From: an uncultured Bacilli bacterium
Lineage (GTDB): Bacteria; Bacillota_I; Bacilli_A; RF39; UBA660
Direction of reading: 5' to 3'
Assembly (NCBI GenBank): GCA_934087065.1
Contig: CAKOIS010000005.1
Location: forward strand, 2,789-66,788
DNA length: 64,000 bases
This document shows, piece by piece, positions 1 to 64,000 of the stretch (positions within the stretch are counted from its first letter, which is position 1; each line of letters begins with the position of its first letter). The translations under genes were made by a program, and so were the position numbers. The notes under the pieces were generated by a model. That model saw only the letters and a list, made by a program, of their open reading frames with translations, ran no database searches and had not been told where the DNA came from.

Positions 1-53
1 ACCGTCTAATATAGACTCCTTATGTGCTATCCTTTTTATTTTGGAGGGAATGT

Positions 54-3000
54 ATGTATAAAGAAATTAAAGAAAATACTAATGATTTGGAAAGTAACTT
101 AGTAAGCAAGTGGAAAAGTGAAAACTTACTAGAAAAAACTATTAAAAACAGGGAAGGAAAAGAAGACTTTGTATTCTATGATGGACCAATATATGCTAAT
201 GCTAAACCTGGCTTGCATCACGTATTTGCAAAAACTATAAAAGATGCTTTTTGTAAATATCAAACAATGCAAGGTAAAAGAGTATTAAGAAAAATTGGAC
301 TTGATACTCACGGCTTACCAATTGAAGTTAATGTTGAAAAGAAGTTAGGCTTTAAAACAAAGGCGGATATTGAAGCATTTGGAATAGAAAACTTCTGTAA
401 AGAGTGTAATAGTGAAACTGCTACAAATATAGATGAAGTTAATAAAATGACTGATATGATGGGTCAGTTAATTGATAGTGATAATCCATATATAACTTGT
501 ACAAATGAGTATATAGAAAGTGAATGGTGGCTAATTAAGAATATCTTTGATAAGGGTTTAATTTATCACGGTAATAAAGTTCTTCCATATTGTTATAGAT
601 GTGGAACAGAACTATCTAAAAATGAAGTTAGTTTAGGTTATCAAGAAGATACAGTTAATACTGTAATCGTACCATTTAAGTTAGTTGATAAAGACGAGTA
701 TATGCTTGTTTGGACTACAACTCCATGGACTCTTATTGATAACGTTGCGGCTTGTGTTAATCCGGATTTAACTTACTTAAAAGTAGAAAGTATGGGCTAT
801 AAATTCATTTTGTGTGAAAGTTTGGCTAATAAAGTGTTGGGGGACGAGTACACTGTTTTAGATAAGTTTAAAGGTAGTGATATGGTTGGTTTAAACTACG
901 AACAACTTCTTCCTTTTGCTAAAGTAAGTGGTAAATCATTTGTAGTACTAGCAGACGATTATGTAACTGATGCTGATGGAACTGGTATAGTTCACATCGC
1001 CCCAGCATATGGAGAAGATGACTCGCGTGTATGTAGGGAAAATGGTATAGCTTTTGTACAAAGCGTAGGAAAAGACGGTACTTACACAACTGGACCATGG
1101 ACTGGAAGAACAGTAACAGATCCAGAACTAGAAATTGAAATAATTAAATACTTAAAAGAAAATGATAAACTATTTAAGAAAATCAAAATGACTCATGAGT
1201 ATCCTCACTGCTGGAGATGTAAAAGTCCACTTATTTACTATTCAAAACCTGCTTGGTATATTGAAACAACTAAATATAAAGATAAAATACTTGCATCAAA
1301 TAAAACTGTTAACTGGTATCCTGAGTTTGTTGGAGAAAAGAGATTTAATAACTGGCTAGAAAATATGATAGACTGGGGTATTTCAAGAAATAGATACTGG
1401 GGTTGTCCAATGCCTTTGTGGACTTGTGAGTGTGGACACATCGAGTGTATTGGAAGTAGAAGCGAATTACAAAGTAAGATAGTAGAAGATACTGATGTAT
1501 TTAAGATGGAACTTCATAGACCTTATATAGATAGTTTACACATCAAATGTCCAGAATGTGGTAAAGTTATGTCAAGAGTAACCGACGTTATGGATGTATG
1601 GTTTGACTCAGGTGCTATGCCATATGCTCAAATGCATTACCCATTTGAAAACAAAGAATTATTTGAAAGTCAATTTCCTGCAGACTTTATAGCTGAAGGT
1701 GTAGACCAAACTCGTGGATGGTTTAACTCACTTATTTGTATATCTACACTAGTAAGTGGAGTAAGTTCGTTTAAAAACGTTGTAGTTAATGATATGATGC
1801 TTGATGCTAAAGGTAAAAAAATGAGTAAAAGTACAGGAAACATAATAAATCCTGAAGAAATAATGAAAGAATATGGTGCTGATGCTGTTAGATTTTATAT
1901 GCTATATGCAAGCCCTGTATGGACACCACTTAAGTTTGATATTGAAGGAGTAAAAGAAGTAAATAGTAAATTCTTTAGTACTTTAAAAAACACATATAAC
2001 TTCTTTAGTATGTATGCTAATGCAGATAAACTAGAAACAAAAGACTTCATAAATAGTACAAGTTATGAATTAATTGATAGGTGGATGCTTTCTAAATTAA
2101 ATAGACTTGTAAAAGAAGTGACTACTGCTTATAATGAGTACGACTTAAATAGAGTTGTAAAGCCACTTGTAAACTTTGTTAGTGAAGATTTATCTAACTG
2201 GTATATAAGAAGAAACAGAAGAAGATTCTGGAAAGGTGAATTAGATGAAAGTAAAAAGTCTGTTTACAAAGTAACTTATGAAGTACTTGTAACATTATCA
2301 CAACTCCTAGCCCCAGTAAGCCCATTCTTAGCTGAAGAGATATATACTAACTTAACTAAAGAAGAAAGTGTTCACTTGAGTGATTTTCCTAAATGTAATG
2401 AAGAATTAATTGATTTAGATGTTGAAAAACAAATGGATTTAGTAAGAGACGTAGTAAGCTTAGGAAGAAACGCTAGAGAAGAGGCTAATGTTAAAATAAG
2501 ACAACCACTTTCTAAAGTATTACTTGATAAGAAAAATGAAGGTGTAATTGGTAACTTGACTGACTTAATTAAGGAAGAGTTGAATGTAAAAGAAGTAATG
2601 TATACTAATGAAACAAGTGATTATTTAACTTATACAGTTAAACCTAACTTTAAAGAAGTTGGTAAGTTGTTTGGTAAAAATATTGGAGAGTTTAGTAAGT
2701 TTGTTAGTGAGTTTACTAGTGAAGACATTAAAAATATTGAAAGTAAAACTGTAACATATGACGGGGTAACATATAATTTAAATAAAGATATGTTAGATAT
2801 AAGAGTGTCAGCAAAAGAAGGATATGACGTTACAAGTGACGGAGTAAACTTTGTTATACTTGATACTACTATCACACCTGAATTAAAGGATGAAGGAATT
2901 TTAAGAGACTTAATTAGACAATGCCAAGTTTTAAGAAAAAATATTGGTTTAGACATAAGTGATAGAATTAGTATTGAATTTAATACAACTGAAGAGTTAA

Positions 3001-3137
3001 CTAACAATATAATAAATAAGTATGAGAGTGTTATAAGTAGTGAATTACTTGCAACAATTGAAAAAAATAACGGAGAAGTAAGCGAGTACATTGACGAAGA
3101 AGGTAACAAGTTTGAAATTAAAATAGAGAAAAAATAA
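54..3137 (+). CDS. ileS: isoleucine--tRNA ligase
   Basis: 1028-aa ORF. Class I aaRS HIGH-like 'PGLHHVFAKT' and KMSKS 'KMSKS' motifs are visible in the translation. GGAGGG SD sits 5 nt upstream of ATG at 54; the ORF-track start at 24 is an upstream in-frame extension. Confidence 0.9.
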   Translation: MYKEIKENTNDLESNLVSKWKSENLLEKTIKNREGKEDFVFYDGPIYANAKPGLHHVFAKTIKDAFCKYQTMQGKRVLRKIGLDTHGLPIEVNVEKKLGFKTKADIEAFGIENFCKECNSETATNIDEVNKMTDMMGQLIDSDNPYITCTNEYIESEWWLIKNIFDKGLIYHGNKVLPYCYRCGTELSKNEVSLGYQEDTVNTVIVPFKLVDKDEYMLVWTTTPWTLIDNVAACVNPDLTYLKVESMGYKFILCESLANKVLGDEYTVLDKFKGSDMVGLNYEQLLPFAKVSGKSFVVLADDYVTDADGTGIVHIAPAYGEDDSRVCRENGIAFVQSVGKDGTYTTGPWTGRTVTDPELEIEIIKYLKENDKLFKKIKMTHEYPHCWRCKSPLIYYSKPAWYIETTKYKDKILASNKTVNWYPEFVGEKRFNNWLENMIDWGISRNRYWGCPMPLWTCECGHIECIGSRSELQSKIVEDTDVFKMELHRPYIDSLHIKCPECGKVMSRVTDVMDVWFDSGAMPYAQMHYPFENKELFESQFPADFIAEGVDQTRGWFNSLICISTLVSGVSSFKNVVVNDMMLDAKGKKMSKSTGNIINPEEIMKEYGADAVRFYMLYASPVWTPLKFDIEGVKEVNSKFFSTLKNTYNFFSMYANADKLETKDFINSTSYELIDRWMLSKLNRLVKEVTTAYNEYDLNRVVKPLVNFVSEDLSNWYIRRNRRRFWKGELDESKKSVYKVTYEVLVTLSQLLAPVSPFLAEEIYTNLTKEESVHLSDFPKCNEELIDLDVEKQMDLVRDVVSLGRNAREEANVKIRQPLSKVLLDKKNEGVIGNLTDLIKEELNVKEVMYTNETSDYLTYTVKPNFKEVGKLFGKNIGEFSKFVSEFTSEDIKNIESKTVTYDGVTYNLNKDMLDIRVSAKEGYDVTSDGVNFVILDTTITPELKDEGILRDLIRQCQVLRKNIGLDISDRISIEFNTTEELTNNIINKYESVISSELLATIEKNNGEVSEYIDEEGNKFEIKIEKK

Positions 3138-3155
3138 ATTCTCTATTTTCTTTTT
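3122..3155 (+). terminator. rho-independent terminator after ileS
   Basis: 9-bp stem aatagagaa/ttctctatt (3122-3130 / 3139-3147) followed by a T-run. Confidence 0.5.
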
Positions 3156-3176
3156 AAAAAAATACCAAACAAACCG

Positions 3177-3205
3177 TTGACAAACATATATACTTATGGT
3201 AAAAT
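3177..3205 (+). promoter_or_regulatory. sigma-A-type promoter for addBA
   Basis: TTGACA, 17-nt spacer, TGgTAAAAT (extended -10). Confidence 0.5.
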
Positions 3206-3293
3206 CAAAATGTACAAAGGAAAAGTCAAAAAGTAAGTGACTTTAGTGAGTTTATATAATATAATTGAATTAGCGTAAAAAGGAAGTGAAAGA

Positions 3294-5627
3294 ATGGATG
3301 CTTTAAAAAATAATAGTATACTTATAGTAGATGATACAGTAAAAGAAAGTGTTATTAGTGAGTTTAGAAAGAGTAATGAGTTAGTAGATGTTAAGTTTAT
3401 AAGTTTTAGTGAATTTAAGAGGTTATATTATTTTGATTATGATAAAAAAACAATATTTTATTTAATTAAGAAATATCACTATAAGTATGAAGTGTGTCTA
3501 GTTTATTTAAAGAATTTATATTATATAGAAGATAAAGAATATAAAAGTGAAAAATTAAAGTTTTTAAGAGATTTAAAAAGTGAGTTAGATGAGCATGGTT
3601 TACTTACATATGACGAGTATTTTAAAAATAGTTTAAATAAAAAGAATATTTATGTTTATAGTAAGAAAAAGATAAGCAAGTTTTATAAGAGTGTATTTGA
3701 TAAGTTAAGTGTAACTTATTTAGATAATGAAGTAGTTAATAATAAAGAGTTTAATATATATGAATGCAAGAGCGTGGAAAGTGAAGTAAACTTTGTATGT
3801 AATAAAATAGTAGATTTAATTAAAAGTGGAATTGATATAAACAATATTAAACTATTAAATGTAAAAGAAGAATATATGTATTTAATTAGAAAACTATTTG
3901 GTTTTTATAATATTCCAATAGAAAAAAAGAAGACAACAAGTCTTTATAGCACAAGAATTGGAAAGTACTTTTTGAGTGCATTAGATGGTAGTAAAGAAAG
4001 CATAGTAGAAAATTTAACAAATGAGTTTAAAAATAACACGGAAGAAGTAAACATAATTATCAATATAATTAATGATTATACTTGGGTAAATGATTTAACA
4101 AGTGTCAAAGAAATGCTTATACATGACTTAAAAAACACTTATATAAAAGAAGAACAACTAAAAAACAAAGTAAGTTTTATTAGTTTAGGAGAAGTAGTAA
4201 ATAGTAAAGATTATGTGTTTTTAATGAGCTTTAACGAAGGAGATATACCACAAACTTTTAAAGATGAAGAATATATAAGTGATAACATCAAAAGTGAAGT
4301 GAATATTGAGACTACTTTAGAAAAAAATATTAATAGCAAGAATGATGCATTGAACTTCTTAAATAGCATAGATAACTTAATTATATCTTACAAGTTAGAA
4401 GAAGGTAGTATCAGTTATAATATCTCATCACTTAGTGAAGAAATGAATTATAATGTACTCAAGTTTGAAGACGTGTATAATAAGTCAAATATATATAATA
4501 AAATAAGATTAAGTAACTTACTTGATTTATATTCAAAGTATGGAGTAGTTACTAAAGAGACAAGTAAACTACTAAGTAATTATCCGGATATTAATTACCT
4601 AAGTTATGATAACAAATTTAAAGGAATAGACAAAAACAAACTAGATAAGAATATACTTTTATCTTATTCAACGCTTGATAACTACTATAGATGTAGTTTC
4701 AGGTACTATATTGATAGTGTGTTAAAACTTGGTATATTTGAAGAAACATTTATGACATTTATTGGAAGTTTATATCACTACATACTTTCAATTATGGATA
4801 AAGAAAATTTTGACTTAGATAAAGAATACGATAATTTTATAAAAGAAAGTAATAAAGTCTTTAGTAAAAAAGAAGAGTTCTTTTTAGAAAAATTAAAAAG
4901 CGAGTTAGCTTTCGTTGTAAAAACAATAAAAGAACAATATAAGTACTCTAGTTTAGATGATAAACTCTATGAAGAGAAGATATACATTAATAAGAATGAC
5001 AATAAAACTTTCATGGGAATAGTTGATAAAATCATGTATAAAACTATAAACGATAAAACAGTAGTCTCTATAGTAGATTATAAAACTGGAAACCCAATGA
5101 TAAGTTTAGATAATGTTGCTTACGGAATAGGAATGCAACTACCCATATACTTGTATCTAGTAAGTAAAAGTAACAAATTTAAGAATGTAATAATAGGTGG
5201 CTTTTACTTACAAAAAGTACTTAATACAGTGGTAAATAAAGATAACTCTAGTAGTTATGAAACACTAAAGAAAAATAATTTGAAATTACAAGGATACTCA
5301 ACAAGTAATGAAGAAGTACTTGATTTAGTTGATAAGAGTTATAATGACAGTTTAGTTATCAAAGGACTAAGAACTTCAAGTAAAGGTTTTTATAGTTATA
5401 GTAAAGTGATAAATGAAAGCGAGATTAACAAACTCGTTAGTGAAGTTGATGATAGAATTGAAGATGCGTTTGCTGGTGTTAGTGAAGGCAAGTTTGATAT
5501 TAACCCAAAGAGAATTGGTAAAATCAACAAGGGTTGTGAGTTTTGTAAATACTATGATATTTGTTATAGAAAAGAAAATGATATAGTTAATTTAAAAGAA
5601 GTTAAGTTTGGAGGTGAAGAAGAGTGA
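3294..5627 (+). CDS. addB: helicase-nuclease complex subunit AddB/RexB-like, short form (777 aa)
   Basis: C-terminal RecB-type nuclease motif 'IVDYKTG' plus Cys cluster 'CSFRYY...CEFCKYYDIC' typical of the AddB Fe-S nuclease domain. Translationally coupled to the downstream AddA gene. Confidence 0.65.
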   Translation: MDALKNNSILIVDDTVKESVISEFRKSNELVDVKFISFSEFKRLYYFDYDKKTIFYLIKKYHYKYEVCLVYLKNLYYIEDKEYKSEKLKFLRDLKSELDEHGLLTYDEYFKNSLNKKNIYVYSKKKISKFYKSVFDKLSVTYLDNEVVNNKEFNIYECKSVESEVNFVCNKIVDLIKSGIDINNIKLLNVKEEYMYLIRKLFGFYNIPIEKKKTTSLYSTRIGKYFLSALDGSKESIVENLTNEFKNNTEEVNIIINIINDYTWVNDLTSVKEMLIHDLKNTYIKEEQLKNKVSFISLGEVVNSKDYVFLMSFNEGDIPQTFKDEEYISDNIKSEVNIETTLEKNINSKNDALNFLNSIDNLIISYKLEEGSISYNISSLSEEMNYNVLKFEDVYNKSNIYNKIRLSNLLDLYSKYGVVTKETSKLLSNYPDINYLSYDNKFKGIDKNKLDKNILLSYSTLDNYYRCSFRYYIDSVLKLGIFEETFMTFIGSLYHYILSIMDKENFDLDKEYDNFIKESNKVFSKKEEFFLEKLKSELAFVVKTIKEQYKYSSLDDKLYEEKIYINKNDNKTFMGIVDKIMYKTINDKTVVSIVDYKTGNPMISLDNVAYGIGMQLPIYLYLVSKSNKFKNVIIGGFYLQKVLNTVVNKDNSSSYETLKKNNLKLQGYSTSNEEVLDLVDKSYNDSLVIKGLRTSSKGFYSYSKVINESEINKLVSEVDDRIEDAFAGVSEGKFDINPKRIGKINKGCEFCKYYDICYRKENDIVNLKEVKFGGEEE

Positions 5628-8600
5628 TACCTATTAAACCAAGTGATGCAATATGGACGGATGAACAATGGAATGCAATATATGATAAAGGACACAATAT
5701 AATAGTATCTGCGGGTGCTGGAAGTGGTAAAACTGCTGTTTTAAGTGAAAGAGTAATTGAAAACTTAAAAAGTGGAATGAGCATAAAAGAAGTATTGTTG
5801 CTTACATTCACTAAAGCAGCAAGCTTAGAAATGAAAACAAGAATTAGAAATAAAATTAAAAAGAACCCTAGTTTATCTAAAGAACTTTCATTGATAGATG
5901 AAGCATATATAACAACATTTGATAGTTTTGCATTATCAATTGTAAAAAAATATCACTATATACTAAACATAAGTCCAAACGTAAGCATTATTGATGAGCC
6001 AATAATAAGAATAAAAAAGAAAGAAATACTAACTAATATATTTGATAAGTATTATGAAAATAAAAATGAGAAATTTTTAAAACTTATAAGTGACTTTTGT
6101 ATAAAAGATGATAAAGAAATATTTGAAAGTATTTTGTCTATTTATTCTAAAATAGATTTAAAATATAACAAGAACGAATACTTAGATAACTATATAAATG
6201 AGTACTTTAATATTGATAGAATTAATAATGATATAAATGATTACGAAAAACTTTTAATGAGTAAATTTGAAGAATTAGATTATCTAATTGAAGATATGTC
6301 TTATTATACAGATAGTGACTATATAACTAACTTAAGGCTAAGTGTTAGTAACCTAATGAGTTCTAAAACATATGACGAAATAGTATCAAACTTAAGTGTT
6401 GAAATACCTAGACTACCCAAAGGAAGTACTGACGAAGTAAAAGAAAAGAAAGAACTTATTAATGATGTAATTAAAAATATAAAAAGTTTATGTTCTTATA
6501 AAAATAGAGAAGAAATAATGAGTAGTATTTTATCCACTAAAGAGTACAAAGAAGTAATTATTGACGTATTAAAAGAATTTGATAAATATGTAATGGCTTA
6601 TAAATATGAAAATGATATTTATGAGTTTACAGATATAGCTAACCTAGCAATAAAATTAGTTAAGGAAAACGTGAGTGTTAGAGAAGAACTAAAGAATTCC
6701 TTTAAAGAGATAATGATAGACGAGTATCAAGATACAAATGACTTACAAGAAATACTAATTAACATGATAAGTGATAATAATGTCTATATGGTTGGAGATA
6801 TAAAACAATCTATTTATAGATTTAGAAATGCAAACCCAGATATATTTAAAGAAAAATATAATAAGTATAGTAACCATATAGGTGGAGAGAAAATAGACTT
6901 AAATAAAAATTTCAGGTCAAGAGAAGAAGTACTTAATAATATTAATTTACTATTTAATAAAGTAATGGACGAAAGTATAGGTGGAGCCGATTATATTAAA
7001 AGCCATCAAATGATTTTTGGTAATAAAAGTTACATTAAAAAAGGAAAAACTCTACAAAACTATGACTTTGAATTATATAGTTATATGTATGATAAAAAGA
7101 GCGAATACTCTAAAGAAGAAATTGAAGCATTTATTATTGCAAAAGATATACTTAGTAAAGTAAAAAGTAATTATCAAATATTTGATAAAGACACAAGTGT
7201 ACTTAGAAACGCAGAATATAGTGACTTTGTAATACTAATGGATAGAACTACTAACTTTGACTTATATAAAAAGATATTCTTGTATTTAGGTATACCACTA
7301 GAATTATATAAAGATGAAACAATGAACGAGGACACTGATATAATTGTATTAAATAACTTAATAAAATTTACTATTAAACTTGATTCAGGAGTATATGACA
7401 AAGAACTTGAGTACTTGTTTACAAGTGTTATGAGAAGCTTCTTGTGTGAAAGTACTGATGAAGAAATATTTGATACAATTAAAAATAAGACAATACTAAG
7501 TAGTAACTTAGCTAATAAAGTAAAGAAGATTAAGTTAAATAATAAATCTAGTTATGAAATAATAAATGATTTAATTAATGAATTTGATTTTTATAATAAA
7601 CTTATTACAATAGGTAATGAAAGTGCTTCAAGCGTAAAAATAGAAAACATTTTATCTAATGCAAAAACCACAAGTGGTATAGGTTACGATATAAATAGTT
7701 TTAGTGACTACTTAGATAATGTTATTAAAGAAAAAATAGACATAAAATACACAATTCATAGTGGTGTAAGTAACTCGGTTAAAATAATGACTATTCATAA
7801 ATCAAAAGGACTAGAGTTCCCAATATGTTATTTTTCAGGACTTTATAAGCCATTTAATATAAGTGACATAAAAGAGAAGTTTACATATAGTAATAAATAT
7901 GGAATAATAACTCCATATTTTGATGAAGGGGTAGGAGAAACCATTTATAAAAACTTACTAAAAAATGATTACTTAAAAGAAGAAATTAGTGAAAAAATAA
8001 GACTATTTTATGTAGCCCTTACTAGAGCAAAAGAAAAAATGATTCTAGTAATGCCTTATGAAGAGATAGTAAATGGTAAAGAAAGTGATTTAGTAAGTAG
8101 TGTAGTAAGAAGTAAATATAAAAGTCTTTTAGATATAGTATCTAGTACTTTAGTAAGTTTAACTAAGTATGTTACAGTAATTGATTATAATAAATCAGGA
8201 ATTTCAAAAGACTATAGTTTACTTATTAAAAAAGACTTTAAAAGTGGAATAGAAAAAAGTAGTGAAGTATTAAATGTAAACGAGCTTTTAGTTGAAAATG
8301 AAACTTTAATAGATAAACATTACTCAAAAGAAAACAATAAACTAATTACAAATGACATAAAAAAGAATATTGAGTTTGGTAAATATGTTCATGAAGTTTT
8401 AGAATATTTTGACTTAAAAAAGAAAGATTATTCTTATATAAAAGATGAGTTTATCAAAAATAAAATCATATCTTTTAGTAATTTACCAATATTTGATAAT
8501 GTAAGTGAGGCTAATATCTTTCATGAATATGAGTTTGTTTACACATTAGATAATACTAAATATCATGGAATAATAGATTTAATGCTAGAATATCCTGATC

Positions 8601-8755
8601 ATATTGATATAATTGATTACAAATTAAGTGATGTTACAGATATAAACTACATTTCACAACTAAATGGTTACAAAGAATATATTAGTAGTATTACTAAGAA
8701 ACCAGTTAATGTTTATTTATATTCAATAATTAATGAAAAAATAAGTAGTTTGTAA
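5624..8755 (+). CDS. addA: ATP-dependent helicase/nuclease AddA (UvrD/Rep family)
   Basis: Walker A 'GAGSGKT' near the N-terminus. UvrD-like helicase motifs. C-terminal RecB nuclease motif '...IDIIDYKLSD'. Confidence 0.8.
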   Translation: MIPIKPSDAIWTDEQWNAIYDKGHNIIVSAGAGSGKTAVLSERVIENLKSGMSIKEVLLLTFTKAASLEMKTRIRNKIKKNPSLSKELSLIDEAYITTFDSFALSIVKKYHYILNISPNVSIIDEPIIRIKKKEILTNIFDKYYENKNEKFLKLISDFCIKDDKEIFESILSIYSKIDLKYNKNEYLDNYINEYFNIDRINNDINDYEKLLMSKFEELDYLIEDMSYYTDSDYITNLRLSVSNLMSSKTYDEIVSNLSVEIPRLPKGSTDEVKEKKELINDVIKNIKSLCSYKNREEIMSSILSTKEYKEVIIDVLKEFDKYVMAYKYENDIYEFTDIANLAIKLVKENVSVREELKNSFKEIMIDEYQDTNDLQEILINMISDNNVYMVGDIKQSIYRFRNANPDIFKEKYNKYSNHIGGEKIDLNKNFRSREEVLNNINLLFNKVMDESIGGADYIKSHQMIFGNKSYIKKGKTLQNYDFELYSYMYDKKSEYSKEEIEAFIIAKDILSKVKSNYQIFDKDTSVLRNAEYSDFVILMDRTTNFDLYKKIFLYLGIPLELYKDETMNEDTDIIVLNNLIKFTIKLDSGVYDKELEYLFTSVMRSFLCESTDEEIFDTIKNKTILSSNLANKVKKIKLNNKSSYEIINDLINEFDFYNKLITIGNESASSVKIENILSNAKTTSGIGYDINSFSDYLDNVIKEKIDIKYTIHSGVSNSVKIMTIHKSKGLEFPICYFSGLYKPFNISDIKEKFTYSNKYGIITPYFDEGVGETIYKNLLKNDYLKEEISEKIRLFYVALTRAKEKMILVMPYEEIVNGKESDLVSSVVRSKYKSLLDIVSSTLVSLTKYVTVIDYNKSGISKDYSLLIKKDFKSGIEKSSEVLNVNELLVENETLIDKHYSKENNKLITNDIKKNIEFGKYVHEVLEYFDLKKKDYSYIKDEFIKNKIISFSNLPIFDNVSEANIFHEYEFVYTLDNTKYHGIIDLMLEYPDHIDIIDYKLSDVTDINYISQLNGYKEYISSITKKPVNVYLYSIINEKISSL

Positions 8756-8806
8756 TAGACAAACAACAAAAAAAGTAGTATACTATAAATGTAAGGAGTT
8801 GATTGT

Positions 8807-8869
8807 ATGAAGTATAAATTACTAAATATTATTAATTCCTTTGTTTGTTTTTTTTGCAGGGCGCTTTAG
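8807..8869 (+). CDS. 20-aa upstream ORF (MKYKLLNIINSFVCFFCRAL) with strong SD; stop codon lies inside the terminator stem
   Basis: AAGGAG SD 7 nt before ATG 8807; TAG at 8867-8869 falls within hairpin 8860-8873. Speculative leader peptide. Confidence 0.2.
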   Translation: MKYKLLNIINSFVCFFCRAL

Positions 8870-8881
8870 CGCCTTTTTTTG
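8860..8881 (+). terminator. rho-independent terminator (after addA / uORF)
   Basis: Stem ggcgc/gcgcc with tTTa loop, then T8. Confidence 0.6.
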
Positions 8882-8904
8882 TAACCAAAAAGGAGTGCGT
8901 GATT

Positions 8905-9306
8905 ATGAAACAAGTAACAAAAGACATGATACATATTTATAGACTTAATAAACTTAAATACGATTTTGCAGGATATAATTTTAACAATAATCGTGAATTA
9001 AGTTTTCATCATTTAATAATAGCTAACAGAGATGGTGGACCTTGTATAGTAGACAACGGAGCCATTTTAAAACAAAGTACTAGCCATGATTATATCCATA
9101 GAATTGAAGAGTTAGATCCAGAAATATTTTACTTAATCACTAGTGAAATGATAGACGAAAACATTAAAGGTTATTTAGACATTCAAAATCTAAGAAAAAT
9201 AAGAAGACTACTAGAATATTTTGAAAAAGAACACTGCAGCACTAGAACTAAAAATGGAAAACTACTTATAAAAGAAGCTTACATAAGAGATAGAATAAAA
9301 CTATAA
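8905..9306 (+). CDS. small HNH-motif nuclease-like protein
   Basis: AAAGGAG SD then ATG 8905. The ORF-track start at 8845 overlaps the terminator and is unlikely. Motif 'LSFHHLIIANRDGG...VDNGAIL...SHDYIH' fits the H-H / N / H spacing of the HNH fold. Confidence 0.45.
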   Translation: MKQVTKDMIHIYRLNKLKYDFAGYNFNNNRELSFHHLIIANRDGGPCIVDNGAILKQSTSHDYIHRIEELDPEIFYLITSEMIDENIKGYLDIQNLRKIRRLLEYFEKEHCSTRTKNGKLLIKEAYIRDRIKL

Positions 9307-9330
9307 AGTACGGCAAATAAATGTCGTACT

Positions 9331-10023
9331 TTAAATTTTGTTATTCTTTATAAACTCTCTATATAATTTAACTAAAGCTCTCTTTTCAATTCTACTTACA
9401 TAACTTCTACTGATTTTTAAATCTTTAGCAATCTCTCTTTGTGTTTCTTCCTCTTTATCAAGTAGTCCATATCTCCTTATAATAATTTCTTTTTCTCTTT
9501 TAGTTAATACACCAATATAAGTCCTTAAAAGTTCTACATTATCTTTTAAATTAATAATTTCTGAAGAGTCAACATACTCACTTTTTAAAACTTCACCTAA
9601 AGTAATCTCATTTCCATCTTTATCATATCCAATACTATCATCTAAACTTAAATTATTCATGTTCTTTTTATTTTGTCTTATATACATGAGTATCTCATTT
9701 TCAATACATTTAGCAGCATAAGTAATTAACTTAACTGGCTTTTCTGGATTATACGTGTCAATTCCTTTAATTAACCCAATTGTGCCTATACTAATTAAAT
9801 CGTCTGGGTTCTCATTAAAGTTTTCATACTTCTTAACAATATGCGCAACAAGTCTTAAGTTGTGTTCAACGAGCATATTTCTAGCTTCCTTGTCTCCATT
9901 TATAGATAAATAAATGTACCTTTCTTCCTCTTCTGTACTAAGTGGGTCTGGAAAAACATTAATACTATAGCTTGTTGTAAGAAACCTTACTTTTTTTAAA
10001 AATTTCAATAATAAATCTATCAT
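9331..10023 (-). CDS. sigK: sporulation-type sigma factor, pro-sigma-K-like
   Basis: Strong similarity to SigK/SigE region 2 ('ARNMLVEHNLRLVAHIVKKYENF...DLISIGTIGLIKGIDTY') and region 4 ('REIAKDLKISRSYVSRIEKRALVKL'). N-terminal pro-sequence 'SINVFPDPLSTEEEERYIYL' resembles the B. subtilis pro-sigK processing region. Monocistronic; no SD visible. Confidence 0.7.
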   Translation of the reverse strand: MIDLLLKFLKKVRFLTTSYSINVFPDPLSTEEEERYIYLSINGDKEARNMLVEHNLRLVAHIVKKYENFNENPDDLISIGTIGLIKGIDTYNPEKPVKLITYAAKCIENEILMYIRQNKKNMNNLSLDDSIGYDKDGNEITLGEVLKSEYVDSSEIINLKDNVELLRTYIGVLTKREKEIIIRRYGLLDKEEETQREIAKDLKISRSYVSRIEKRALVKLYREFIKNNKI

Positions 10024-10059
10024 ACTAAAATATATGAAAAAACAAATAATTAATTACAC

Positions 10060-10088
10060 TTGATTTTATCATTCTTTTGTAGTACAAT
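10060..10088 (+). promoter_or_regulatory. promoter TTGATT-17-TACAAT
   Basis: Divergent from sigK; upstream of the 10116 CDS. Confidence 0.45.
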
Positions 10089-10115
10089 ATATTGTACAGA
10101 AAAAGGGGTTTGTAT

Positions 10116-10922
10116 ATGTTTAGCGATAACATTAAAGATTATATATTAAATAATATTAATGAAAGAGATTTTTTTGATAATAAGTTTTTAAATTTATTTA
10201 GATTAGAATTATATAAAGATGAACCAGATATTAAATATTCTTTTAATTCGATTTATACTGGAGATAAATATACTTATTCTTGGTATGACGATAAACAAAT
10301 ATATATATCTAGTAAAACGATTAACAAATACATAAAAGATTATAAAATAAAATATCCTAAAGGAATAATTGACAGTTATTTTTTTAGAAATATGTGCTTA
10401 TTAGAATGCTTGATACATGAAGTTATACACGCTTATCAGTTTATGTGGTGTTTTACAAGTGAAGGATTAATATGTGATGTGTTAAAAGACGGAGATGAAG
10501 TATTTGAAGAAATCGTTAAACTTCCTTTAATAAATAATTTACTTACAAAGATGTTTTATGAAACATATCATGATATTTTCCCATTTGAAATACACGCGGA
10601 TAATTATGCTTCACTATTTTTATTTGATATATATGATAGTGCACAAAACAAAAGCGAGTTTCCATTTTTTAAATTATCTAAAGCTGAAAACATATTGGGA
10701 CAATACACTTACAAAAATAATGAGCTAGTTAGTCCACTTTACAAGTTTTATAAAAAAGCTCATATAACAAGCAAGTTTAAAAAGTATAACTTTGATACTT
10801 TACCAAATATTGATAGGCTTATGATAGGAGAGTTATCTGATATTTCTAAAATTAACGAAGAGATAAATAAACTTATGAGTACTGGTAACCATGACTATTC
10901 TAGGCTTATAAAAAAACGTTAA
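10116..10922 (+). CDS. hypothetical HExxH-motif protein (putative zincin-like), paralog A
   Basis: 'LIHEVIHAYQF' HExxH motif plus downstream 'FPFEIHADNYA'. Paralogous to 14751-15584. SD AAGGGG then ATG 10116. Confidence 0.5.
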   Translation: MFSDNIKDYILNNINERDFFDNKFLNLFRLELYKDEPDIKYSFNSIYTGDKYTYSWYDDKQIYISSKTINKYIKDYKIKYPKGIIDSYFFRNMCLLECLIHEVIHAYQFMWCFTSEGLICDVLKDGDEVFEEIVKLPLINNLLTKMFYETYHDIFPFEIHADNYASLFLFDIYDSAQNKSEFPFFKLSKAENILGQYTYKNNELVSPLYKFYKKAHITSKFKKYNFDTLPNIDRLMIGELSDISKINEEINKLMSTGNHDYSRLIKKR

Positions 10923-11075
10923 AAATAATTGAATTTTTTCTTCAAGTGCGCTATAATTTAGGTATGGGTGGGGTGAAGTAAAGAATGTTACACTATATTA
11001 AATTGATATTTTAAATATTGTTTAGTATGGTGTTTTATTTTTAAATCTCGCTACAATTAAGAAAGGAGTGTATGT

Positions 11076-12038
11076 ATGGGAAAAGTTAAGTATGTATTTC
11101 TAACAATTTTATCTATATTCTTTATAACTGCTTGTAGTTGTAGTAAAATAACTTACACTGTTACATATGACACTGATGGTGGAACTAAAGTAAGTAAAGA
11201 AATAGTAGAAAAAGGAGAAAAAGCAACTGTACCAGTTGACCCAACTAAAGATGGTTACACATTTATTGGTTGGTACCTAGAAGACGAAAAGTATGACTTT
11301 AATAGTGAAGTAACAAAAGACATCACATTAAAAGCAAAATGGGAAAAGAAAGCTGATACAACTGGTGATGATTCAAAAGAAGATAATGATAAAAATGATA
11401 CTAAAGTAACGTATACTTATTATAAAGTGACTTTTGACTCTAATGGTGGAAGTAGTATTCCTAATAGATTTGTCATAAAAGGTATGAGTACAAATAAACC
11501 AGTTGATCCAACTAGAGAAGGATATACTTTTGTTGGTTGGGTATATAACGACGAAATTTTTGATTTTTCTAGCAAAATATACAAAAACATCACACTAAAA
11601 GCTATTTGGGAAAAAGTTGTAACTGAAAAAACTTACACAGTTAAATTTGACACAGATGGTGGAAGTGCAATAAAAGATATAATTGTTAAAGAAAATACTA
11701 AAATTAAAAGTCCAGGCAACCCAGTTAAAGAACACTATAAATTCCTAGGTTGGTTTGTTAACGACATTGAATTTGACTTTAACAATGTAATTACAAGTGA
11801 CATTACATTAAAAGCTAAATGGGAATACGTTCCAACAATTAGTTACATCAAAGAAGACATTAAAACTTCTGTAGTTGATCAAGTCGTAATCTATGTAACT
11901 AAAGATGATGTTAAAGTTGATGGATACGTTACAATTACAACTACTACAGGTAAAACAAAAACTGTGTCTGTCCCTAGTAGTGGTTACATAACAAATGGAA
12001 AAATAATAAAAGAAATAACAGACGCAAAAATTAAATAA
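11076..12038 (+). CDS. lipoprotein with three Listeria-Bacteroides (Flg_new-type) repeats
   Basis: Signal peptide with lipobox 'FITAC'. Three ~75-aa repeats 'TYTVTYDTDGG...GYTFIGWY...DITLKAKWEK'. Confidence 0.65.
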   Translation: MGKVKYVFLTILSIFFITACSCSKITYTVTYDTDGGTKVSKEIVEKGEKATVPVDPTKDGYTFIGWYLEDEKYDFNSEVTKDITLKAKWEKKADTTGDDSKEDNDKNDTKVTYTYYKVTFDSNGGSSIPNRFVIKGMSTNKPVDPTREGYTFVGWVYNDEIFDFSSKIYKNITLKAIWEKVVTEKTYTVKFDTDGGSAIKDIIVKENTKIKSPGNPVKEHYKFLGWFVNDIEFDFNNVITSDITLKAKWEYVPTISYIKEDIKTSVVDQVVIYVTKDDVKVDGYVTITTTTGKTKTVSVPSSGYITNGKIIKEITDAKIK

Positions 12039-12052
12039 GAAAGGACAAAAAA

Positions 12053-14674
12053 ATGAACAAAATTAAAAAGATATTATTTACTTTAGTTTTATCTTTATTG
12101 TTTGTTGTTAATACTGATGCAATTATAAAAGAAGACCCTGCTAATTTTACTGAAGACACTTATATAATTGGTATAACTAAGTTTGATAAAAACATCACAG
12201 TAAATGCATCAATGGCTAATCAAGCTGGAATAGATTATGCTAGTTTTATGCAAAGTATCAATAACGATGATTTAACAAGTGATGTGTATTTTTATAGTAA
12301 ACTAACTGATGAGTGGTTTAAAATAAGTAAAAACACAAATGAATATAAATTGTTAAATGAAAATGAAAAAGAAGAATTAATAAATAATTTAAATATTTTC
12401 TATGTAAATAATGAAGAAAAAACTACAACTTTAGATTATAATGGAAATGTTTCTAAAATAAGTAATTCTAAAGTTAAGTTTGAAAATAATAAGTTTATTA
12501 TACCAGTAACTTTATTAAATTTTAATTTTACAACTATAGATGACATTACGCTTGATGTTGATTTAGCAAAAGATAAAGATGGTATTAATAACTATGGTGA
12601 ATATTATATTCCTTATATAGTAAGCTATTATGATGAAGAACAAAACTTAATTGGGACAATTAAAACTAACAAAGATGGTTCTTTAAATTTAAGTAATTTT
12701 ACTATTCCTACTAAAGATGGTTACAAGCATGAATTTGTTAATAATGAAGGAAATGTAGTAGACATCAACACTTTAGTAGTAAGTGATAACCTTACTAAAA
12801 TCTATGATAAATGGACAAAAGTTGGAAGTTTAATGGAAAACAATGTTAGTATATTTGATAAAGACAGTCTTACATTAAAATATACTGGCTTAATTGATAG
12901 AAGAGATAACTCTAACTATATATATGTAACAATAGTCGCACCTATAAACTTTGATACAACTAATACTTTAGTAAATGGTGAAAGTGTTAAATGGATAAGT
13001 GGCGTTAAAAATACTGCCGAAATCAAGCTTGATGTTAAAGACAAGTCTAGTCAAAAAATTACTGTTAAATGGGACGATATTGACACAACTACATTTACAG
13101 TAGATTTAAGTGAAAGCAAGTTTAGTTATCTTATCACTTATAAAGAAGGAAACATTACTAAAAATGTAGGATTTATAACAGAAGGCGAAAAACTAAGTAA
13201 TATTTATGAATATACTAAAAAAGGTAAAATATTTGTAGGACTAACTACTATTAAAAATGGTAGAGTAAAATTTGATACTAATACTCCTATTACAAAAGAT
13301 TATACATTCTATCCAATTTACATAACTCCAGTATTAAGTTACAATAATGAAGTAACTAAAGAAGTTGAATACGCTTTTGTAAATGGAGAAGAAAGCAATC
13401 AAATATTTAAACTAAATTATCAAAAAGTGACAAGTGGTAAATTTAAACTTGTTGTTGAATTTAACGATACTAATGCTGTATATGACGAAAATGATTATAT
13501 AAAAGCAAAAATTAATGATAAATGGGTAGACTTTAAGGATGGTGTTATATTTGACGTAAACGAAAAAGGTTATACCGAAATACCTTTCAAAGTCAAAATG
13601 ACTAATAACACATCTACTAGTTATAAGTATTCAATTTATTATAATGATAAACTAGTACTATCTAAAACTATAGTTAACGGTCTAACTAGTGAAGAAAACT
13701 TAACTTTAAGTATTGGGAAACACAAATTCACTAATACAAAAGCAAGTAAAATAATGAAATATGGAACAGCAGAAACTCCAGTAAAACTACTAAAAGATGT
13801 AACATTAACTGGTGTAGCCGGTATATCAGGAAATTCTTATATTGATTTAAATGGATTTACTTTAACAAGTGGAAAAAGTAACAGTATATTTGAATTTTCT
13901 ACAACTATTGCTACAAATGATAATAGTTTAAACATATATAATGGTAATCTAAATTTAGTAAGTACTAAAAAAGACACTTATGTTGTCAATGGTGGCAAAA
14001 AGTCTGGAAAAGGCAAGTTCACTTTAACAATGACTAATGTTGAAGTTACTTCAAATAACGAAACATTCTACATGGCTGGAACTAACAGTAAAATAGAATT
14101 AAATAATGTTACAGTTAATTCTAAAAATAATGCATTCTTTATTGAAGGAAAGAATCCTGTAGTTGTTATTAATGATAGTAAACTAATTACTGATCAAGTT
14201 GCAATTTATACCAATGGTAGTACATCAAGTGATACAAATATTACTTTAGATAATTCTGATATTGTATCAAAAAGTATGGGTATATATCAAGCTTCAAGTG
14301 GAGTGCTTACTATATCTAATAATTCTAGTGTAACTGGTACAACTGGTATAGGACTAAAAAGTGGACAACTTAATGTATTAAATTCAACTATCGTTGGTAA
14401 TGGTACTTCTGTTGAAACTCCACAAGTAGAAAATAGTGGTATATCTGATACAGGAGATGCTATCTACGTTGAAGTTAACAGTGGATACCAAAGTGTAACT
14501 AAAGAGAATAGTGATATTTCTATTAGTGTTACTAATAGTGAACTAACAAGTAAAGCTAATAATTCAATAAGAGTATTTAACCCTGAAGAAATAACTGGTA
14601 CAATAGTACTAGCAAATGACTACAACATATTCGCTGAAAACACAGAAGGAAAATTTTATACACTTAATAAATAG
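12053..14674 (+). CDS. large secreted protein (873 aa), N-terminal signal peptide, C-terminal beta-helix-like repeats
   Basis: Signal peptide 'LVLSLLFVVNTDA'. C-terminal third rich in N/S/T/G repeats typical of right-handed beta-helix / pectate-lyase-like folds. Confidence 0.55.
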   Translation: MNKIKKILFTLVLSLLFVVNTDAIIKEDPANFTEDTYIIGITKFDKNITVNASMANQAGIDYASFMQSINNDDLTSDVYFYSKLTDEWFKISKNTNEYKLLNENEKEELINNLNIFYVNNEEKTTTLDYNGNVSKISNSKVKFENNKFIIPVTLLNFNFTTIDDITLDVDLAKDKDGINNYGEYYIPYIVSYYDEEQNLIGTIKTNKDGSLNLSNFTIPTKDGYKHEFVNNEGNVVDINTLVVSDNLTKIYDKWTKVGSLMENNVSIFDKDSLTLKYTGLIDRRDNSNYIYVTIVAPINFDTTNTLVNGESVKWISGVKNTAEIKLDVKDKSSQKITVKWDDIDTTTFTVDLSESKFSYLITYKEGNITKNVGFITEGEKLSNIYEYTKKGKIFVGLTTIKNGRVKFDTNTPITKDYTFYPIYITPVLSYNNEVTKEVEYAFVNGEESNQIFKLNYQKVTSGKFKLVVEFNDTNAVYDENDYIKAKINDKWVDFKDGVIFDVNEKGYTEIPFKVKMTNNTSTSYKYSIYYNDKLVLSKTIVNGLTSEENLTLSIGKHKFTNTKASKIMKYGTAETPVKLLKDVTLTGVAGISGNSYIDLNGFTLTSGKSNSIFEFSTTIATNDNSLNIYNGNLNLVSTKKDTYVVNGGKKSGKGKFTLTMTNVEVTSNNETFYMAGTNSKIELNNVTVNSKNNAFFIEGKNPVVVINDSKLITDQVAIYTNGSTSSDTNITLDNSDIVSKSMGIYQASSGVLTISNNSSVTGTTGIGLKSGQLNVLNSTIVGNGTSVETPQVENSGISDTGDAIYVEVNSGYQSVTKENSDISISVTNSELTSKANNSIRVFNPEEITGTIVLANDYNIFAENTEGKFYTLNK

Positions 14675-14696
14675 AGACTTAAGGTCTCTTTTATTA
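14673..14696 (+). terminator. rho-independent terminator
   Basis: agagac/gtctct stem then TTTTATT. Confidence 0.5.
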
Positions 14697-14697
14697 T

Positions 14698-14726
14698 TTG
14701 ACAAAAAGTGCGTTTTATGGTACAAT
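14698..14726 (+). promoter_or_regulatory. promoter TTGACA-17-TGgTACAAT
   Basis: Near-consensus with extended -10, upstream of HExxH paralog B. Confidence 0.55.
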
Positions 14727-14750
14727 TAATTTAGTTAAGGGGGAACGTAT

Positions 14751-15584
14751 ATGTTAGATAAAGAAGTGTTAGAGTTATTTTGTGAGCAAATGAATAATGC
14801 CAGCATCTTTAATAGAGTATTTATAGAAAAATTAACAAGTCTGTTAAAACAAAGTAAATACTTTGAAAATTTAAACCCTATACTATTTAAAAAAACAAAC
14901 TTTTTAACTGAAGCTGACACCTTTGATAATGAAATAACTATGCACCCAGAAATAATCAACGCAAGTTATCAAAACTCTTTAGATAAATATGGTATTCTTA
15001 ATGATACTTTATTTACAAGGAACATCTATAGAACTATTTCTCTACTACATGAACTTACTCATGTATATCAGTTTAACTTAGAAATGAACGAAATTAAAAA
15101 AGTATATCTAGAGTGTCTAAAAGTAAAAGAAGGATACGTTTTAATGAACAACAATCTAGATAAATTAATAGTCAAACTTCTTAACAAGCTAAATCTAAAA
15201 ACACAAAGTGAATTATATGTAGCTTTAAAGTCTTACGGTTTATACATGAAAAATCATGATATGTTTCCAATTGAAAAAATGGCAGATGGGTATGCTTATA
15301 AATATTTGATAGAAATATATCACATGCTAGGAAAGGAATACTTTAAAGATTTTGATAGTTTCTTAGACATAATGATTTATCATATTATAAAAGATTACTA
15401 CCAAGAAGGTGATTTAGTTAGTACACCATATAATAGATTTTTAACTTTAATTAAAAGACATGGATACACTTTTAAAGACATAAATATACAAAACATAAAT
15501 GCATACGATAGACTACTTATTGGAATGGAAGAAGATAAAAATACTATAAATAATATAATAAATACTAAAATATTAAGGAAATAA
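14751..15584 (+). CDS. hypothetical HExxH-motif protein, paralog B
   Basis: 'LLHELTHVYQF' and 'FPIEKMADGYAYKYL' match paralog A motifs. SD AGGGGG. Confidence 0.5.
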   Translation: MLDKEVLELFCEQMNNASIFNRVFIEKLTSLLKQSKYFENLNPILFKKTNFLTEADTFDNEITMHPEIINASYQNSLDKYGILNDTLFTRNIYRTISLLHELTHVYQFNLEMNEIKKVYLECLKVKEGYVLMNNNLDKLIVKLLNKLNLKTQSELYVALKSYGLYMKNHDMFPIEKMADGYAYKYLIEIYHMLGKEYFKDFDSFLDIMIYHIIKDYYQEGDLVSTPYNRFLTLIKRHGYTFKDINIQNINAYDRLLIGMEEDKNTINNIINTKILRK

Positions 15585-15597
15585 GAGTAAAAAGGTC

Positions 15598-15626
15598 TTG
15601 TAAAGAGTGTAAATATTTGTTATAAT
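15598..15626 (+). promoter_or_regulatory. promoter TTGTAA-17-TGtTATAAT for rpmG-efp
   Basis: Sequence match to consensus. Confidence 0.5.
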
Positions 15627-15655
15627 TTTTAATGTAAAAAAAGGAGGCAAGAAGA

Positions 15656-15826
15656 ATGGCAAAGAAAGAAAATAGAGAAGGAGTAGCTCTTCAATGTACA
15701 GAATGTAAAGAAATTAACTATTTAACAAGTAAAAATAAGAAAAATACTGAAGGAAAACTTGAGATAAAGAAGTTTTGTCCAAGATGTAATAAAACAACTT
15801 CTCACAAAGAAAGAAAGGCTAGTTAA
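15656..15826 (+). CDS. rpmG: 50S ribosomal protein L33
   Basis: 56-aa ORF '[56 protein letters not shown]' with CxxC...CxxC zinc ribbon. AAGGAGG SD. Below the ORF-track size cutoff. Confidence 0.85.
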
Positions 15827-15828
15827 TT

Positions 15829-16386
15829 ATGTTTAATGTAAATGATATTAAAAATGGAATGACTATTAGTTATGAAGGTAATATATATCAAGTAGTTGAG
15901 TTTCAACATGTAAAACCAGGTAAAGGTAGTGCATTTGTCAAAACTAAATTAAAGAATTTAAGAACACAAACTACACAAGAAATTACTTTCAACGCTGGTA
16001 TTAAACTTGAAAAAGCAAATGTTGTAAAAAACGATTTAAGTTATTTATATAGTCAAGGAGACTCTTATGTATTTATGGATAATAATACTTATGATCAAAT
16101 TGAAATAAATAAGAGCAAGCTAGGCGATAATGCTAAATTCTTAAAAGAAGGATTAGTAGTTAATGTAATGAATTACAATGGAGAAATTGTTGGAGTAACT
16201 TTCCCAGATAAAATTAGCTATAAAGTTGTTGAAACTGAACAAGCAGTTAAAGGAAACACTACAAGTGGAGCTCAAAAAGATGCTACATTAGAAACAGGAT
16301 ATACTGTTAAAGTTCCTTTATTCATTGAAGCTGGAGAAGAAATAATTATTACTACTAGTGATGGTAAATATTCAAGTAGAGCATAA
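15829..16386 (+). CDS. efp: elongation factor P
   Basis: 185 aa. Conserved 'KPGKGSAFV' loop containing the modified Lys. Confidence 0.9.
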   Translation: MFNVNDIKNGMTISYEGNIYQVVEFQHVKPGKGSAFVKTKLKNLRTQTTQEITFNAGIKLEKANVVKNDLSYLYSQGDSYVFMDNNTYDQIEINKSKLGDNAKFLKEGLVVNVMNYNGEIVGVTFPDKISYKVVETEQAVKGNTTSGAQKDATLETGYTVKVPLFIEAGEEIIITTSDGKYSSRA

Positions 16387-16398
16387 AAGCTCTTTTTT
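16378..16398 (+). terminator. efp terminator
   Basis: agagc/gctct stem then T6. Confidence 0.5.
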
Positions 16399-16401
16399 GT
16401 G

Positions 16402-16430
16402 TTGAATTTTTATATAATTTATGTTATCAT
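16402..16430 (+). promoter_or_regulatory. promoter TTGAAT-17-TGtTATCAT for leader / paralog copy 1
   Basis: Same architecture and spacing relative to the conserved 'aaagatagg' box as at copies 2 and 3. Confidence 0.45.
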
Positions 16431-16440
16431 TTTAATGTAA

Positions 16441-16610
16441 TAAAGATAGGAGATAAACATATGAAAGATACATTTTTAGTACAAAGTAAACTACAAAATG
16501 GGGGGGGTTATTTAAGTAAAGTAAATAACTTAAGTTTTCATATGTCTAAATATAATGGATAGAATAAGTCTACCCATTTTTTGTTGTGTAAGAAAGAAGG
16601 AGTATGATTT
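16441..16610 (+). promoter_or_regulatory. conserved leader, copy 1: SD + leader ORF (16461-16562, 33 aa) containing G8 tract (16500-16507) + terminator hairpin (16555-16583) + SD of main gene
   Basis: Leader ORF MKDTFLVQSKLQNGGGYLSKVNNLSFHMSKYNG*. Its TAG stop lies in the 5' arm (atggatag) of the hairpin atggatag/ctacccat, which is followed by TTTTTT. Homologous leaders at 36215-36393 and 47098-47272. Confidence 0.55.
16500..16507 (+). repeat. poly-G homopolymer (G8) inside leader ORF
   Basis: Read directly from the sequence. G-runs of 8 or more are otherwise absent from this 30% GC window. Confidence 0.9.
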
Positions 16611-18257
16611 ATGAATAAGAAGAGTATAACAATATTAGTAGTGTGTTTAATAGTGACTGTGTTGTCAGTCAGTTTAGCATACTATAGTGCTAGAATAATA
16701 GGTGATGGGAAAAACGTAAGCGTGAATGCAAAAGAGCTTACAATAAACTTTGACAATAATAACGAAATAGCGAGTGGTATAATTGAACCAGGTTGGAGTA
16801 GTTCTAATACTTTTAGTGTTACTAATAAAAGTAAAACTAACTTTACATATGATATTGTATTAAAGAACTATAAAAATACTACTAAGACTAATGGATACCT
16901 AGTTTATAAAATAACTAGTACAAATGGTTACAATATGACTGAATATAAAGATATGCCAAAAGATGGAGATAATACATATGACCTAGTAATTGCTAGAGGC
17001 ATAACTATTGAACCAGGAAGTAGTAATAAACAAAGTTATACTTTAGAAATAAAATACCTAGATAGCACTGAAGACCAAAGTATAGATATGGGGTCAACTG
17101 TTACAGGTAGTTTATATATAGTAGAAAGTACAACAAACGAAAATAACCCATATACTAAAGGAACATTAGGTTATCAAATAATGGAAGATAACTCAAATAT
17201 TAAAACTAGAACAGATTTTAGTAAAACCTACACAGATGTAAATATTGGAACAATGTATAAAGCACAAGAAGAAAATACTGACGTTTATTATTTTGCAGGA
17301 GATGCAAGAAACAACTGGGTTAAATTTGGAACATGGAAGGAAGATAAAACCATAATAGTTGGATATTACGACACATCAGCTTTTCAGGGCAAACTTTATG
17401 ATACGTTAGAAGAATGTAATACGGCTAGTTCATATAATAAAAATTGTCACTCAGTTACATTGGCTAAAAAAGGAAATGCAATGTACTGGAGAATAATTCG
17501 TACAAATAATGATGGAAGCATAAGACTATTATACGCAGGGACTAATCCGTATGGTAATGAAGCATATGTAAATATAAGTGTATATAATTCTCCATATAAT
17601 AACCCTATGTATGTAGGCTATATGTATGGAACATTAGGCTCTTTGGAAAATAATAGACAAAACACAACAGATAGTTCGGTTAAATCAGCAATTGATAATT
17701 GGTATGTAAATAACATGACATCATATACAAAATATTTAAGCACAAGTGCAGTATATTGTAATGACCGTAGCATACCAAATTCAGACTATAACACTGATAA
17801 AACAGGTTTTAATTATAATTCAGTGTATAGGTTAAATACTAACAAAACTCCAACATATAATTGCGAAAGCGAATATGACGCTTTTAGTGTAGAAAATGCA
17901 AATGCTAAACTAACTTACCCAATAGCCTTAATGACAGCAGACGAAATTGCATATGCAGGTGGTTTACACAACACTCGTTCTGAAACGTGGGTATATAAAA
18001 GTGCTGTACTTAATTCTGACAATGAAAATATTATAAGTGCAACAGGAATTACAAGGTGGTGGACAATGAGCCCTGGAATTTGGGAAGGAACAATATCTAG
18101 AACATATTTTTTAAACACTGTAGCTTGGCCAGGACATTTAAGTACGCAATATATTAATTATGGATATGGTGTAAGACCAGTAATAAGTATAAATAGAAAT
18201 AACATATGGAAAAGTGGAGATGGAAGCGTAGAACATCCATATGAAATTAGTAATTGA
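16611..18257 (+). CDS. secreted paralog family member 1 (548 aa); SipW-cognate-like signal peptide, TasA/camelysin-like N-terminal region
   Basis: N-terminus 'MNKKSITILVVCLIVTVLSVSLAYYSARIIGDGKNVSV...IEPGWSSSNTFSV'. Conserved C-terminal block shared with copy 3 ('WRIIRTN.DGS.RLLY.GT', 'YPIALMTADE', 'VRP'). Confidence 0.6.
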   Translation: MNKKSITILVVCLIVTVLSVSLAYYSARIIGDGKNVSVNAKELTINFDNNNEIASGIIEPGWSSSNTFSVTNKSKTNFTYDIVLKNYKNTTKTNGYLVYKITSTNGYNMTEYKDMPKDGDNTYDLVIARGITIEPGSSNKQSYTLEIKYLDSTEDQSIDMGSTVTGSLYIVESTTNENNPYTKGTLGYQIMEDNSNIKTRTDFSKTYTDVNIGTMYKAQEENTDVYYFAGDARNNWVKFGTWKEDKTIIVGYYDTSAFQGKLYDTLEECNTASSYNKNCHSVTLAKKGNAMYWRIIRTNNDGSIRLLYAGTNPYGNEAYVNISVYNSPYNNPMYVGYMYGTLGSLENNRQNTTDSSVKSAIDNWYVNNMTSYTKYLSTSAVYCNDRSIPNSDYNTDKTGFNYNSVYRLNTNKTPTYNCESEYDAFSVENANAKLTYPIALMTADEIAYAGGLHNTRSETWVYKSAVLNSDNENIISATGITRWWTMSPGIWEGTISRTYFLNTVAWPGHLSTQYINYGYGVRPVISINRNNIWKSGDGSVEHPYEISN

Positions 18258-18270
18258 ATAGCAAACAAAA

Positions 18271-18298
18271 AGAGAAAAACTAAAATTTTCTCTTTTTA
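18271..18298 (+). terminator. rho-independent terminator
   Basis: agagaaaa/ttttctct stem then T-run. Confidence 0.5.
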
Positions 18299-18423
18299 AG
18301 TGTCACAGTTTCTTCTTTTTTTAGTGTTTCTTTTTCTTTATGTAGTGTATCCATTTTATTATTAACTGATAACACAAATATTAAAGCAAAAACTAAAGCA
18401 AGAAATTTCTTCTTATTATTCAT
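18280..18423 (-). CDS. possible 47-aa small exported peptide
   Basis: GGAGGA SD 4 nt before ATG. MNNKKKFLALVFALIFVLSVNNKMDTLHKEKETLKKEETVTLKKRKF. Not in ORF track (<60 aa). Speculative. Confidence 0.2.
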   Translation of the reverse strand: MNNKKKFLALVFALIFVLSVNNKMDTLHKEKETLKKEETVTLKKRKF

Positions 18424-18476
18424 GAGTCCTCCATCTACTAAAATTATAACACAAAAAAACCACTATGTTAAGTGAT

Positions 18477-18638
18477 TTATTTTTCTAAACTTCTGATTTC
18501 TTTTGTAGTTAATCTAACTTTTTTACCATCAATTTTAACTGTTTGTAAATTAACTTTTTGAGTCTTCTTAGTAGCCTTTAAACTGAAAGGTCTGTTGTTA
18601 GCACTCATATTTTTTCTATCTGATACATTTTTTGCCAT
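18477..18638 (-). CDS. rpmB: 50S ribosomal protein L28
   Basis: Internal start with AAGGAGG SD. 53 aa 'MAKNVSDRKNMSANNRPFSLKATKKTQKVNLQTVKIDGKKVRL...' resembles Bacillus L28 (NNRSHA...NLQKVRI..GK.KKV). Confidence 0.75.
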   Translation of the reverse strand: MAKNVSDRKNMSANNRPFSLKATKKTQKVNLQTVKIDGKKVRLTTKEIRSLEK

Positions 18639-18734
18639 TCTTCTTGCCTCCTTAAACTTCTCTAATAATTTACCACAAAATACTGGTTTAGTCAACAGAT
18701 TTTTGATATAATTACACTATTGGAGGTAAAAATT

Positions 18735-19625
18735 ATGTTATATATTGGAAGTCATACAAGTTATTTAAAGGATAAGGGACTATTGGGGGTAGTTAACGAA
18801 AGCATTAGTTATGGTGCTAATATCTTTATGTTTTATACAGGAAGTAACCAAAGTACACTAAGGTTTCCTATTGATAAAGAACTTACTAGAAAGGCACACG
18901 AAAAAATGCTAGAATATAAACTAGATAAAACAAAATGTATTGTACACGCTCCGTTCATAATAAATCTTGCTAATAATAGTAGTGAAGAAAAGTATGAGTT
19001 TTACATTAATTTCTTAAGACAAGAACTAAATAGGTGTATAGAACTTGATATAAGAAATATTGTTCTTCACCCGGGAAGTTATACTACTCTTGATAGAGAA
19101 ACTGGAATTAAAAATATTGCTAATGGTTTAAATATAGCACTAAAAGATATTGAGGGGGTTAACTTACTATTAGAGTTTATGAGTGGAAAAGGTACAGAAG
19201 TAGGTACAAGTATAAGTGACTTAAAAGGTATATTTGATTTATTAGATGAAGACATTAAAGAAAAAGTTTTTGTTTGCTTAGACACATGTCATATGAATGA
19301 TGCAGGTATTGATATAAGTAAGTTTGATGAGTTTTTGGATGTTTTTGATAAGACTATTGGAATTGATAAAATTAAATGCATTCATGTAAATGATAGCATG
19401 AACCCAATTGGAAGTCATAAAGATAGGCATGCTAACTTAGGCTATGGCACTATTGGATTTGAAAATTTAATAAATGTAATTTATAACAAGAGACTAGATG
19501 ATATTCCTAAAATACTTGAAACTCCTTGGATAAATAGAAATGAAAAAGATGCATATGCACCTTATAAGTATGAAATAGAAATGATTAGAAATAAAGAATT
19601 TAAAGACTATATTAATTCTAAATAA
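18735..19625 (+). CDS. nfo: endonuclease IV (AP endonuclease, xylose-isomerase-like TIM barrel)
   Basis: GGAGG SD then ATG 18735. 'IGSHTSY...HAPFIINLAN...HPGS...' are Nfo family hallmarks. Confidence 0.8.
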   Translation: MLYIGSHTSYLKDKGLLGVVNESISYGANIFMFYTGSNQSTLRFPIDKELTRKAHEKMLEYKLDKTKCIVHAPFIINLANNSSEEKYEFYINFLRQELNRCIELDIRNIVLHPGSYTTLDRETGIKNIANGLNIALKDIEGVNLLLEFMSGKGTEVGTSISDLKGIFDLLDEDIKEKVFVCLDTCHMNDAGIDISKFDEFLDVFDKTIGIDKIKCIHVNDSMNPIGSHKDRHANLGYGTIGFENLINVIYNKRLDDIPKILETPWINRNEKDAYAPYKYEIEMIRNKEFKDYINSK

Positions 19626-19866
19626 ATTTAGAGTATTTGTCTAATAGTTCATTTAGTTTAAGATACACTCTTTCACTAAATGAGCTTTTTTTACTTTCTA
19701 ACACTTCTTTAGCGTGCCCATTAAGTATGTAGTCAATATTTTCTTTAACAGTACTTACAAATATATCTGCCTCATTAGTAGTTATTTGAATTCCTTCTTT
19801 AATCCCGTACCTAATTACATCTTCACTAGTTAATTTTAAAGCGTATTGCTTTACTAAATTCTTCAA
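19618..19866 (-). CDS. hypothetical protein (82 aa)
   Basis: ORF only. Confidence 0.35.
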   Translation of the reverse strand: MKNLVKQYALKLTSEDVIRYGIKEGIQITTNEADIFVSTVKENIDYILNGHAKEVLESKKSSFSERVYLKLNELLDKYSKFI

Positions 19867-19999
19867 AATATCACCTATATAAAAGTATGTATAATTTTTA
19901 AAATTATGAGTAGAATATTAATGGTAAGGAGATATCTTTACCATAGTTAGATTATAATCGGGAGATTAATGTAGTAGTCTAACAAAAAGCTTAAGAAAA

Positions 20000-20437
20000 T
20001 CACTTCTTAAGCTTTTTTGTATACGTTTTATAGTTAGTTACAGTTTGAAATTTAAAATATCTTGATTTGATATTATCTATTTCGTTTTCATTTAAATTCC
20101 ATACTAGCACTTTGTAATTTATTTTATCATATTTATCATATAAATCATAACTTGCTAGAATATTCCCACAGATATTGTTAAATATTTCTGCTATATTGGA
20201 TTCTACAAATGGGTCAAAATATAAAACTAACCCATCACTTATATTAACTCCCACATAAGTATTATTGTATTTAAAACTAAAATAACTCGCTGTGTGGTAT
20301 TCATTAACTATAATATTATTTAAATTACTTTTTAAATAATCTATTAAATCATTAATAAATATTTCACTTTTTAAAACATTATTATCTATATAAAGATACT
20401 TATATTCTAAAGATAATTCTATTAGTTTTCTGTCCAT
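20000..20437 (-). CDS. hypothetical protein (145 aa)
   Basis: ORF followed by a bidirectional hairpin aagcttaagaa/ttcttaagctt at ~19985-20016. Confidence 0.4.
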   Translation of the reverse strand: MDRKLIELSLEYKYLYIDNNVLKSEIFINDLIDYLKSNLNNIIVNEYHTASYFSFKYNNTYVGVNISDGLVLYFDPFVESNIAEIFNNICGNILASYDLYDKYDKINYKVLVWNLNENEIDNIKSRYFKFQTVTNYKTYTKKLKK

Positions 20438-20503
20438 TTTATCACCTTATAAATTATATGAATATAAATAAAAAAAGTTCCATACGGAACCTAAATTTCT
20501 TAA

Positions 20504-20594
20504 TGGCGGAGTGAGAGAGATTTGAACTCTCGCGCCAGTTTCCCGACCTACACCCTTAGCAGGGGCGCCTCTTCAGCCTCTTGAGTATCACTCC
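20504..20594 (-). tRNA. tRNA-Ser (anticodon GCT)
   Basis: Reverse complement reads GGAGTGATACTCAAGAGGCTGAAGAGGCGCCCCTGCTAAGGGTGTAGGTCGGGAAACTGGCGCGAGAGTTCAAATCTCTCTCACTCCGCCA. 7-bp acceptor stem, anticodon loop CUGCUAA, long variable arm, T-loop TTCAAAT, encoded CCA. Followed by hairpin gttccgtatggaac + T-run. Confidence 0.85.
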
Positions 20595-20713
20595 ATAAAT
20601 TTCACTGACTACTAAATCATACCTTATTTTTTTATGATTGTCAAGAGTTTATATGAAAATTCTCTTTAAAAAAATAGGTAAATATGATATACTTTAAATC
20701 GGATGTGAAAGTT

Positions 20714-22498
20714 ATGGATAAAAGTAAAATTAGAAATTTTAGTATAATTGCTCATATAGATCATGGTAAAAGTACTTTAGCAGATAGAATACTTGATGTG
20801 TGTGGTAATGTAACTGAAAGAGAAAGAAAAGAACAACTTTTAGATAATATGGATATTGAAAGAGAAAGAGGCATCACTATTAAACTAAATGCAGTTGAAC
20901 TTAAGTATAAAGGCTACACTTTACATTTAATAGATACTCCAGGGCACGTAGACTTTAGTTATGAAGTAAGTAGAAGCTTAGCTGCTTGTGAAGGAGCAAT
21001 ACTTGTAGTGGATGCAACTCAAGGAATTGAAGCCCAAACTTTGGCTAACTTGTATTTAGCACTTGATAATGATTTAACGATTATTCCAGTTATAAATAAA
21101 ATAGATTTACCTAATGCAGACCCTGAGAAAGTAAAAGACGAACTTGTTAAAACAATAGGTTTTGAAAAAGATGAAATACTTTGTGTAAGTGGAAAAACCG
21201 GTGAAGGTGTAAAAGAGCTTATGGATGCAATTGTTAAAAGAATTCCATCACCAAAAGGCACTGACGATAAATTAAGAGCTTTAATATTTGATTCATACTT
21301 TGATAGTTACAAAGGCATAGTTGCCTTAATAAGAGTAGTGGATGGAACTGTTAAATTAAAAGATAAAATTAAAATGATTAGTACAGGTGCCGTGTATGAA
21401 GTAACATCTTTAGGTAAAACAACTCCAAAAGACAGCCCAAGAGATAGTTTAAGTTGCGGAGAAGTTGGATATATTACAGCGAGTATTAAGAGTATAGAAG
21501 ACGTAAGAGTAGGAGACACTATTATACATGAAGGCGATGAGTTAGAAGCTTTACCTGGTTATAAGCCTATGAAACCAATGGTATTTAGTGGAATATTTCC
21601 AATAGATAGTAGTAAATATAATAACTTAAAAGAAGCTTTAATGAAACTAAAACTAAATGATGCAGCACTTACTTTTGAACCTGAAAAATCTGATGCTTTG
21701 GGGTTCGGTTTTAGATGCGGTTTTCTAGGACTTTTGCACATGGAAATCGTAGAAGAGAGAATTGAAAGAGAATTTAATATAGAATTAATTGCAACAAGTC
21801 CAAGCGTAATTTATGAAGTAGAGTTAACAAATGGTGAAACACTTAATATTGATAGTCCAAGTAAAATGCCTGAACAAAGTAAGATCAAATGTGTTAAAGA
21901 ACCTTTTGTTAAAACAGATATATTTGTACCAAATGAGTATGTTGGTTCAGTAATGGAGTTATGTCAAGACAAAAGAGGTATTTATAAAAGTGTTAATTAT
22001 ATAGACGAAAAAAGAGTAGATGTAATATATGAACTTCCTTTATCAGAAATTGTATATGACTTCTTTAATAAGTTAAAAAGTTTTACTAAAGGTTATGCTT
22101 CATTTGATTATGAGTTTATAGGTAATAGGGAGAGCAAACTTGTTAAGTTAGATATTCTATTGAATGGAGTTGTAGTGGATGCATTAAGTGTAATCGTGCA
22201 CAAGGATGACGCTTATAACCGTGGTAAGACTGTTGTTGAAAATTTAAAGAAAATTATTCCAAGACAGATGTTTAGTGTTCCCATTCAGGCTAGTATTGGT
22301 ACGAGAGTAATTGCAAGGGAAACTATAAGCGCAATGAAAAAAGATGTACTAGCTAAATGTTATGGGGGAGACGTAAGTAGAAAAAGAAAACTACTTGAAA
22401 AGCAAAAAGAAGGTAAAAAACGTATGAAACAAGTTGGTAGTGTTGAAGTACCACAAGAAGCATTTTTAAGCGTTTTAAGTGTTGATAAGAAAGAATAA
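20714..22498 (+). CDS. lepA: elongation factor 4 (LepA)
   Basis: '[18 protein letters not shown]', 'DTPGHVDF', 'NKIDL' GTPase motifs and LepA C-terminal domain. Confidence 0.9.
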
Positions 22499-22695
22499 GA
22501 CTAGTTTTTATTCTTTTTTTTATGGAATTTTTTTTAACAGATTTTAAAAAATGATAACAATTAATATCTGAAATTGTATTTAATTTATTACAATTGTAGT
22601 TAATAAGGTTCAAAAATGTATAACAATTTTTAAAATCTGTAAATTTGACAGTACTTTTAATATATGATAAATTTAGGAAGAAAGGAGAAGATAGA

Positions 22696-23256
22696 ATGAC
22701 TAGTTATATCATGGAAAAGTCTTTGGCTGATAGAATAGATGATGTTCTAAAAAACATATATGAAAGAAATCCTGTGAGATTAAAAAATAACACGCCAGAT
22801 GTATTAGTTGATAATGGAGTGAAAAATTTACCGATGTATGAAAATCCATCTCACGTAAGAAAAAATATTTTGACAGAACAAGAAGCTAGAAATTTAGGAA
22901 TTACAGTAAATTCAAGAGATCATTATCATGGCTTAGGAAAAGATTTATATATAAAAATAATTATAGCTTTAGATGATCCGAGAGTAATATTTAAAAATAA
23001 AAACGAAAAAGATTATTTAATTCTAACAACAATTAAGGACAAAAACAAAAATAATGTGCTAGTACCAATAGAAATAGAAACAGGCACAACTGTCAATAAA
23101 ATCACAATTGAAATAAATAGAATTAAAAGTGTGTATGGATATAATATAAAAAAACCAAACCTTAACAGTTTTATAAAATATAATATTAAAAATGGAATTT
23201 TTAAAAAGATATATGAAAAAAAAGAACTAAGTACGGGCAATAGCAACCGCAGTTAG
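22696..23256 (+). CDS. hypothetical protein (186 aa)
   Basis: AAAGGAG SD then ATG 22696. Preceded by candidate promoter TTGACA-17/18-(A)TAAAT and a tacaattgta palindrome at ~22580-22680. Confidence 0.45.
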   Translation: MTSYIMEKSLADRIDDVLKNIYERNPVRLKNNTPDVLVDNGVKNLPMYENPSHVRKNILTEQEARNLGITVNSRDHYHGLGKDLYIKIIIALDDPRVIFKNKNEKDYLILTTIKDKNKNNVLVPIEIETGTTVNKITIEINRIKSVYGYNIKKPNLNSFIKYNIKNGIFKKIYEKKELSTGNSNRS

Positions 23257-23398
23257 TCCTTCTGATAGATAATTTATCACTTTATAACGCTAATGTCAAC
23301 AAAAAAAATGAAATACTGAATGCAAATGTGAAAATTTAGTTGTTTGAAATCAGTAATGATAATGTATAAATTTATTACGAAAGGAAAGGAGAGAATAA

Positions 23399-24349
23399 AT
23401 GAATTACTATAATGAAATAAAAAATATTTTAATAGATAATGCAATTGGAAGAAAGGTAAGAGAATATAAAAGTAATCAAAAAGACTTAGAAAGTTACTAT
23501 AACGTGGGAAAACTTTTGGTTGAAGCACAAGGTGGAGAAGAAAGGGCTAAGTATGGAGATGGTTTGATTAAAGAATATTCTAAGAGACTTACTAGTGAAC
23601 TTGGTAAGGGTTATTCTGCAAGGTCTTTAGCAAATATGAGGTCATATTACTTGTTAACACAAAAATTGCAGCCATTGGCTGCAAAATTTAGTGCTTCAAA
23701 TATAACGTGGTCAAACTTATGCGAAATATTAAATTTAAAGGATATAAACAAAATAAAGTATTACTTAAATTTATCTGGGAGATACAATTTAACAAAAAGA
23801 GAATTGAAAAATAAAATTAAATCAAAAGAGTATGAAAGACTTGATAGTAAAATTAAAGAAAAATTAGTAAAACAGGAAGAAGTTCCAGTAAAAGATAAAA
23901 TACCAGACCCGATAGTATTGGAAGGTTTAGAATATAAAGAAAGACTTACTGAAAAGATGGTACAGAAATGGATAGACGAAAACCCAGCTTCATTTTGTAA
24001 GTCATTGGGTGAAGGTTATTCTTATATAGAAAGCCAATATAAAATTAAAATAGGTTCAAATTATAACTATATAGATATATTACTATTTAATTACATATCT
24101 AATTCATTTGTAGTAGTAGAGATAAAAGCAACAGAACTCAAGAAAGAACATATAGGACAAATAGAAACTTACATGAATTACGTTGATGTTAATCTAAAGA
24201 AAGACTTTCACAATAAGACAACAGGGATACTTTTAGTTAGAGAAAATAATAAATGGCTAATAAAATACATAAATAATGATGGAATATTAGTAAGAAACTA
24301 CATAACAAGTGACGAGCAAGTTAGTGAATGTTTAGGAGGTTTAAAATGA
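23399..24349 (+). CDS. YhcG/DUF1016-family protein with C-terminal PD-(D/E)XK nuclease-like core
   Basis: 316 aa. N-terminal 'NYYNEIKNIL...YYNVGKLLVE' domain. C-terminal 'FVVVEIKATELKKEHIGQIETYM' E-x-K motif. Confidence 0.6.
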   Translation: MNYYNEIKNILIDNAIGRKVREYKSNQKDLESYYNVGKLLVEAQGGEERAKYGDGLIKEYSKRLTSELGKGYSARSLANMRSYYLLTQKLQPLAAKFSASNITWSNLCEILNLKDINKIKYYLNLSGRYNLTKRELKNKIKSKEYERLDSKIKEKLVKQEEVPVKDKIPDPIVLEGLEYKERLTEKMVQKWIDENPASFCKSLGEGYSYIESQYKIKIGSNYNYIDILLFNYISNSFVVVEIKATELKKEHIGQIETYMNYVDVNLKKDFHNKTTGILLVRENNKWLIKYINNDGILVRNYITSDEQVSECLGGLK

Positions 24350-24903
24350 ATTATTACAATGAAATAAAGAATATACTAGTAGATAATGCAATTGAAAGAA
24401 AAGTAAGAGAATACAAAAGTAATCAAAAAGACTTAGAAAGTTACTATAACGTGGGAAAACTTTTAGTAGAAGCACAGGGTGGAGAAGAAAGAGCAAAGTA
24501 TGGAGATGGACTTATTAAAGAGTATTCTAAGAGACTTACAACTGAACTTGGAAATGGATATTCAACCAGAAATCTAAAATATATGAGAAATTTTTACATT
24601 GTTTGCCAAAAACGGCAATCACTGATTGCCGAATTCAAGTTTCACAATATTTCTTGGACATGTATTACAAAATTGTTGAAATTAGACGATATTAATGCAA
24701 TATTCTATTATGTTAAATGTATTGGTAAAATGAATTTAACTACAAGAGAGTTAGATTTAAAATTAAAATCAAAAGAATATGAAAGACTTGATAGTAAAAT
24801 TAAAGAAAAATTAGTGAAACAGGAAGAAGTTTCAATAAAAGATAAAATACCAGACCCGATAGTATTGGAAGGTTTAGAATATAAAGAAAGACTTTCACAA
24901 TAA
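24346..24903 (+). pseudogene. truncated tandem duplicate of the YhcG/DUF1016 gene (260-bp internal deletion, frameshift)
   Basis: Starts on the ATGA overlap with copy 1's stop. 5' 160 nt and 3' tail nearly identical to copy 1; middle diverged. Deletion junction at direct repeat aaagaaagactt (23936-23947 vs 24196-24207) causes an immediate stop (KERLSQ*). 24904-25032 is the noncoding remnant of the copy-1 3' end. Confidence 0.6.
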
Positions 24904-25032
24904 GACAACAGGGATACTTTTAGTTAGAGAAAACAACAAATGGCTAATAAAATACATAAATAATGATGGGATATTAGTAAGAAACTACATAACAAGTGAC
25001 GAGCAAGTTAGTGAATATTCAGGAGGGTTAAA

Positions 25033-25197
25033 ATGAATTATTATATTATAATGAAAGAATGGTTTATTAGATTTATAGAAGAGCAAAGAAAAGGATACTT
25101 TATAAGAATATTAAAATATTTAATTATCCAAAACTTGCAGTCAATAGCTTTCAAATTCAAAAGCTTTAATTATATATTACAAATTGTAACGAGTTAG
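25033..25197 (+). pseudogene. third, further-degraded fragment of the same gene start (MNYY...)
   Basis: Begins with the same 'ggagg(g/t)ttaaaATGAATTATTA' junction; rest diverged. Confidence 0.35.
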
Positions 25198-25290
25198 TAA
25201 AAGATTTATTTAAAATGTAGTAAAATCTCAACTTTTAGCATTAAAACTACAAAAAAACACAACTTTATCATAATTCTCTTAAAAAGACAC

Positions 25291-25319
25291 TTGAAAAAAC
25301 AAGCATTTTGTGATATTAT
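25291..25319 (+). promoter_or_regulatory. promoter TTGAAA-17-TGaTATTAT upstream of rplK-rplA
   Basis: ~115-nt leader follows, possibly the L1-binding autoregulatory leader. Confidence 0.45.
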
Positions 25320-25433
25320 TTACCTTGAGTTATATATTTATTATGTAACTAAAGAAGTGGAAGAGTTTTGGATTACTTGTGGACCACTCGCGAAAATTAA
25401 CTAGAATATTAAATTTTATAGGAGGTGTTTTTC

Positions 25434-26030
25434 GTGGCAAAGAAAGTTACTAAAGTTGTAAAAATTCAAATTCCTGCTGGAAAGGCTACACCAGCTCCAC
25501 CAGTTGGTACAATATTTGGACCTCTAGGAATTAACTTACAAGAATTTTGTACAAGATACAACGACGCAACTAGAGACAAAATGGGAGATATAATTCCATG
25601 TGAAGTTAGTGTTTACGAAGACAGAAGTTTTGACTTCGTATTAAAGACACCACCTGCTGCTAGTTTACTTTTAAAAGTTGCTGGTATTCAAAAGGGTGGA
25701 GTTAAAGGCGCTAATGATATAGTTGCTACAATTACAAAAGATCAGTTAAAACAAGTTGCTGAAATTAAGTTACCTGACTTAAATACAAATGATATTGAAC
25801 AAGCTATGAAAATAGTTGCAGGTACTGCTAGAAACATGGGTATTGCTGTTAAAGGACTTAATGATGTAGAACTTGAAGAACAAGCTGAAGAAGCAAAAGA
25901 AGCTGAAGCTGAAATGGCTAAATTAGATGCTGAATTTGCTGAAATGGAAGCTGAAGCTAAAGCTAATGCTGATGCTGAAGTTCCAGAAGTAGAAAGTACT
26001 GAACAAAAAGCTGAAAGCGTAGAAGAATAA
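25434..26030 (+). CDS. rplK: 50S ribosomal protein L11 with ~60-aa Ala/Glu-rich acidic C-terminal extension
   Basis: GGAGGTG SD then GTG 25434 (MAKKVTKVVKIQIPAGKATPAPPVG...). Canonical L11 ends about 'GIAVKG'. ORF continues 'LNDVELEEQAEEAKEAEAEMAKLDAEFAEMEAEAKANADAEVPEVESTEQKAESVEE'. Confidence 0.8.
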   Translation: MAKKVTKVVKIQIPAGKATPAPPVGTIFGPLGINLQEFCTRYNDATRDKMGDIIPCEVSVYEDRSFDFVLKTPPAASLLLKVAGIQKGGVKGANDIVATITKDQLKQVAEIKLPDLNTNDIEQAMKIVAGTARNMGIAVKGLNDVELEEQAEEAKEAEAEMAKLDAEFAEMEAEAKANADAEVPEVESTEQKAESVEE

Positions 26031-26092
26031 TAAGTAATAAAAAAAGTCGAGTAAGATAAATAATCCAAATACCACATAAAGGAGGTAAAATT

Positions 26093-26785
26093 ATGAAACG
26101 TCGTGGACGCTTATATGTGGAAGCTTCAAAGAGTGTAGACAAAAATAAATTATACACACCAGAAGAAGCGGTTAAATTAGTTAAATCTCTTTCTAAAAGA
26201 AAATTTGATGAAACAGTAGAAGTTGCTATGAATTTAAACGTTGATACTACTAAAAGTGATCAACAAGTAAGAAGTTCATTCACACTTCCAAATGGTACTG
26301 GTAAAACTAAAAGAGTTTTAGTTGTAACTAAGACTAAAGCTGAAGAAGCTAAAAATGCTGGTGCCGACTTCGTTGGAGACGACGACATCATTGAAAAAAT
26401 AGTTAAAGAGAACTGGTTTGATTTTGATGTAATGGTTGCAACACCTGAAATGATGGTTAGTTTAGGTAAAATTGGTAAAATTTTAGGACCTAAAGGTTTA
26501 ATGCCAAACCCTAAAACTGGAACTGTTACTACAAACGTAAGTGATGCAATTGCTAACATTAGAAAAGGTATGGTAGAATACAGAGCTGATTCTAATGGTA
26601 ACGTACACGCACTTGTTGGTAAAGTTAGTTTTGATGAAGATAAATTAACTGAAAACCTAGTTGCTTTTATTAATGAAGTAATTAAAAATAAGCCTACAGG
26701 TGTTAAAGGTTCATTCGTTAAGAATATAAGTATTTCTTCAACAATGGGTCCTGGAGTTAAAATTGACACAAATTTATTTAAATAG
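26093..26785 (+). CDS. rplA: 50S ribosomal protein L1
   Basis: 230 aa, AAAGGAGG SD, typical L1 sequence. Confidence 0.9.
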   Translation: MKRRGRLYVEASKSVDKNKLYTPEEAVKLVKSLSKRKFDETVEVAMNLNVDTTKSDQQVRSSFTLPNGTGKTKRVLVVTKTKAEEAKNAGADFVGDDDIIEKIVKENWFDFDVMVATPEMMVSLGKIGKILGPKGLMPNPKTGTVTTNVSDAIANIRKGMVEYRADSNGNVHALVGKVSFDEDKLTENLVAFINEVIKNKPTGVKGSFVKNISISSTMGPGVKIDTNLFK

Positions 26786-26935
26786 TATTTACAAAATTAA
26801 CTTTTTGTAGTAAAATACTATTCATGAGTTCGCCGTAGACCGTAGGTATACAAATAAATCCTACCGAGGAAGACTAATCTTTTAAGAAGTTTTCCTTGTG
26901 CGGAAAACTTTTATTAATATTATAAGGAGGAAAAA
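26786..26935 (+). promoter_or_regulatory. rplJ (L10) leader with stem-loops / attenuator
   Basis: 150-nt untranslated region between rplA and rplJ. Hairpins cgccgtagaccgtagg...cctaccgagg and gaagttttcc/ggaaaactt + TTTT. Matches position of the known L10 leader. Confidence 0.45.
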
Positions 26936-27439
26936 ATGGCAAGCGAAAAAAATCTAAAAGTTAAAAAAGACCTCGTAAGTGAAATCAATTCTAAGTTAGA
27001 TACTGCTAGTACAGTTCTACTAGTAGACTATCAAGGAATGAGTGTGCTTGAACTTAATAATCTTAGACAAAGTTTAAAAAGTACTGGCAGTGATTTAAAA
27101 GTATACAAAAATACTTTAGCTAGTATAGCTTTTAAAGAAAAAGACATTAAGTTAGATGACTACATGACTGGACCTAACGCTTACATCTTTAGTAAAGATA
27201 TCATCGAGCCTATTAAAATAGTTAGCGAAGCTGCTAAGAAAAATGAAAACTTAACAATTAAAGCTGGTTATATTAATGGTGAATTTGCTGATACAAAAAC
27301 TATTGGTGAATATGCAAGTATTCCAAGTTATGAAGGACTTCTTACAATGTTTGCTGGTGGCTTAATTGAACACGTAAGAAATTTAAGTATTGCACTTAAC
27401 TTATATGCCGAAAAATTAGAGAATGGAGGAAATGAATAA
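26936..27439 (+). CDS. rplJ: 50S ribosomal protein L10
   Basis: 167 aa, AAGGAGG SD. Confidence 0.9.
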
Positions 27440-27807
27440 TGGCAAAAATTGAAAACAAAGATATTATCGAAGCAATTAAAGAAAAAACTATTCTTGAAGT
27501 TAAAGAATTAGTTGATATGATGAAAGAAGAATTTGGAGTAGACCCAAGTGCTGTTGCTGTAGCTGCTCAACCTACTGCAAGTGCTGAAGACGAAGGAGAT
27601 GTAACTAAGACTGTAGTTCTAGCTAATGCTGGAGGACAAAAGTTACAAGTAATCAAACTAGTTAGAGAAATCACTGGTTTAGGATTAAAAGAAGCTAAAG
27701 ACTTAGCTGATAATGGTGGTAATATCAAAGAAAACGTTTCTATGGATGAAGCTAATGATTTAAAAGCTAAATTTGAAGAAGTTGGCGCTACTATAGAATT
27801 AAAGTAA
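27439..27807 (+). CDS. rplL: 50S ribosomal protein L7/L12
   Basis: 122 aa; start overlaps rplJ stop (TAATG). Ala-rich hinge, conserved C-terminal domain. Confidence 0.9.
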
Positions 27808-27821
27808 GCAAAAAAATTACG

Positions 27822-27847
27822 GCCTTTACTATTAGAAAGGCTTTTTT
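27822..27847 (+). terminator. rho-independent terminator after rplL
   Basis: gccttt/aaaggc stem then T6. Confidence 0.55.
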
Positions 27848-27871
27848 GCGTTAATAAGAAGGGAGTATTTT

Positions 27872-28462
27872 ATGGAACATTATTTTACAAATAACGAAAA
27901 CTTAAAAAGTGAATTTAGGAGTGTGAAGTATGTCTATAAAGATACTCCTTTTGTATTTACTAGTGATTTAGGAGTATTTTCTAAAGACAAAGTTGACTAT
28001 GGAAGTAAAGTGTTACTAGAAAAAGTTTTACAAATAGAAAGTACTGGTAAAAAAATACTAGATGTTGGATGTGGTTATGGTTTTATCGGAATAGTTTTGT
28101 CTAAAATATTAGACAGTACAGTAGATATGGTAGACGTTAACAAAAGAGCTTTACATTTAACACAAATGAATATAAAAAATATGAAAGTAAATGCTAAATG
28201 TTTTACATCAGACGCTTACAAATCTGTTACAGAAAAGTACGATATAATCATAACAAACCCACCAATCAGGGCAGGCAAAGACAAAGTTTTAGAAATACTT
28301 TTGGGTGCAAAAGAACATTTAAATATAGATGGTACACTTTACTACGTAATAAGAAAAGACCAAGGTGCTAAAAGTATAACTAAGGTGTTAAGTGAAACAT
28401 ATAAAATAGAACTATTAGAAAAAAATAAAGGTTTCTATATTTATAGTGCAAAAAAACTTTAA
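27872..28462 (+). CDS. ybxB: class I SAM-dependent methyltransferase (YbxB/RsmC-like 'MTS' small domain)
   Basis: 'VLDVGCGYGFIG' motif I and 'ITNPPI' motif IV. Located between rplL and rpoB as in Bacillus. Confidence 0.65.
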   Translation: MEHYFTNNENLKSEFRSVKYVYKDTPFVFTSDLGVFSKDKVDYGSKVLLEKVLQIESTGKKILDVGCGYGFIGIVLSKILDSTVDMVDVNKRALHLTQMNIKNMKVNAKCFTSDAYKSVTEKYDIIITNPPIRAGKDKVLEILLGAKEHLNIDGTLYYVIRKDQGAKSITKVLSETYKIELLEKNKGFYIYSAKKL

Positions 28463-28480
28463 GAAATTAACTTTAGATAG

Positions 28481-28509
28481 TTGACTTCTTTACAAAAATC
28501 AAGTAAAAT
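28481..28509 (+). promoter_or_regulatory. promoter TTGACT-17-TAAAAT for rpoBC
   Basis: Sequence match to consensus. Confidence 0.5.
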
Positions 28510-28578
28510 TATATATTGCGATACATGTAGTTTCTTGACTCTATGTGTTTTAAATCTAAGGGATTGGGGTGACTAATT

Positions 28579-31500
28579 TTGGCTTATAAAGTTGAAAAAT
28601 TCGGTACAAAAAGAGAAAGAAGAAATTTCTCACAATTAAGAAACAAATTTGAACTTTCAAACTTGCTTGAAATTCAAAGAGATTCGTTTCAAAAGTTTTT
28701 AGATGAAGGGATAAGAGAGGTATTTGACGATATTTTTCCAGTGGAGAGTTTCAGTGGGAGTTTATCGCTTGAATTTGGTGAATACACTTTAGAAGAACCT
28801 AGGTATAGTGTAATTGAATCCAAAGAAAGACGTGTTACTTACGCTGCTCCATTAAAAGTAAAAGCAAGATTATTTATTAATGAGACAGGTGAAGTAAAAG
28901 AACAAGAAGTATTTTTAGGTGACATTCCATTAATGACTGAAAATGCAAGTTTCATTGTTAACGGAGTAGAAAGAGTTATAAACTGTCAACTTGTACGTTC
29001 TCCATCTATTTATTTCAAACGTGAAATAGATAAAAATGGTAGAAATATTATAACTAACGAAGTAATTCCTAGTAAAGGTACATGGTTAGAGTATGAACTT
29101 GATGCAAGAAATATTTTCTATGTAAGAATAGATAGAACAAGAAAAGTAACTATAACAACTTTCTTGCGTGCATTAGGTTTAAGTAGTGACGATGACATTC
29201 TAAAAGTATTTGGAGAAGACGAAATTCTTGTTAATACTTTAGAAAAAGACTCAACTAAGAATACAGATGAAGCATTAATTGAAATTTATGAAAAATTAAG
29301 ACCAGGTGAACCTGCAACACTTGATTCTTCTAAGAACCAATTAATTACAAGATTCTTTGATAAATTTAGATATGATTTAGCAAAAGTAGGTAGATACAAA
29401 TTTAATAGAAAATTAAATGTAATGGATAGACTACTTAATAATCGTATTGGTGAAGATATAGTAGTAGATGGTGTTACATACATCAAAAAAGGTGAAGTTG
29501 TAACTAAAGAAAAATTAGAAGAATTAAAGCCTATCTTTGAAAATGGATATGGTGTTCATGAAGTTAAAATCAATGAAGAATTAGATACATATAATAAAAT
29601 ACAAGAAGTACTTGTGTATGCTAACGATGGAAGTGATAAATTACTTAAAGTTATAGGTAATGATCAAAGTATAGATACTAAACGTCTAACAATAAGCGAC
29701 ATTTATGCATCAATTTCATACTACATTAACTTACATTATGGAGTAGGAAATTATGATGAAATAGACCACTTAGCCAACAGACGTGTTAGACAAGGTGGAG
29801 AATTAATTCAAAATCAATTTAGAGTAGGTATTGCAAGAATGGAAAGAGTTATTCGTGAAAGAATGACTACACAAGAAATAGACTCTGTAACTCCTAAGAC
29901 ATTAATCAATATTAGACCAGTTACAGCTGCACTAAAAGAGTTCTTTGGAAGTAGCCAATTATCTAAATTCATGGATCAAATTAACCCATTAGCAGAATTA
30001 TATGATAAACGTAAACTAAGTGCCCTAGGGCCAGGCGGTTTATCAAGAGATCGTGCTGGTATGGAAGTTCGTGACGTTAACTCAAGTCACTATGGTAGAA
30101 TTTGTCCAGTAGAAACTCCAGAAGGACAAAACATTGGACTTATCACAAGTTTAGCAGGATACGCAAAACTAAACGAATATGGTTTCATAATGACTCCATA
30201 TAGAAAAGTAGTAGACGCTAAATTAACAGATGAAATAGTATACATGACAGCTGATGAAGAAGAAAACTATTACATTTGTCCAGCTACAATTAAAGTAAGT
30301 GAAGATAATACAATAACTGATGAAATGGTTCCAGTTAGATTTAATAGAGATAACTTAATGGTTGAAAAAACAAAAGTTGACTTTAGTGATGTAAGTCCTA
30401 GTCAAATAGTTTCAATTACAACAAGTTGTATACCATTCTTGGAACACGACGATGCTAACCGTGCACTAATGGGTGCCAACATGCAAAGACAAGCTGTACC
30501 ACTTATGAAAACAGAAGCTCCAATTATTGCAACTGGTGTTGAATACTACGCTGCAAAAGATTCTAGTGCTGTAGTTAAAACAAAAATAGATGGTGTAGTA
30601 GACTATGTTGATGCTAAAAGAATAGTAGTAAAAAATAGCAAAGAAAAAGCTGAATACCCACTAATGACATTTGAAAGAAGTAACGCTGAAACATGCTATA
30701 CTCAAAGACCAATCGCACATGTAGGTGATAAAGTTAAAGCTGGAGACATCATTGCAGATGGACCTAGTACAAATGATGGAGAAATGTCTTTAGGTAAAAA
30801 CTTAACTGTAGCATTTATGACATATAATGGTTACAACTATGAAGATGCTGTTATATTAAACGAGAGAATAGTAAAAGACGACGTACTAACAAGTGTACAC
30901 GTTGAAATGCTTGAAGTAGAAGCAAGAGACACAAAGCTTGGACCTGAAGAGTTTACAAGAGACATTCCAAACGTTAGTGAAGAAGCTAGAAAGAACTTAA
31001 ACGAAGAAGGTATCATTAGAATTGGTACTGAAGTTAAAGAAAACGACATTCTAGTTGGTAAAATCACTCCAAAAGGAGTACAAGAATTAACTAGTGAAGA
31101 AAAATTATTACATGCAATATTCGGAGAAAAAACTCGTGAAGTAAGAGACACTTCTTTAAGAGTTCCACATGGATCTAGCGGTATAGTACACGATGTACAA
31201 GTATTCACAAAAGATAATTCTGATGAGTTACCAGCAGGTGTAATTAAAATTATAAGAATATACTTAATAAAGAAAAGAAAGATGCAAGTCGGAGACAAGA
31301 TGAGTGGACGTCATGGTAACAAGGGTGTAGTAAGCTTAGTATTACCAGAAGAAGATATGCCTTACTTACCAGATGGTAGAACTGTAGACGTTATCTTAAA
31401 CCCACTAGGTGTTCCATCACGTATGAACCTAGGACAAATATTAGAAGTTCACTTAGGTATGGCTGCTAAAACATTAGGCGTACATATTGCAACTCCAGTG

Positions 31501-32190
31501 TTTGATAGTGCAACTGAACAAGATATAATAGATATGACTAAAGAAGCAGGACTAGACCCTGACTACAAGACTTGGTTATATGACGGACGTACTGGTGAAA
31601 AATTCCACAAACGTGTAAACGTTGGAGTCATGTACATGATTAAACTTAACCACATGGTAGATGATAAGATGCATGCAAGAAGCACAGGACCTTACAGTTT
31701 AGTAACACAACAACCTCTAGGTGGTAAAGCACAATTTGGTGGTCAAAGATTTGGTGAAATGGAAGTATGGGCATTATATGCATATGGTGCTGCACATATC
31801 TTACAAGAAGTTCTAACAATTAAGTCAGACGACGTTGTAGGTCGTGTTAAAGTATACGAACAACTTGTAAAAGGAAAAGCTGTTGACCAAGCAGGAGTAC
31901 CTGAAAGCTTTAGAGTATTAATGAAAGAATTCCAAGCATTAGGTTTAGATATAAGTATACTTACTAAAGATGGAATGAAAGACTTAAAAGAATTAGAAAG
32001 CATTGAAGAAAAAGAAGATATTCCAGTATCAATTGAAGAAGTAGATACTACAAAAGATATGGAAGAGTTTACAACAAGTTTAGAAGATGAAGAAGAAGAC
32101 TACTACGATGATGATGAAGAGAGTGAAGACTTTGAACTTGATGATTTAAGTGACGAAGATTTTGAAGAAGATATGGAAGAGGGTGACTAA
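28579..32190 (+). CDS. rpoB: RNA polymerase beta subunit
   Basis: 1203 aa; TTG start with GGGGTG SD. Rif cluster and catalytic motifs recognisable. C-terminal ~50 aa are D/E-rich ('[35 protein letters not shown]'). Confidence 0.95.
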
Positions 32191-32192
32191 AA

Positions 32193-35100
32193 ATGATGGA
32201 TGTAAATATGTTTGAAGGAATCAGAATAGGTATAGCAAGTCCTGATAAAATACGTTCATGGAGTTATGGAGAAGTTAAGAAACCTGAAACAATAAACTAT
32301 AGAACACTTCGTCCAGAAAGAGATGGCTTATTCTGCGAGAAAATTTTTGGTCCAACAAAAGACTTTGAATGTGCTTGCGGTAAATATAAAAGATTAAGAT
32401 ATAAAAATGTAGTGTGTGATAGATGTGGAGTTGAAGTTACTCGTTCTAACGTAAGACGTGAAAGAATGGGACACATTGAACTTGCAACTCCAGTTGCGCA
32501 CATCTGGTATACTAAAGGAGTTCCACCTAAAATAGGACTAGTACTAGATAAAAGTCCAAGAGATATAGAAGAAGTAATTTATTTTGTTAGCTATATAGTA
32601 CTTGACCCAGGAAAAGCTCCACTTGAGAAAAAACAAATCTTAAGTGACAAAGAATACCGTGCATATTATGAAAAATATGGTAACTCATTTAAAGTAGGAA
32701 TGGGTGCAGAAGCAATTAAGACTTTACTTTGTGAAGTTGACCTTGAAAAAGAAAAGGAAGAATTAAAGAAAGAAATAGAAAGTAGTCAAGGGCAAAAGAA
32801 ATTAAGACTTGTTAAAAGACTTGACTGTATAGAAAGTTTTATTGAAAGTGGTAACCGTCCTGAATGGATGATACTAGATGTACTTCCAGTATTACCTCCA
32901 GAATTAAGACCAATGTTACAACTTCCCGGTGGAAGATTTACAACAAGTGACTTAAACGACTTATATAGAAGAATTATAAATAGAAATAATCGTTTAAAGA
33001 AATTACTTGAACTAGGTGCACCTACAATCATCGTACAAAATGAAAAACGTATGTTACAAGAAGCAGTTGATGCTTTAATAGATAACGGTAGACGTGGAAG
33101 AAGCGTAAGTGGCGTAGGAAATCGTCCATTAAAGAGCTTAAGTTCTATGCTTAAAGGTAAACAAGGAAGATTTAGACAAAACCTACTTGGTAAACGTGTA
33201 GACTATTCAGGCAGAAGCGTTATCGCTGTTGGTCCAACACTTAAAATGTACGAGTGTGGTATACCAAAAGAAATGGCTCTAGAACTATTTAAACCACATG
33301 TTATTCATGAAATAGTAGAAAGAGAACTAGCTCACAATATTAAAGGAGCTAAAAAATTAATAGATGCACAAGATGAAAGAATTTGGGATATCGTAGAAGA
33401 CGTAATTCACGAACACCCAGTAATGTTAAACCGTGCACCAACACTTCATAGATTAGGTATTCAAGCATTTGAGCCTAAACTAGTTGGTGGAAAAGCAATG
33501 AGACTACACCCACTAGTATGTACAGCATTTAATGCAGACTTTGATGGAGACCAAATGGCAGTACACGTTCCACTTAGTGAAGAAAGTCAAGCAGAAGCAA
33601 GATTACTAATGCTAGGTGCAAATAATATTCTTTCTCCTAAAGACGGAAGCCCAATTGTTACTCCAGGACAAGATATGGTATTAGGTAACTACTACTTAAC
33701 TCTTGAAATAGCTGGACTTGAACACGAAGGTAAAGCTTATAAAAACTCAAATGAAATACTAATGGATTACGAAAGAAGAAATATAACTCTTCACACTAGA
33801 GTATGTGTTCCTGCAAAAAGCTTTAAACATAAAGTTTGGACAGACGATAACATGGAAAAATACCTAGTAACTACTCCAGGTAAAATCATTTTTAACGAAA
33901 TACTACCAGATGCATTTCCATATGTAAACGAAGCATCTAAAGATAATTTTGAAGGTATGACACCAGATAAATTCTTCTTAGAAAAAGGTACAGACTTAGT
34001 TAATGCTGTTAAAGAGATGCCAGTAGTTAATGGATTTGTTAAGAAAGACTTAGAAAAACTAATCGCTCAAATATTTAAGAGATTCAAAACTACTGAAACT
34101 AGTATATTCCTAGATAAATTAAAAAATCAAGGATTTAAATATAGTACTCTATCAGGTATCACATTCAGTTTAAGTGATATTCCAGTTAGTGAAGCTAAAC
34201 AGGAGATTATAGCTAATACTCAAGCTACAGTAGATAAAGTAAATAAACAATATAATCGTGGTTTAATAACTGACGAAGAAAGACATAGAAAAGTAGTTGA
34301 CCTATGGCTAGCTGCTACAAAAGATGTTCAAAAAGCAGTTATTGCTGAGATGGCTAAAACAAGAGACTCTAACCCACTTGCAATGATATTCACATCTAAA
34401 GCCCGTGGTAACGATAACCAATTAGGACAACTTAGTGGTATGCGTGGTATCATGGCTAAACCAGATGGTGAAGAAGTAGAAATACCTATCACAACATCAT
34501 TTAAAGAAGGACTAGACGTTCAAGAATTCTTCTTAAGTTCACACGGTTCTAGAAAAGGTACAGCCGACACTGCACTAAAAACAGCTGACGCTGGATACTT
34601 AACTCGTAGACTTGTTGATGTTGTACAAGACTTAATCATAAAAGAAGAAGACTGTGGTACTATTCAAGGACTTGAAGTAAGTGCATTCGTAGACGATAAG
34701 TCTGGTAGTGTACTAGAAAGCTTTGAAGAAAGAATAGTAGGTAGATTTACTAACCAAAAAGTAGTTAACCCTGAAACTAAAGAATTAATTATAGATAAGG
34801 GAGAATTAATTACTGAACAAATAGCTAAGAAGATAATTAAAGCTGGAATTGAAAAGATAGAAATAAGAAGTGTACTTACTTGTAAGACACACAATGGATT
34901 ATGTCAAAAATGTTACGGAAGAAACCTTGCAACTGGAAATGTTGTTGAAGTTGGTGAAGCTGTTGGTATTATGGCTGCACAAAGTATCGGTGAACCTGGT
35001 ACACAACTTACAATGCGTACATTCCATACTGGTGGTGTTGCCGGAGCTGATGATATAACTCAAGGTCTACCTCGTGTAGAAGAATTATTTGAAGCTAGAA

Positions 35101-35903
35101 TTCCAAAAGCTAAAGCTACTATTGCTGAAATAAGCGGTAAAGTAACTAAAATACAAGAAGATAAAGGTAAATTCAAAATTTATATTACAAACGACGTAGA
35201 AGTAAGAGAACATATAACTCTATATAATGCTAAGTTAAGAGTTGAAAAAGGTTCTATAGTAGAAGCAGGTCAGGCATTAACTGAAGGAAGTATAAGTCCA
35301 AAAGAATTACTTGCAGTAACTGATCCAACTACTGTTGAAGAATATATCTTAAGAGAAGTTCAAAAGGTATATAAATCACAAGGTGTTGATGTAAGTGACA
35401 AGCATATAGAAACTGTTGTAAGAAGAATGATTTCAAAAATGAGAATAGTTGATGCAGGAGACACTGACTTTGTAGAAGGTACTACTGTTTCAATTAGAGA
35501 ATTTGGAGAAAGAAACAAACCTTACATCCTTGAAGGTAAAGTTCCTGCAACTGGTAAAGCTGTAATGCTTGGTATTACTAAAGCAAGCTTAGAAACTGAT
35601 TCATTCTTAAGTGCAGCTTCATTCCAAGAAACTACAAGAATTCTAACAGACGCTGCTGTAAGAGGTAAGATAGATCATTTAAACGGACTAAAAGAAAACG
35701 TTATCCTAGGTAAACTAATACCTGCAGGTACTGGTGCTAGACAATATAAGGACATTGAAATAGAACTTCAAAAAGAATTCCTAAGCGATGACCCAACAGA
35801 AGTACTAGAAGAAACTTTTATGTCTGAAACAAATGACGACTTACTAATAGATGACGGAGTAATGAATATAGATAACGAAGAAGAAACAGAAGAAGAAAAA
35901 TAA
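32193..35903 (+). CDS. rpoC: RNA polymerase beta' subunit
   Basis: 1236 aa. Zinc-binding 'CACGKYK...CDRCG' and 'NADFDGD' catalytic motif. Confidence 0.95.
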
Positions 35904-35941
35904 CTTCTTCTTTTCTTTTTGAAACAAATTAAACATATATA

Positions 35942-35969
35942 TTGACAACTTCTTTATTTCTGCTATAAT
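35942..35969 (+). promoter_or_regulatory. promoter TTGACA-16-TGcTATAAT
   Basis: Consensus hexamers with extended -10. Confidence 0.55.
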
Positions 35970-35992
35970 TAAATCATAAAGGAGTGTTATGT

Positions 35993-36160
35993 ATGAAGAA
36001 AAACGAAATATGTCTAGACAAAGTAATATTAAAAGAAATACAACAAATAGAAAAAGATATGAAAGAAGCAGCAGAAGAAGTAAGAAAGATAGAAAACCAC
36101 GAAGGCAACTATAAAGTTTATGACGATGTTAAAAGCTTTATGGAAGATTTGTCTAAGTAA
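35993..36160 (+). CDS. hypothetical 55-aa protein
   Basis: AAAGGAG SD 8 nt upstream. MKKNEICLDKVILKEIQQIEKDMKEAAEEVRKIENHEGNYKVYDDVKSFMEDLSK. Below ORF-track cutoff. Confidence 0.4.
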   Translation: MKKNEICLDKVILKEIQQIEKDMKEAAEEVRKIENHEGNYKVYDDVKSFMEDLSK

Positions 36161-36182
36161 GTAAAATCTTTAAGTTTACTAC

Positions 36183-36212
36183 TTGACAAGGCTCACTAAA
36201 AAATGCTAAAAT
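36183..36212 (+). promoter_or_regulatory. promoter TTGACA-18-TGcTAAAAT for leader / paralog copy 2
   Basis: Sequence match to consensus. Confidence 0.5.
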
Positions 36213-36214
36213 TT

Positions 36215-36393
36215 AAGAGTAAAAAGATAGGAGAAGATATATATGGAATCTAACTCTTTAGTACAAAATGAAGTACAAATGGGGGGGGGTATTTAGTTTA
36301 GTAAATACCACTAGTTTTCATATACTTTTAATGAGATAGAATATTTTTCTATCTCTTTTTCGTGTCTTTAAAAAGAAGGGAGAGCATAAAATT
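36215..36393 (+). promoter_or_regulatory. conserved leader, copy 2: leader ORF 36243-36296 (MESNSLVQNEVQMGGGI*) with G9 tract 36281-36289; terminator 36333-36360
   Basis: Perfect 9-bp stem gagatagaa/ttctatctc then TTTTT. With G9 the leader ORF stops 37 nt upstream of the hairpin. Confidence 0.55.
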
Positions 36394-37689
36394 ATGCATA
36401 ACAAACAATTAACATTAGTTGTAGTAAGCCTTTTAGTAGTAGTACTAAGTGTATCACTAGCATGGTTTACAACACAAATATTGGGAAAGGGGAAAGACGT
36501 AAGTGTAAGTAGTGCTAACTTACAAATAATATTTACAGATAGTGACGGTGCTTTATCAGCAAATGATATAGAACCAGGATGGAGTGCAACAAAAACATTC
36601 ACTGTACAAAACAATAGTAAAGAAGAATACAAATACAATATTATTATAAAAGATTTGGTAAACACATTTGTAACAAACGGATACTTACAATACAAGATAA
36701 CTAGTACAAACGATGGATATAATATGACAGAGTATAAGGATATACCAAAATCTAGTACAGCTAAAGATATAATACTTGCTTATAGTGTATCTATACCAAA
36801 GGGAGAAACTCAAACATACACAATAGAATTTAAGTATGCAAATGACGAAAGCAAAGACCAAAGTGTAGATATGAATAAGAAACTGAGTGGAACTTTATTT
36901 ATAACAGAAGGAATAGAAGAACCAAAATCACTTGCAACATTAATACAAACAAATGCTATAAATGAAAATGGATATAGATATGAAGGAACAGACCCAAATA
37001 ACTATATACAAATGGAGAAGACTGATGGCACAACAGAAATATGGAGAATAATAGGGTTATTCCCAGATGGAGAAAATGGAGAAGATGTAATAAGAGTAAG
37101 AAAAGTAGAATATGAGAGTGCTCCTTATGACTCAAATGATACAAACCATTGGCCAAATACAACGCTATATACATATTTAAAAGATACATATTCATTAACA
37201 AATTATAAAAACACAGTAAACTATAAAATGTACTTAGGTGGTGCAAGTAGTATATCAAGTTATACATCACAAGACTTATATGATATGGAAAGAATGTTAA
37301 ATAGTAAAGGAACAGCAGGAAAAACATCACAAAATAGTTATTCTAGCACAACAACATTTACAGGAAGTGTAGGACTAATGTATCCAAGCGATTATGGGTG
37401 CGCTGTACTAGCAAGTGACTGTGCAAGAACAATCACGCCTGAAAAATATACTGAACCAGCAGCATGCCACGATAACAACTGGTTATTCCAAGGTTCAAAT
37501 ATTCGACAATGGTTAATAAGCCCAGGCGTCTCTTTTAATAATTATGCGTTCATTGTCCATGCTAATGGGTATGCCACTCACATGTACATCGTAACTGTTT
37601 CCGTCTCTTATAGCCCAGTTATGGCTCTAAAGTCCGATGTAATCGTAACAGGAAGTGGTACACAAAGTGACCCATATGTAATGAATTAA
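36394..37689 (+). CDS. secreted paralog family member 2 (431 aa)
   Basis: N-terminus 'MHNKQLTLVVVSLLVVVLSVSLAWFTTQILGKGKDVSV...IEPGWSATKTFTV', about 65% identical to copy 3 over the first ~175 aa. Divergent C-terminal half. Confidence 0.6.
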   Translation: MHNKQLTLVVVSLLVVVLSVSLAWFTTQILGKGKDVSVSSANLQIIFTDSDGALSANDIEPGWSATKTFTVQNNSKEEYKYNIIIKDLVNTFVTNGYLQYKITSTNDGYNMTEYKDIPKSSTAKDIILAYSVSIPKGETQTYTIEFKYANDESKDQSVDMNKKLSGTLFITEGIEEPKSLATLIQTNAINENGYRYEGTDPNNYIQMEKTDGTTEIWRIIGLFPDGENGEDVIRVRKVEYESAPYDSNDTNHWPNTTLYTYLKDTYSLTNYKNTVNYKMYLGGASSISSYTSQDLYDMERMLNSKGTAGKTSQNSYSSTTTFTGSVGLMYPSDYGCAVLASDCARTITPEKYTEPAACHDNNWLFQGSNIRQWLISPGVSFNNYAFIVHANGYATHMYIVTVSVSYSPVMALKSDVIVTGSGTQSDPYVMN

Positions 37690-37788
37690 GGACTAAATAA
37701 AGTACAAGATAAGGAATTCAAGAAATTGGGTTCTTTTTTCTTTATTGTTTTGTGTTTTTATGGTATAATTTTAGGGAAGAAATGAGTG

Positions 37789-39081
37789 ATGTTTATGTTT
37801 ATAGATGAAGTAGTTATAACTGTTATAGGTGGACACGGAGGAGATGGGTGTACTAGTTTTAGACACGAGAAATTTGTTGAAATGGGTGGACCAGATGGTG
37901 GCAATGGTGGAAAAGGTGGAGATGTTGTTTTTGTTGCCGAAGAAGGCCTTAAAACTCTTATTGATTTAAGATATCAAAAGAAAATCAAAGGAGAAAAAGG
38001 AAATAACGGAAGTGGAGCATTAAGGACTGGTGCAAGTGGAAGTGATACTTTTATTAAAGTTCCTGTAGGTACAACTATTACCGATATTGAAACTAATCTA
38101 ATTATAGGAGACTTGACTAAACAAGGAGAAAAATGTGTAGTAGCTAAAGGTGGAAAAGGTGGAAGAGGTAACGCATCATTTAAAAGCAATAAAGATAAAG
38201 CGCCTAAGATAAGTGAGCACGGAATGGCTGGAGAAGAAAGAAAGTTAAAGCTTGAGTTAAAACTTTTAGCTGATGTTGGACTAGTGGGCTTTCCAAGTGT
38301 AGGGAAAAGTAGCTTAATCAGTGTTATAAGTGCATCTAAACCAAAAATTGCAGACTACCATTTCACAACATTAACACCAAACTTGGGTGTAGTATCAACT
38401 AAGAGTACTAGCTATGTAGTAGCTGACCTTCCAGGTATCATAGAAGGAGCATCAAATGGCGTTGGTTTAGGAGATAAATTCTTAAAACACGCAAGTCGCT
38501 GTAAAATTGTTGCCTATGTAATAGACGCTTCATGTATAGAAGGAAGAGACTTAGTAAGTGAATATCAAATTTTATTAAATGAAGTAAAAAACTATAGTGA
38601 AAAACTATATAATAAGAAAAGTATAGTAATAGCTAATAAAATGGATATCTTTGGTAGTAAGGAAAATTTAGAAAACTTTAAAAAAGCATTCCCTGATGTA
38701 GAAGTACTAGAAACAAGTGCAGTTACGCACCTTGGAATAGAAGAACTAAAAAGTCGTCTAGGAGAACTTGTTTTATCTACTAATGAAGAAAATATGTATA
38801 GCGATGAAGAGTTTGAAAGCTATGTATTATATGAATTTAAAAACAAAAGACCATATAACATTACAAGAATAGATGATCACACTTGGGTATTATCTGGAGA
38901 AAAACTAGAAAATTTACTTAAGAAAACAAGATTTAATAGTGATGAAGCACTACTTAAATTTGCAAGAAAACTAAAGAACATGGGCGTTGATGACGAGTTA
39001 AAAACTATGGGTGCCAAAAGCGGGGACACAGTTAGAATATTAGATGTAGAGTTTGAGTTTAGTGAGAAACTTGACTATTAA
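37789..39081 (+). CDS. obg: GTPase Obg
   Basis: Gly-rich N-terminal Obg fold 'GGHGGDG...GGNGGKGGDV', G1 'GFPSVGKSSL', C-terminal OCT domain. AGGGAAG SD then ATG 37789. Confidence 0.9.
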   Translation: MFMFIDEVVITVIGGHGGDGCTSFRHEKFVEMGGPDGGNGGKGGDVVFVAEEGLKTLIDLRYQKKIKGEKGNNGSGALRTGASGSDTFIKVPVGTTITDIETNLIIGDLTKQGEKCVVAKGGKGGRGNASFKSNKDKAPKISEHGMAGEERKLKLELKLLADVGLVGFPSVGKSSLISVISASKPKIADYHFTTLTPNLGVVSTKSTSYVVADLPGIIEGASNGVGLGDKFLKHASRCKIVAYVIDASCIEGRDLVSEYQILLNEVKNYSEKLYNKKSIVIANKMDIFGSKENLENFKKAFPDVEVLETSAVTHLGIEELKSRLGELVLSTNEENMYSDEEFESYVLYEFKNKRPYNITRIDDHTWVLSGEKLENLLKKTRFNSDEALLKFARKLKNMGVDDELKTMGAKSGDTVRILDVEFEFSEKLDY

Positions 39082-39090
39082 GGAGGAGTT

Positions 39091-39615
39091 ATGATAGATA
39101 AGTTTGTACCTGATATGTTTTATCAAAGTATTTATAGAGTTGACTATGAAAAATTAAAAAGTATTGGAATTAAACTAATAATATTTGATTTAGATAATAC
39201 AATTGCAACCTATAGTGAAAGTATTCCTAGAAGTGAAGCTAAAGAATTAATTGATAAACTAAAAGAGATGGGTTTTAATGTAATACTCATGAGTAACTCA
39301 AGTAAATCTAGAGTACTTCCTTTTAGAAATGCTTTAGAAATAGACTCATGCGCTGGTGCTAAAAAGCCTTTAACAAGTGGATACAAAAAAATAATGAAAG
39401 TATATCATCTTGACGCAAATAAAATAGCTTGTATAGGAGACCAATTAATCACTGATATATGGGGTGCTAATAAAATGGGAATGACTAGTATTTTAGTTAA
39501 TCCTATGTCAAAAAAAGATAGAAAGATTACTTATATAAATAGATTTTTTGAAAAGATATTATTTAAAATAATGGATAAAGAAGAATTATTTAAGAAGAGG
39601 AATATGTATGAATAA
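39091..39615 (+). CDS. yqeG: HAD-superfamily phosphatase YqeG-like
   Basis: 'IIFDLDNTI' DxD motif I, 'GDQLITDI' motif IV. Confidence 0.7.
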   Translation: MIDKFVPDMFYQSIYRVDYEKLKSIGIKLIIFDLDNTIATYSESIPRSEAKELIDKLKEMGFNVILMSNSSKSRVLPFRNALEIDSCAGAKKPLTSGYKKIMKVYHLDANKIACIGDQLITDIWGANKMGMTSILVNPMSKKDRKITYINRFFEKILFKIMDKEELFKKRNMYE

Positions 39616-40603
39616 AGTATGTATTGGATGTGGTAGTAAATTTCAAACTTTAGATAAAAATAAAGAAGGATACATTAACCCTAAAGTTTATGATAAAGCT
39701 ACACTTTGTGAAAGATGTTTTAAAATAAAATACTATGGAGAAACTTATGTAACAGATAATCCTAAAGATAAAACTACACTTATTAAAATGATAAATGACT
39801 CTAAAAAAAGTGTAGTCTATTTAGTAGATACTCTAACACTTAGTAAAGAGTCACTTAGTGTGATAGATTCACTTTCTAACAAAGTATATTTAGTACTCAC
39901 TAAAAGAGATTTGCTACCAAAAAGTGTTAAAAACAGCAAATTAAAAGAATACATAAGTAACCTAACATTAATAAAAGACGTGTTTGTAATAAGTGCTCTA
40001 AAAAATAATGGAGTAACTGAGTTATATAATGAACTTATTAAAAATAATGAAAAAAGTGTTTATGTAATAGGCTACACTTCAAGCGGAAAATCTACATTTA
40101 TTAACAAGTTACTTAGGATTAATGGTAAAAGTGGTAACATTACTACAAGTAGTTTACCTAACACAACACTAGAATGCATTAATATTAAGTTAAACGATAA
40201 ACTTACACTAATAGATACTCCAGGTTTTGTAAGTGAAAACTCTTCATATAACTTTATAGATGTTGATATATATAAGAAATTGCTACCTAAAAGTGTTATC
40301 AAACCTAAAGTATACACTATAAAAAAGGACTTCATGATAATTCTAGGAGATATACTTAGAATAGAAAACAATAGTAATGAAGACGTTAATTTAGTGTTTT
40401 ACTTTAAAAATGAGATTAAACTTAATAAAATGAGAAGTATTAGAAATGAATTATTAAAAGATAAAGATAAACTTGATGTTAAAGTAAGTGATAAAGACAT
40501 TATTTTAGAAGGTCTTGGCTACATAAAAGTAGTAAAAGATGCTAATTTAACAATGTACACTTTAAATAAAAAAATGATTAGTATTAGAAATAAAATGATA
40601 TAG
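39608..40603 (+). CDS. yqeH: ribosome-biogenesis GTPase YqeH
   Basis: N-terminal CxxC...CxxC zinc finger, circularly permuted GTPase 'GYTSSGKST'. Confidence 0.75.
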   Translation: MNKVCIGCGSKFQTLDKNKEGYINPKVYDKATLCERCFKIKYYGETYVTDNPKDKTTLIKMINDSKKSVVYLVDTLTLSKESLSVIDSLSNKVYLVLTKRDLLPKSVKNSKLKEYISNLTLIKDVFVISALKNNGVTELYNELIKNNEKSVYVIGYTSSGKSTFINKLLRINGKSGNITTSSLPNTTLECINIKLNDKLTLIDTPGFVSENSSYNFIDVDIYKKLLPKSVIKPKVYTIKKDFMIILGDILRIENNSNEDVNLVFYFKNEIKLNKMRSIRNELLKDKDKLDVKVSDKDIILEGLGYIKVVKDANLTMYTLNKKMISIRNKMI

Positions 40604-40611
40604 AGGTAATT

Positions 40612-42387
40612 ATGGGACTAATAAAAGTAATGGATGAAAACCTATCTAACAAAATTGCAGCTGGGGAAGTTGTAGAAAAAGTTAGCAGTGTTGTAAAAGA
40701 ACTTGTAGAAAATTCACTTGATGCAGGCAGCACTAATATTGAAGTAAGCCTAGTGGATGCTGGAATAAAAGAAATTAAAGTAATAGATAATGGTAAAGGA
40801 ATGGACAAAAGTGACGCAGTACTTGCTTTTACACCACACGCGACTAGTAAGATAAAAAACGAAAATGATTTGTTCTTCATTAATACCCTAGGTTTTAGGG
40901 GAGAAGCTCTTCCTTCAATTGCAAGTGTAAGTGAAGTAGTACTTGATACTAGTAATGGAATAGATAGTACTTTAGTTAATATAAAAGGTGGAACACTTCT
41001 TTCAAAAACAGAAGGCACAATGTCTAAAGGAACTAAGGTAGTTGTAAAAAACTTATTTTATAATACTCCAGCTAGACTTAAATTTTTAAAAAGTTATTAT
41101 ACAGAATTAAATGGAGTAGTTAACTTAATAGAAAAGCTTGCCTTAAGCCACCCTGAAGTTAGCTTTAAACTTAATAGTGATAATAAAGACATGATTAGTA
41201 CAAGTGGAAGTAATGACTTACTTAAAACAATTCACGAAATATACGGATACAACGTAAGTAAAAACATGGTTTATATTGAAGGAAGTAACAGCGACTATGA
41301 CATTAATGGTTATGTTAGTAATATTAATATAGTTAAAAGTACCAAAAAAGATATGATTATCTTAGTAAACGGAAGAATTGTAAATAATAGCTATGTAAAT
41401 AAAGTAATAAAAGACGCATACCATACATACTTAGCTGTAGACAAATACCCTATAGTGGTAATAAACATATTAGTAGACCCAACTATAGTAGACGTTAATA
41501 TCCATCCTACTAAACAGGATATAAAGTTTAGTAAAATGGACACACTAGAAGATATACTATTTAGTACCATAAGAGACAGGTTAATGAATATAAACAATAT
41601 ATTTAAAGCATATGACGAAACAGATAACTATGTTAGTAATGAATACTCTTCTGGTGTAGACTACTCTGTAAACGAAGATTTAGTAGTGAATACTCCTAGT
41701 GTAGAAAAACCTATAATAGAAGAAAATAAAATGAATTTTCTTATGAATGAAGACACTACTGGATATGAAACTGTACTAGATACTAATTTAGAAGAAGAAA
41801 AACCAAGTTTGCTTCACCCAATTGGACTTGCTATGGGAACATACTTGTTTGCAACAGACGAAAGTTGTGTCTACATGATAGATATACATGCTGCTAATGA
41901 AAGAATAAATTATGAAAAACTACTAAATGCTTTAAAAGAAGATACTGTTAGTACTACTAGTATGTTATTTCCTATTACGATAGAATTTACTAAAAATGAA
42001 TATATGATTATAGAAAGAGAAAAAGACTTTATACTTAGTTTAGGCATTAAGTTTAGTGAGTTTGGAGTAAACACAATAAGAGTATATGAGCACCCTACAT
42101 ACTTTAGAGAAGGCTATGAAGAAGAAAGTTTAAGAAGAGTATTTGACCTTATTGTAAGTATGGATAAAAAGTTTGACAGAGTTAAATTTAACGAACAACT
42201 AGCAATAAACTTATCTTGCAAAATGAGTGTAAAAGCAAACACCTTCATTGGGCCACTTGAACAAGAAACACTATTAAAAAGACTATTTAAGTGTGAATTT
42301 CCTTATACTTGTCCTCATGGAAGACCAACTATTATAAAATACACTAAATATGAATTAGAAAAACTATTTAAAAGAGTAAATGCATAA
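40612..42387 (+). CDS. mutL: DNA mismatch repair protein MutL
   Basis: GHKL ATPase 'ELVENSLDAGST', 'GFRGEAL', C-terminal dimerisation domain. No adjacent mutS in this window. Confidence 0.9.
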   Translation: MGLIKVMDENLSNKIAAGEVVEKVSSVVKELVENSLDAGSTNIEVSLVDAGIKEIKVIDNGKGMDKSDAVLAFTPHATSKIKNENDLFFINTLGFRGEALPSIASVSEVVLDTSNGIDSTLVNIKGGTLLSKTEGTMSKGTKVVVKNLFYNTPARLKFLKSYYTELNGVVNLIEKLALSHPEVSFKLNSDNKDMISTSGSNDLLKTIHEIYGYNVSKNMVYIEGSNSDYDINGYVSNINIVKSTKKDMIILVNGRIVNNSYVNKVIKDAYHTYLAVDKYPIVVINILVDPTIVDVNIHPTKQDIKFSKMDTLEDILFSTIRDRLMNINNIFKAYDETDNYVSNEYSSGVDYSVNEDLVVNTPSVEKPIIEENKMNFLMNEDTTGYETVLDTNLEEEKPSLLHPIGLAMGTYLFATDESCVYMIDIHAANERINYEKLLNALKEDTVSTTSMLFPITIEFTKNEYMIIEREKDFILSLGIKFSEFGVNTIRVYEHPTYFREGYEEESLRRVFDLIVSMDKKFDRVKFNEQLAINLSCKMSVKANTFIGPLEQETLLKRLFKCEFPYTCPHGRPTIIKYTKYELEKLFKRVNA

Positions 42388-42448
42388 AAAGAGTAATGTA
42401 TAAAATAAAGTACTTGATTTAATTAGTAAAATTTGTTATAATTAAATT

Positions 42449-42577
42449 GTCTTAAATGACATATAATATTAATGGACAAACAAAAAGAGTAGTACCAAGC
42501 TTTGGGATGTTAGGTGTTCACTCAGTCCAATAATTGACGTAGGAACACCGTCTCAGTAGTTGATACGGTGTTCTTTT
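42449..42577 (+). ncRNA. candidate small RNA (orphan promoter-to-terminator unit, ~130 nt)
   Basis: Promoter TTGATT-17-TGtTATAAT at 42414-42442; two mutually exclusive hairpins sharing 'gaacacc'; terminator aacaccgt/acggtgtt + TTTT at 42543-42577. No plus-strand CDS follows for 1 kb. Confidence 0.3.
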
Positions 42578-43478
42578 ACATTTTATGTTTTTCGGTTTCT
42601 GTGGTTAAGTGTTTAATTACATCTAATTGCATTTGTTTTCCATATAAAAGTTCTTCACGAGACAAATTCAAACTATCAGCTATATCATAAATTAACCATT
42701 CATTATTGCATTCACTTTTTCTTACAATTTCTAAAAATACTTGTACAGCTTGAGCTCTTGACAGATTAAATTTCTTAGCTATAGTTTCCATACATCCTCT
42801 TACAAATAAATATGAAGATATATAAGATAATCTAAATGAACAAGATTTATAACTTGAAATCTTCTCTATACCATATGTATTATCATTTTCTGAAACAAGT
42901 ATTTCTTCTGCACTTAGAATTTGTTCTTCACTTAAATTTAATAATATGTTTTTATGCTCGGTGAAAACTTCTTCTAAATTTAACGCATATAATGGTAATG
43001 CTTCAGCAAACCCTTCGCTAATAATTAAATCTTTACTAAAAAACTGACTATGTACTATATGTGATAACTCATGAATTTCATTTTCAATTTTAGAAATTCC
43101 TATTTCTTTAAGTTCCTTGTTTTCTAACATATTTTGACTTAGCCCATAAGCCCATGAAAAGCCATCTAAGTCATAACACATTACTGGCTTTCCTCCGCCT
43201 TTTCCATTATCAAATTTTTTTGGAATATTTAAAAGTTCTCCATAATTTTCATCTGGTACAATATAAACATATAATATAGGGTGTGCATTTGCTGGATATT
43301 TAATTCCAAGAGTATTTATCATTTCTAAACATTTACTCATGTTATTTAAATACTCATTATAGCTACCATTATCATATTTAATTGCTAATTCTTTAGATAA
43401 TCTAACTTTTATTGCACTACTAAAAACTCTTAGTTCTGAATTCTTAATATATTCTCTCATTTTATTTTTTTCGTACAT
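42576..43478 (-). CDS. hypothetical HExxH metallopeptidase-like protein (ImmA/IrrE-like motif 'HELSH')
   Basis: GGAGG SD precedes the internal ATG at 43478 (MYEKNK...). 'IENEIHELSHIVHSQ'. Confidence 0.4.
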   Translation of the reverse strand: MYEKNKMREYIKNSELRVFSSAIKVRLSKELAIKYDNGSYNEYLNNMSKCLEMINTLGIKYPANAHPILYVYIVPDENYGELLNIPKKFDNGKGGGKPVMCYDLDGFSWAYGLSQNMLENKELKEIGISKIENEIHELSHIVHSQFFSKDLIISEGFAEALPLYALNLEEVFTEHKNILLNLSEEQILSAEEILVSENDNTYGIEKISSYKSCSFRLSYISSYLFVRGCMETIAKKFNLSRAQAVQVFLEIVRKSECNNEWLIYDIADSLNLSREELLYGKQMQLDVIKHLTTETEKHKM

Positions 43479-43611
43479 TTTCTTTACCTCCATGATTAAA
43501 TTATACTTTGTTTTATAAGGAGGGTCAAGTGAAAAATACTCCTAAACACTTGAAAATATAAGACTTTTCGTATATAATTTAAATATAATTATTTAATTAG
43601 GTGGTGTTATC

Positions 43612-44622
43612 ATGTTTAATTTATTTAAAAAGAAGAAAGTAAGTGGACCGGTAAAAGATGAAGCATATTATAGAAGTTATGACGCTTACGAAGATGAAGA
43701 AGATATTTACTTTGAAAAAAGAAATAATCAAAAAGCAAGAGTATTTTTAGTTATGGGACCAACTTGTAGTGGTAAAACTAAAGTGAGTATTGAAATAGCT
43801 AAGAAGTTTAACGCTGAAATAATAAATGCAGACAAAGAACAAATGTACAAGCATCTTAATATAGGTACTGCTAAAGTAACTAAAGAAGAAATGAAAGGTA
43901 TAAAACATCATTTGATAGATTTTCTTGATTTAAGAAGTAACTATACAGTAAGAGATTATCAAAGAGATGGTAGAAAGATACTAGACGAGTTATTAGACCA
44001 AGGAAAAAATGTTGTTGTAGTAGGTGGCTCAGGACTATATATAAAAGCACTTTTATTTGACTATAGATTTCCTGAAGAAGACCCAGAATTTTATCCTGAA
44101 TGTGAAAATTTTGATAATGGATACTTAAAAACGAAAGCAACACAATTTGAACCTTTTACTGAAGTACACGTTAATAATAGACGTAGACTTGAAAGAATAT
44201 TTACTCGTGTATTTGCATCTAAAGAGCGTATTCATAATAACTGCGGTAAAAATCTTCCTTTATATGATATTGACTATGTAGAATTATGTCCAGAAAGAGA
44301 AGAGTTATATGATAGAATTAATAAAAGAGTAGACCAGATGTTTAAGAGTGGTCTAGTAGAAGAAGTAAAAAAATATAAAAGATATCCAAAACTTAAAACA
44401 ATAATTGGATATAAAGAAACACTACAGTATTTAAAAAATGAAATAACTTTAGAAGAATGCAAAACACTAATAAAAAGAAATACTAGACATTATGCAAAAA
44501 GACAAATGACATGGTTTAGAACACAATTTATGGAAAGTGCATCCTATAGTGTTGACTACAAACATTTTAATTACTCAATAGAAAGGATCCTAAGATGTTT
44601 AGGACCCCTCAACAAAAAATGA
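43612..44622 (+). CDS. miaA: tRNA dimethylallyltransferase
   Basis: P-loop 'VMGPTCSGKT' after a ~45-aa N-terminal extension. 336 aa. Confidence 0.8.
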   Translation: MFNLFKKKKVSGPVKDEAYYRSYDAYEDEEDIYFEKRNNQKARVFLVMGPTCSGKTKVSIEIAKKFNAEIINADKEQMYKHLNIGTAKVTKEEMKGIKHHLIDFLDLRSNYTVRDYQRDGRKILDELLDQGKNVVVVGGSGLYIKALLFDYRFPEEDPEFYPECENFDNGYLKTKATQFEPFTEVHVNNRRRLERIFTRVFASKERIHNNCGKNLPLYDIDYVELCPEREELYDRINKRVDQMFKSGLVEEVKKYKRYPKLKTIIGYKETLQYLKNEITLEECKTLIKRNTRHYAKRQMTWFRTQFMESASYSVDYKHFNYSIERILRCLGPLNKK

Positions 44623-45486
44623 GTTATCAAAGTTATGCTCTTTAGTATCTAAACTAAGGAGTTTTTCTTTTGTTATTAAAAAGTAATTATCTCTATATCT
44701 ATTATTATCTATGTCATCCCAAGTAAGATCAAGATGTAACCAATTATTATCTAAATAAACTAAATTCCACACATGATTAGTACTGCTTATTTTTAAATTA
44801 GGAATATTAAATTTATCAAGAAATAATGCCATCGCGTCAGAGTACCCACTACAAACTGCATGACCTAAAATTAACGAACCATAAGCACTAGTAGTATCTA
44901 AATTATCACTTTCACTATCATATACAGTATTACTTAAAATATAATTATGTACTTTCTCAATTATTTCTCTATCACTTAAATTTTCAACATTTAACTCAGT
45001 AATAACTTTATTTACCTTATTATCTAAAACTTTGATTTTCTCGTCATCATATTTAGGCGTAACGCTTATTTTAATTTCTCTTGTACTAGAAATAGTAGTC
45101 TTAATATTTTCAAAACTATTAAATGGGCTAATATAATTATTAATATTACTCATAAGTGTATTGTCATTACCAACAGTTTCAACATCATCCATACACGTTT
45201 TATATTCCTTAGGACAATAGAAAGTAAATTCTTTCCAACCATTATTTAACACATTAAAATAAATATTAATAATATCATCTTTAGTATAAGGAATGTAATT
45301 AATGTTATAGTTAAAATTAACATAATTATATTCTCTCTTAAAGTTATTTGCTTCTTTTATAGTAACTTTTTCATTACTAACAAGTAAATCAGTAAAAAAT
45401 TCGCTTATAGTATCTATATTTCTATAAACTAATAGTATAACTAAAATTAATAAAATTGTATATATTATATCTCTTATCTTTTTCAT
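44599..45486 (-). CDS. transglutaminase-like cysteine peptidase-fold protein, N-terminal membrane anchor
   Basis: Cys-His-Asp spacing 'GHAVCSGYS ... NHVWNLVY ... LDLTWDD'. Confidence 0.5.
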   Translation of the reverse strand: MKKIRDIIYTILLILVILLVYRNIDTISEFFTDLLVSNEKVTIKEANNFKREYNYVNFNYNINYIPYTKDDIINIYFNVLNNGWKEFTFYCPKEYKTCMDDVETVGNDNTLMSNINNYISPFNSFENIKTTISSTREIKISVTPKYDDEKIKVLDNKVNKVITELNVENLSDREIIEKVHNYILSNTVYDSESDNLDTTSAYGSLILGHAVCSGYSDAMALFLDKFNIPNLKISSTNHVWNLVYLDNNWLHLDLTWDDIDNNRYRDNYFLITKEKLLSLDTKEHNFDNSFFVEGS

Positions 45487-45597
45487 AATTAAATTATATA
45501 TTAAATTTACAAGTATAGCAAGTATAAAAATAAAAAGTGTAAAACTTCTTTACTTTAAAGATAAATAAATATATAATTAAAGTGTGAGGTAATAAGT

Positions 45598-46293
45598 ATG
45601 AATGAGGTATTAAGTAAAAATAATTATAGGAAGTTATTAGTGGAAAATGAAGTAACCGTTTTTAATAATGAAGAAGAAGTTACTTTTAATGCTGATAATA
45701 AAGAGAAAGAAGAAGTAGTTGATTTCTTTCTAAGAAACCATAGAGTTAATGTTATGAAAGTAGGTTTAAAAGACTATACTTTTACATCTGCTAGTGCTTG
45801 TATAGATAATTATAATAAAAACTTAGTTAATCTTATAAGTGATGCTAGTATGAAGTTAGGTATTAGTACAAACATATCATTAAAGATAAAAGCTATTAAA
45901 AAGTTTTATAACGATAGATTATATAGTTTATATAAGAGCAATGCTAACAAAGTAAGAATAGTAATGGGTTATAACACATCAAAATATATTACTTTATTTG
46001 ATAAACTATTAATAGAAGTACTAAATAACAAATTAGATTTATCTTTTATATATGAATATATTTCTAGCTTAACAAAAGGAGATAAATTAGAAATCAAATA
46101 TAAAGAAATATATTGGTTTCCACTTGAACCAGATAGAACTAGAGGGTACAGTAACATGCCTTACATAACAGGTTTAACAAAAGTAGTAGAGTTTGATAAC
46201 ATATTACTACCTTATATGGAAAGACTAGTTAACGAATATAATAGTGAATTAAATAAATTTAATACGTTACAATTTAAACTAAAAGAATTTTAA
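45598..46293 (+). CDS. hypothetical protein (231 aa)
   Basis: ORF with GAGGT SD. Confidence 0.4.
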   Translation: MNEVLSKNNYRKLLVENEVTVFNNEEEVTFNADNKEKEEVVDFFLRNHRVNVMKVGLKDYTFTSASACIDNYNKNLVNLISDASMKLGISTNISLKIKAIKKFYNDRLYSLYKSNANKVRIVMGYNTSKYITLFDKLLIEVLNNKLDLSFIYEYISSLTKGDKLEIKYKEIYWFPLEPDRTRGYSNMPYITGLTKVVEFDNILLPYMERLVNEYNSELNKFNTLQFKLKEF

Positions 46294-46307
46294 AAGGGTG
46301 TGAATTT

Positions 46308-46967
46308 ATGAATATACTAATGGATTTTGTATTTTTTAGTATTATTGGTTTTATAAGTGAAGTTATTTACTGCAGCTTAAACAAAAGAAAAAGTGGTAAA
46401 GCTCTTTATGGTCCATGGTGTCCATTATATGGTTTAGGTGGTTTATTAATTATAAGTGTAGTTAGTCATGTGCCTGAAAATATGTTCATCATATATTTAG
46501 TAAGCGTACTAGTATCAAGCTTTACTGAATACTTAGTAAGTGTTGTATTAGAAATGATTTTTGATATGAAATGGTGGGACTATAGTTTTAAAAAGTTTAA
46601 CTTAAATGGTAGAATTTGCTTAGAAAACTCACTATTATTCGGTGTCCTAGGTATTCTAATATTTTACTTCTATTTACCACTTAAAGTTTATATGATAAGT
46701 ATATGTGACCCACTTTTACTAAAGATTATAGTGTATTTACTATTTACAGCAATGTGTATTGATGGGGTTATAACTATAATTGAAGCATTTGAGGTTAAAT
46801 ATAGATATCAACTTATAAAGAAAATTGGACTTAATAACAAAGATAAACTAAAGAGCAAACTTGCTAAATTAAAAAGTTCATTTAACTTTAAAAGACTTAT
46901 CTATGAATTTGATTTTGATAATAAAGAGAAGATTAAGTTTTTAAAGAAATTTTATAAGAAGAAATAA
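46308..46967 (+). CDS. small integral membrane protein (4-5 TM)
   Basis: Hydrophobic segments; 'FVFFSIIGFISEVIYCS' N-terminus. Confidence 0.4.
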   Translation: MNILMDFVFFSIIGFISEVIYCSLNKRKSGKALYGPWCPLYGLGGLLIISVVSHVPENMFIIYLVSVLVSSFTEYLVSVVLEMIFDMKWWDYSFKKFNLNGRICLENSLLFGVLGILIFYFYLPLKVYMISICDPLLLKIIVYLLFTAMCIDGVITIIEAFEVKYRYQLIKKIGLNNKDKLKSKLAKLKSSFNFKRLIYEFDFDNKEKIKFLKKFYKKK

Positions 46968-47061
46968 TAAAAAACTAAGTTTATACATAATTGAATGAAC
47001 TTAGTAACTTAAAATTCTAAGCATTGTGACTTATAAAATTTATCAATATTTAAAATTGTAC

Positions 47062-47090
47062 TTGAAAAATAGTACTTTTTTTGATAAGAT
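47062..47090 (+). promoter_or_regulatory. promoter TTGAAA-17-TGaTAAGAT for leader / paralog copy 3
   Basis: Same spacing to the 'aaagatagg' box as copy 1. Confidence 0.45.
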
Positions 47091-47097
47091 TATCTTG

Positions 47098-47272
47098 TAA
47101 TAAAGATAGGAAGTGAAGTACATGAAAATTAACTCTTTGGTACAAAATAAAGTACAAAATGGGGGGGGGTTATTTAAATAGTATAAATAACTATAGTTTT
47201 TCATGTGCAATTAAATGGATAGAATAACTCTACCCATTTTTTCGTGTCTTAAAAAGAAAGGAGAACATTAAT
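47098..47272 (+). promoter_or_regulatory. conserved leader, copy 3: leader ORF 47122-47181 (MKINSLVQNKVQNGGGLFK*) with G9 tract 47161-47169; terminator 47215-47243
   Basis: Hairpin atggatag/ctacccat + T6 identical to copy 1. In the G8 frame the ORF would read ...GGGYLNSINNYSFSCAIKWIE*, similar to the copy-1 leader peptide, and would end inside the hairpin. Confidence 0.55.
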
Positions 47273-48754
47273 ATGCAAAAGAAAAAATTAACACTTGTAA
47301 TAGTAAGCTTACTTGTAGTAGTACTAAGTGTATCACTAGCTTACTTTACAGCACAAATAATAGGAAAGGGTAAAAATGTAAGTGTAACAAGTGCTAACTT
47401 ACAAATAGTATTTACAGATAGTGATGGAGCTTTAACAGAAACTGGTATAGAACCAGGGTGGCAAAAAACTAAAACTTTTACTATTAAAAATGATACTAAG
47501 ACAGAATACAAGTATAATATAGTAATAAAAGACTTGTTAAATACTTTTGTAACTAATGGATACTTACAATATAAGATAACTAGTACAAATAATGGATATA
47601 ATATGACTGAGTTTAAAGATATTCCAAAGTCAAGTGCACCTAAAGATAAAATACTAGCTTATAGTGTTAGTATTCCAGTAGGAGTAACACAAAGTTATAC
47701 TATTGAATTTAAGTATGCAAACGATGAAAGTGTAGACCAAAGTGATGATATGGGTAAGAAACTAAGTGGAACACTATTTATAACTGAAGGAACAGAAGAT
47801 CCAAACAAAACACTTTTAACTCAATTATTTGCAGACAAATCAACAGTATTAACAAGAACAGACTTTAGTACAGTATTAACAACAGATAATACAAAAACAT
47901 TATATACGGGAACAGAGAATGGAACAACAGTATACTATTTTGCAGGGAATGCAACAGATAACTGGGTAAAGTTTGGAAAGAATGCAAGTAATGAAGACTT
48001 ATACTGGAGAATAATAAGAACAAACTCAGATGGTAGTGTAAGACTTTTATACCATGGAACAAGTACAACAGCAACAGACGCATATATAGGGACATCAGCA
48101 TTTAATAGTAGTAATAATGATATAGCATATGTAAGCTATATGTATGGAAATTTAGGAAGTGTTGCAAATGCTAGAGAAAATACAACTAACAGTACAATAA
48201 AAACAATAATAGATAACTGGTATAAAGATAATTTGAATACAAATTATGGTAAATACCTAAGTACAACAGCAGTATACTGTAACGATAGAAGTACATCAGA
48301 TAATGCATCCTTTGGAGCACGTACAAGACTACAAACAAATAAAACACCAACATATGACTGTTCAGTAGCAGAAGACAAATTCACAGTAGACACAAGTACA
48401 GGAAATGGGAAACTAACATACCCAATAGCATTAATGACAGCAGACGAAGTAAGTTTTGCAGGTGGAGTATGGATAGTAAATGCACCTACATGGTATTATA
48501 AAAATAGTGCAAACGAAAGCTCTACAGACTCAACCTGGTGGTGGTTGTTGTCTCCTCGCGGTTGGTATGACAGCGTCGCTTACGTGTTCTACGTGTCCGG
48601 TTCGTCCAAACCTGGCTACTTGTACGACAACAGCGTCAACTACACCACCCGTGTGCGTCCAGCCCTATCACTAAAATCTTGTGTTAAATATGCAAATGGA
48701 GATGGCTCAGCAAGCGCACCATACACAATAAAAGAAACTTCAAGTGGGTGCTAA
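47273..48754 (+). CDS. secreted paralog family member 3 (493 aa)
   Basis: N-terminus 'MQKKKLTLVIVSLLVVVLSVSLAYFTAQIIGKGKNVSV'. Central/C-terminal block homologous to copy 1. GC3-rich patch at ~48553-48666. Confidence 0.6.
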   Translation: MQKKKLTLVIVSLLVVVLSVSLAYFTAQIIGKGKNVSVTSANLQIVFTDSDGALTETGIEPGWQKTKTFTIKNDTKTEYKYNIVIKDLLNTFVTNGYLQYKITSTNNGYNMTEFKDIPKSSAPKDKILAYSVSIPVGVTQSYTIEFKYANDESVDQSDDMGKKLSGTLFITEGTEDPNKTLLTQLFADKSTVLTRTDFSTVLTTDNTKTLYTGTENGTTVYYFAGNATDNWVKFGKNASNEDLYWRIIRTNSDGSVRLLYHGTSTTATDAYIGTSAFNSSNNDIAYVSYMYGNLGSVANARENTTNSTIKTIIDNWYKDNLNTNYGKYLSTTAVYCNDRSTSDNASFGARTRLQTNKTPTYDCSVAEDKFTVDTSTGNGKLTYPIALMTADEVSFAGGVWIVNAPTWYYKNSANESSTDSTWWWLLSPRGWYDSVAYVFYVSGSSKPGYLYDNSVNYTTRVRPALSLKSCVKYANGDGSASAPYTIKETSSGC

Positions 48755-48781
48755 ACTGTGTCTCTTGGGATCCCATGCTAG

Positions 48782-48806
48782 ATTAGGAATTTAGACAGTT
48801 CCTAAT
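48782..48806. terminator. bidirectional hairpin between convergent genes
   Basis: attaggaa/ttcctaat stem then T6. Confidence 0.45.
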
Positions 48807-50090
48807 CTTTTTTATGTGCATGAATGTACTTATTATAAGTGTAACTATTATTGAAAGTATTAGAGAGTACATTCCTATTTTTAGAAGGGAAAGTAATGTT
48901 AATAAGACTAGTTTTGTTATGGAAGTAATTAGAGTGATATTCATTTCTTCTTTAGACATATCTAGTGCTTGAAGAGCGTTTGCAAGTGGTGTATTTATGA
49001 AGTAAAGTAAGAAGAAAGGAGCTAAAACTTTGATGTAGTTAGAACCTAGTGTTGTTTTATAAATTAGATTAAGTAAGTATTCAGGTATAGCAAAAATAAT
49101 TCCTGTTGAGAAAGCTCCAATTGCTAAAGATAGTCCTGTTATTTGGTATATTCTTTTTTTACATTGTATGATGTTTTTAACTGAGTAGTTTTTAGCAAGT
49201 TCTGGAATTAGTGAAGTAGATATGCTCATTGTAAAAAATTGTGGAATTAAGAGTAGTGCTAAAGCGTACCCGTTAATGATACCATATTCTCTAACTATAA
49301 AGTCATTTGAATATCCTACAAAGTTTAGTATGTTTATTAGTACTATTGGTTCTAGAAAGTGAGCTAGACTTCCTACAATTTTACTACTAGTACTAGGTAC
49401 ACTTATATTCATGATGTCTCTTATGTATTCTTTTTTGGGTTTTATATCTTCTTTTGATAATGTAATTCCCTTAGGTAAACCTAAGAGCATTACTATGATA
49501 CTTGATGTTTCACTAATCATATTTACTAAGATTATCACTGAAATAGTGAGTACTAAACTTTTTTCTATTAGTATAGGTATTAAGAAAATAAGTATAGCTA
49601 TTCTAACTATTTGTTCAACTATATTAGAAAGAATATATACTCCCATTCTTTGTTTACCCCAGTAGTAACCTTTTATTATTGAAGACATTCCTATAAATGG
49701 AAGAGTAAAACCAATAGATAGAAGTGGAATGTATAGTCTAGCGTCTTTTAAAAAGTAGACTGCTAGTGGTTTTGCAATTAAAAAGATTATTAGAAGTGTA
49801 ATTAGGTTTAATAGTAGTGATATTGGTATAATAGAAAACACCGCACTTTTAGAACTTTTCTCTCTTACATTTATAACTTTACTAATGCTTGCAGGGTAAC
49901 TGAATGTCGCAATTGTGATAAAAAGACTAAAAGTAGGCGTGATAAGTGAGTATAAGCCAATTCCTTCAGTACCTATTTGTCTAGTAATGATTATTCTCAA
50001 AACAAAACCAAGTAACTTTGATAGAAAGCCACCAGTAAGGAGTATTAGTGTTCCCATAAAAAAGTTGTTTTTTAGTAATTTTTTAATCAT
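48783..50090 (-). CDS. MOP-superfamily polysaccharide/lipid-II flippase (SpoVB/MurJ/Wzx-like)
   Basis: 435 aa, about 12 TM. N-terminus 'GTLILLTGGFLSKLLGFVLRIIITRQIGTEGIGLYSL' typical of SpoVB/MurJ. Confidence 0.6.
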   Translation of the reverse strand: MIKKLLKNNFFMGTLILLTGGFLSKLLGFVLRIIITRQIGTEGIGLYSLITPTFSLFITIATFSYPASISKVINVREKSSKSAVFSIIPISLLLNLITLLIIFLIAKPLAVYFLKDARLYIPLLSIGFTLPFIGMSSIIKGYYWGKQRMGVYILSNIVEQIVRIAILIFLIPILIEKSLVLTISVIILVNMISETSSIIVMLLGLPKGITLSKEDIKPKKEYIRDIMNISVPSTSSKIVGSLAHFLEPIVLINILNFVGYSNDFIVREYGIINGYALALLLIPQFFTMSISTSLIPELAKNYSVKNIIQCKKRIYQITGLSLAIGAFSTGIIFAIPEYLLNLIYKTTLGSNYIKVLAPFFLLYFINTPLANALQALDMSKEEMNITLITSITKLVLLTLLSLLKIGMYSLILSIIVTLIISTFMHIKKIRNCLNS

Positions 50091-50156
50091 ACTTAAGTAT
50101 ATTCTAAATTAATTTAAAACTTTACTTTTAATGAGTAAACGTGTTATAATTTAGAC

Positions 50157-50861
50157 ATGCAACAGTATTTTAGTAAAAAAAGAGAAAATGATATTTTGTA
50201 TTTGGATAGTTGTGACTTTCATCACATTAAGAACGTTATGAGAATTAAAAGTCATGACAGTGTTATTGTGGGCTACGATGGCATTCTTTATATGTGTTTG
50301 ATGAACGAGGACTTAACAAGCGTGACTATTAAAAGTGTGTATAAGGAAAGTGACGATGCAAAAGTAATAGTCTATATGCCAGTGTTAAGTGATGAAAAGA
50401 TGTCTTTTATAATTGAAAAAGGAACAGAAATGGGTGTTACTAAATTTGTGCCTGTACAGTACGAAAGATGTAAATTTGTGATTAATAAAGATAAGGTAAG
50501 TAAGAAGTTAGAAAGGTATAATAAAATAGCTAAAGAAGCAAGTGAGCAAGCAAGAAGAACACGTGTTACTGAAGTGTCTGATATTATTAAGGTTGACACT
50601 ATTGATAAGATAGATGGTGTAAATATAGTGTGTTCACTTGACAAAGATAATGTAAAAAGAATAAAAGAGGTGTTAAATGATAAGACTATTTGTGATACAA
50701 TTAGTATAGCATTTGGACCTGAAGGAGGACTTACAAGTAAAGAAGAAAGTGTACTTGTAAATAAAGGTTTCATAAAGACTTCGTTAGGTAGTAATGTGCT
50801 TAGAACAGAAACTGTAGTAATCGCGGTGTGTTCAATAATAAACTATGTAAAGGGTGAATGA
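50157..50861 (+). CDS. rsmE: 16S rRNA (uracil1498-N3)-methyltransferase
   Basis: 'MQQYF...HHIKNVMRIK' N-terminal PUA-like domain, SPOUT C-terminal domain. Adjacent to mtaB as in the Bacillus yqeU-yqeV pair. Confidence 0.7.
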   Translation: MQQYFSKKRENDILYLDSCDFHHIKNVMRIKSHDSVIVGYDGILYMCLMNEDLTSVTIKSVYKESDDAKVIVYMPVLSDEKMSFIIEKGTEMGVTKFVPVQYERCKFVINKDKVSKKLERYNKIAKEASEQARRTRVTEVSDIIKVDTIDKIDGVNIVCSLDKDNVKRIKEVLNDKTICDTISIAFGPEGGLTSKEESVLVNKGFIKTSLGSNVLRTETVVIAVCSIINYVKGE

Positions 50862-50864
50862 GTT

Positions 50865-51482
50865 ATGAAAAATGGAATAGATAATTTTATAGAGTTATTA
50901 GTTAAAGGAGACTTCTTTTTGATATTCTTAATAGTAATGATGATAGTGGTTACGTGTATTATTGCTTACTTAATCAAATTACAAATGAGCGAGAAGTATT
51001 ATGATGAAGATGAAGAAGATGATGAAGATAGTAACTTTGTGGAAAAATATATTCCATTAGAAGACAAAGAACCTGTTAAAAAGGTAGATCAAAAGAAGTT
51101 TGATTTTGAAAATAATACCATAGAAAGCTCTATTAAGAATTATGAAAGTGACCAAGAAGAAATGGCTATTATAAGTGCTGATGAGTTAGACAATAGAATT
51201 AGTAATATGAAAGAAACTGGTGAGTTTGACCGTCATTTAGAACAAATAGATGAGTATGAAGCTGAACAGGAAAATAAAGCTATCATTAGTTATGAAGAAC
51301 TACTTAAAAGAGCATCAACTAATACAGTAACTTATGAGAGTACAGAAAACTTAGGCGGTATTAAAGTTGGAAAAGTTGATACTTCTAAAATAGATATAAC
51401 AAGTGAAGAAAATAATACTCCATATTATAAAGAAGAAGCATTTTTAAGTGCTTTAAAGGAGTTTAGGGGGAGTTTACAATGA
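50865..51482 (+). CDS. hypothetical acidic protein with one N-terminal TM helix
   Basis: Inserted between rsmE and mtaB. D/E-rich. Confidence 0.4.
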   Translation: MKNGIDNFIELLVKGDFFLIFLIVMMIVVTCIIAYLIKLQMSEKYYDEDEEDDEDSNFVEKYIPLEDKEPVKKVDQKKFDFENNTIESSIKNYESDQEEMAIISADELDNRISNMKETGEFDRHLEQIDEYEAEQENKAIISYEELLKRASTNTVTYESTENLGGIKVGKVDTSKIDITSEENNTPYYKEEAFLSALKEFRGSLQ

Positions 51483-52735
51483 CATTTTGTATTAAGACAC
51501 TTGGTTGCAAAGTTAATACATATGAAAGTGAATTAATCCATAACCTTTTCATTAGAAAAGGTTATGTTTATTCTAAAGATAATGCTGATGTGTACGTAAT
51601 TAATACTTGCACAGTAACAAATATGAGTGATAGAAAATCTAGACAAATTATAAACACTACAAGAAGGGATAATAAAAATGCAATAATAGTGGTGTGTGGT
51701 TGTTTTAGTCAAAACGCTTTTAATTCAGGAAGGTTAGACGAAATAGATGCAGATATTATTATAGGAAATAAAGATAAAAGTAAAATAGTAGAGTATGTAG
51801 AAGATTACATCAAGAATAAAAGTAAGACTACTAAATTTTATAACATGGACGAAGTAGAATTTGAAAATATGGAACTAGATAGTATGGAAGGAAGAACACG
51901 TGCGTTTGTTAAAATTGAAGATGGGTGTGAGAACTTCTGTACTTACTGTATTATTCCTTATGTAAGGGGTAAAGTTAGAAGTAAAAGTCATGAAATGGTA
52001 ATAGAAGAAGTGACTAATTTAGTTAATAAGGGTTACAAAGAAGTAGTGTTAACTGGAATACATACTGGGCATTACGTGGATGAAGATTATAACTTTGAAC
52101 ATTTACTTAGAGATTTAGTTAATATTAGTGGACTACTTAGACTTAGAATATCTTCCATTGAGATAAATGAGTTAACTGATGGAGTACTTGACATCTTTAG
52201 TAAAAGTGATGTACTTGTACCACACTTACATATACCACTACAAAGTGGGAGTGACCATATTTTAAAAGAAATGAATAGAAAGTATGATAAGGAATATTTT
52301 ATAAATAGGATAGAATATATAAAGAGTATCAAAAAAAACGTTAGTATCACAACTGACGTAATCACTGGTTTTCCAGGAGAAACTGATATGGAACATTTAG
52401 AAAGTATGGAAACTATAAAGAATATAGGCTTTACTAAAGTACATGTTTTTCCATATAGTGACAGATACAATACAGTTGCAAGTAAGATGCCCAACAAGGT
52501 AGATGGTAATGTTAAAAAAACGAGAGTGAAAGATTTACTTGTGTTAAGTGATGAATTAGAAAGTAGTTTTAATTCTAAGTTTTATGGTAGAGTATTGCCG
52601 GTGTTAATTGAAGAAGAAAAAGATGGATACTTTTACGGACACACTGCAAACTTTATAAGAGTTAAAGTAAGTGGTAACTACAAACATAATGAAATATATA
52701 ATATAAAACTTAGTGAAGAAAATATAGTTAGATAA
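51479..52735 (+). CDS. mtaB: radical-SAM tRNA methylthiotransferase (MtaB-like)
   Basis: N-terminal MTTase Cys triad 'LGCKVN...CTVT...CGC', radical SAM 'CENFCTYC'. Confidence 0.75.
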   Translation: MTFCIKTLGCKVNTYESELIHNLFIRKGYVYSKDNADVYVINTCTVTNMSDRKSRQIINTTRRDNKNAIIVVCGCFSQNAFNSGRLDEIDADIIIGNKDKSKIVEYVEDYIKNKSKTTKFYNMDEVEFENMELDSMEGRTRAFVKIEDGCENFCTYCIIPYVRGKVRSKSHEMVIEEVTNLVNKGYKEVVLTGIHTGHYVDEDYNFEHLLRDLVNISGLLRLRISSIEINELTDGVLDIFSKSDVLVPHLHIPLQSGSDHILKEMNRKYDKEYFINRIEYIKSIKKNVSITTDVITGFPGETDMEHLESMETIKNIGFTKVHVFPYSDRYNTVASKMPNKVDGNVKKTRVKDLLVLSDELESSFNSKFYGRVLPVLIEEEKDGYFYGHTANFIRVKVSGNYKHNEIYNIKLSEENIVR

Positions 52736-52788
52736 GTCTTGTAAAAGGCTTTTCTTTTTGCTACAATATTTATTACTTGGGTGGTTTT

Positions 52789-53868
52789 ATGGAAAAGTAT
52801 TTGATTAATATTTTAAAAGATAAAGATTTTGACGAAATCGTAATAGGAGACGCGTGTATTTATAAAGAAGGAGAATATTTTATAGTAAGTGCATCTTACA
52901 GTGAATACAAGTTATCTAAAAAATTATACAGATATTTAAAATTAAATGGGTTAAACACTAAAGTGCGTATAGCTGACAATAAAACTCCCAATAAGAAAAA
53001 GATAGATAAATTATACCAAGGCATTCCAAAAAAAGACATTAGTTTTTTGTTTTATGCTGCTGATGGAATATTTAGTATATATGACTATGAAGGCTTAACT
53101 GAAGTTCAAAATTTAGTTAATTATTATAAATCGTTTATAGGTAAAGATATGTCAGCTCTTGAAAGATTATTAATGGCTTATGATATTGTGAAGAGCATTG
53201 TTTATGACTTTGAAGACGTTGACAAAGTGTATGGTGGTAATATTAAATATTACATGGATACCGGACGTATTGCCTGTGCTGGTTTTTCTACTTTACTTTC
53301 TATGATACTTGATAAAAATAGTAAAGACTTAATTGTTAGATGTGAAGGAATTTATGGACGTACTGAAAAAGACGATGGTCACGCTAGAAGTGTCGTTATT
53401 ATAGATGATAATAAATATAATTTTAAAGGACTGTTTGTAATGGACGCAACATTTGACTCAAATTTGGTAGATAATAATATTCTTATAAAGAGGGAAGATA
53501 ATTATAATTATTTTTTATTAAATGTGAAACAAGTAAATCGTGAATATTATAATTTTTTAGATAGTGAATTTTTTTCTAAAGTTAAATCTTATATGAAACT
53601 AAATAGTAAAAAGAATAAGTACAACCTTACTAATACTTTTGATGAAATGTTTGATGTAAGATTAAATAGAAATGAAATGGTTGAGCTTACTAAGAATTTT
53701 AGAAATCAAGAGACGATATTGAAGGCACTTGTAAGAGTGAGAAAACAAGAAGGTTATTCTGAATTTGAAACAATAAGAAGTTTACATAGATATTTGAGAG
53801 AAAATATTCCTAATACTAAAAAGATATTTGCTAGAAAAGTAAGAGATATTGTGAAAGAAAATTATTAA
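52789..53868 (+). CDS. hypothetical protein, possible transglutaminase-like fold
   Basis: Cys/His/Asp in 'RIACAGFS ... GHARSVVII ... FVMDATFD'. Confidence 0.35.
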   Translation: MEKYLINILKDKDFDEIVIGDACIYKEGEYFIVSASYSEYKLSKKLYRYLKLNGLNTKVRIADNKTPNKKKIDKLYQGIPKKDISFLFYAADGIFSIYDYEGLTEVQNLVNYYKSFIGKDMSALERLLMAYDIVKSIVYDFEDVDKVYGGNIKYYMDTGRIACAGFSTLLSMILDKNSKDLIVRCEGIYGRTEKDDGHARSVVIIDDNKYNFKGLFVMDATFDSNLVDNNILIKREDNYNYFLLNVKQVNREYYNFLDSEFFSKVKSYMKLNSKKNKYNLTNTFDEMFDVRLNRNEMVELTKNFRNQETILKALVRVRKQEGYSEFETIRSLHRYLRENIPNTKKIFARKVRDIVKENY

Positions 53869-53921
53869 ATAAGTGATGAAATGCTGTTTTAAGTTTAAAT
53901 TAAAGACTTATTGATTAAAAT

Positions 53922-54306
53922 AACTTGAAGTTTCAATTTGAAACTTCAAGTTTTGTAATTGTGCAAAAGTCGCATTATAATTTACAATGTGAATGTTAAA
54001 GAACTAGTTATGAAATATGCTAAAATATATTCAAACTTGAAGTCACAAATTGTGACTTCAAGTTGTAATAAAGCCAAGATACAAAGCATGACAATTATTT
54101 GAAAAAGCGCATAAAACTGTAAGTTTTAAAGATTTTTTTTAAATAAAAAAGTTCAAACTTGAAGTCACAATTTGTGACTTCAAGTTTGATAACATAATAT
54201 AAAAAATATAACAGTTATTAAAAAAGCAACGTAAAATCGTAAGCTTTAATAGAATTTTTAAACCGAAAAAGTGAAAACTTGAAGTTTCAAATTGAAACTT
54301 CAAGTT
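53922..54306. repeat. tandem array of four 31-33-bp perfect palindromes (AAACTTGAAGT[ttcaa|cacaa]N[ttgaa|ttgtg]ACTTCAAGTTT) at ~112-122-bp periodicity; inter-palindrome segments related
   Basis: Palindromes at 53922-53952, 54034-54064, 54156-54186, 54276-54306. Each is a perfect inverted repeat around one central nt. Spacers share 'aaaag(c/t)gcaTaaaa..gtaag.tttaa'. Confidence 0.85.
53953..53981 (+). promoter_or_regulatory. promoter TTGTAA-17-TATAAT abutting palindrome 1
   Basis: -35 starts at the nt after the palindrome. Confidence 0.4.
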
Positions 54307-54344
54307 TGTTACTTAAAAAATTACGAAAAAAGACAAACAATTAG

Positions 54345-54373
54345 TTGACAAACGAACGAGCATTTGTTAAAAT
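54345..54373 (+). promoter_or_regulatory. promoter TTGACA-17-TGtTAAAAT for the ORF6N-domain gene
   Basis: Consensus. Confidence 0.55.
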
Positions 54374-54417
54374 AAAAGTGTAGTTACAAAATAAATAAAG
54401 AAAAGGAGGTTTTGATA

Positions 54418-55281
54418 ATGGAGAATAGTATAATTTTAAGAGAAAATGAAGTAATAGAAAATTTAATTTATGAAATTAGAGGAAAACAAGTAATGTTAGA
54501 CTCAGACTTAGCAAAATTGTATGAATGTAAAAACGGTGCAAAAGTTATTAATCAAGCAGTGAAAAGAAATATAACTAAGTTTCCAGAAAGATATTGTTTT
54601 CAATTAACTGAAACTGAGTATAGAAACTTGAAGTTCCAAAATGGAACTTCAAGTTTGAATACCTATGGTGGAGTTAGAAAAATGCCGTTTGTATTTACAG
54701 AACAAGGTGTTGCAATGTTAGCGACAGTTTTAAAAACTCCTGTTGCTGACGCGGTTAGTATGAAAATAATAGATGCATTTGTGTATATGAGAAGATATTT
54801 ATCAGGTGTAACTGGTAGTAATATGTTAGTTAATCATGAAGAGAGAATATTAAAACTAGAAGAACAATTTAATAGGTTCTCAAGTAAAAGAAATACGATT
54901 ATTTATGAAGGAAAAATATATGACGCTTACAGCGTGATGTTAGATATATTTAATGAAGCTAATGACGAAATGATTATAGTGGATAATTATGTAAATAAAG
55001 AACTATTGGATATTTTAAGAGAAGTAGATAAAAAAATAATAGTCATATCAAATAATATGAATAATGAATTAATTAAGAAATATGAAAGTCAGTATGATAA
55101 TACTCAGTTTGTTAGTGATAATCCATTTCACGATAGATATATCATACTTGACAGAAAAGAAGTGTACGTAAGTGGAATGTCATTAAAAGATGTTGGTAAA
55201 AAATATAGTTATATAAATAAGATAGAAGAGAGCATTTTTATAAATGAATTAATTAAAAGAATTATAAAAATATTAAAGTGA
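54418..55281 (+). CDS. ORF6N-domain (KilA-N-like DNA-binding) protein with uncharacterised C-terminal domain
   Basis: AAGGAGG SD then ATG 54418. N-terminus 'LIYEIRGKQVMLDSDLAKLYECKNGAKVINQAVKRNITKFPERYCFQLT' matches the ORF6N signature. Contains a fifth palindrome copy at 54624-54656. Confidence 0.55.
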   Translation: MENSIILRENEVIENLIYEIRGKQVMLDSDLAKLYECKNGAKVINQAVKRNITKFPERYCFQLTETEYRNLKFQNGTSSLNTYGGVRKMPFVFTEQGVAMLATVLKTPVADAVSMKIIDAFVYMRRYLSGVTGSNMLVNHEERILKLEEQFNRFSSKRNTIIYEGKIYDAYSVMLDIFNEANDEMIIVDNYVNKELLDILREVDKKIIVISNNMNNELIKKYESQYDNTQFVSDNPFHDRYIILDRKEVYVSGMSLKDVGKKYSYINKIEESIFINELIKRIIKILK

Positions 55282-55395
55282 GCCATGAACTTTCAAATTT
55301 GCCCTTGTATTTAAGGGAAAACTATAGTATAATTAAATTACTTGAAAGGAGTGGCAGAAACGAGCCACTCTTTAATTTATGTATAAGGAGGATGT

Positions 55396-55644
55396 ATGAA
55401 AGAAAAACTTATGGAAGAATTAACTCCACTGTTAAGTGAAGTAGGAGTAAAAATTTATGATATTTCTTTTGAAAAAGAAGATGGAGTAGATACATTATTT
55501 ATTAAAATTGATAGTGATAAAGAAGTTGATACTGATTTATGTACTATGGTATCTAATATTGTTAACCCTGTAATTGACAAGTTAGATTTAATTAAGGAAG
55601 AGTATGTTTTAGACATATGTAGTAAAGGAGAAGAAAATGAATAA
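55396..55644 (+). CDS. rimP: ribosome maturation factor RimP (short, N-terminal domain only)
   Basis: Position upstream of nusA; 82 aa. Confidence 0.55.
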   Translation: MKEKLMEELTPLLSEVGVKIYDISFEKEDGVDTLFIKIDSDKEVDTDLCTMVSNIVNPVIDKLDLIKEEYVLDICSKGEENE

Positions 55645-56695
55645 TCAAGAATTTAAAAATGCGTTTGACTATTTAGTTAAAGAAAAAGGTTTAGACCCAG
55701 AATTAATAAAGGAAGCAATGACTAATGCGTTTACTGCAGCATATAAAAAGAATACTGGAGAAGACGCTGATATTAGATGTGAAATTAATACAGATAATGG
55801 AATGATTAGAGTATTTAAAAGAATGACTGTTGTTGATGGAGAATTAGAAAATCCCGATGCAGAGTATACATTAGAAGAAGCACAAGAAGAACACGAGGGT
55901 GCTCAAGTTGGAGATGTATACGAAACTGAAGTTGAAACCGAAGACTTTGGACGTGTTGCAATAAGTGTTGCTAAACAAGTTGTTTTACAAAAAATTCGTG
56001 AAGCTGAAAGAAATCAAGTAATGGACGAGTTTAGAGATAAAACAGATGAATTGATGATAGGTTTTTTAGCTATGGAAGACTCAAGAAACTATTATGTAGA
56101 CCTTGGAAAAGCAAGAGGAATATTACCTAAAAACGAATTAATTCCAGGAGAAAAACTAAATATGGGAGATAGTGTTAAAGTTTACGTTACTAAAGTTGAA
56201 GAGACTAGTAAAGGACCAAGCATTAGATTAAGTAGAAAACACTATGGTTTTGTAAAAAGATTATTTGAAAGTGAAATACCCGAGTTTAAAGATGGTTTAT
56301 TACTTATGCATGGTGTTGCTCGTGAAGCAGGTGTAAGAAGTAAAGTCGCAGTATCAAGTACAAGTGCAAACGTGGATGCAATTGGAAGTTGTATTGGAGA
56401 AAAAGGTAGACGTATTGCTTCAATTATTAAAGCTTTAAATGGAGAAAAAATAGACTTGGTTTTATATAGTGAAGACCCAGAAGTTTATATTGCAAATGCC
56501 TTAAGTCCAGCTAAAAATTTAAATGTAAGTATAATGGACGAAAAGAAAAAAGAAGCACTTGCTATAACTGATAAAGAAAATTTGAGTTTAGCTATAGGAA
56601 AACAAGGAATAAATATTAAGTTAGCTAGTAAGCTTACTAAGTATAATATACAAGTTAAAACTTTAGATGATATAAACAAACAAATTAATGAGTAA
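55637..56695 (+). CDS. nusA: transcription termination/antitermination factor NusA
   Basis: S1 and two KH domains; 352 aa. Confidence 0.9.
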   Translation: MNNQEFKNAFDYLVKEKGLDPELIKEAMTNAFTAAYKKNTGEDADIRCEINTDNGMIRVFKRMTVVDGELENPDAEYTLEEAQEEHEGAQVGDVYETEVETEDFGRVAISVAKQVVLQKIREAERNQVMDEFRDKTDELMIGFLAMEDSRNYYVDLGKARGILPKNELIPGEKLNMGDSVKVYVTKVEETSKGPSIRLSRKHYGFVKRLFESEIPEFKDGLLLMHGVAREAGVRSKVAVSSTSANVDAIGSCIGEKGRRIASIIKALNGEKIDLVLYSEDPEVYIANALSPAKNLNVSIMDEKKKEALAITDKENLSLAIGKQGINIKLASKLTKYNIQVKTLDDINKQINE

Positions 56696-56717
56696 AATAT
56701 AAAGGAGGTGTGTTTAC

Positions 56718-56969
56718 TTGAAAAAGATACCTATGAGAACTTGTGTTGTAACAAGAGAAAAATTAGAAAAGAAAGATTTGTTAAGAGTTGTTAGAACTCC
56801 TGAAGGAAATGTAATAGTAGATGACACACTAAAATCTAATGGAAGAGGTGCTTATCTAAAAAAAGATATTTCTGTAATAGAAAAAGCTAAGACTTCTAAA
56901 ATTCTAGATAAACATTTAGAAGTTCCTGTTCCATTAAATATATACGAAGATTTAAAAGAAAGGGTGTGA
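56718..56969 (+). CDS. ylxR: YlxR/RnpM-family (DUF448) RNA-binding protein
   Basis: TTG start after AAGGAGG. 'KKIPMRTCVVTREK...DLLRVV' typical of YlxR. Confidence 0.65.
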   Translation: MKKIPMRTCVVTREKLEKKDLLRVVRTPEGNVIVDDTLKSNGRGAYLKKDISVIEKAKTSKILDKHLEVPVPLNIYEDLKERV

Positions 56970-56974
56970 GATGT

Positions 56975-59077
56975 ATGACTGTAGAAGAATACGCAGTAGA
57001 CACTAATAATAGTATAGATGTAGTACTAAAAAAATGTAAGGAATTAGCAATTGATGTTAGTTCTAAAGACGATTTTCTAGAAGATGATGATATAATTATT
57101 CTAGATAATGAGTTAAATGGCGAAGAAAACTTACTTAGTGAAGAGTTAGAAAGCAAGTATGACTTTGAAGACCGAGCAGAAGAATTAATTGTAAATGAGA
57201 ACATTAAGACAGAGAGCCCTGTTAAAAAGATTAAGTTAAAGAAAAAAGATAGTACTAAAGATATAGAAAACTTCAAGAAAGAAAAGAAGAGTATCTATAA
57301 AAATAAGACTAAACTTCAAAGTAATATGAATGCTGAAAATAATGTTATTCTATATAAAGAAGGAATGACTGTAAAGGATTTAGCTAAAGTTTTAGGTGTA
57401 GGTGACGCTGACTTAGTTAAAAAGATGTTCATGATGGGACTTATGATTAATATTAACTCAAGCATTAGTTTTGAAGACGCAGAAGTAATTTGTATGGAAT
57501 ATAAAAAAGAGTTAAAGAAAGAAGCTAGTGTTGATATTAGTAACTTTGAAGAATATGAGATTATTGATAATGAAAATGACTTAGTAACTCGTCCACCAGT
57601 TGTAACTATTATGGGTCACGTTGACCATGGTAAAACTTCACTTCTTGATTATATAAGAAATACGCATGTAGTTAGTAAAGAAGCAGGAGGTATAACACAA
57701 GCAATTGGTGCATATCAAGTTGAAATAAATGGAAATAAAATCACATTTATAGATACACCAGGGCACGCAGCATTCACCGAAATGCGTGCTAGAGGTGCTA
57801 AAATAACAGATATAGTTGTAATAATAGTCGCAGCAGATGACGGGGTTATGCCTCAAACTAAGGAAGCTATTGACCACGCTAAAAGTGCTAAAGTACCAAT
57901 TATTGTTGCTATAAATAAAATAGATAAAACAACAGCTAACGTTGATAAAATAATGAGTGAAATGAGTGAATATGGTTTAACTCCTGAAGAATGGGGTGGA
58001 GATACAATATTTGTCAAGTTAAGTGCTCATACTGGTGAAAATGTTGACTTACTTCTAGAAAACATTATTGCTTTAGCTGAGATGGAAGAGTTAAAAGCTA
58101 ACCCTAAAAGATATGCAGTTGGAACTGTTATTGAAAGTAAACTAGATAAAAACAAAGGTGTAACAGCTTCACTTTTGATAAACAACGGTACACTGCGTTT
58201 AGGAGACCCAATTGTGGTAGGAAGCTCTTTTGGTAAAGTAAGAACACTAAAAGACTCTAACGGTAAAGACTTAACAAGTGCTGAACCTTCAATGCCTGTA
58301 GAGATAACTGGTCTTAATGAAGTACCAGTAGCTGGTGATAAATTTATGGCTTTTGAAGATGAAAAAACAGCAAGAAGCGTTGCTGAAAAAAGAAGCGTAT
58401 TAGAAAAAGAAAAGAAATTTACTAAAAAAGCGGTAAGCTTAGAAGACTTGTTTGAAAGAATAGAAAGTGGACATAAAGAAATTAATGTAGTACTTAAAAC
58501 TGATGTTAAAGGTAGTGAAGAAGCTGTTAAAAATGCTCTTGAAAAAATAAATGTTGAAGGAGTAAAAGTAACAGTTATAAGAAGTGGTGTTGGAACTATT
58601 ACTGAAAGTGATGTAGTTCTTGCAAGTGCTTCAAATGCAATTATAATAGGCTTTAATGTAGTGCCTAGCTCAAAAACAAAAGAAGCAGCTAAAAATTATA
58701 ACGTTGATATAAGACTATATAATATAATCTATAAGTTAGTTGAAGAAATAGAAAGTGCAATGAAAGGTATGTTAGACCCTGAATACGAAGAAGTGACAAC
58801 TGGTGAAGCAGAAATAAGACAAATATTTAAGTTCTCTAAAGTTGGAAATATTGCAGGTGTACACGTTACAAGTGGTGTAGTTAAAAATAATAGTGAGTGT
58901 AAACTTATTCGTGATGGAGTGATTATAACTACTACTAAGATAAAAAGTTTACAAAGAGAGAAAGATCAAGTTAAGGAAGTTAAAAGTGGATTTGACTGTG
59001 GTATAACTCTAGAAAATTATACTGATATTAAAGTAGGAGATACTATACTTACTTTTGAAATGAGAGAGGTAAAATGA
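56975..59077 (+). CDS. infB: translation initiation factor IF-2
   Basis: G domain '[12 protein letters not shown]', 'DTPGHAAF', 'NKID'. No L7Ae (ylxQ) gene between ylxR and infB. Confidence 0.9.
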
Positions 59078-59418
59078 AATTAAAAGGTGAAAGAGTAGCA
59101 AGTGATGTAATAAAAGAATTAAGTAATATCTTACTTACAGAAGTAAAAGATGATGACTTAAAAAAAGTAACGATTACATATGCAACTGTTACAAATGATT
59201 TATCAAGTGCCAAAATATATTTTACTACACTAGATGACGATAAACGCGATAAAGTAATTAAAGATATGAATAATGCAAGTGGTTACTTTAGAAGTGAACT
59301 AGCTAAACGTTTAAATATTAGACATATACCAGAATTACATTTTGTATATGATACTTCAATTGAATATGGACAAAAGATAGAAAGTATTATTAAAGAGATT
59401 AACGAAGAAGAAAGTTAA
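59074..59418 (+). CDS. rbfA: ribosome-binding factor A
   Basis: 114 aa, typical RbfA. Confidence 0.85.
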   Translation: MKLKGERVASDVIKELSNILLTEVKDDDLKKVTITYATVTNDLSSAKIYFTTLDDDKRDKVIKDMNNASGYFRSELAKRLNIRHIPELHFVYDTSIEYGQKIESIIKEINEEES

Positions 59419-59508
59419 TCTCTTTTTTAAATACAAAGTATACCATAGTAACCATACCCAAAAGAAAAAATTGTGTTATCATATAATTAGAAATAAAGAG
59501 GTTTGTAG

Positions 59509-60289
59509 TATGGTTAATTTTGTAATAGTTGAAGATAATAAGTTTCATATGATTAGGACTAAAGAAATAGTTTTAGAGTTTATGATGAAAAATAATTTTG
59601 CTTTTAAAATAAGAGAAGTGCCTGAAGTTGATGACAAGTTTTATGAAATGATTAAGTATGGGAATGCTAAGCAATTTATTTACATATTAGATTTTGAATT
59701 AGGTAATACTAATGCAATAGATGTTGCAAGAAGAATAAGAAAGTATGACTGGAAAAGTCCAATAATAGTTTTTACTGTTAATGGTGGAATGGCTTATGAT
59801 ACGTTTAAGAAAAGACTACAAATACTAGACTTTGTAAACAAACAATATGATGCAGAAAAGAATTTACATGAATTATTTGAAATATGTTTTAGAATGTTAA
59901 AAATTAGTAAAGAGTTTAGAGTTAACACTAATAAAGGAACATATTGTATAGATTATGCTGATATAAAATATTTTTGTAAAGACGCTACCGGTAGAAAAAG
60001 TGTTATTGTAACAGATGTAGCTGAATATAAAATACCTTTAACACTTAGTCAAATTAAAGGTTTAGTAGACAATACATTTGTCTATACTCATAAATCATAC
60101 TTAGTAAATAGAAAGAGAATACATTTGCTTGACTGGCAAACGCTTGAAGTAAATTTTGATAATGGCACCAGTGCTAGACTTTTATCAAGAACACACAAAA
60201 AGGAACTTGGAGAACTTGGACTTCCTTTTAAGCAACCACCTAAAGTAAAATATAAAAAAACCAATTTAAAAGACAAAGTAGGGTTTTAA
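59509..60289 (+). CDS. LytTR-family response regulator (receiver + LytTR DNA-binding domain)
   Basis: AAGAGG SD then ATG 59509 (MVNFVIVEDN...). C-terminal 'YCIDYADIKYFCKD...HKSYLVNRKRI' LytTR motifs. No cognate histidine kinase adjacent. Confidence 0.6.
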
Positions 60290-60391
60290 AAATCCTTTTT
60301 TCTTTACAGATATTTATCACTTAGTATTTGCATAAAATAAGTTTTATGATATAATTTAATTGTATATAATTAAGTAGGAAAGAGGTGTTAT

Positions 60392-61129
60392 ATGTTAACA
60401 CATTATCAAACAGACCCTGGAAAGGTTAGAAGTCATAATGAAGACTCAGTAACAATAGTAAGAAATTTAAGTGGAGACTACTTACTTATGGTAGCTGATG
60501 GAATGGGCGGACATAAAGCTGGAGAAGTTGCTAGTTCAATGGCTGTTACTACTATAGGAAGTAGATTTCAAAGTATGAGCACACTTGGAAATAAAGTAGA
60601 CGCGATTACATGGCTTAAAGAAATAATAGAAGAAGTAAATACAAGCATTATTAGATATGCAAACGAACATGTTGACTCAATGGGACTTGGCTCAACTTTA
60701 GTATGTGCCGTTTTAAGTAAAGACTATCTAATATTTGCAAATGTTGGCGACTCTAGTGGTTTTGTAATAAAGTCAGGTAAACTATATAAAGTAACAAAAG
60801 ACCATACACTAGTAAACGTACTTGTTGAAAGTGGAGAATTAAGACCTGAAGAAGCAGTAAATCACCCACAAAAAAATGTCTTAATGAAGGCATTAGGTGC
60901 AGGGGACAAAATAGACGCTGATATATTTGATGTTGAAACTACAGTAGATGGAATATTCTTATGTAGTGATGGACTAACAAATATGGTAACAACCGAACAA
61001 ATTGAAAGAGTACTAAATGATAATAGTTTAGATATAGAAGAAAAAGTAGATAAACTTATATTAAAAAGTAATTTAAGGGGAGGAAATGACAACATTTCAA
61101 TTGCTTATTTAAGTAGGGAAGGAGAATAG
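60392..61129 (+). CDS. prpC: PP2C-family Ser/Thr protein phosphatase
   Basis: 'VADGMGGH', 'DSMGLGSTL', 'CSDGLTN' motifs. Confidence 0.8.
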   Translation: MLTHYQTDPGKVRSHNEDSVTIVRNLSGDYLLMVADGMGGHKAGEVASSMAVTTIGSRFQSMSTLGNKVDAITWLKEIIEEVNTSIIRYANEHVDSMGLGSTLVCAVLSKDYLIFANVGDSSGFVIKSGKLYKVTKDHTLVNVLVESGELRPEEAVNHPQKNVLMKALGAGDKIDADIFDVETTVDGIFLCSDGLTNMVTTEQIERVLNDNSLDIEEKVDKLILKSNLRGGNDNISIAYLSREGE

Positions 61130-61131
61130 TA

Positions 61132-62871
61132 GTGATAATTAAGGGAACTAAAATTAATAATAGATATTCTATAATAAGAACACTAGGAGAAGGTGGAATG
61201 GCTAATGTTTATTTAGCGTATGACACAATACTTGATAGGAATGTAGCAGTTAAAGTACTTAGAGGTGACTTAGCAACAGACGAAAAGTTTGTAAGACGTT
61301 TTCAAAGGGAAGCTTTGAGTGCTAGTAATTTATATCATCCAAATATTGTACAAATCTATGATTTTGATAGTGAAGATGGACAATACTATATAGTAATGGA
61401 GTATGTAGAAGGTAAAACTTTAAAGCAACTTTTAAAAAGAAGAGGAAGTTTAACTATAACTGAAGTAATTGATATAATGAGTCAAATAACTGATGGAATG
61501 GCACACGCACATGACTCCTACATTATTCATAGAGATATAAAACCTCAAAATATAATGATACTTGATAATGGAATGATTAAGATAACTGACTTTGGTATAG
61601 CAATGGCTCTAAATAGCACTCAACTAACTCAAACCAATTCAGTAATGGGTAGTGTTCATTATTTACCACCTGAGCAAGCAGCAGGCAAGGGTTCTACCAT
61701 AAGAAGTGACATCTATTCAATGGGTATTTTGATGTATGAGTTGTTAACCGGACAAGTTCCATATAAAGGGGATAATGCTGTAGAAATAGCTTTAAAACAT
61801 TTAAAAGAACCACTTCCAAGTATCAGGAAGATATTACCAGAGTTACCACAAAGCATTGAGAACATAATATTAAAGGCAACTGCAAAGAACCCACAAAATA
61901 GATATAAAGACGCTAGAGAAATGCATCAAGATATAATAACTGCAATGGATGAGTCTAGAATAAATGAACCTAAGTATGTATATCCATATAAAGAAAATGA
62001 CTTAGAAGAGACAAAAAGCTTAGATGAAGCAGTAGCTGTTATAAAAAAACAAGAAAAGGAAGAAAAAGAGAATATGAAAAAGAAAGAATTAGAAGAAAGT
62101 AAATCTGAAAAGAAAATACTTATTATATTTGCTAGTATATTCACTGGACTTATAGTACTATGTGCAGCTTTAGTATTCTTGCTTCCATATTTAAGTAAAG
62201 GAAAAACAGTAAGCGTGCCTGATGTTAGTAAGTTAACTAAGGTTGAAGCAACTAATAAACTTGTAAAAGAAGGGTTTACTGTAAGTTGTGGAGAAGAAGA
62301 CTATAAATATGACTCAAGCGATACTATAGAAGAAGGCTACGTTATTAAGTCTAGTCCTGAAGCTGGCACTATGGTTAAAGAAGGAAAGACTATATGTTTA
62401 ACAGTTTCCAGTGGAGAAAGTAGTTTTGAGTTAGAAGACTATACCGGAATGAATTATTTTGAAGCAAAAGGTATACTAGACACTAAATGTAAAGACTTAT
62501 GTAATGTCGTAATAGAAAAACAAAAAGTAAAAGAAACTGATAACTATGAGGATAATACTGTAATTAAAACAAGTCCTAGTAAAGGTGAAATGGTTAAAAA
62601 AGGAGACACTATAACATTATATATTCCTGATAAAGAGATACTATATCCAAACTTTTCAACTTATACTGAAGAACAATTAGATGAATTTGCTACTAAATAT
62701 GGTATTACTGTTGAAAAGAAATATGTAGAGAATTCAAGTATTGCACCTGGAACAATTACTAGTCAAAATAGAAAACAAGGAGACCCAGTAGTTGCGGGAG
62801 TAACACTAACTGTTACAATTACAAAAGCGCCTGAAGTTGTGGAGGGTATAATTTTACCAAATGAAGAATAG
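61132..62871 (+). CDS. prkC: Ser/Thr protein kinase with TM segment and three PASTA domains
   Basis: GTG start. 'LGEGGMANVY', 'HRDIKPQN', 'DFGIA' motifs. C-terminal PASTA repeats. Confidence 0.85.
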   Translation: MIIKGTKINNRYSIIRTLGEGGMANVYLAYDTILDRNVAVKVLRGDLATDEKFVRRFQREALSASNLYHPNIVQIYDFDSEDGQYYIVMEYVEGKTLKQLLKRRGSLTITEVIDIMSQITDGMAHAHDSYIIHRDIKPQNIMILDNGMIKITDFGIAMALNSTQLTQTNSVMGSVHYLPPEQAAGKGSTIRSDIYSMGILMYELLTGQVPYKGDNAVEIALKHLKEPLPSIRKILPELPQSIENIILKATAKNPQNRYKDAREMHQDIITAMDESRINEPKYVYPYKENDLEETKSLDEAVAVIKKQEKEEKENMKKKELEESKSEKKILIIFASIFTGLIVLCAALVFLLPYLSKGKTVSVPDVSKLTKVEATNKLVKEGFTVSCGEEDYKYDSSDTIEEGYVIKSSPEAGTMVKEGKTICLTVSSGESSFELEDYTGMNYFEAKGILDTKCKDLCNVVIEKQKVKETDNYEDNTVIKTSPSKGEMVKKGDTITLYIPDKEILYPNFSTYTEEQLDEFATKYGITVEKKYVENSSIAPGTITSQNRKQGDPVVAGVTLTVTITKAPEVVEGIILPNEE

Positions 62872-63703
62872 TTTAGGAAAAATAATAAGCATAAATAAAG
62901 ACTTATATTCTGTACTTTGTGGTACAGAAGTTTTTCCATGTTCAGTCAGGGGAAAACTAAAAAATATCAAATTAACTGTAGGAGATAATGTTAAATTTGA
63001 TAAAGATAATAAAACTATTGAAGGAGTACTTGATAGAAAGAATACACTAATAAGACCACTTGTATCTAATATTGATAAACTTTTTATTGTAACTTCTAGT
63101 GTAACACCACTCTTTAGCTCGTATTTACTTGATAAATTTGTAGTACTAACTGTACACAACAACATCACTCCTGTAATAGTTATAACTAAGTTAGATTTAG
63201 TAGATAGAAAAACTAAAAAAGATATACTAAATACTCTAAAGTACTATAAGAAACTAGGTATTCATGTATATAAAAACACTAATACTTTTATGATAAAGAA
63301 AGAACTAAAAAACTGCGTTAGTGCACTAGGTGGACAAACCGGGGCAGGAAAAAGCACTCTTTTAAACAAGTTAGATAAAACTCTTAACTTGAAAACAGGA
63401 GAAGTGTCTATGGCTTTAGGAAGAGGGAAACACACTACAAGACTAGTTGAATTAATGCCTTTATGTAAAGGTTTAATTGCTGATACACCAGGTTTTAGTA
63501 GTCTAGAATTAGATTTAACAGAAAATGAAATAAGAGACGCGTTCACAGAGTTTGGCTTTAACTGCAAATATAACACTTGTAATCATACTCATGAAAATGG
63601 GTGTGACGTTATTAAAAGAGTTAAAGAAGGAAAGATACTAGAAAGTAGGTATAATAATTATATTAAACTAATTAAGGAGGATAAACATGTTAGTAAGTGG
63701 TAG
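62861..63703 (+). CDS. rsgA: ribosome small-subunit-dependent GTPase A
   Basis: Circularly permuted GTPase 'LGGQTGAGKSTLLN', C-terminal zinc finger 'CKYNTCNHTHENGC'. Confidence 0.85.
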   Translation: MKNSLGKIISINKDLYSVLCGTEVFPCSVRGKLKNIKLTVGDNVKFDKDNKTIEGVLDRKNTLIRPLVSNIDKLFIVTSSVTPLFSSYLLDKFVVLTVHNNITPVIVITKLDLVDRKTKKDILNTLKYYKKLGIHVYKNTNTFMIKKELKNCVSALGGQTGAGKSTLLNKLDKTLNLKTGEVSMALGRGKHTTRLVELMPLCKGLIADTPGFSSLELDLTENEIRDAFTEFGFNCKYNTCNHTHENGCDVIKRVKEGKILESRYNNYIKLIKEDKHVSKW

Positions 63704-64000
63704 CTTTTTAAGCAGTACAATTAGTCCAAGAGACGCTATAAGTTATTTAGATAAGTTTGTAGACTTAATGCACGTAGACATTATGGACGGAAAATTTGTA
63801 GAAAATAAAACATATACAACTGGTGAAGTAATAAAGTTAAGTAAATACACCACAAAACCTTTAGATATTCATTTGATGGTTAAAAACCCTATTAAATATA
63901 TTGATGAGTTAGCTATGTTAAACGTAAACAACATTACTTTTCACTATGAGGCAGTTAAAAAACCAATGGAAGTGATTAATCATATTAAAAGTATGGGTAT
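63687..64000 (+). CDS. rpe: ribulose-phosphate 3-epimerase (5' partial, runs off window)
   Basis: AAGGAGG SD. 'SFLSST...HVDIMDGKFV...LDIHLMV' matches the Rpe N-terminus. Confidence 0.65.
   Translation, partial: MLVSGSFLSSTISPRDAISYLDKFVDLMHVDIMDGKFVENKTYTTGEVIKLSKYTTKPLDIHLMVKNPIKYIDELAMLNVNNITFHYEAVKKPMEVINHIKSMG

Follow-up and report, generated by a model that had tools for sequence, protein, structure and literature searches.

A GC-rich codon island in a DUF6273 paralogue of an AT-rich gut bacterium as a probable DGR-written, currently static variable region

Described DGR targets and the copy 3 gene

In diversity-generating retroelements (DGRs), a template repeat (TR) is copied into RNA, which a dedicated reverse transcriptase (RT) and its partner Avd turn into cDNA. 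This RT makes errors opposite adenines of the template, and the resulting cDNA replaces a homologous variable region (VR) in the 3'-terminal part of the target gene. The scaffold codons of the TR are free of A in established systems, namely, Mtd, TvpA, and the DUF6273 targets (PMC10743442, PMC11792537), and the VRs of DUF6273 targets sit at the C terminus of that domain (PMC11792537, PMC10743442). Remote targets are also known; 73 nonadjacent ones have been described, several of them at distances above 100 kb, and Treponema has seven (PMC5758913).

We analyzed a window of 64,000 nucleotides from an uncultured Bacilli bacterium. Its copy 3 gene (47273 to 48754, plus strand) encodes a 493-residue secreted or surface protein of a multiparalogue family and is a DGR-target-family gene. 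The protein consists of an N-terminal hydrophobic helix, a β-sandwich domain, and a C-terminal DUF6273 (C-type-lectin-like) domain; residues 408 to 469 match positions 110 to 172 of the 172-position Pfam profile DUF6273 (PF19789) with 23.6 bits (cutoff, 23.5), and the model is matched by 30 of 50 family members (best E value, 2.6e-7). The AlphaFold model of copy 3 is confident in residues 42 to 172 only, and the pLDDT is below 50 for residues 247 to 468, where the alignment is shallow, so the C-type-lectin fold is only predicted. Foldseek gave weak matches to the N-terminal β-sandwich only, the C-terminal domain lacking a confident model, and profile and sequence searches of the PDB with copy 3 returned chance matches only. 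A search of 5.8 billion proteins retrieved thousands of homologues of copy 3; two partial family proteins from one MAG carry the NCBI label "Firmicutes bacterium."

The part of copy 3 that concerns us here is a GC-rich island, called the VR below, which shares homology with the TRs of DGRs and encodes the C-terminal end of the DUF6273 domain. As in Bordetella phage BPP-1 Mtd and Treponema denticola TvpA, the VR occupies the 3' end of its gene, template codons of the form AAC/AAT are set among invariant scaffold residues, and the differences from the TR are, for the most part in copy 3, adenine specific; the systems also share an Avd, an RT with an [I/L]GxxxSQ motif, and a VR/TR that ends in a GC-rich element. 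Unlike in those systems, the host is a gut bacterium of about 29% GC, in which a VR consequently stands out as a GC island, and copy 3 has no cassette of its own. Copy 3 has no detectable sequence similarity to Mtd or TvpA either, and the lectin fold is here a prediction only. With the DUF6273 targets of gut phages and prophages (tentaclins and Faecalibacterium prophage targets; PMC10743442, PMC11792537), copy 3 shares the Pfam domain, a VR at its C-terminal end, and the human gut setting. In contrast to these phage targets, however, the genes described here belong to the chromosome and have housekeeping genes (obg, mutL, miaA, and rpoBC) around them, relatives of their RT were not found in the viral contig collection, and the proteins combine a signal/anchor helix, a β-sandwich, and DUF6273 without Ig or Fn3 repeats, in a family of at least five paralogues per genome.

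The third comparison is with the remote targets of cellular DGRs (Treponema denticola and lineage 4; Wu et al. 2018, PMC5758913), in which, as here, a VR paralogue lies hundreds of kilobases from the RT in a nonphage context, and several paralogous targets occur per genome. What defines those published targets is that they depart from the resident TR only at A, whereas the copy 3 VR has seven non-A differences from it and is invariant among strains. Judged by A-only differences from the resident TR and by variability, copy 3 fails as a current remote target and is better described as a former or orphaned one.

Composition of the island and its homology to template repeats

The original prediction placed an abrupt island of G/C-ending codons at 48553 to 48666, and GC content, GC3 windows, and fourfold-degenerate codon counts all confirm that it is real. 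The GC content of this patch is 0.57 (A20, C38, G27, T29), and the most GC-rich 114-nt stretch in the whole 64-kb window, 48552 to 48665, reaches 0.579 against a mean of 0.288 (standard deviation, 0.057), that is, about 5 standard deviations; the second highest, 20480 to 20593 (0.518), is a tRNA-Ser gene. In the suggested sliding-window analysis, run on copy 3 with windows of 20 codons, GC3 rises from values between 0.05 and 0.25 before the island to values between 0.75 and 0.80 inside it and falls back to 0.15 after it. When amino acid composition was controlled by counting fourfold-degenerate codons alone, A-ending codons made up 1 of 22 in 48542 to 48664 and 143 of 189 in the rest of the gene (Fisher P = 5e-11), and G/C-ending codons made up 13 of 22 and 9 of 189, respectively (P = 9e-10), with the other 8 of the 22 ending in T. 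Over all island codons, about 70% end in G or C, and the remainder mostly end in T. The real rule of the island is avoidance of A, not preference for G/C, and the adenines left in the VR occupy codon positions 1, 2, and 3 in 7, 11, and 3 cases, respectively.

Many residues of the loop are Tyr, Ser, Gly, Asn, or Asp, which are encoded in part by NNY codons, as would suit local selection on amino acid content, translation speed, or an embedded mRNA structure. The compositional effect nevertheless holds in fourfold-degenerate codons alone, and the tract 48542 to 48668 folds with a z score of +0.82 (159 of 200 shuffles fold as well) and has no Rfam match. An explanation by RNA structure was rejected on the last two results, and local selection of any of these kinds is hardly credible as the source of the island.

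The edges of the island are as sharp as predicted, and they coincide with the ends of the homology to DGR TRs (start at 48542, end at about 48660 to 48668), which places the predicted start 11 nt inside the TR-homologous tract. Over 48542 to 48668 (plus strand), the copy 3 VR aligns without gaps to the TRs of homologous loci L050, L053 to L061, and L078. The best of these TRs, that of L054, belongs to another lineage; in the 118-nt core, it differs from the copy 3 VR at 21 positions, 17 of which are TR adenines (hypergeometric P = 5e-8), and 80 of its 84 non-A positions are identical in copy 3. Half of the TR adenines (17 of 34) are thus replaced, by T in eight, G in six, and C in three cases. 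At least three non-A differences, G28A, C/T68A, and G108C, remain against any TR examined.

The diversified codons, delimited by column entropy in 117 homologues, encode residues 429 to 460 (RGWYDSVAYVFYVSGSSKPGYLYDNSVNYTTR; 48557 to 48652, plus strand). Here, NNC/NNT codons, which are AAC/AAT in the TR, alternate with the A-free scaffold codons of W431, A436, V438, V441, G443, P447, G448, and V455. In the alignment of homologues, entropy is 2 to 2.9 bits at 18 positions (residues 429, 430, 432 to 435, 437, 440, 442, 446, 449, 451 to 454, 456, 457, and 459) versus 0 at scaffold positions, and the scaffold residues together with V461-R-P are invariant or nearly so. Such alternation of hypervariable and invariant codons is what a DGR variable region classically looks like. 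The homologues likewise bear out that the patch is the most variable stretch of the protein and lies between conserved anchors, the invariant flanks WWLLSP and VRP..SLKS. The 3' end of the VR (48653 to 48668, plus strand) is formed by a GC-rich element, GTGCGTCC, common to all TRs; the sequence next to it, AGCCCTAT.., departs from both the TR and the adjacent-VR consensus GGCA[A/G]TTTCTCT. Over the 13 nt past GTGCGTCC, where IMH-like homology would be expected, the copy 3 VR has five mismatches to the resident TR, and the adjacent VR cognate to that TR has two.

TR homology, adenine-specific differences, and the adjacent DGRs of relatives (described below) together indicate that the island is very probably the VR of a DGR target gene, and on these alignments, the placement of copy 3 among DGR-derived VRs appears well supported. 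The mechanism would also account for the composition. A TR would keep adenines only where variation is wanted, as AAC/AAT codons, and its scaffold codons would be free of A because any A would be mutagenized; TR adenines indeed fall at codon positions 1, 2, and 3 in 19, 16, and 1 cases, respectively. As 76% of the fourfold-degenerate codons of the host end in A, a tract without A has only G, C, and T left for its third codon positions, and a GC3 island results. Replacement of half of the adenines would then raise the GC content further, from 0.48 in the TR to the values observed in the VR (0.55 over the 127-nt tract and 0.57 to 0.58 in the patch first predicted), and the sharp edges of the island would be the edges of TR homology.

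A tract acquired from a GC-richer organism by ordinary recombination or horizontal transfer, with no reverse transcription involved, would likewise have sharp compositional boundaries; the strains are recombination mosaics with 0 to 9% divergence per 500 nt, and the N-terminal part of the gene carries paralogue-like substitutions. However, the matching TRs come from AT-rich relatives (about 27 to 29% GC where measured, in L052 and L070), the differences are adenine specific, the adenines stand almost only at codon positions 1 and 2, and the identical codons are hypervariable across the family. We therefore consider such a transfer very unlikely, and gene conversion from a GC-richer donor, which the original prediction had raised, holds only in the sense that the donor was a TR copied through cDNA.

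DGR cassettes in relatives and the present state of copy 3

The lead to look for a DGR template repeat and an RT was correct, since TRs homologous to the island, an Avd, and a DGR-type RT lie beside paralogues of copy 3. In L050/L051, a homologue (P0057; 82% identical protein) stands directly upstream of TR, Avd, and RT, and the order is target gene, structured spacer, TR, two small ORFs, Avd, and a 371-residue RT. The TR (11711 to 11837 in L050/L051) is a 127-nt repeat of the target's own 3' tract and contains 36 adenines; the DGR-adjacent target in L050 is 86.7% identical to copy 3 at the nucleotide level. Avd is a 114-residue ORF overlapping the RT start in L050 and L078 and matches NF033474 (DivGenRetAVD) with an E value of 3.4e-6, below the curated cutoff, while the Pfam bAvd match is weak or faint. 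The RT of the family is an RVT_1 protein with IGNYSSQ and YLDD motifs, and its relatives were found in human-gut metagenome contigs with the same cassette. Viral contigs scanned with a pattern that accepts the VR base or A at each position gave poly-A/poly-T runs only, and two scans of a genome-contig collection, one for a predicted TR in semi-exact form and the other for a 32-mer from the TR of L050, gave no match, indicating that these lineages or their TRs are absent from that collection in that form.

Within these cassettes, core mismatches between cognate TR and VR fall exclusively at TR adenines (17 of 17 in L054, 16 of 16 in L058, and 19 of 19 in L061). L058 and L061 are 99.76% identical over 3,806 nt, and eight of their nine differences lie in the VR, all at TR-A sites; because the differences are concentrated in this way, the DGR family is active in nature. 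Remote copies in L052 and L069 differ from TRs at 13 and 20 positions, 12 and 19 of which are adenines, and since these VRs are nearly perfect at non-A positions, trans-targeting probably operates in the genus.

No such cassette accompanies copy 3. An ungapped scan of both strands of the window for a TR gave nothing above background, and the window contains no repeat of the copy 3 tract and no RT-like or YxDD-containing ORF; no TR or RT was found in the 6.7 kb upstream and 9.7 kb downstream of it either, covered by same-strain contigs that are 99.99% identical. Copy 3 lacks the structured spacer, TR, Avd, and RT that DGR-linked loci carry past the stop codon. In the alignment of downstream regions, homology with the DGR-linked loci ends at 48755 to 48770 (plus strand), about 16 nt past the stop codon, and a convergent flippase-like gene ends at 48783. 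The proposed search for a TR and an RT was thus negative in the window and its flanks and positive in relatives and in a contig of the same species.

This contig (ENA ERZ4559376, Hadza NODE_4_length_701950; 702 kb) carries both an orthologue of copy 3, P0122, and a DGR-clade RT, P0438. P0122 (204,501 to 205,982; locus L081) differs from copy 3 by two amino acids, with an identical VR, 98.9% nucleotide identity, and synteny as in the window. The RT lies at about 495.3 to 496.4 kb, approximately 290 kb from the orthologue. The resident cassette, L078, looks intact and comprises an 824-residue paralogue as target, its VR (8053 to 8179), the TR (8475 to 8601), Avd, and RT. The resident TR differs from the adjacent VR at adenines only (19 of 19 mismatches, with no non-A mismatch) and from the copy 3 VR at 24 positions, 17 at A and 7 at other bases. 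Several of these seven are lineage markers of the TR (two ACG codons and GGC) that the adjacent VR has and copy 3 lacks.

Hypervariability among close relatives, which the original prediction expected of this segment, was seen elsewhere in the family (L058 versus L061) and not at copy 3. One and the same VR allele is shared by 10 distinct protein variants, which elsewhere have up to 25 residue differences, and by five DNA loci (the window, L001, L081, L082, and L083; 97.5 to 99.9% identity). Other remote paralogue alleles are also fixed within their 90% clusters. From the seven non-A mismatches to the resident TR and the invariance of the VR, we conclude that a DGR wrote the copy 3 VR, that the resident TR of today was not its template, and that the VR is now probably a fixed allele. 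The idea of a targeted diversification hotspot accordingly stands for the origin of the tract, with 17 of 21 differences at TR adenines, and not for its behavior among the strains compared here. The phase-variation machinery upstream, which had been given as the reason for preferring a hotspot, is irrelevant; its G9 tract has the same length in five of five strains examined and has no part in the GC island. A single ancient transfer had been expected to leave orthologues with the segment unchanged and no donor-like copies; the orthologues do carry it unchanged, but donor-like copies exist in the form of TRs.

Two arguments for inactivity proved weaker than they first appeared. VR identity among strains is weak evidence by itself because the strains are mosaics and because the DGR-adjacent target of L050/L051 is identical too, while its flanks differ by 1.3%. 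A decayed IMH as proof of inactivity is weakened by the remote copy of L069, which has the same 3'-flank variant as copy 3 and a VR whose mismatches are 19/20 A specific. The low degree of amelioration (A3 in 1 of 22 fourfold-degenerate codons) also speaks against a static tract and indicates that it is not ancient.

Copy 3 could instead be a currently active remote target, rewritten in trans by the DGR about 290 kb away or by an unseen RT-less TR module, in which case the sampled strains would merely share one successful allele. Remote DGR targets are documented (PMC5758913), the remote copies in L052 and L069 differ from TRs almost purely at A, an RT-less TR module occurs in the same strain, and copy 3 itself retains the GC-rich element GTGCGTCC and intact A3 avoidance. 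We regard this alternative as unlikely, given seven non-A mismatches to the resident TR versus none for the adjacent VR, the three or more that persist against any TR examined, the absence of VR variation in all protein variants and DNA loci compared, the diverged 3' flank, and the lack of a TR in the window and in about 16 kb of sequence on either side of it combined.

A VR that was written by a DGR and is static at present is the most probable explanation, and the static state taken separately is likely. We infer this inactivity, as well as the route by which the VR reached the copy 3 locus, whereas the sequences themselves show the composition, the homology to TRs, the A-specific pattern, the DGR in a genome of the same species, and the invariance of the VR among strains. 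The template of the VR would have been a TR version that was either earlier or foreign, with no rewriting since, so that the VR would represent a fixed snapshot, inherited by gene duplication or left by a past trans-homing event. A further TR that cleanly matches the copy 3 VR is possible elsewhere in the genome of the window, because this strain carries at least one RT-less TR module.

Other paralogues and the fixation of DGR-made diversity

tblastn of the window located copy 1 at 16611 to 18257 (548 residues) and copy 2 at 36394 to 37689 (431 residues), and both behave as the original prediction stated, with a weaker island in copy 2 and none in copy 1. In the VR-homologous loop of copy 2 (37510 to 37626, plus strand), A3 avoidance and elevated GC3 form a weaker footprint (A3, 3 of 19 in the loop versus 110 of 145, P = 5e-7; GC3, 8 of 19 versus 8 of 145, P = 5e-5). 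An orthologue of copy 2 from another species, L070 (67% identical), has the same pattern (A3, 2 of 18 versus 113 of 161), and across 41 orthologues the loop is variable, with indels and non-NNC residues. No template for it was found among all fetched loci, where the best TR-like candidate had 22 non-A mismatches, which is noise. The copy 2 loop is most simply explained as an older VR or as a VR from a different TR. The corresponding loop of copy 1 (18057 to 18182, plus strand) has ordinary host codon usage and serves as a negative control (A3, 12 of 18 versus 95 of 177; GC3, 1 of 18 versus 22 of 177; neither significant).

The genome contains at least five paralogues, each with a conserved leader in front. 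The fourth lies 1.9 to 3.4 kb upstream of the window start and bears a VR of another type, likewise rich in GC and free of A3 (GC, 0.61; A3, 0 of 20). It is followed, 1.5 to 1.9 kb upstream of the window, by an RT-less TR module at positions 4856 to 5440 of L075, which is complete with a spacer, a TR, and a post-TR RNA module. Outside the TR itself, which is of a different type, this module is very similar to the RT-linked one, and it has no Avd or RT. The resemblance suggests that one RT may serve several TR modules. A tentative and rather doubtful extension is a distributed DGR, in which one Avd-RT pair would act with separate TR-RNA modules, at least one of them RT-less, each downstream of a member of the family of at least five paralogues, and paralogue VRs would be written episodically and then frozen.

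The mechanism, DGR mutagenesis, is already known, and it explains a striking compositional anomaly; what copy 3 adds is an orphaned VR and, at the tentative strength just given, a distributed architecture. In AT-rich genomes, a DGR VR has a sequence-only signature, namely, some 120 nt in the 3'-terminal part of a gene with no A at third codon positions, and this signature is usable even when hundreds of kilobases separate the VR from TR and RT or when these are on a different contig. The link between a VR and the resident TR can be lost while the VR persists; surveys of remote targets that rely on A-only differences will miss VRs orphaned in this way, and those based on hypervariability will mistake genes with a VR for diversifying ones. 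The many paralogues of this family, each with a fixed VR of its own and a leader that is conserved, and the RT-less TR module, of which there is at least one, offer a natural case in which to study the fixation of DGR-made diversity. If the distributed DGR is true, the cell would gain a panel of fixed, differently tuned lectin-like surface proteins in place of one ever-varying protein, and copy 3 would be an archived variant, with the weaker island of copy 2 an older one.

A DGR module without a reverse transcriptase and the wider paralogue family

Five or more paralogues of the family are present in the genome. The fourth paralogue lies just upstream of the window, at positions 3326-4855 of L075, a contig of the same strain (99.99% identical to the window), and the fifth at L071 20506-20843 (start about 9.7 kb downstream of the window). 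The VR-like tract of the fourth paralogue has a GC content of 0.61 and is A3-free (0/20 versus 132/189, p=4e-10). A DGR RNA module without an RT begins directly 3' of this gene (L075 4856-5440) and lies about 1.3-1.9 kb before window position 1; it runs from the conserved structured spacer through a template repeat (TR2) and a post-TR stretch of about 240 nt to a terminator. The module is highly similar to the RT-linked modules of L078 (a locus of the same species) and L050 everywhere except in the TR itself; TR2 is of a different type and contains ..NWNGSNANVWNWNSDNANLNNNNVNNTN... No Avd or RT follows the module, and the next gene is adh_short. Judged by eye, the differences between the VR of the fourth paralogue and TR2 fall mostly at adenines from GCG onward, and indels are present in the 5' part. 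A TR2-like, AAC-rich element is also found in another species (L052 11700-11935), located 3' of a target whose VR is of the type matching TR1, the TR of the RT-linked cassette; its reading frame is still open through a target-like C-terminal tail (..VVRPSVSLLSCNLISRGNGSPENPYVVYTGSGVCE*), and no RT follows it.

A possible second RT, and divergence of the avd region

Besides the RT of the L050 cassette (13233-14348), there is a second RT family, 65% identical and widespread in gut assemblies, to which the 374-aa protein P0389 belongs. The longest contig listed for P0389 is 1,248,180 bp, the same size as the contig bearing the L050 DGR; therefore, the L050 genome may carry two DGR-type RTs. Between L050 and L051, a locus of a second strain with such a cassette, the avd region (12931-13308) is a divergence hotspot: its 380 nt contain about 50 differences, against 98.7% identity elsewhere and no difference in the adjacent target gene or TR.

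Leaders of the paralogues, mosaic divergence between strains and possible exchange between copies

The three paralogues in the window are preceded by conserved leaders (copy 3, 47102-47272; copy 2, 36223-36393; copy 1, about 16440-16610). Each contains a short ORF (e.g., MKINSLVQNKVQNGGG..) with a G8-G9 run, after which come a hairpin and T-run (GGATAGA..TCTACCCATTTTTT), separated from the start codon by about 60 nt. In the copy-3 leader, this G run is 9 in 5/5 strains checked, as it is in four other loci, other species included; the assemblies thus give no evidence that its length varies. Such a leader is missing both from the copy next to the DGR in L050 and from the remote copy in L069. Elsewhere in the window, a ribosomal protein L10 leader at 26815-26924 (+) (RF00557, 48.8 bits) is located upstream of rplJ, and the second-highest GC peak is the tRNA-Ser(GCU) gene at 20504-20594 (-).

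Divergence between window positions 37263-54889 and L001, a locus of another strain, is mosaic: stretches of 500 nt contain between 0 and 46 differences, a pattern indicating frequent recombination; the copy-3 gene lies inside a block identical in both. In three copy-3 protein variants, N-terminal differences from copy 3 match the copy-2 residue at 5/10 (P0002), 9/25 (P0003), and 4/5 (P0127) positions, hinting at exchange between paralogues.

The N-terminal domain of copy 3

Residues 1-172 of copy 3 (window 47273-47788) comprise an N-terminal helix, then the motif ..SLAYFTAQ.. and a beta-sandwich that is modeled confidently (pLDDT 80-89). Foldseek returned weak matches to this beta-sandwich, among them the TasA fibre (8aur_A, E=7e-4, TM 0.32), no more than a lead that the paralogue family might be secreted or fibre-forming.

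Follow-up and report, generated by a model that had tools for sequence, protein, structure and literature searches.

Directly upstream of a gene for an ORF6N-domain protein, the chromosome of a low-GC Firmicute carries four perfect palindromes in a row, and a fifth palindrome of the same family lies inside the gene itself. This arrangement raises the question of what the palindromes are, whether it is the DNA or a transcript that pairs, and what ties them to the gene beside which, and within which, they lie.

An array of palindromes and a copy inside the adjacent gene

The window, by which we mean the whole 64-kb stretch of DNA that was analysed, has around the array the gene order spoVB-like, rsmE, an unknown ORF, mtaB, a 363-aa ORF, the array, the ORF6N gene and rimP-nusA-rnpM/ylxR-infB. 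The four intergenic palindromes (P1 to P4; Table 1) follow one plan, AACTTGAAGT-N11-ACTTCAAGTT, with cores starting at 53922, 54034, 54156 and 54276 and start-to-start spacings of 112, 122 and 120 bp. The original prediction, made from the letters of the sequence, had claimed four perfect palindromes at this place, and all four are present and perfect; the constant half-site that it described is real too, but is 10 nt long (AACTTGAAGT / ACTTCAAGTT) rather than 11. When up to two mismatches were allowed, the window yielded five copies, namely P1 to P4 and the gene-internal P5, and none elsewhere, and 100 dinucleotide-preserving shuffles of the window yielded 0 matches. A motif count had been named as the check that would expose a generic REP-like element; the motif is local, all five copies in the 64 kb being found here. 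A covariance model built from unrelated sequences and run on the window with filters off recovered P1 to P5 at 40–48 bits (next best match in the window, 13.8 bits), and on folding each of the five forms a hairpin of 14–17 bp with a z-score of −5.6 to −8.6, as DNA or as RNA.

Table 1. Palindromes, spacers, gene and promoter-like site of the locus (window coordinates).
Feature	Position	Strand	Description
P1	53922–53952	.	Perfect 31-bp palindrome (15+1+15); inner arm TTTCAA, centre T
Spacer S1	53953–54033	.	81 nt, unrelated to S2/S3; holds TTGTAA-17-TATAAT (53953–53981)
P2	54034–54064	.	Perfect 31-bp palindrome (15+1+15); inner arm TCACAA, centre A
Spacer S2	54065–54155	.	91 nt, 62% identical to S3; hypervariable between strains
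P3	54153–54189	.	Perfect 37-bp palindrome (18+1+18), core 54156–54186; inner arm TCACAA, centre T
Spacer S3	54187–54275	.	89 nt, paralogous to S2; 63–70% identity between strains
P4	54275–54307	.	Perfect 33-bp palindrome (16+1+16), core 54276–54306; inner arm TTTCAA, centre A
Promoter-like site	54345–54373	+	TTGACA-17-(TG)TAAAAT; conserved across strains and the wider ORF6N-PLD family
ORF6N-PLD gene	54418–55281	+	287 aa; ORF6N domain aa 16–104; PLD-fold domain ~aa 159–287
P5	54625–54655	+	Copy internal to the ORF6N gene; inner arm TTCCA, loop AAA

The individual copies differ in their settings. P1 lies 54 nt past the stop codon of the upstream ORF and is followed by TTTTG, with the promoter-like −35 of S1 adjoining; P3 is the exact reverse complement of P2 with flank, and is terminator-like on the minus strand only; P4 lies upstream of the ORF6N gene promoter and ends 37 nt from its −35. 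The internal copy P5, translated as N70–S79 (NLKFQNGTSS) of the ORF6N domain, has a 15-pair stem and a 3-nt loop, counting the flanking A–T pair. The whole region had been described as a ~120-bp unit repeated four times with related spacers, which is borne out for the paralogous S2 and S3 but not for S1, which is only 35% identical to them, and TRF (Tandem Repeats Finder) recovers only 2.3 copies of a 120-bp unit (54033–54308). Both promoters that had been proposed match the consensus, but the −35 of the first, in S1, is not conserved between strains, while the second, that of the ORF6N gene, is conserved. The region is not a CRISPR array, as had also been recognised: the repeats differ in their inner arms, the spacers are 81–91 nt long with S2 and S3 paralogous, and no cas genes lie nearby. 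We also considered, and rejected, the idea that the units are decayed copies of the gene segment 54540–54660, for which there were a spacer similarity of 26 nt (77%) and a suggestive by-eye translation; in tblastn and blastn searches the palindrome alone matches, and homology of the flanks is not significant.

The ORF6N domain of the adjacent gene product scores 107.6 bits against the Pfam model PF10543 (cut-off 27.8; aa 16–104), and the product is a full-length match to the PADLOC model of PDC-S05 (PDLC04869; E 8.7e-82, residues 5–283), which would make it a candidate member of a candidate single-gene phage-defence family. One other PDC-S05 representative has been reported to protect E. coli against T7, T5 and T4 (bioRxiv 10.1101/2024.09.26.614923). 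In the AF2 model, residues 159–287 (pLDDT 82–93) have a PLD fold, and Foldseek matches them to NucT (6ehi, E 1.3e-5), Zucchini (4ggj), PLD3/4, TDP1 and the SauUSI nuclease domain; a sequence search of solved structures gave no match. Pfam PLDc_2 reaches 22.3 bits in one homologue, under its threshold of 27, and some ORF6N-PLD family members have a precomputed PF13091 match. The PLD motif is FHDRYIILD, in which H238, D239, R240 and D245 are invariant (FHDR[YF]I..D), and it reads HxRx4D where PLD enzymes have HxKx4D, with arginine in place of lysine. In having a C-terminal PLD fold with an HxK-like motif and an N-terminal nucleic-acid-binding domain (here ORF6N, for which binding is predicted), the protein resembles PLD nucleases that carry a DNA-recognition domain (BfiI type; compare the nuclease domains of NucT, Zucchini and SauUSI); it differs from them in its HxR(x)4D arginine, and is a putative nuclease. 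The palindrome-coded residues 73–86 have a pLDDT below 50 in the same model, and we therefore read this segment as a tolerant, disordered loop.

Several smaller features of the locus deserve mention. The promoters of ORF6N-PLD genes (that of the window, that of L097 at 5832–5860, and those of L299, L302, L305 and L306) read TTGACA-17-TAtAAT and conserve a dyad-like spacer motif, AACAAATGTT (GCATTTGTT in the window), which could be a second operator. Nothing in Pfam, NCBIfam, PADLOC or PHROG matches the 363-aa ORF between mtaB and the array (52777–53868); strain contigs L292 and L293 have a shorter version of 324 aa, and in L123 to L125 it is split into 291 + 63 aa, so that it seems to be decaying. 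The rimP gene (55396–55644) encodes only an 82-aa N-terminal RimP domain and overlaps the start of nusA, and since it is the same in all strain contigs its shortness is a feature of the lineage, not an error.

The coding copy across phyla and its neighbours

We scanned one genome per species for both 10-nt arms and found them, exact, in ORF6N reading frames at at least 119 loci in many phyla, at 24–67% GC. The matches listed come from Bacteroidota, Verrucomicrobiota, Acidobacteriota, Elusimicrobiota, Proteobacteria, Nitrospirota, CPR lineages and Firmicutes, with one Nanoarchaeota MAG, and at nearly all loci listed its in-frame translation is NLKSQ[IF][VA]TSS, within the ORF6N domain. A second, unbiased set of ORF6N genes was collected from viral and metagenome contigs by means of protein patterns remote from the palindrome (AFTEQGVxM, RGQKVM and QKVMLDxDLA) and gave 117 distinct domain sequences, 45–67% identical to the ORF6N domain of the window. 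At the same codon site, 113 of the 117 have at least 11 of 15 positions paired, and 45 have a perfect stem of at least 10 bp, as against 0.5% of synonymous-codon shuffles made from these genes (an excess of ~70-fold).

The two arms change together. Among 91 distinct 31-mers, in a covariation test that ignores kinship, 13 of 14 stem pairs have changed on both sides and pairing holds in 89.6% of cells; none of 500 shuffles attains the observed level, and a slid control does not come close. The paired changes alter amino acids in both arms (TCA..GTG, S..V; TCG..GCG, S..A; TTT..GAA, F..E; TAC..GGT, Y..G), relatives carry one to three tandem in-frame hairpin modules in the coding segment, and apart from the apex CAA-W-TTG, which alone is universal in sequence, the stem covaries. 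Since the covariation alters both translated arms, and since the segment is a low-confidence loop, we infer that selection acts on the nucleic acid and that the protein tolerates the result. The coding copy has been conserved from phylum to phylum in the face of codon usage as well as amino-acid identity. As a separate observation, the hairpins of L249, L088, L086, L092 and L040 have arms that look like a Shine-Dalgarno sequence and its complement (GGAGGT...ACCTCC, AGGTGG...CCACCT), which comes from the rare AGG arginine codon in LRSQ.

Additional hairpins of the family keep close to the gene. Among the matches listed, 37 of 44 extra hairpins lie within 750 bp of the gene-internal copy, and across the 119 loci among these matches the density of hairpins is 0.3 per kb within 750 bp and ~0.01 per kb beyond; about a quarter of the intact loci listed have at least one extra copy, and most have the internal copy alone. 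The extra hairpins share the apex C-A-A-W-T-T-G, mostly in the form TC[AG]CAAWTTG[TC]GA, and have outer stems that differ from one another and are each self-complementary. Their placement varies: L092 (Desulfobacterales) has five copies upstream and two downstream, L088 (Flavobacterium) has an array of seven 3' of the gene, three lie upstream in L228 and two in L231, and L089 has at least two perfect upstream copies and two imperfect ones. Within the ORF6N-PLD subfamily, upstream copies number 0 in L299 and L302, one in L097 (where it ends 18 nt upstream of that gene's own −35), L306 and L305, and at least four in the clade of the window; they are therefore dispensable, some relatives having none at all. 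These results place P1 to P4 and P5 in a single family of hairpin-forming DNA palindromes, a hallmark of this ORF6N subfamily, with one copy at a fixed coding position and others in frame, just 5' or just 3'. The earlier idea that the palindromes are constrained and tied to the adjacent ORF6N gene is upheld, and the tie proves much stronger than the sequence by itself could reveal, given both the coding copies across phyla and the clustering of extra copies there.

Variation among strains and the level of pairing

Fifteen contigs of the same species with shared synteny were each compared with the window. The outer arms of P1 to P4 are unchanged between strains at 80 of 80 positions, while the spacers are 70–75% identical and the third codon positions of the flanking genes 87–94%, so that divergence is faster in the spacers than at synonymous sites. 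Where an inner arm has changed, its partner has changed to match: in other strains P2 goes from TCACAA/TTGTGA to TCCCAA/TTGGGA and P3 to TTTCAA/TTGAAA, in one strain P4 goes to TTCCAA/TTGGAA, and for P5 an intermediate state is seen in L296 and a compensated one in L294. The centre base flips between A and T in backgrounds otherwise identical over ~400 nt; the sole difference between L290 and L293 is the centre of P4. Inversions with P2 and P3, or P1 and P4, as their ends were rejected, because the orientation of the spacers is the same in all 15 strain contigs and the centre base alone flips. A palindrome centre found in both orientations is also known from the flip/flop of parvovirus terminal hairpins and from the inversion of inverted-repeat spacers; here, in contrast to both, it is a single base pair that flips, in a chromosomal palindrome, and no rolling-hairpin replication is implied. 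The number of copies varies as well, with at least five upstream in L294.

Two of the strain contigs differ in the gene itself. L294 (3024–3791) and L296 (3005–3772) carry independent frameshifts in or just after FHDRYIILD, leaving a product of 255 aa, which looks like the loss of a costly defence gene. In L297, an IS30-like (HTH_38) transposase gene (455–1591) stands upstream of rimP at the end of the contig, and the ORF6N island may have been interrupted or replaced in that strain.

As to which nucleic acid pairs, covarying pairs hardly ever show a one-sided G·U state, and mismatches in extragenic copies are strand-symmetric (G:T 15 vs. A:C 13). In the coding copies, the sense strand has G:T 30 vs. 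A:C 68, a count dominated by one redundant phage clade, and wobble on the sense strand is not enriched. Searches against Rfam 15 gave nothing at the gathering threshold for the palindromes or the array, in the window or in 10 array-bearing loci, and only chance-level miRNA-type matches at E up to 10; the one hit elsewhere in the window, a ribosomal protein L10 leader at 26815–26924 (48.8 bits, above its gathering score), is unrelated to the palindromes. The alternative once offered for the array, that each unit is a small structured RNA, is not supported by these data, given that the spacers outpace synonymous sites, that Rfam has no match and that mismatches are strand-symmetric. As a function of the family in general, termination was set aside, most members having no T-run. 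Pairing at the level of DNA, not RNA, is therefore favoured, with the family kept as a Watson–Crick-perfect dyad, because G·U pairs are rare, mismatches symmetric and T-runs few, and because complementarity runs close to the centre and the centre occurs in both orientations.

Possible roles of the palindromes

Relatives of ORF6N in the KilA-N/Bro-N group are regarded as nucleic-acid-binding. On the patterns in the sequences, our leading reading, which we hold tentatively and at a little under an even chance, is that the palindromes are DNA-level dyad or hairpin sites that are recognised by the ORF6N domain and act in cis on its own gene. The domain would read either the dyad or a hairpin or cruciform extruded from it, and binding upstream of the promoter and inside the gene would result in feedback control or local sequestration of the product. 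Restraint of that kind would suit an ORF6N-PLD defence protein of PDC-S05 type that may be toxic. On this reading, tandem duplication of a unit made up of one palindrome and one spacer would have produced the four-copy array, which may still be expanding, converting between copies and flipping its centre base through palindrome-driven template switching or recombination. Because the sites within one locus differ (the inner triplets at the window locus are TTT, TCA or TTC, and outer arms vary within L088, L092 and L305), recognition would have to be of structure and apex rather than of a long sequence. Outer arms that differ between sites, yet are each self-complementary, point to intrastrand pairing; a simple double-stranded operator read by a dimer fails to explain them. 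The perfect symmetry and the compensated changes could be owed to template-switch 'palindrome correction' or to conversion between copies, not to selection on each site.

Other readings have to be weighed against recognition of the DNA by the ORF6N domain. If the hairpins acted in RNA, which we consider unlikely, the intergenic ones would be terminators (intrinsic or bidirectional), insulators or 5'-UTR hairpins with a stabilising or regulatory effect, and the internal one a protein-bound or RNase III-cut element of the mRNA. A simple terminator scan does call P1 on the plus strand and P3 and P4 on the minus strand, the predicted stabilities are −16 to −24 kcal/mol, and P1 and the copies of L097 and L305 sit as a terminator of the upstream gene would, with T-runs following them, those of L097 and L305 directly after its stop codon; in other phyla a hairpin lies 1–45 nt before the start codon and is for that reason taken to be transcribed. 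Against this, the T-run is absent from most extragenic members, an internal copy cannot terminate its own gene, G·U pairs are nearly absent and mismatches lack strand asymmetry, Rfam has no match, and the arms pair up to one base from the centre, more than a hairpin loop calls for. The absence of RNA-type covariation also weighs against an arrangement like type III toxin–antitoxin systems, in which transcripts of the array, as repeated hairpins, would bind the ORF6N-PLD protein and so neutralise it. As in those systems (ToxIN), a repeat array lies directly upstream of a putative toxic, abortive-infection or defence gene, and a promoter-like site stands at its 5' end; however, type III systems have RNA repeats of ~34–45 nt and an endoribonuclease of ToxN/AbiQ fold, whereas here the units are ~120 nt with hypervariable spacers, the fold is that of PLD and the pattern of conservation is another, the −35 of the upstream promoter is not conserved, and relatives have no or one upstream copy, so that we regard this reading as very improbable.

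Two further readings are both decidedly doubtful in our estimate. Were the palindromes sites of recombination or mobility, ORF6N genes would be palindrome-bounded cassettes and the arrays the scars or substrates of insertion, duplication or conversion. Such a cassette is bracketed in L305 by a 57-nt direct repeat (1808–1864 and 3013–3069; 96% identical) that holds AAAGTGGTCACAATTTGTGACCACTTT and is like attL/attR or a duplicated target; homologous single-gene cassettes lie between different pairs of housekeeping genes, namely between mtaB and rimP, between uvrC and gatC or RNase J, and between GGDEF-EAL and carbohydrate kinase genes, with further locations between radical SAM and PFL and beside a cupin gene; and arrays differ in copy number, with mosaic alleles and rapid turnover of the spacers. 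However, the gene has no recombinase or transposase as a constant neighbour, the window has no palindrome 3' of the gene, most loci have the internal copy only, and the fixed in-frame position across phyla is left unexplained. The remaining possibility is that the intergenic copies are neutral, a coding palindrome being occasionally duplicated and its functionless copies kept perfect by palindrome-specific mutation. The centre flips and the small shared set of inner arms (TTTCAA, TCACAA, TCCCAA, TTCCAA) fit conversion or template switching, the spacers are unconstrained and some relatives lack upstream copies. This reading has to contend with outer arms that stay unchanged beside spacers differing by 25–30%, with arrays kept beside ORF6N genes by independent lineages in distant phyla, and with recurrent placement just 5' of a start codon or promoter, and it leaves unaccounted for the conservation of the coding copy against the codon usage of GC-rich genomes.

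A bolder form of recognition by the ORF6N domain, which we think improbable but worth stating, is that the palindrome is a self-marking hairpin or cruciform, read by ORF6N through its structure and the CAAWTTG apex and written into the domain's own coding sequence. Every ORF6N gene, cellular or viral, would then carry the ligand of every ORF6N protein; an ORF6N-PLD protein could be parked or silenced on its own array and redirected to incoming DNA that bears ORF6N genes or extrudes hairpins; and single-gene ORF6N cassettes would move between housekeeping loci by way of the palindrome, which would serve as a portable recombination site as well.

Known systems share parts of this arrangement. 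Like the operator or iteron arrays of autoregulators, the locus has repeated dyad sites near a promoter, next to a gene (and here inside it too) whose product is predicted to bind nucleic acid; unlike them, it has perfect palindromes of 31–43 bp, arms that covary rather than keep one sequence, and a copy embedded in the coding sequence of the putative binding domain itself and conserved across phyla. REP/BIME elements with their RAYT genes (REPtrons) are also hairpin-forming palindromes tied to one protein family, with copies flanking its gene, but they occur in hundreds of dispersed copies and go with a Y1/HUH transposase, whereas the ORF6N palindromes are local (within ~750 bp, in the window and at the loci listed), perfect, in one case coding, and go with an ORF6N domain; the neighbours of the array are mtaB, the unknown ORF, ORF6N-PLD and rimP, with no Y1 (IS200/IS605-like) transposase among them. 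The palindromic elements of Rickettsia and the coding palindromes of Nematomorpha mitochondria (PMC6649704) likewise lie within ORFs, with both arms translated and tolerated by the protein; here, in contrast, there is a single short element at one fixed site of one domain family, with conservation at the nucleotide level across bacterial phyla and with copies outside the gene.

In the literature on ORF6N, on KilA-N with palindromes or hairpins, and on the core sequences, we found no description of the element, and PDC-S05 appears there in defence-system surveys only. Repeated dyad sites beside the gene of a binding protein are, by analogy, an arrangement already known; for a site in the domain's own coding sequence, and for its persistence across phyla in spite of codon usage and amino-acid identity, we could find no precedent. 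If the palindrome is the cognate site of ORF6N, it would be the first predicted ligand for a very large uncharacterised family that reaches from annotated anti-repressors and ORF6N regulators to PDC-S05 defence candidates, and oligonucleotides for testing it could be ordered straight from the consensus. It would also be a clear case of selection on DNA structure overriding the amino-acid sequence of a conserved domain across phyla, would affect how the domain's 'conserved motif' (NL[KR]SQ..TSS) is read, and would open to experiment the question of how a PLD-fold defence protein is restrained.

In practice, short-read assemblies break at the element, which can also resemble a CRISPR array. Short-read contigs end at the palindromes (L122 and L127 start at P4, and L298 starts just past P5), and array length is therefore probably under-reported in metagenomes. 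Finally, despite the PHROG label 'anti-repressor', this ORF6N subfamily occurs in only 4 of 50,697 phage records, all of them uncultured faecal phages, and it is found on 25 plasmids, mainly of Bacteroides and Legionella.
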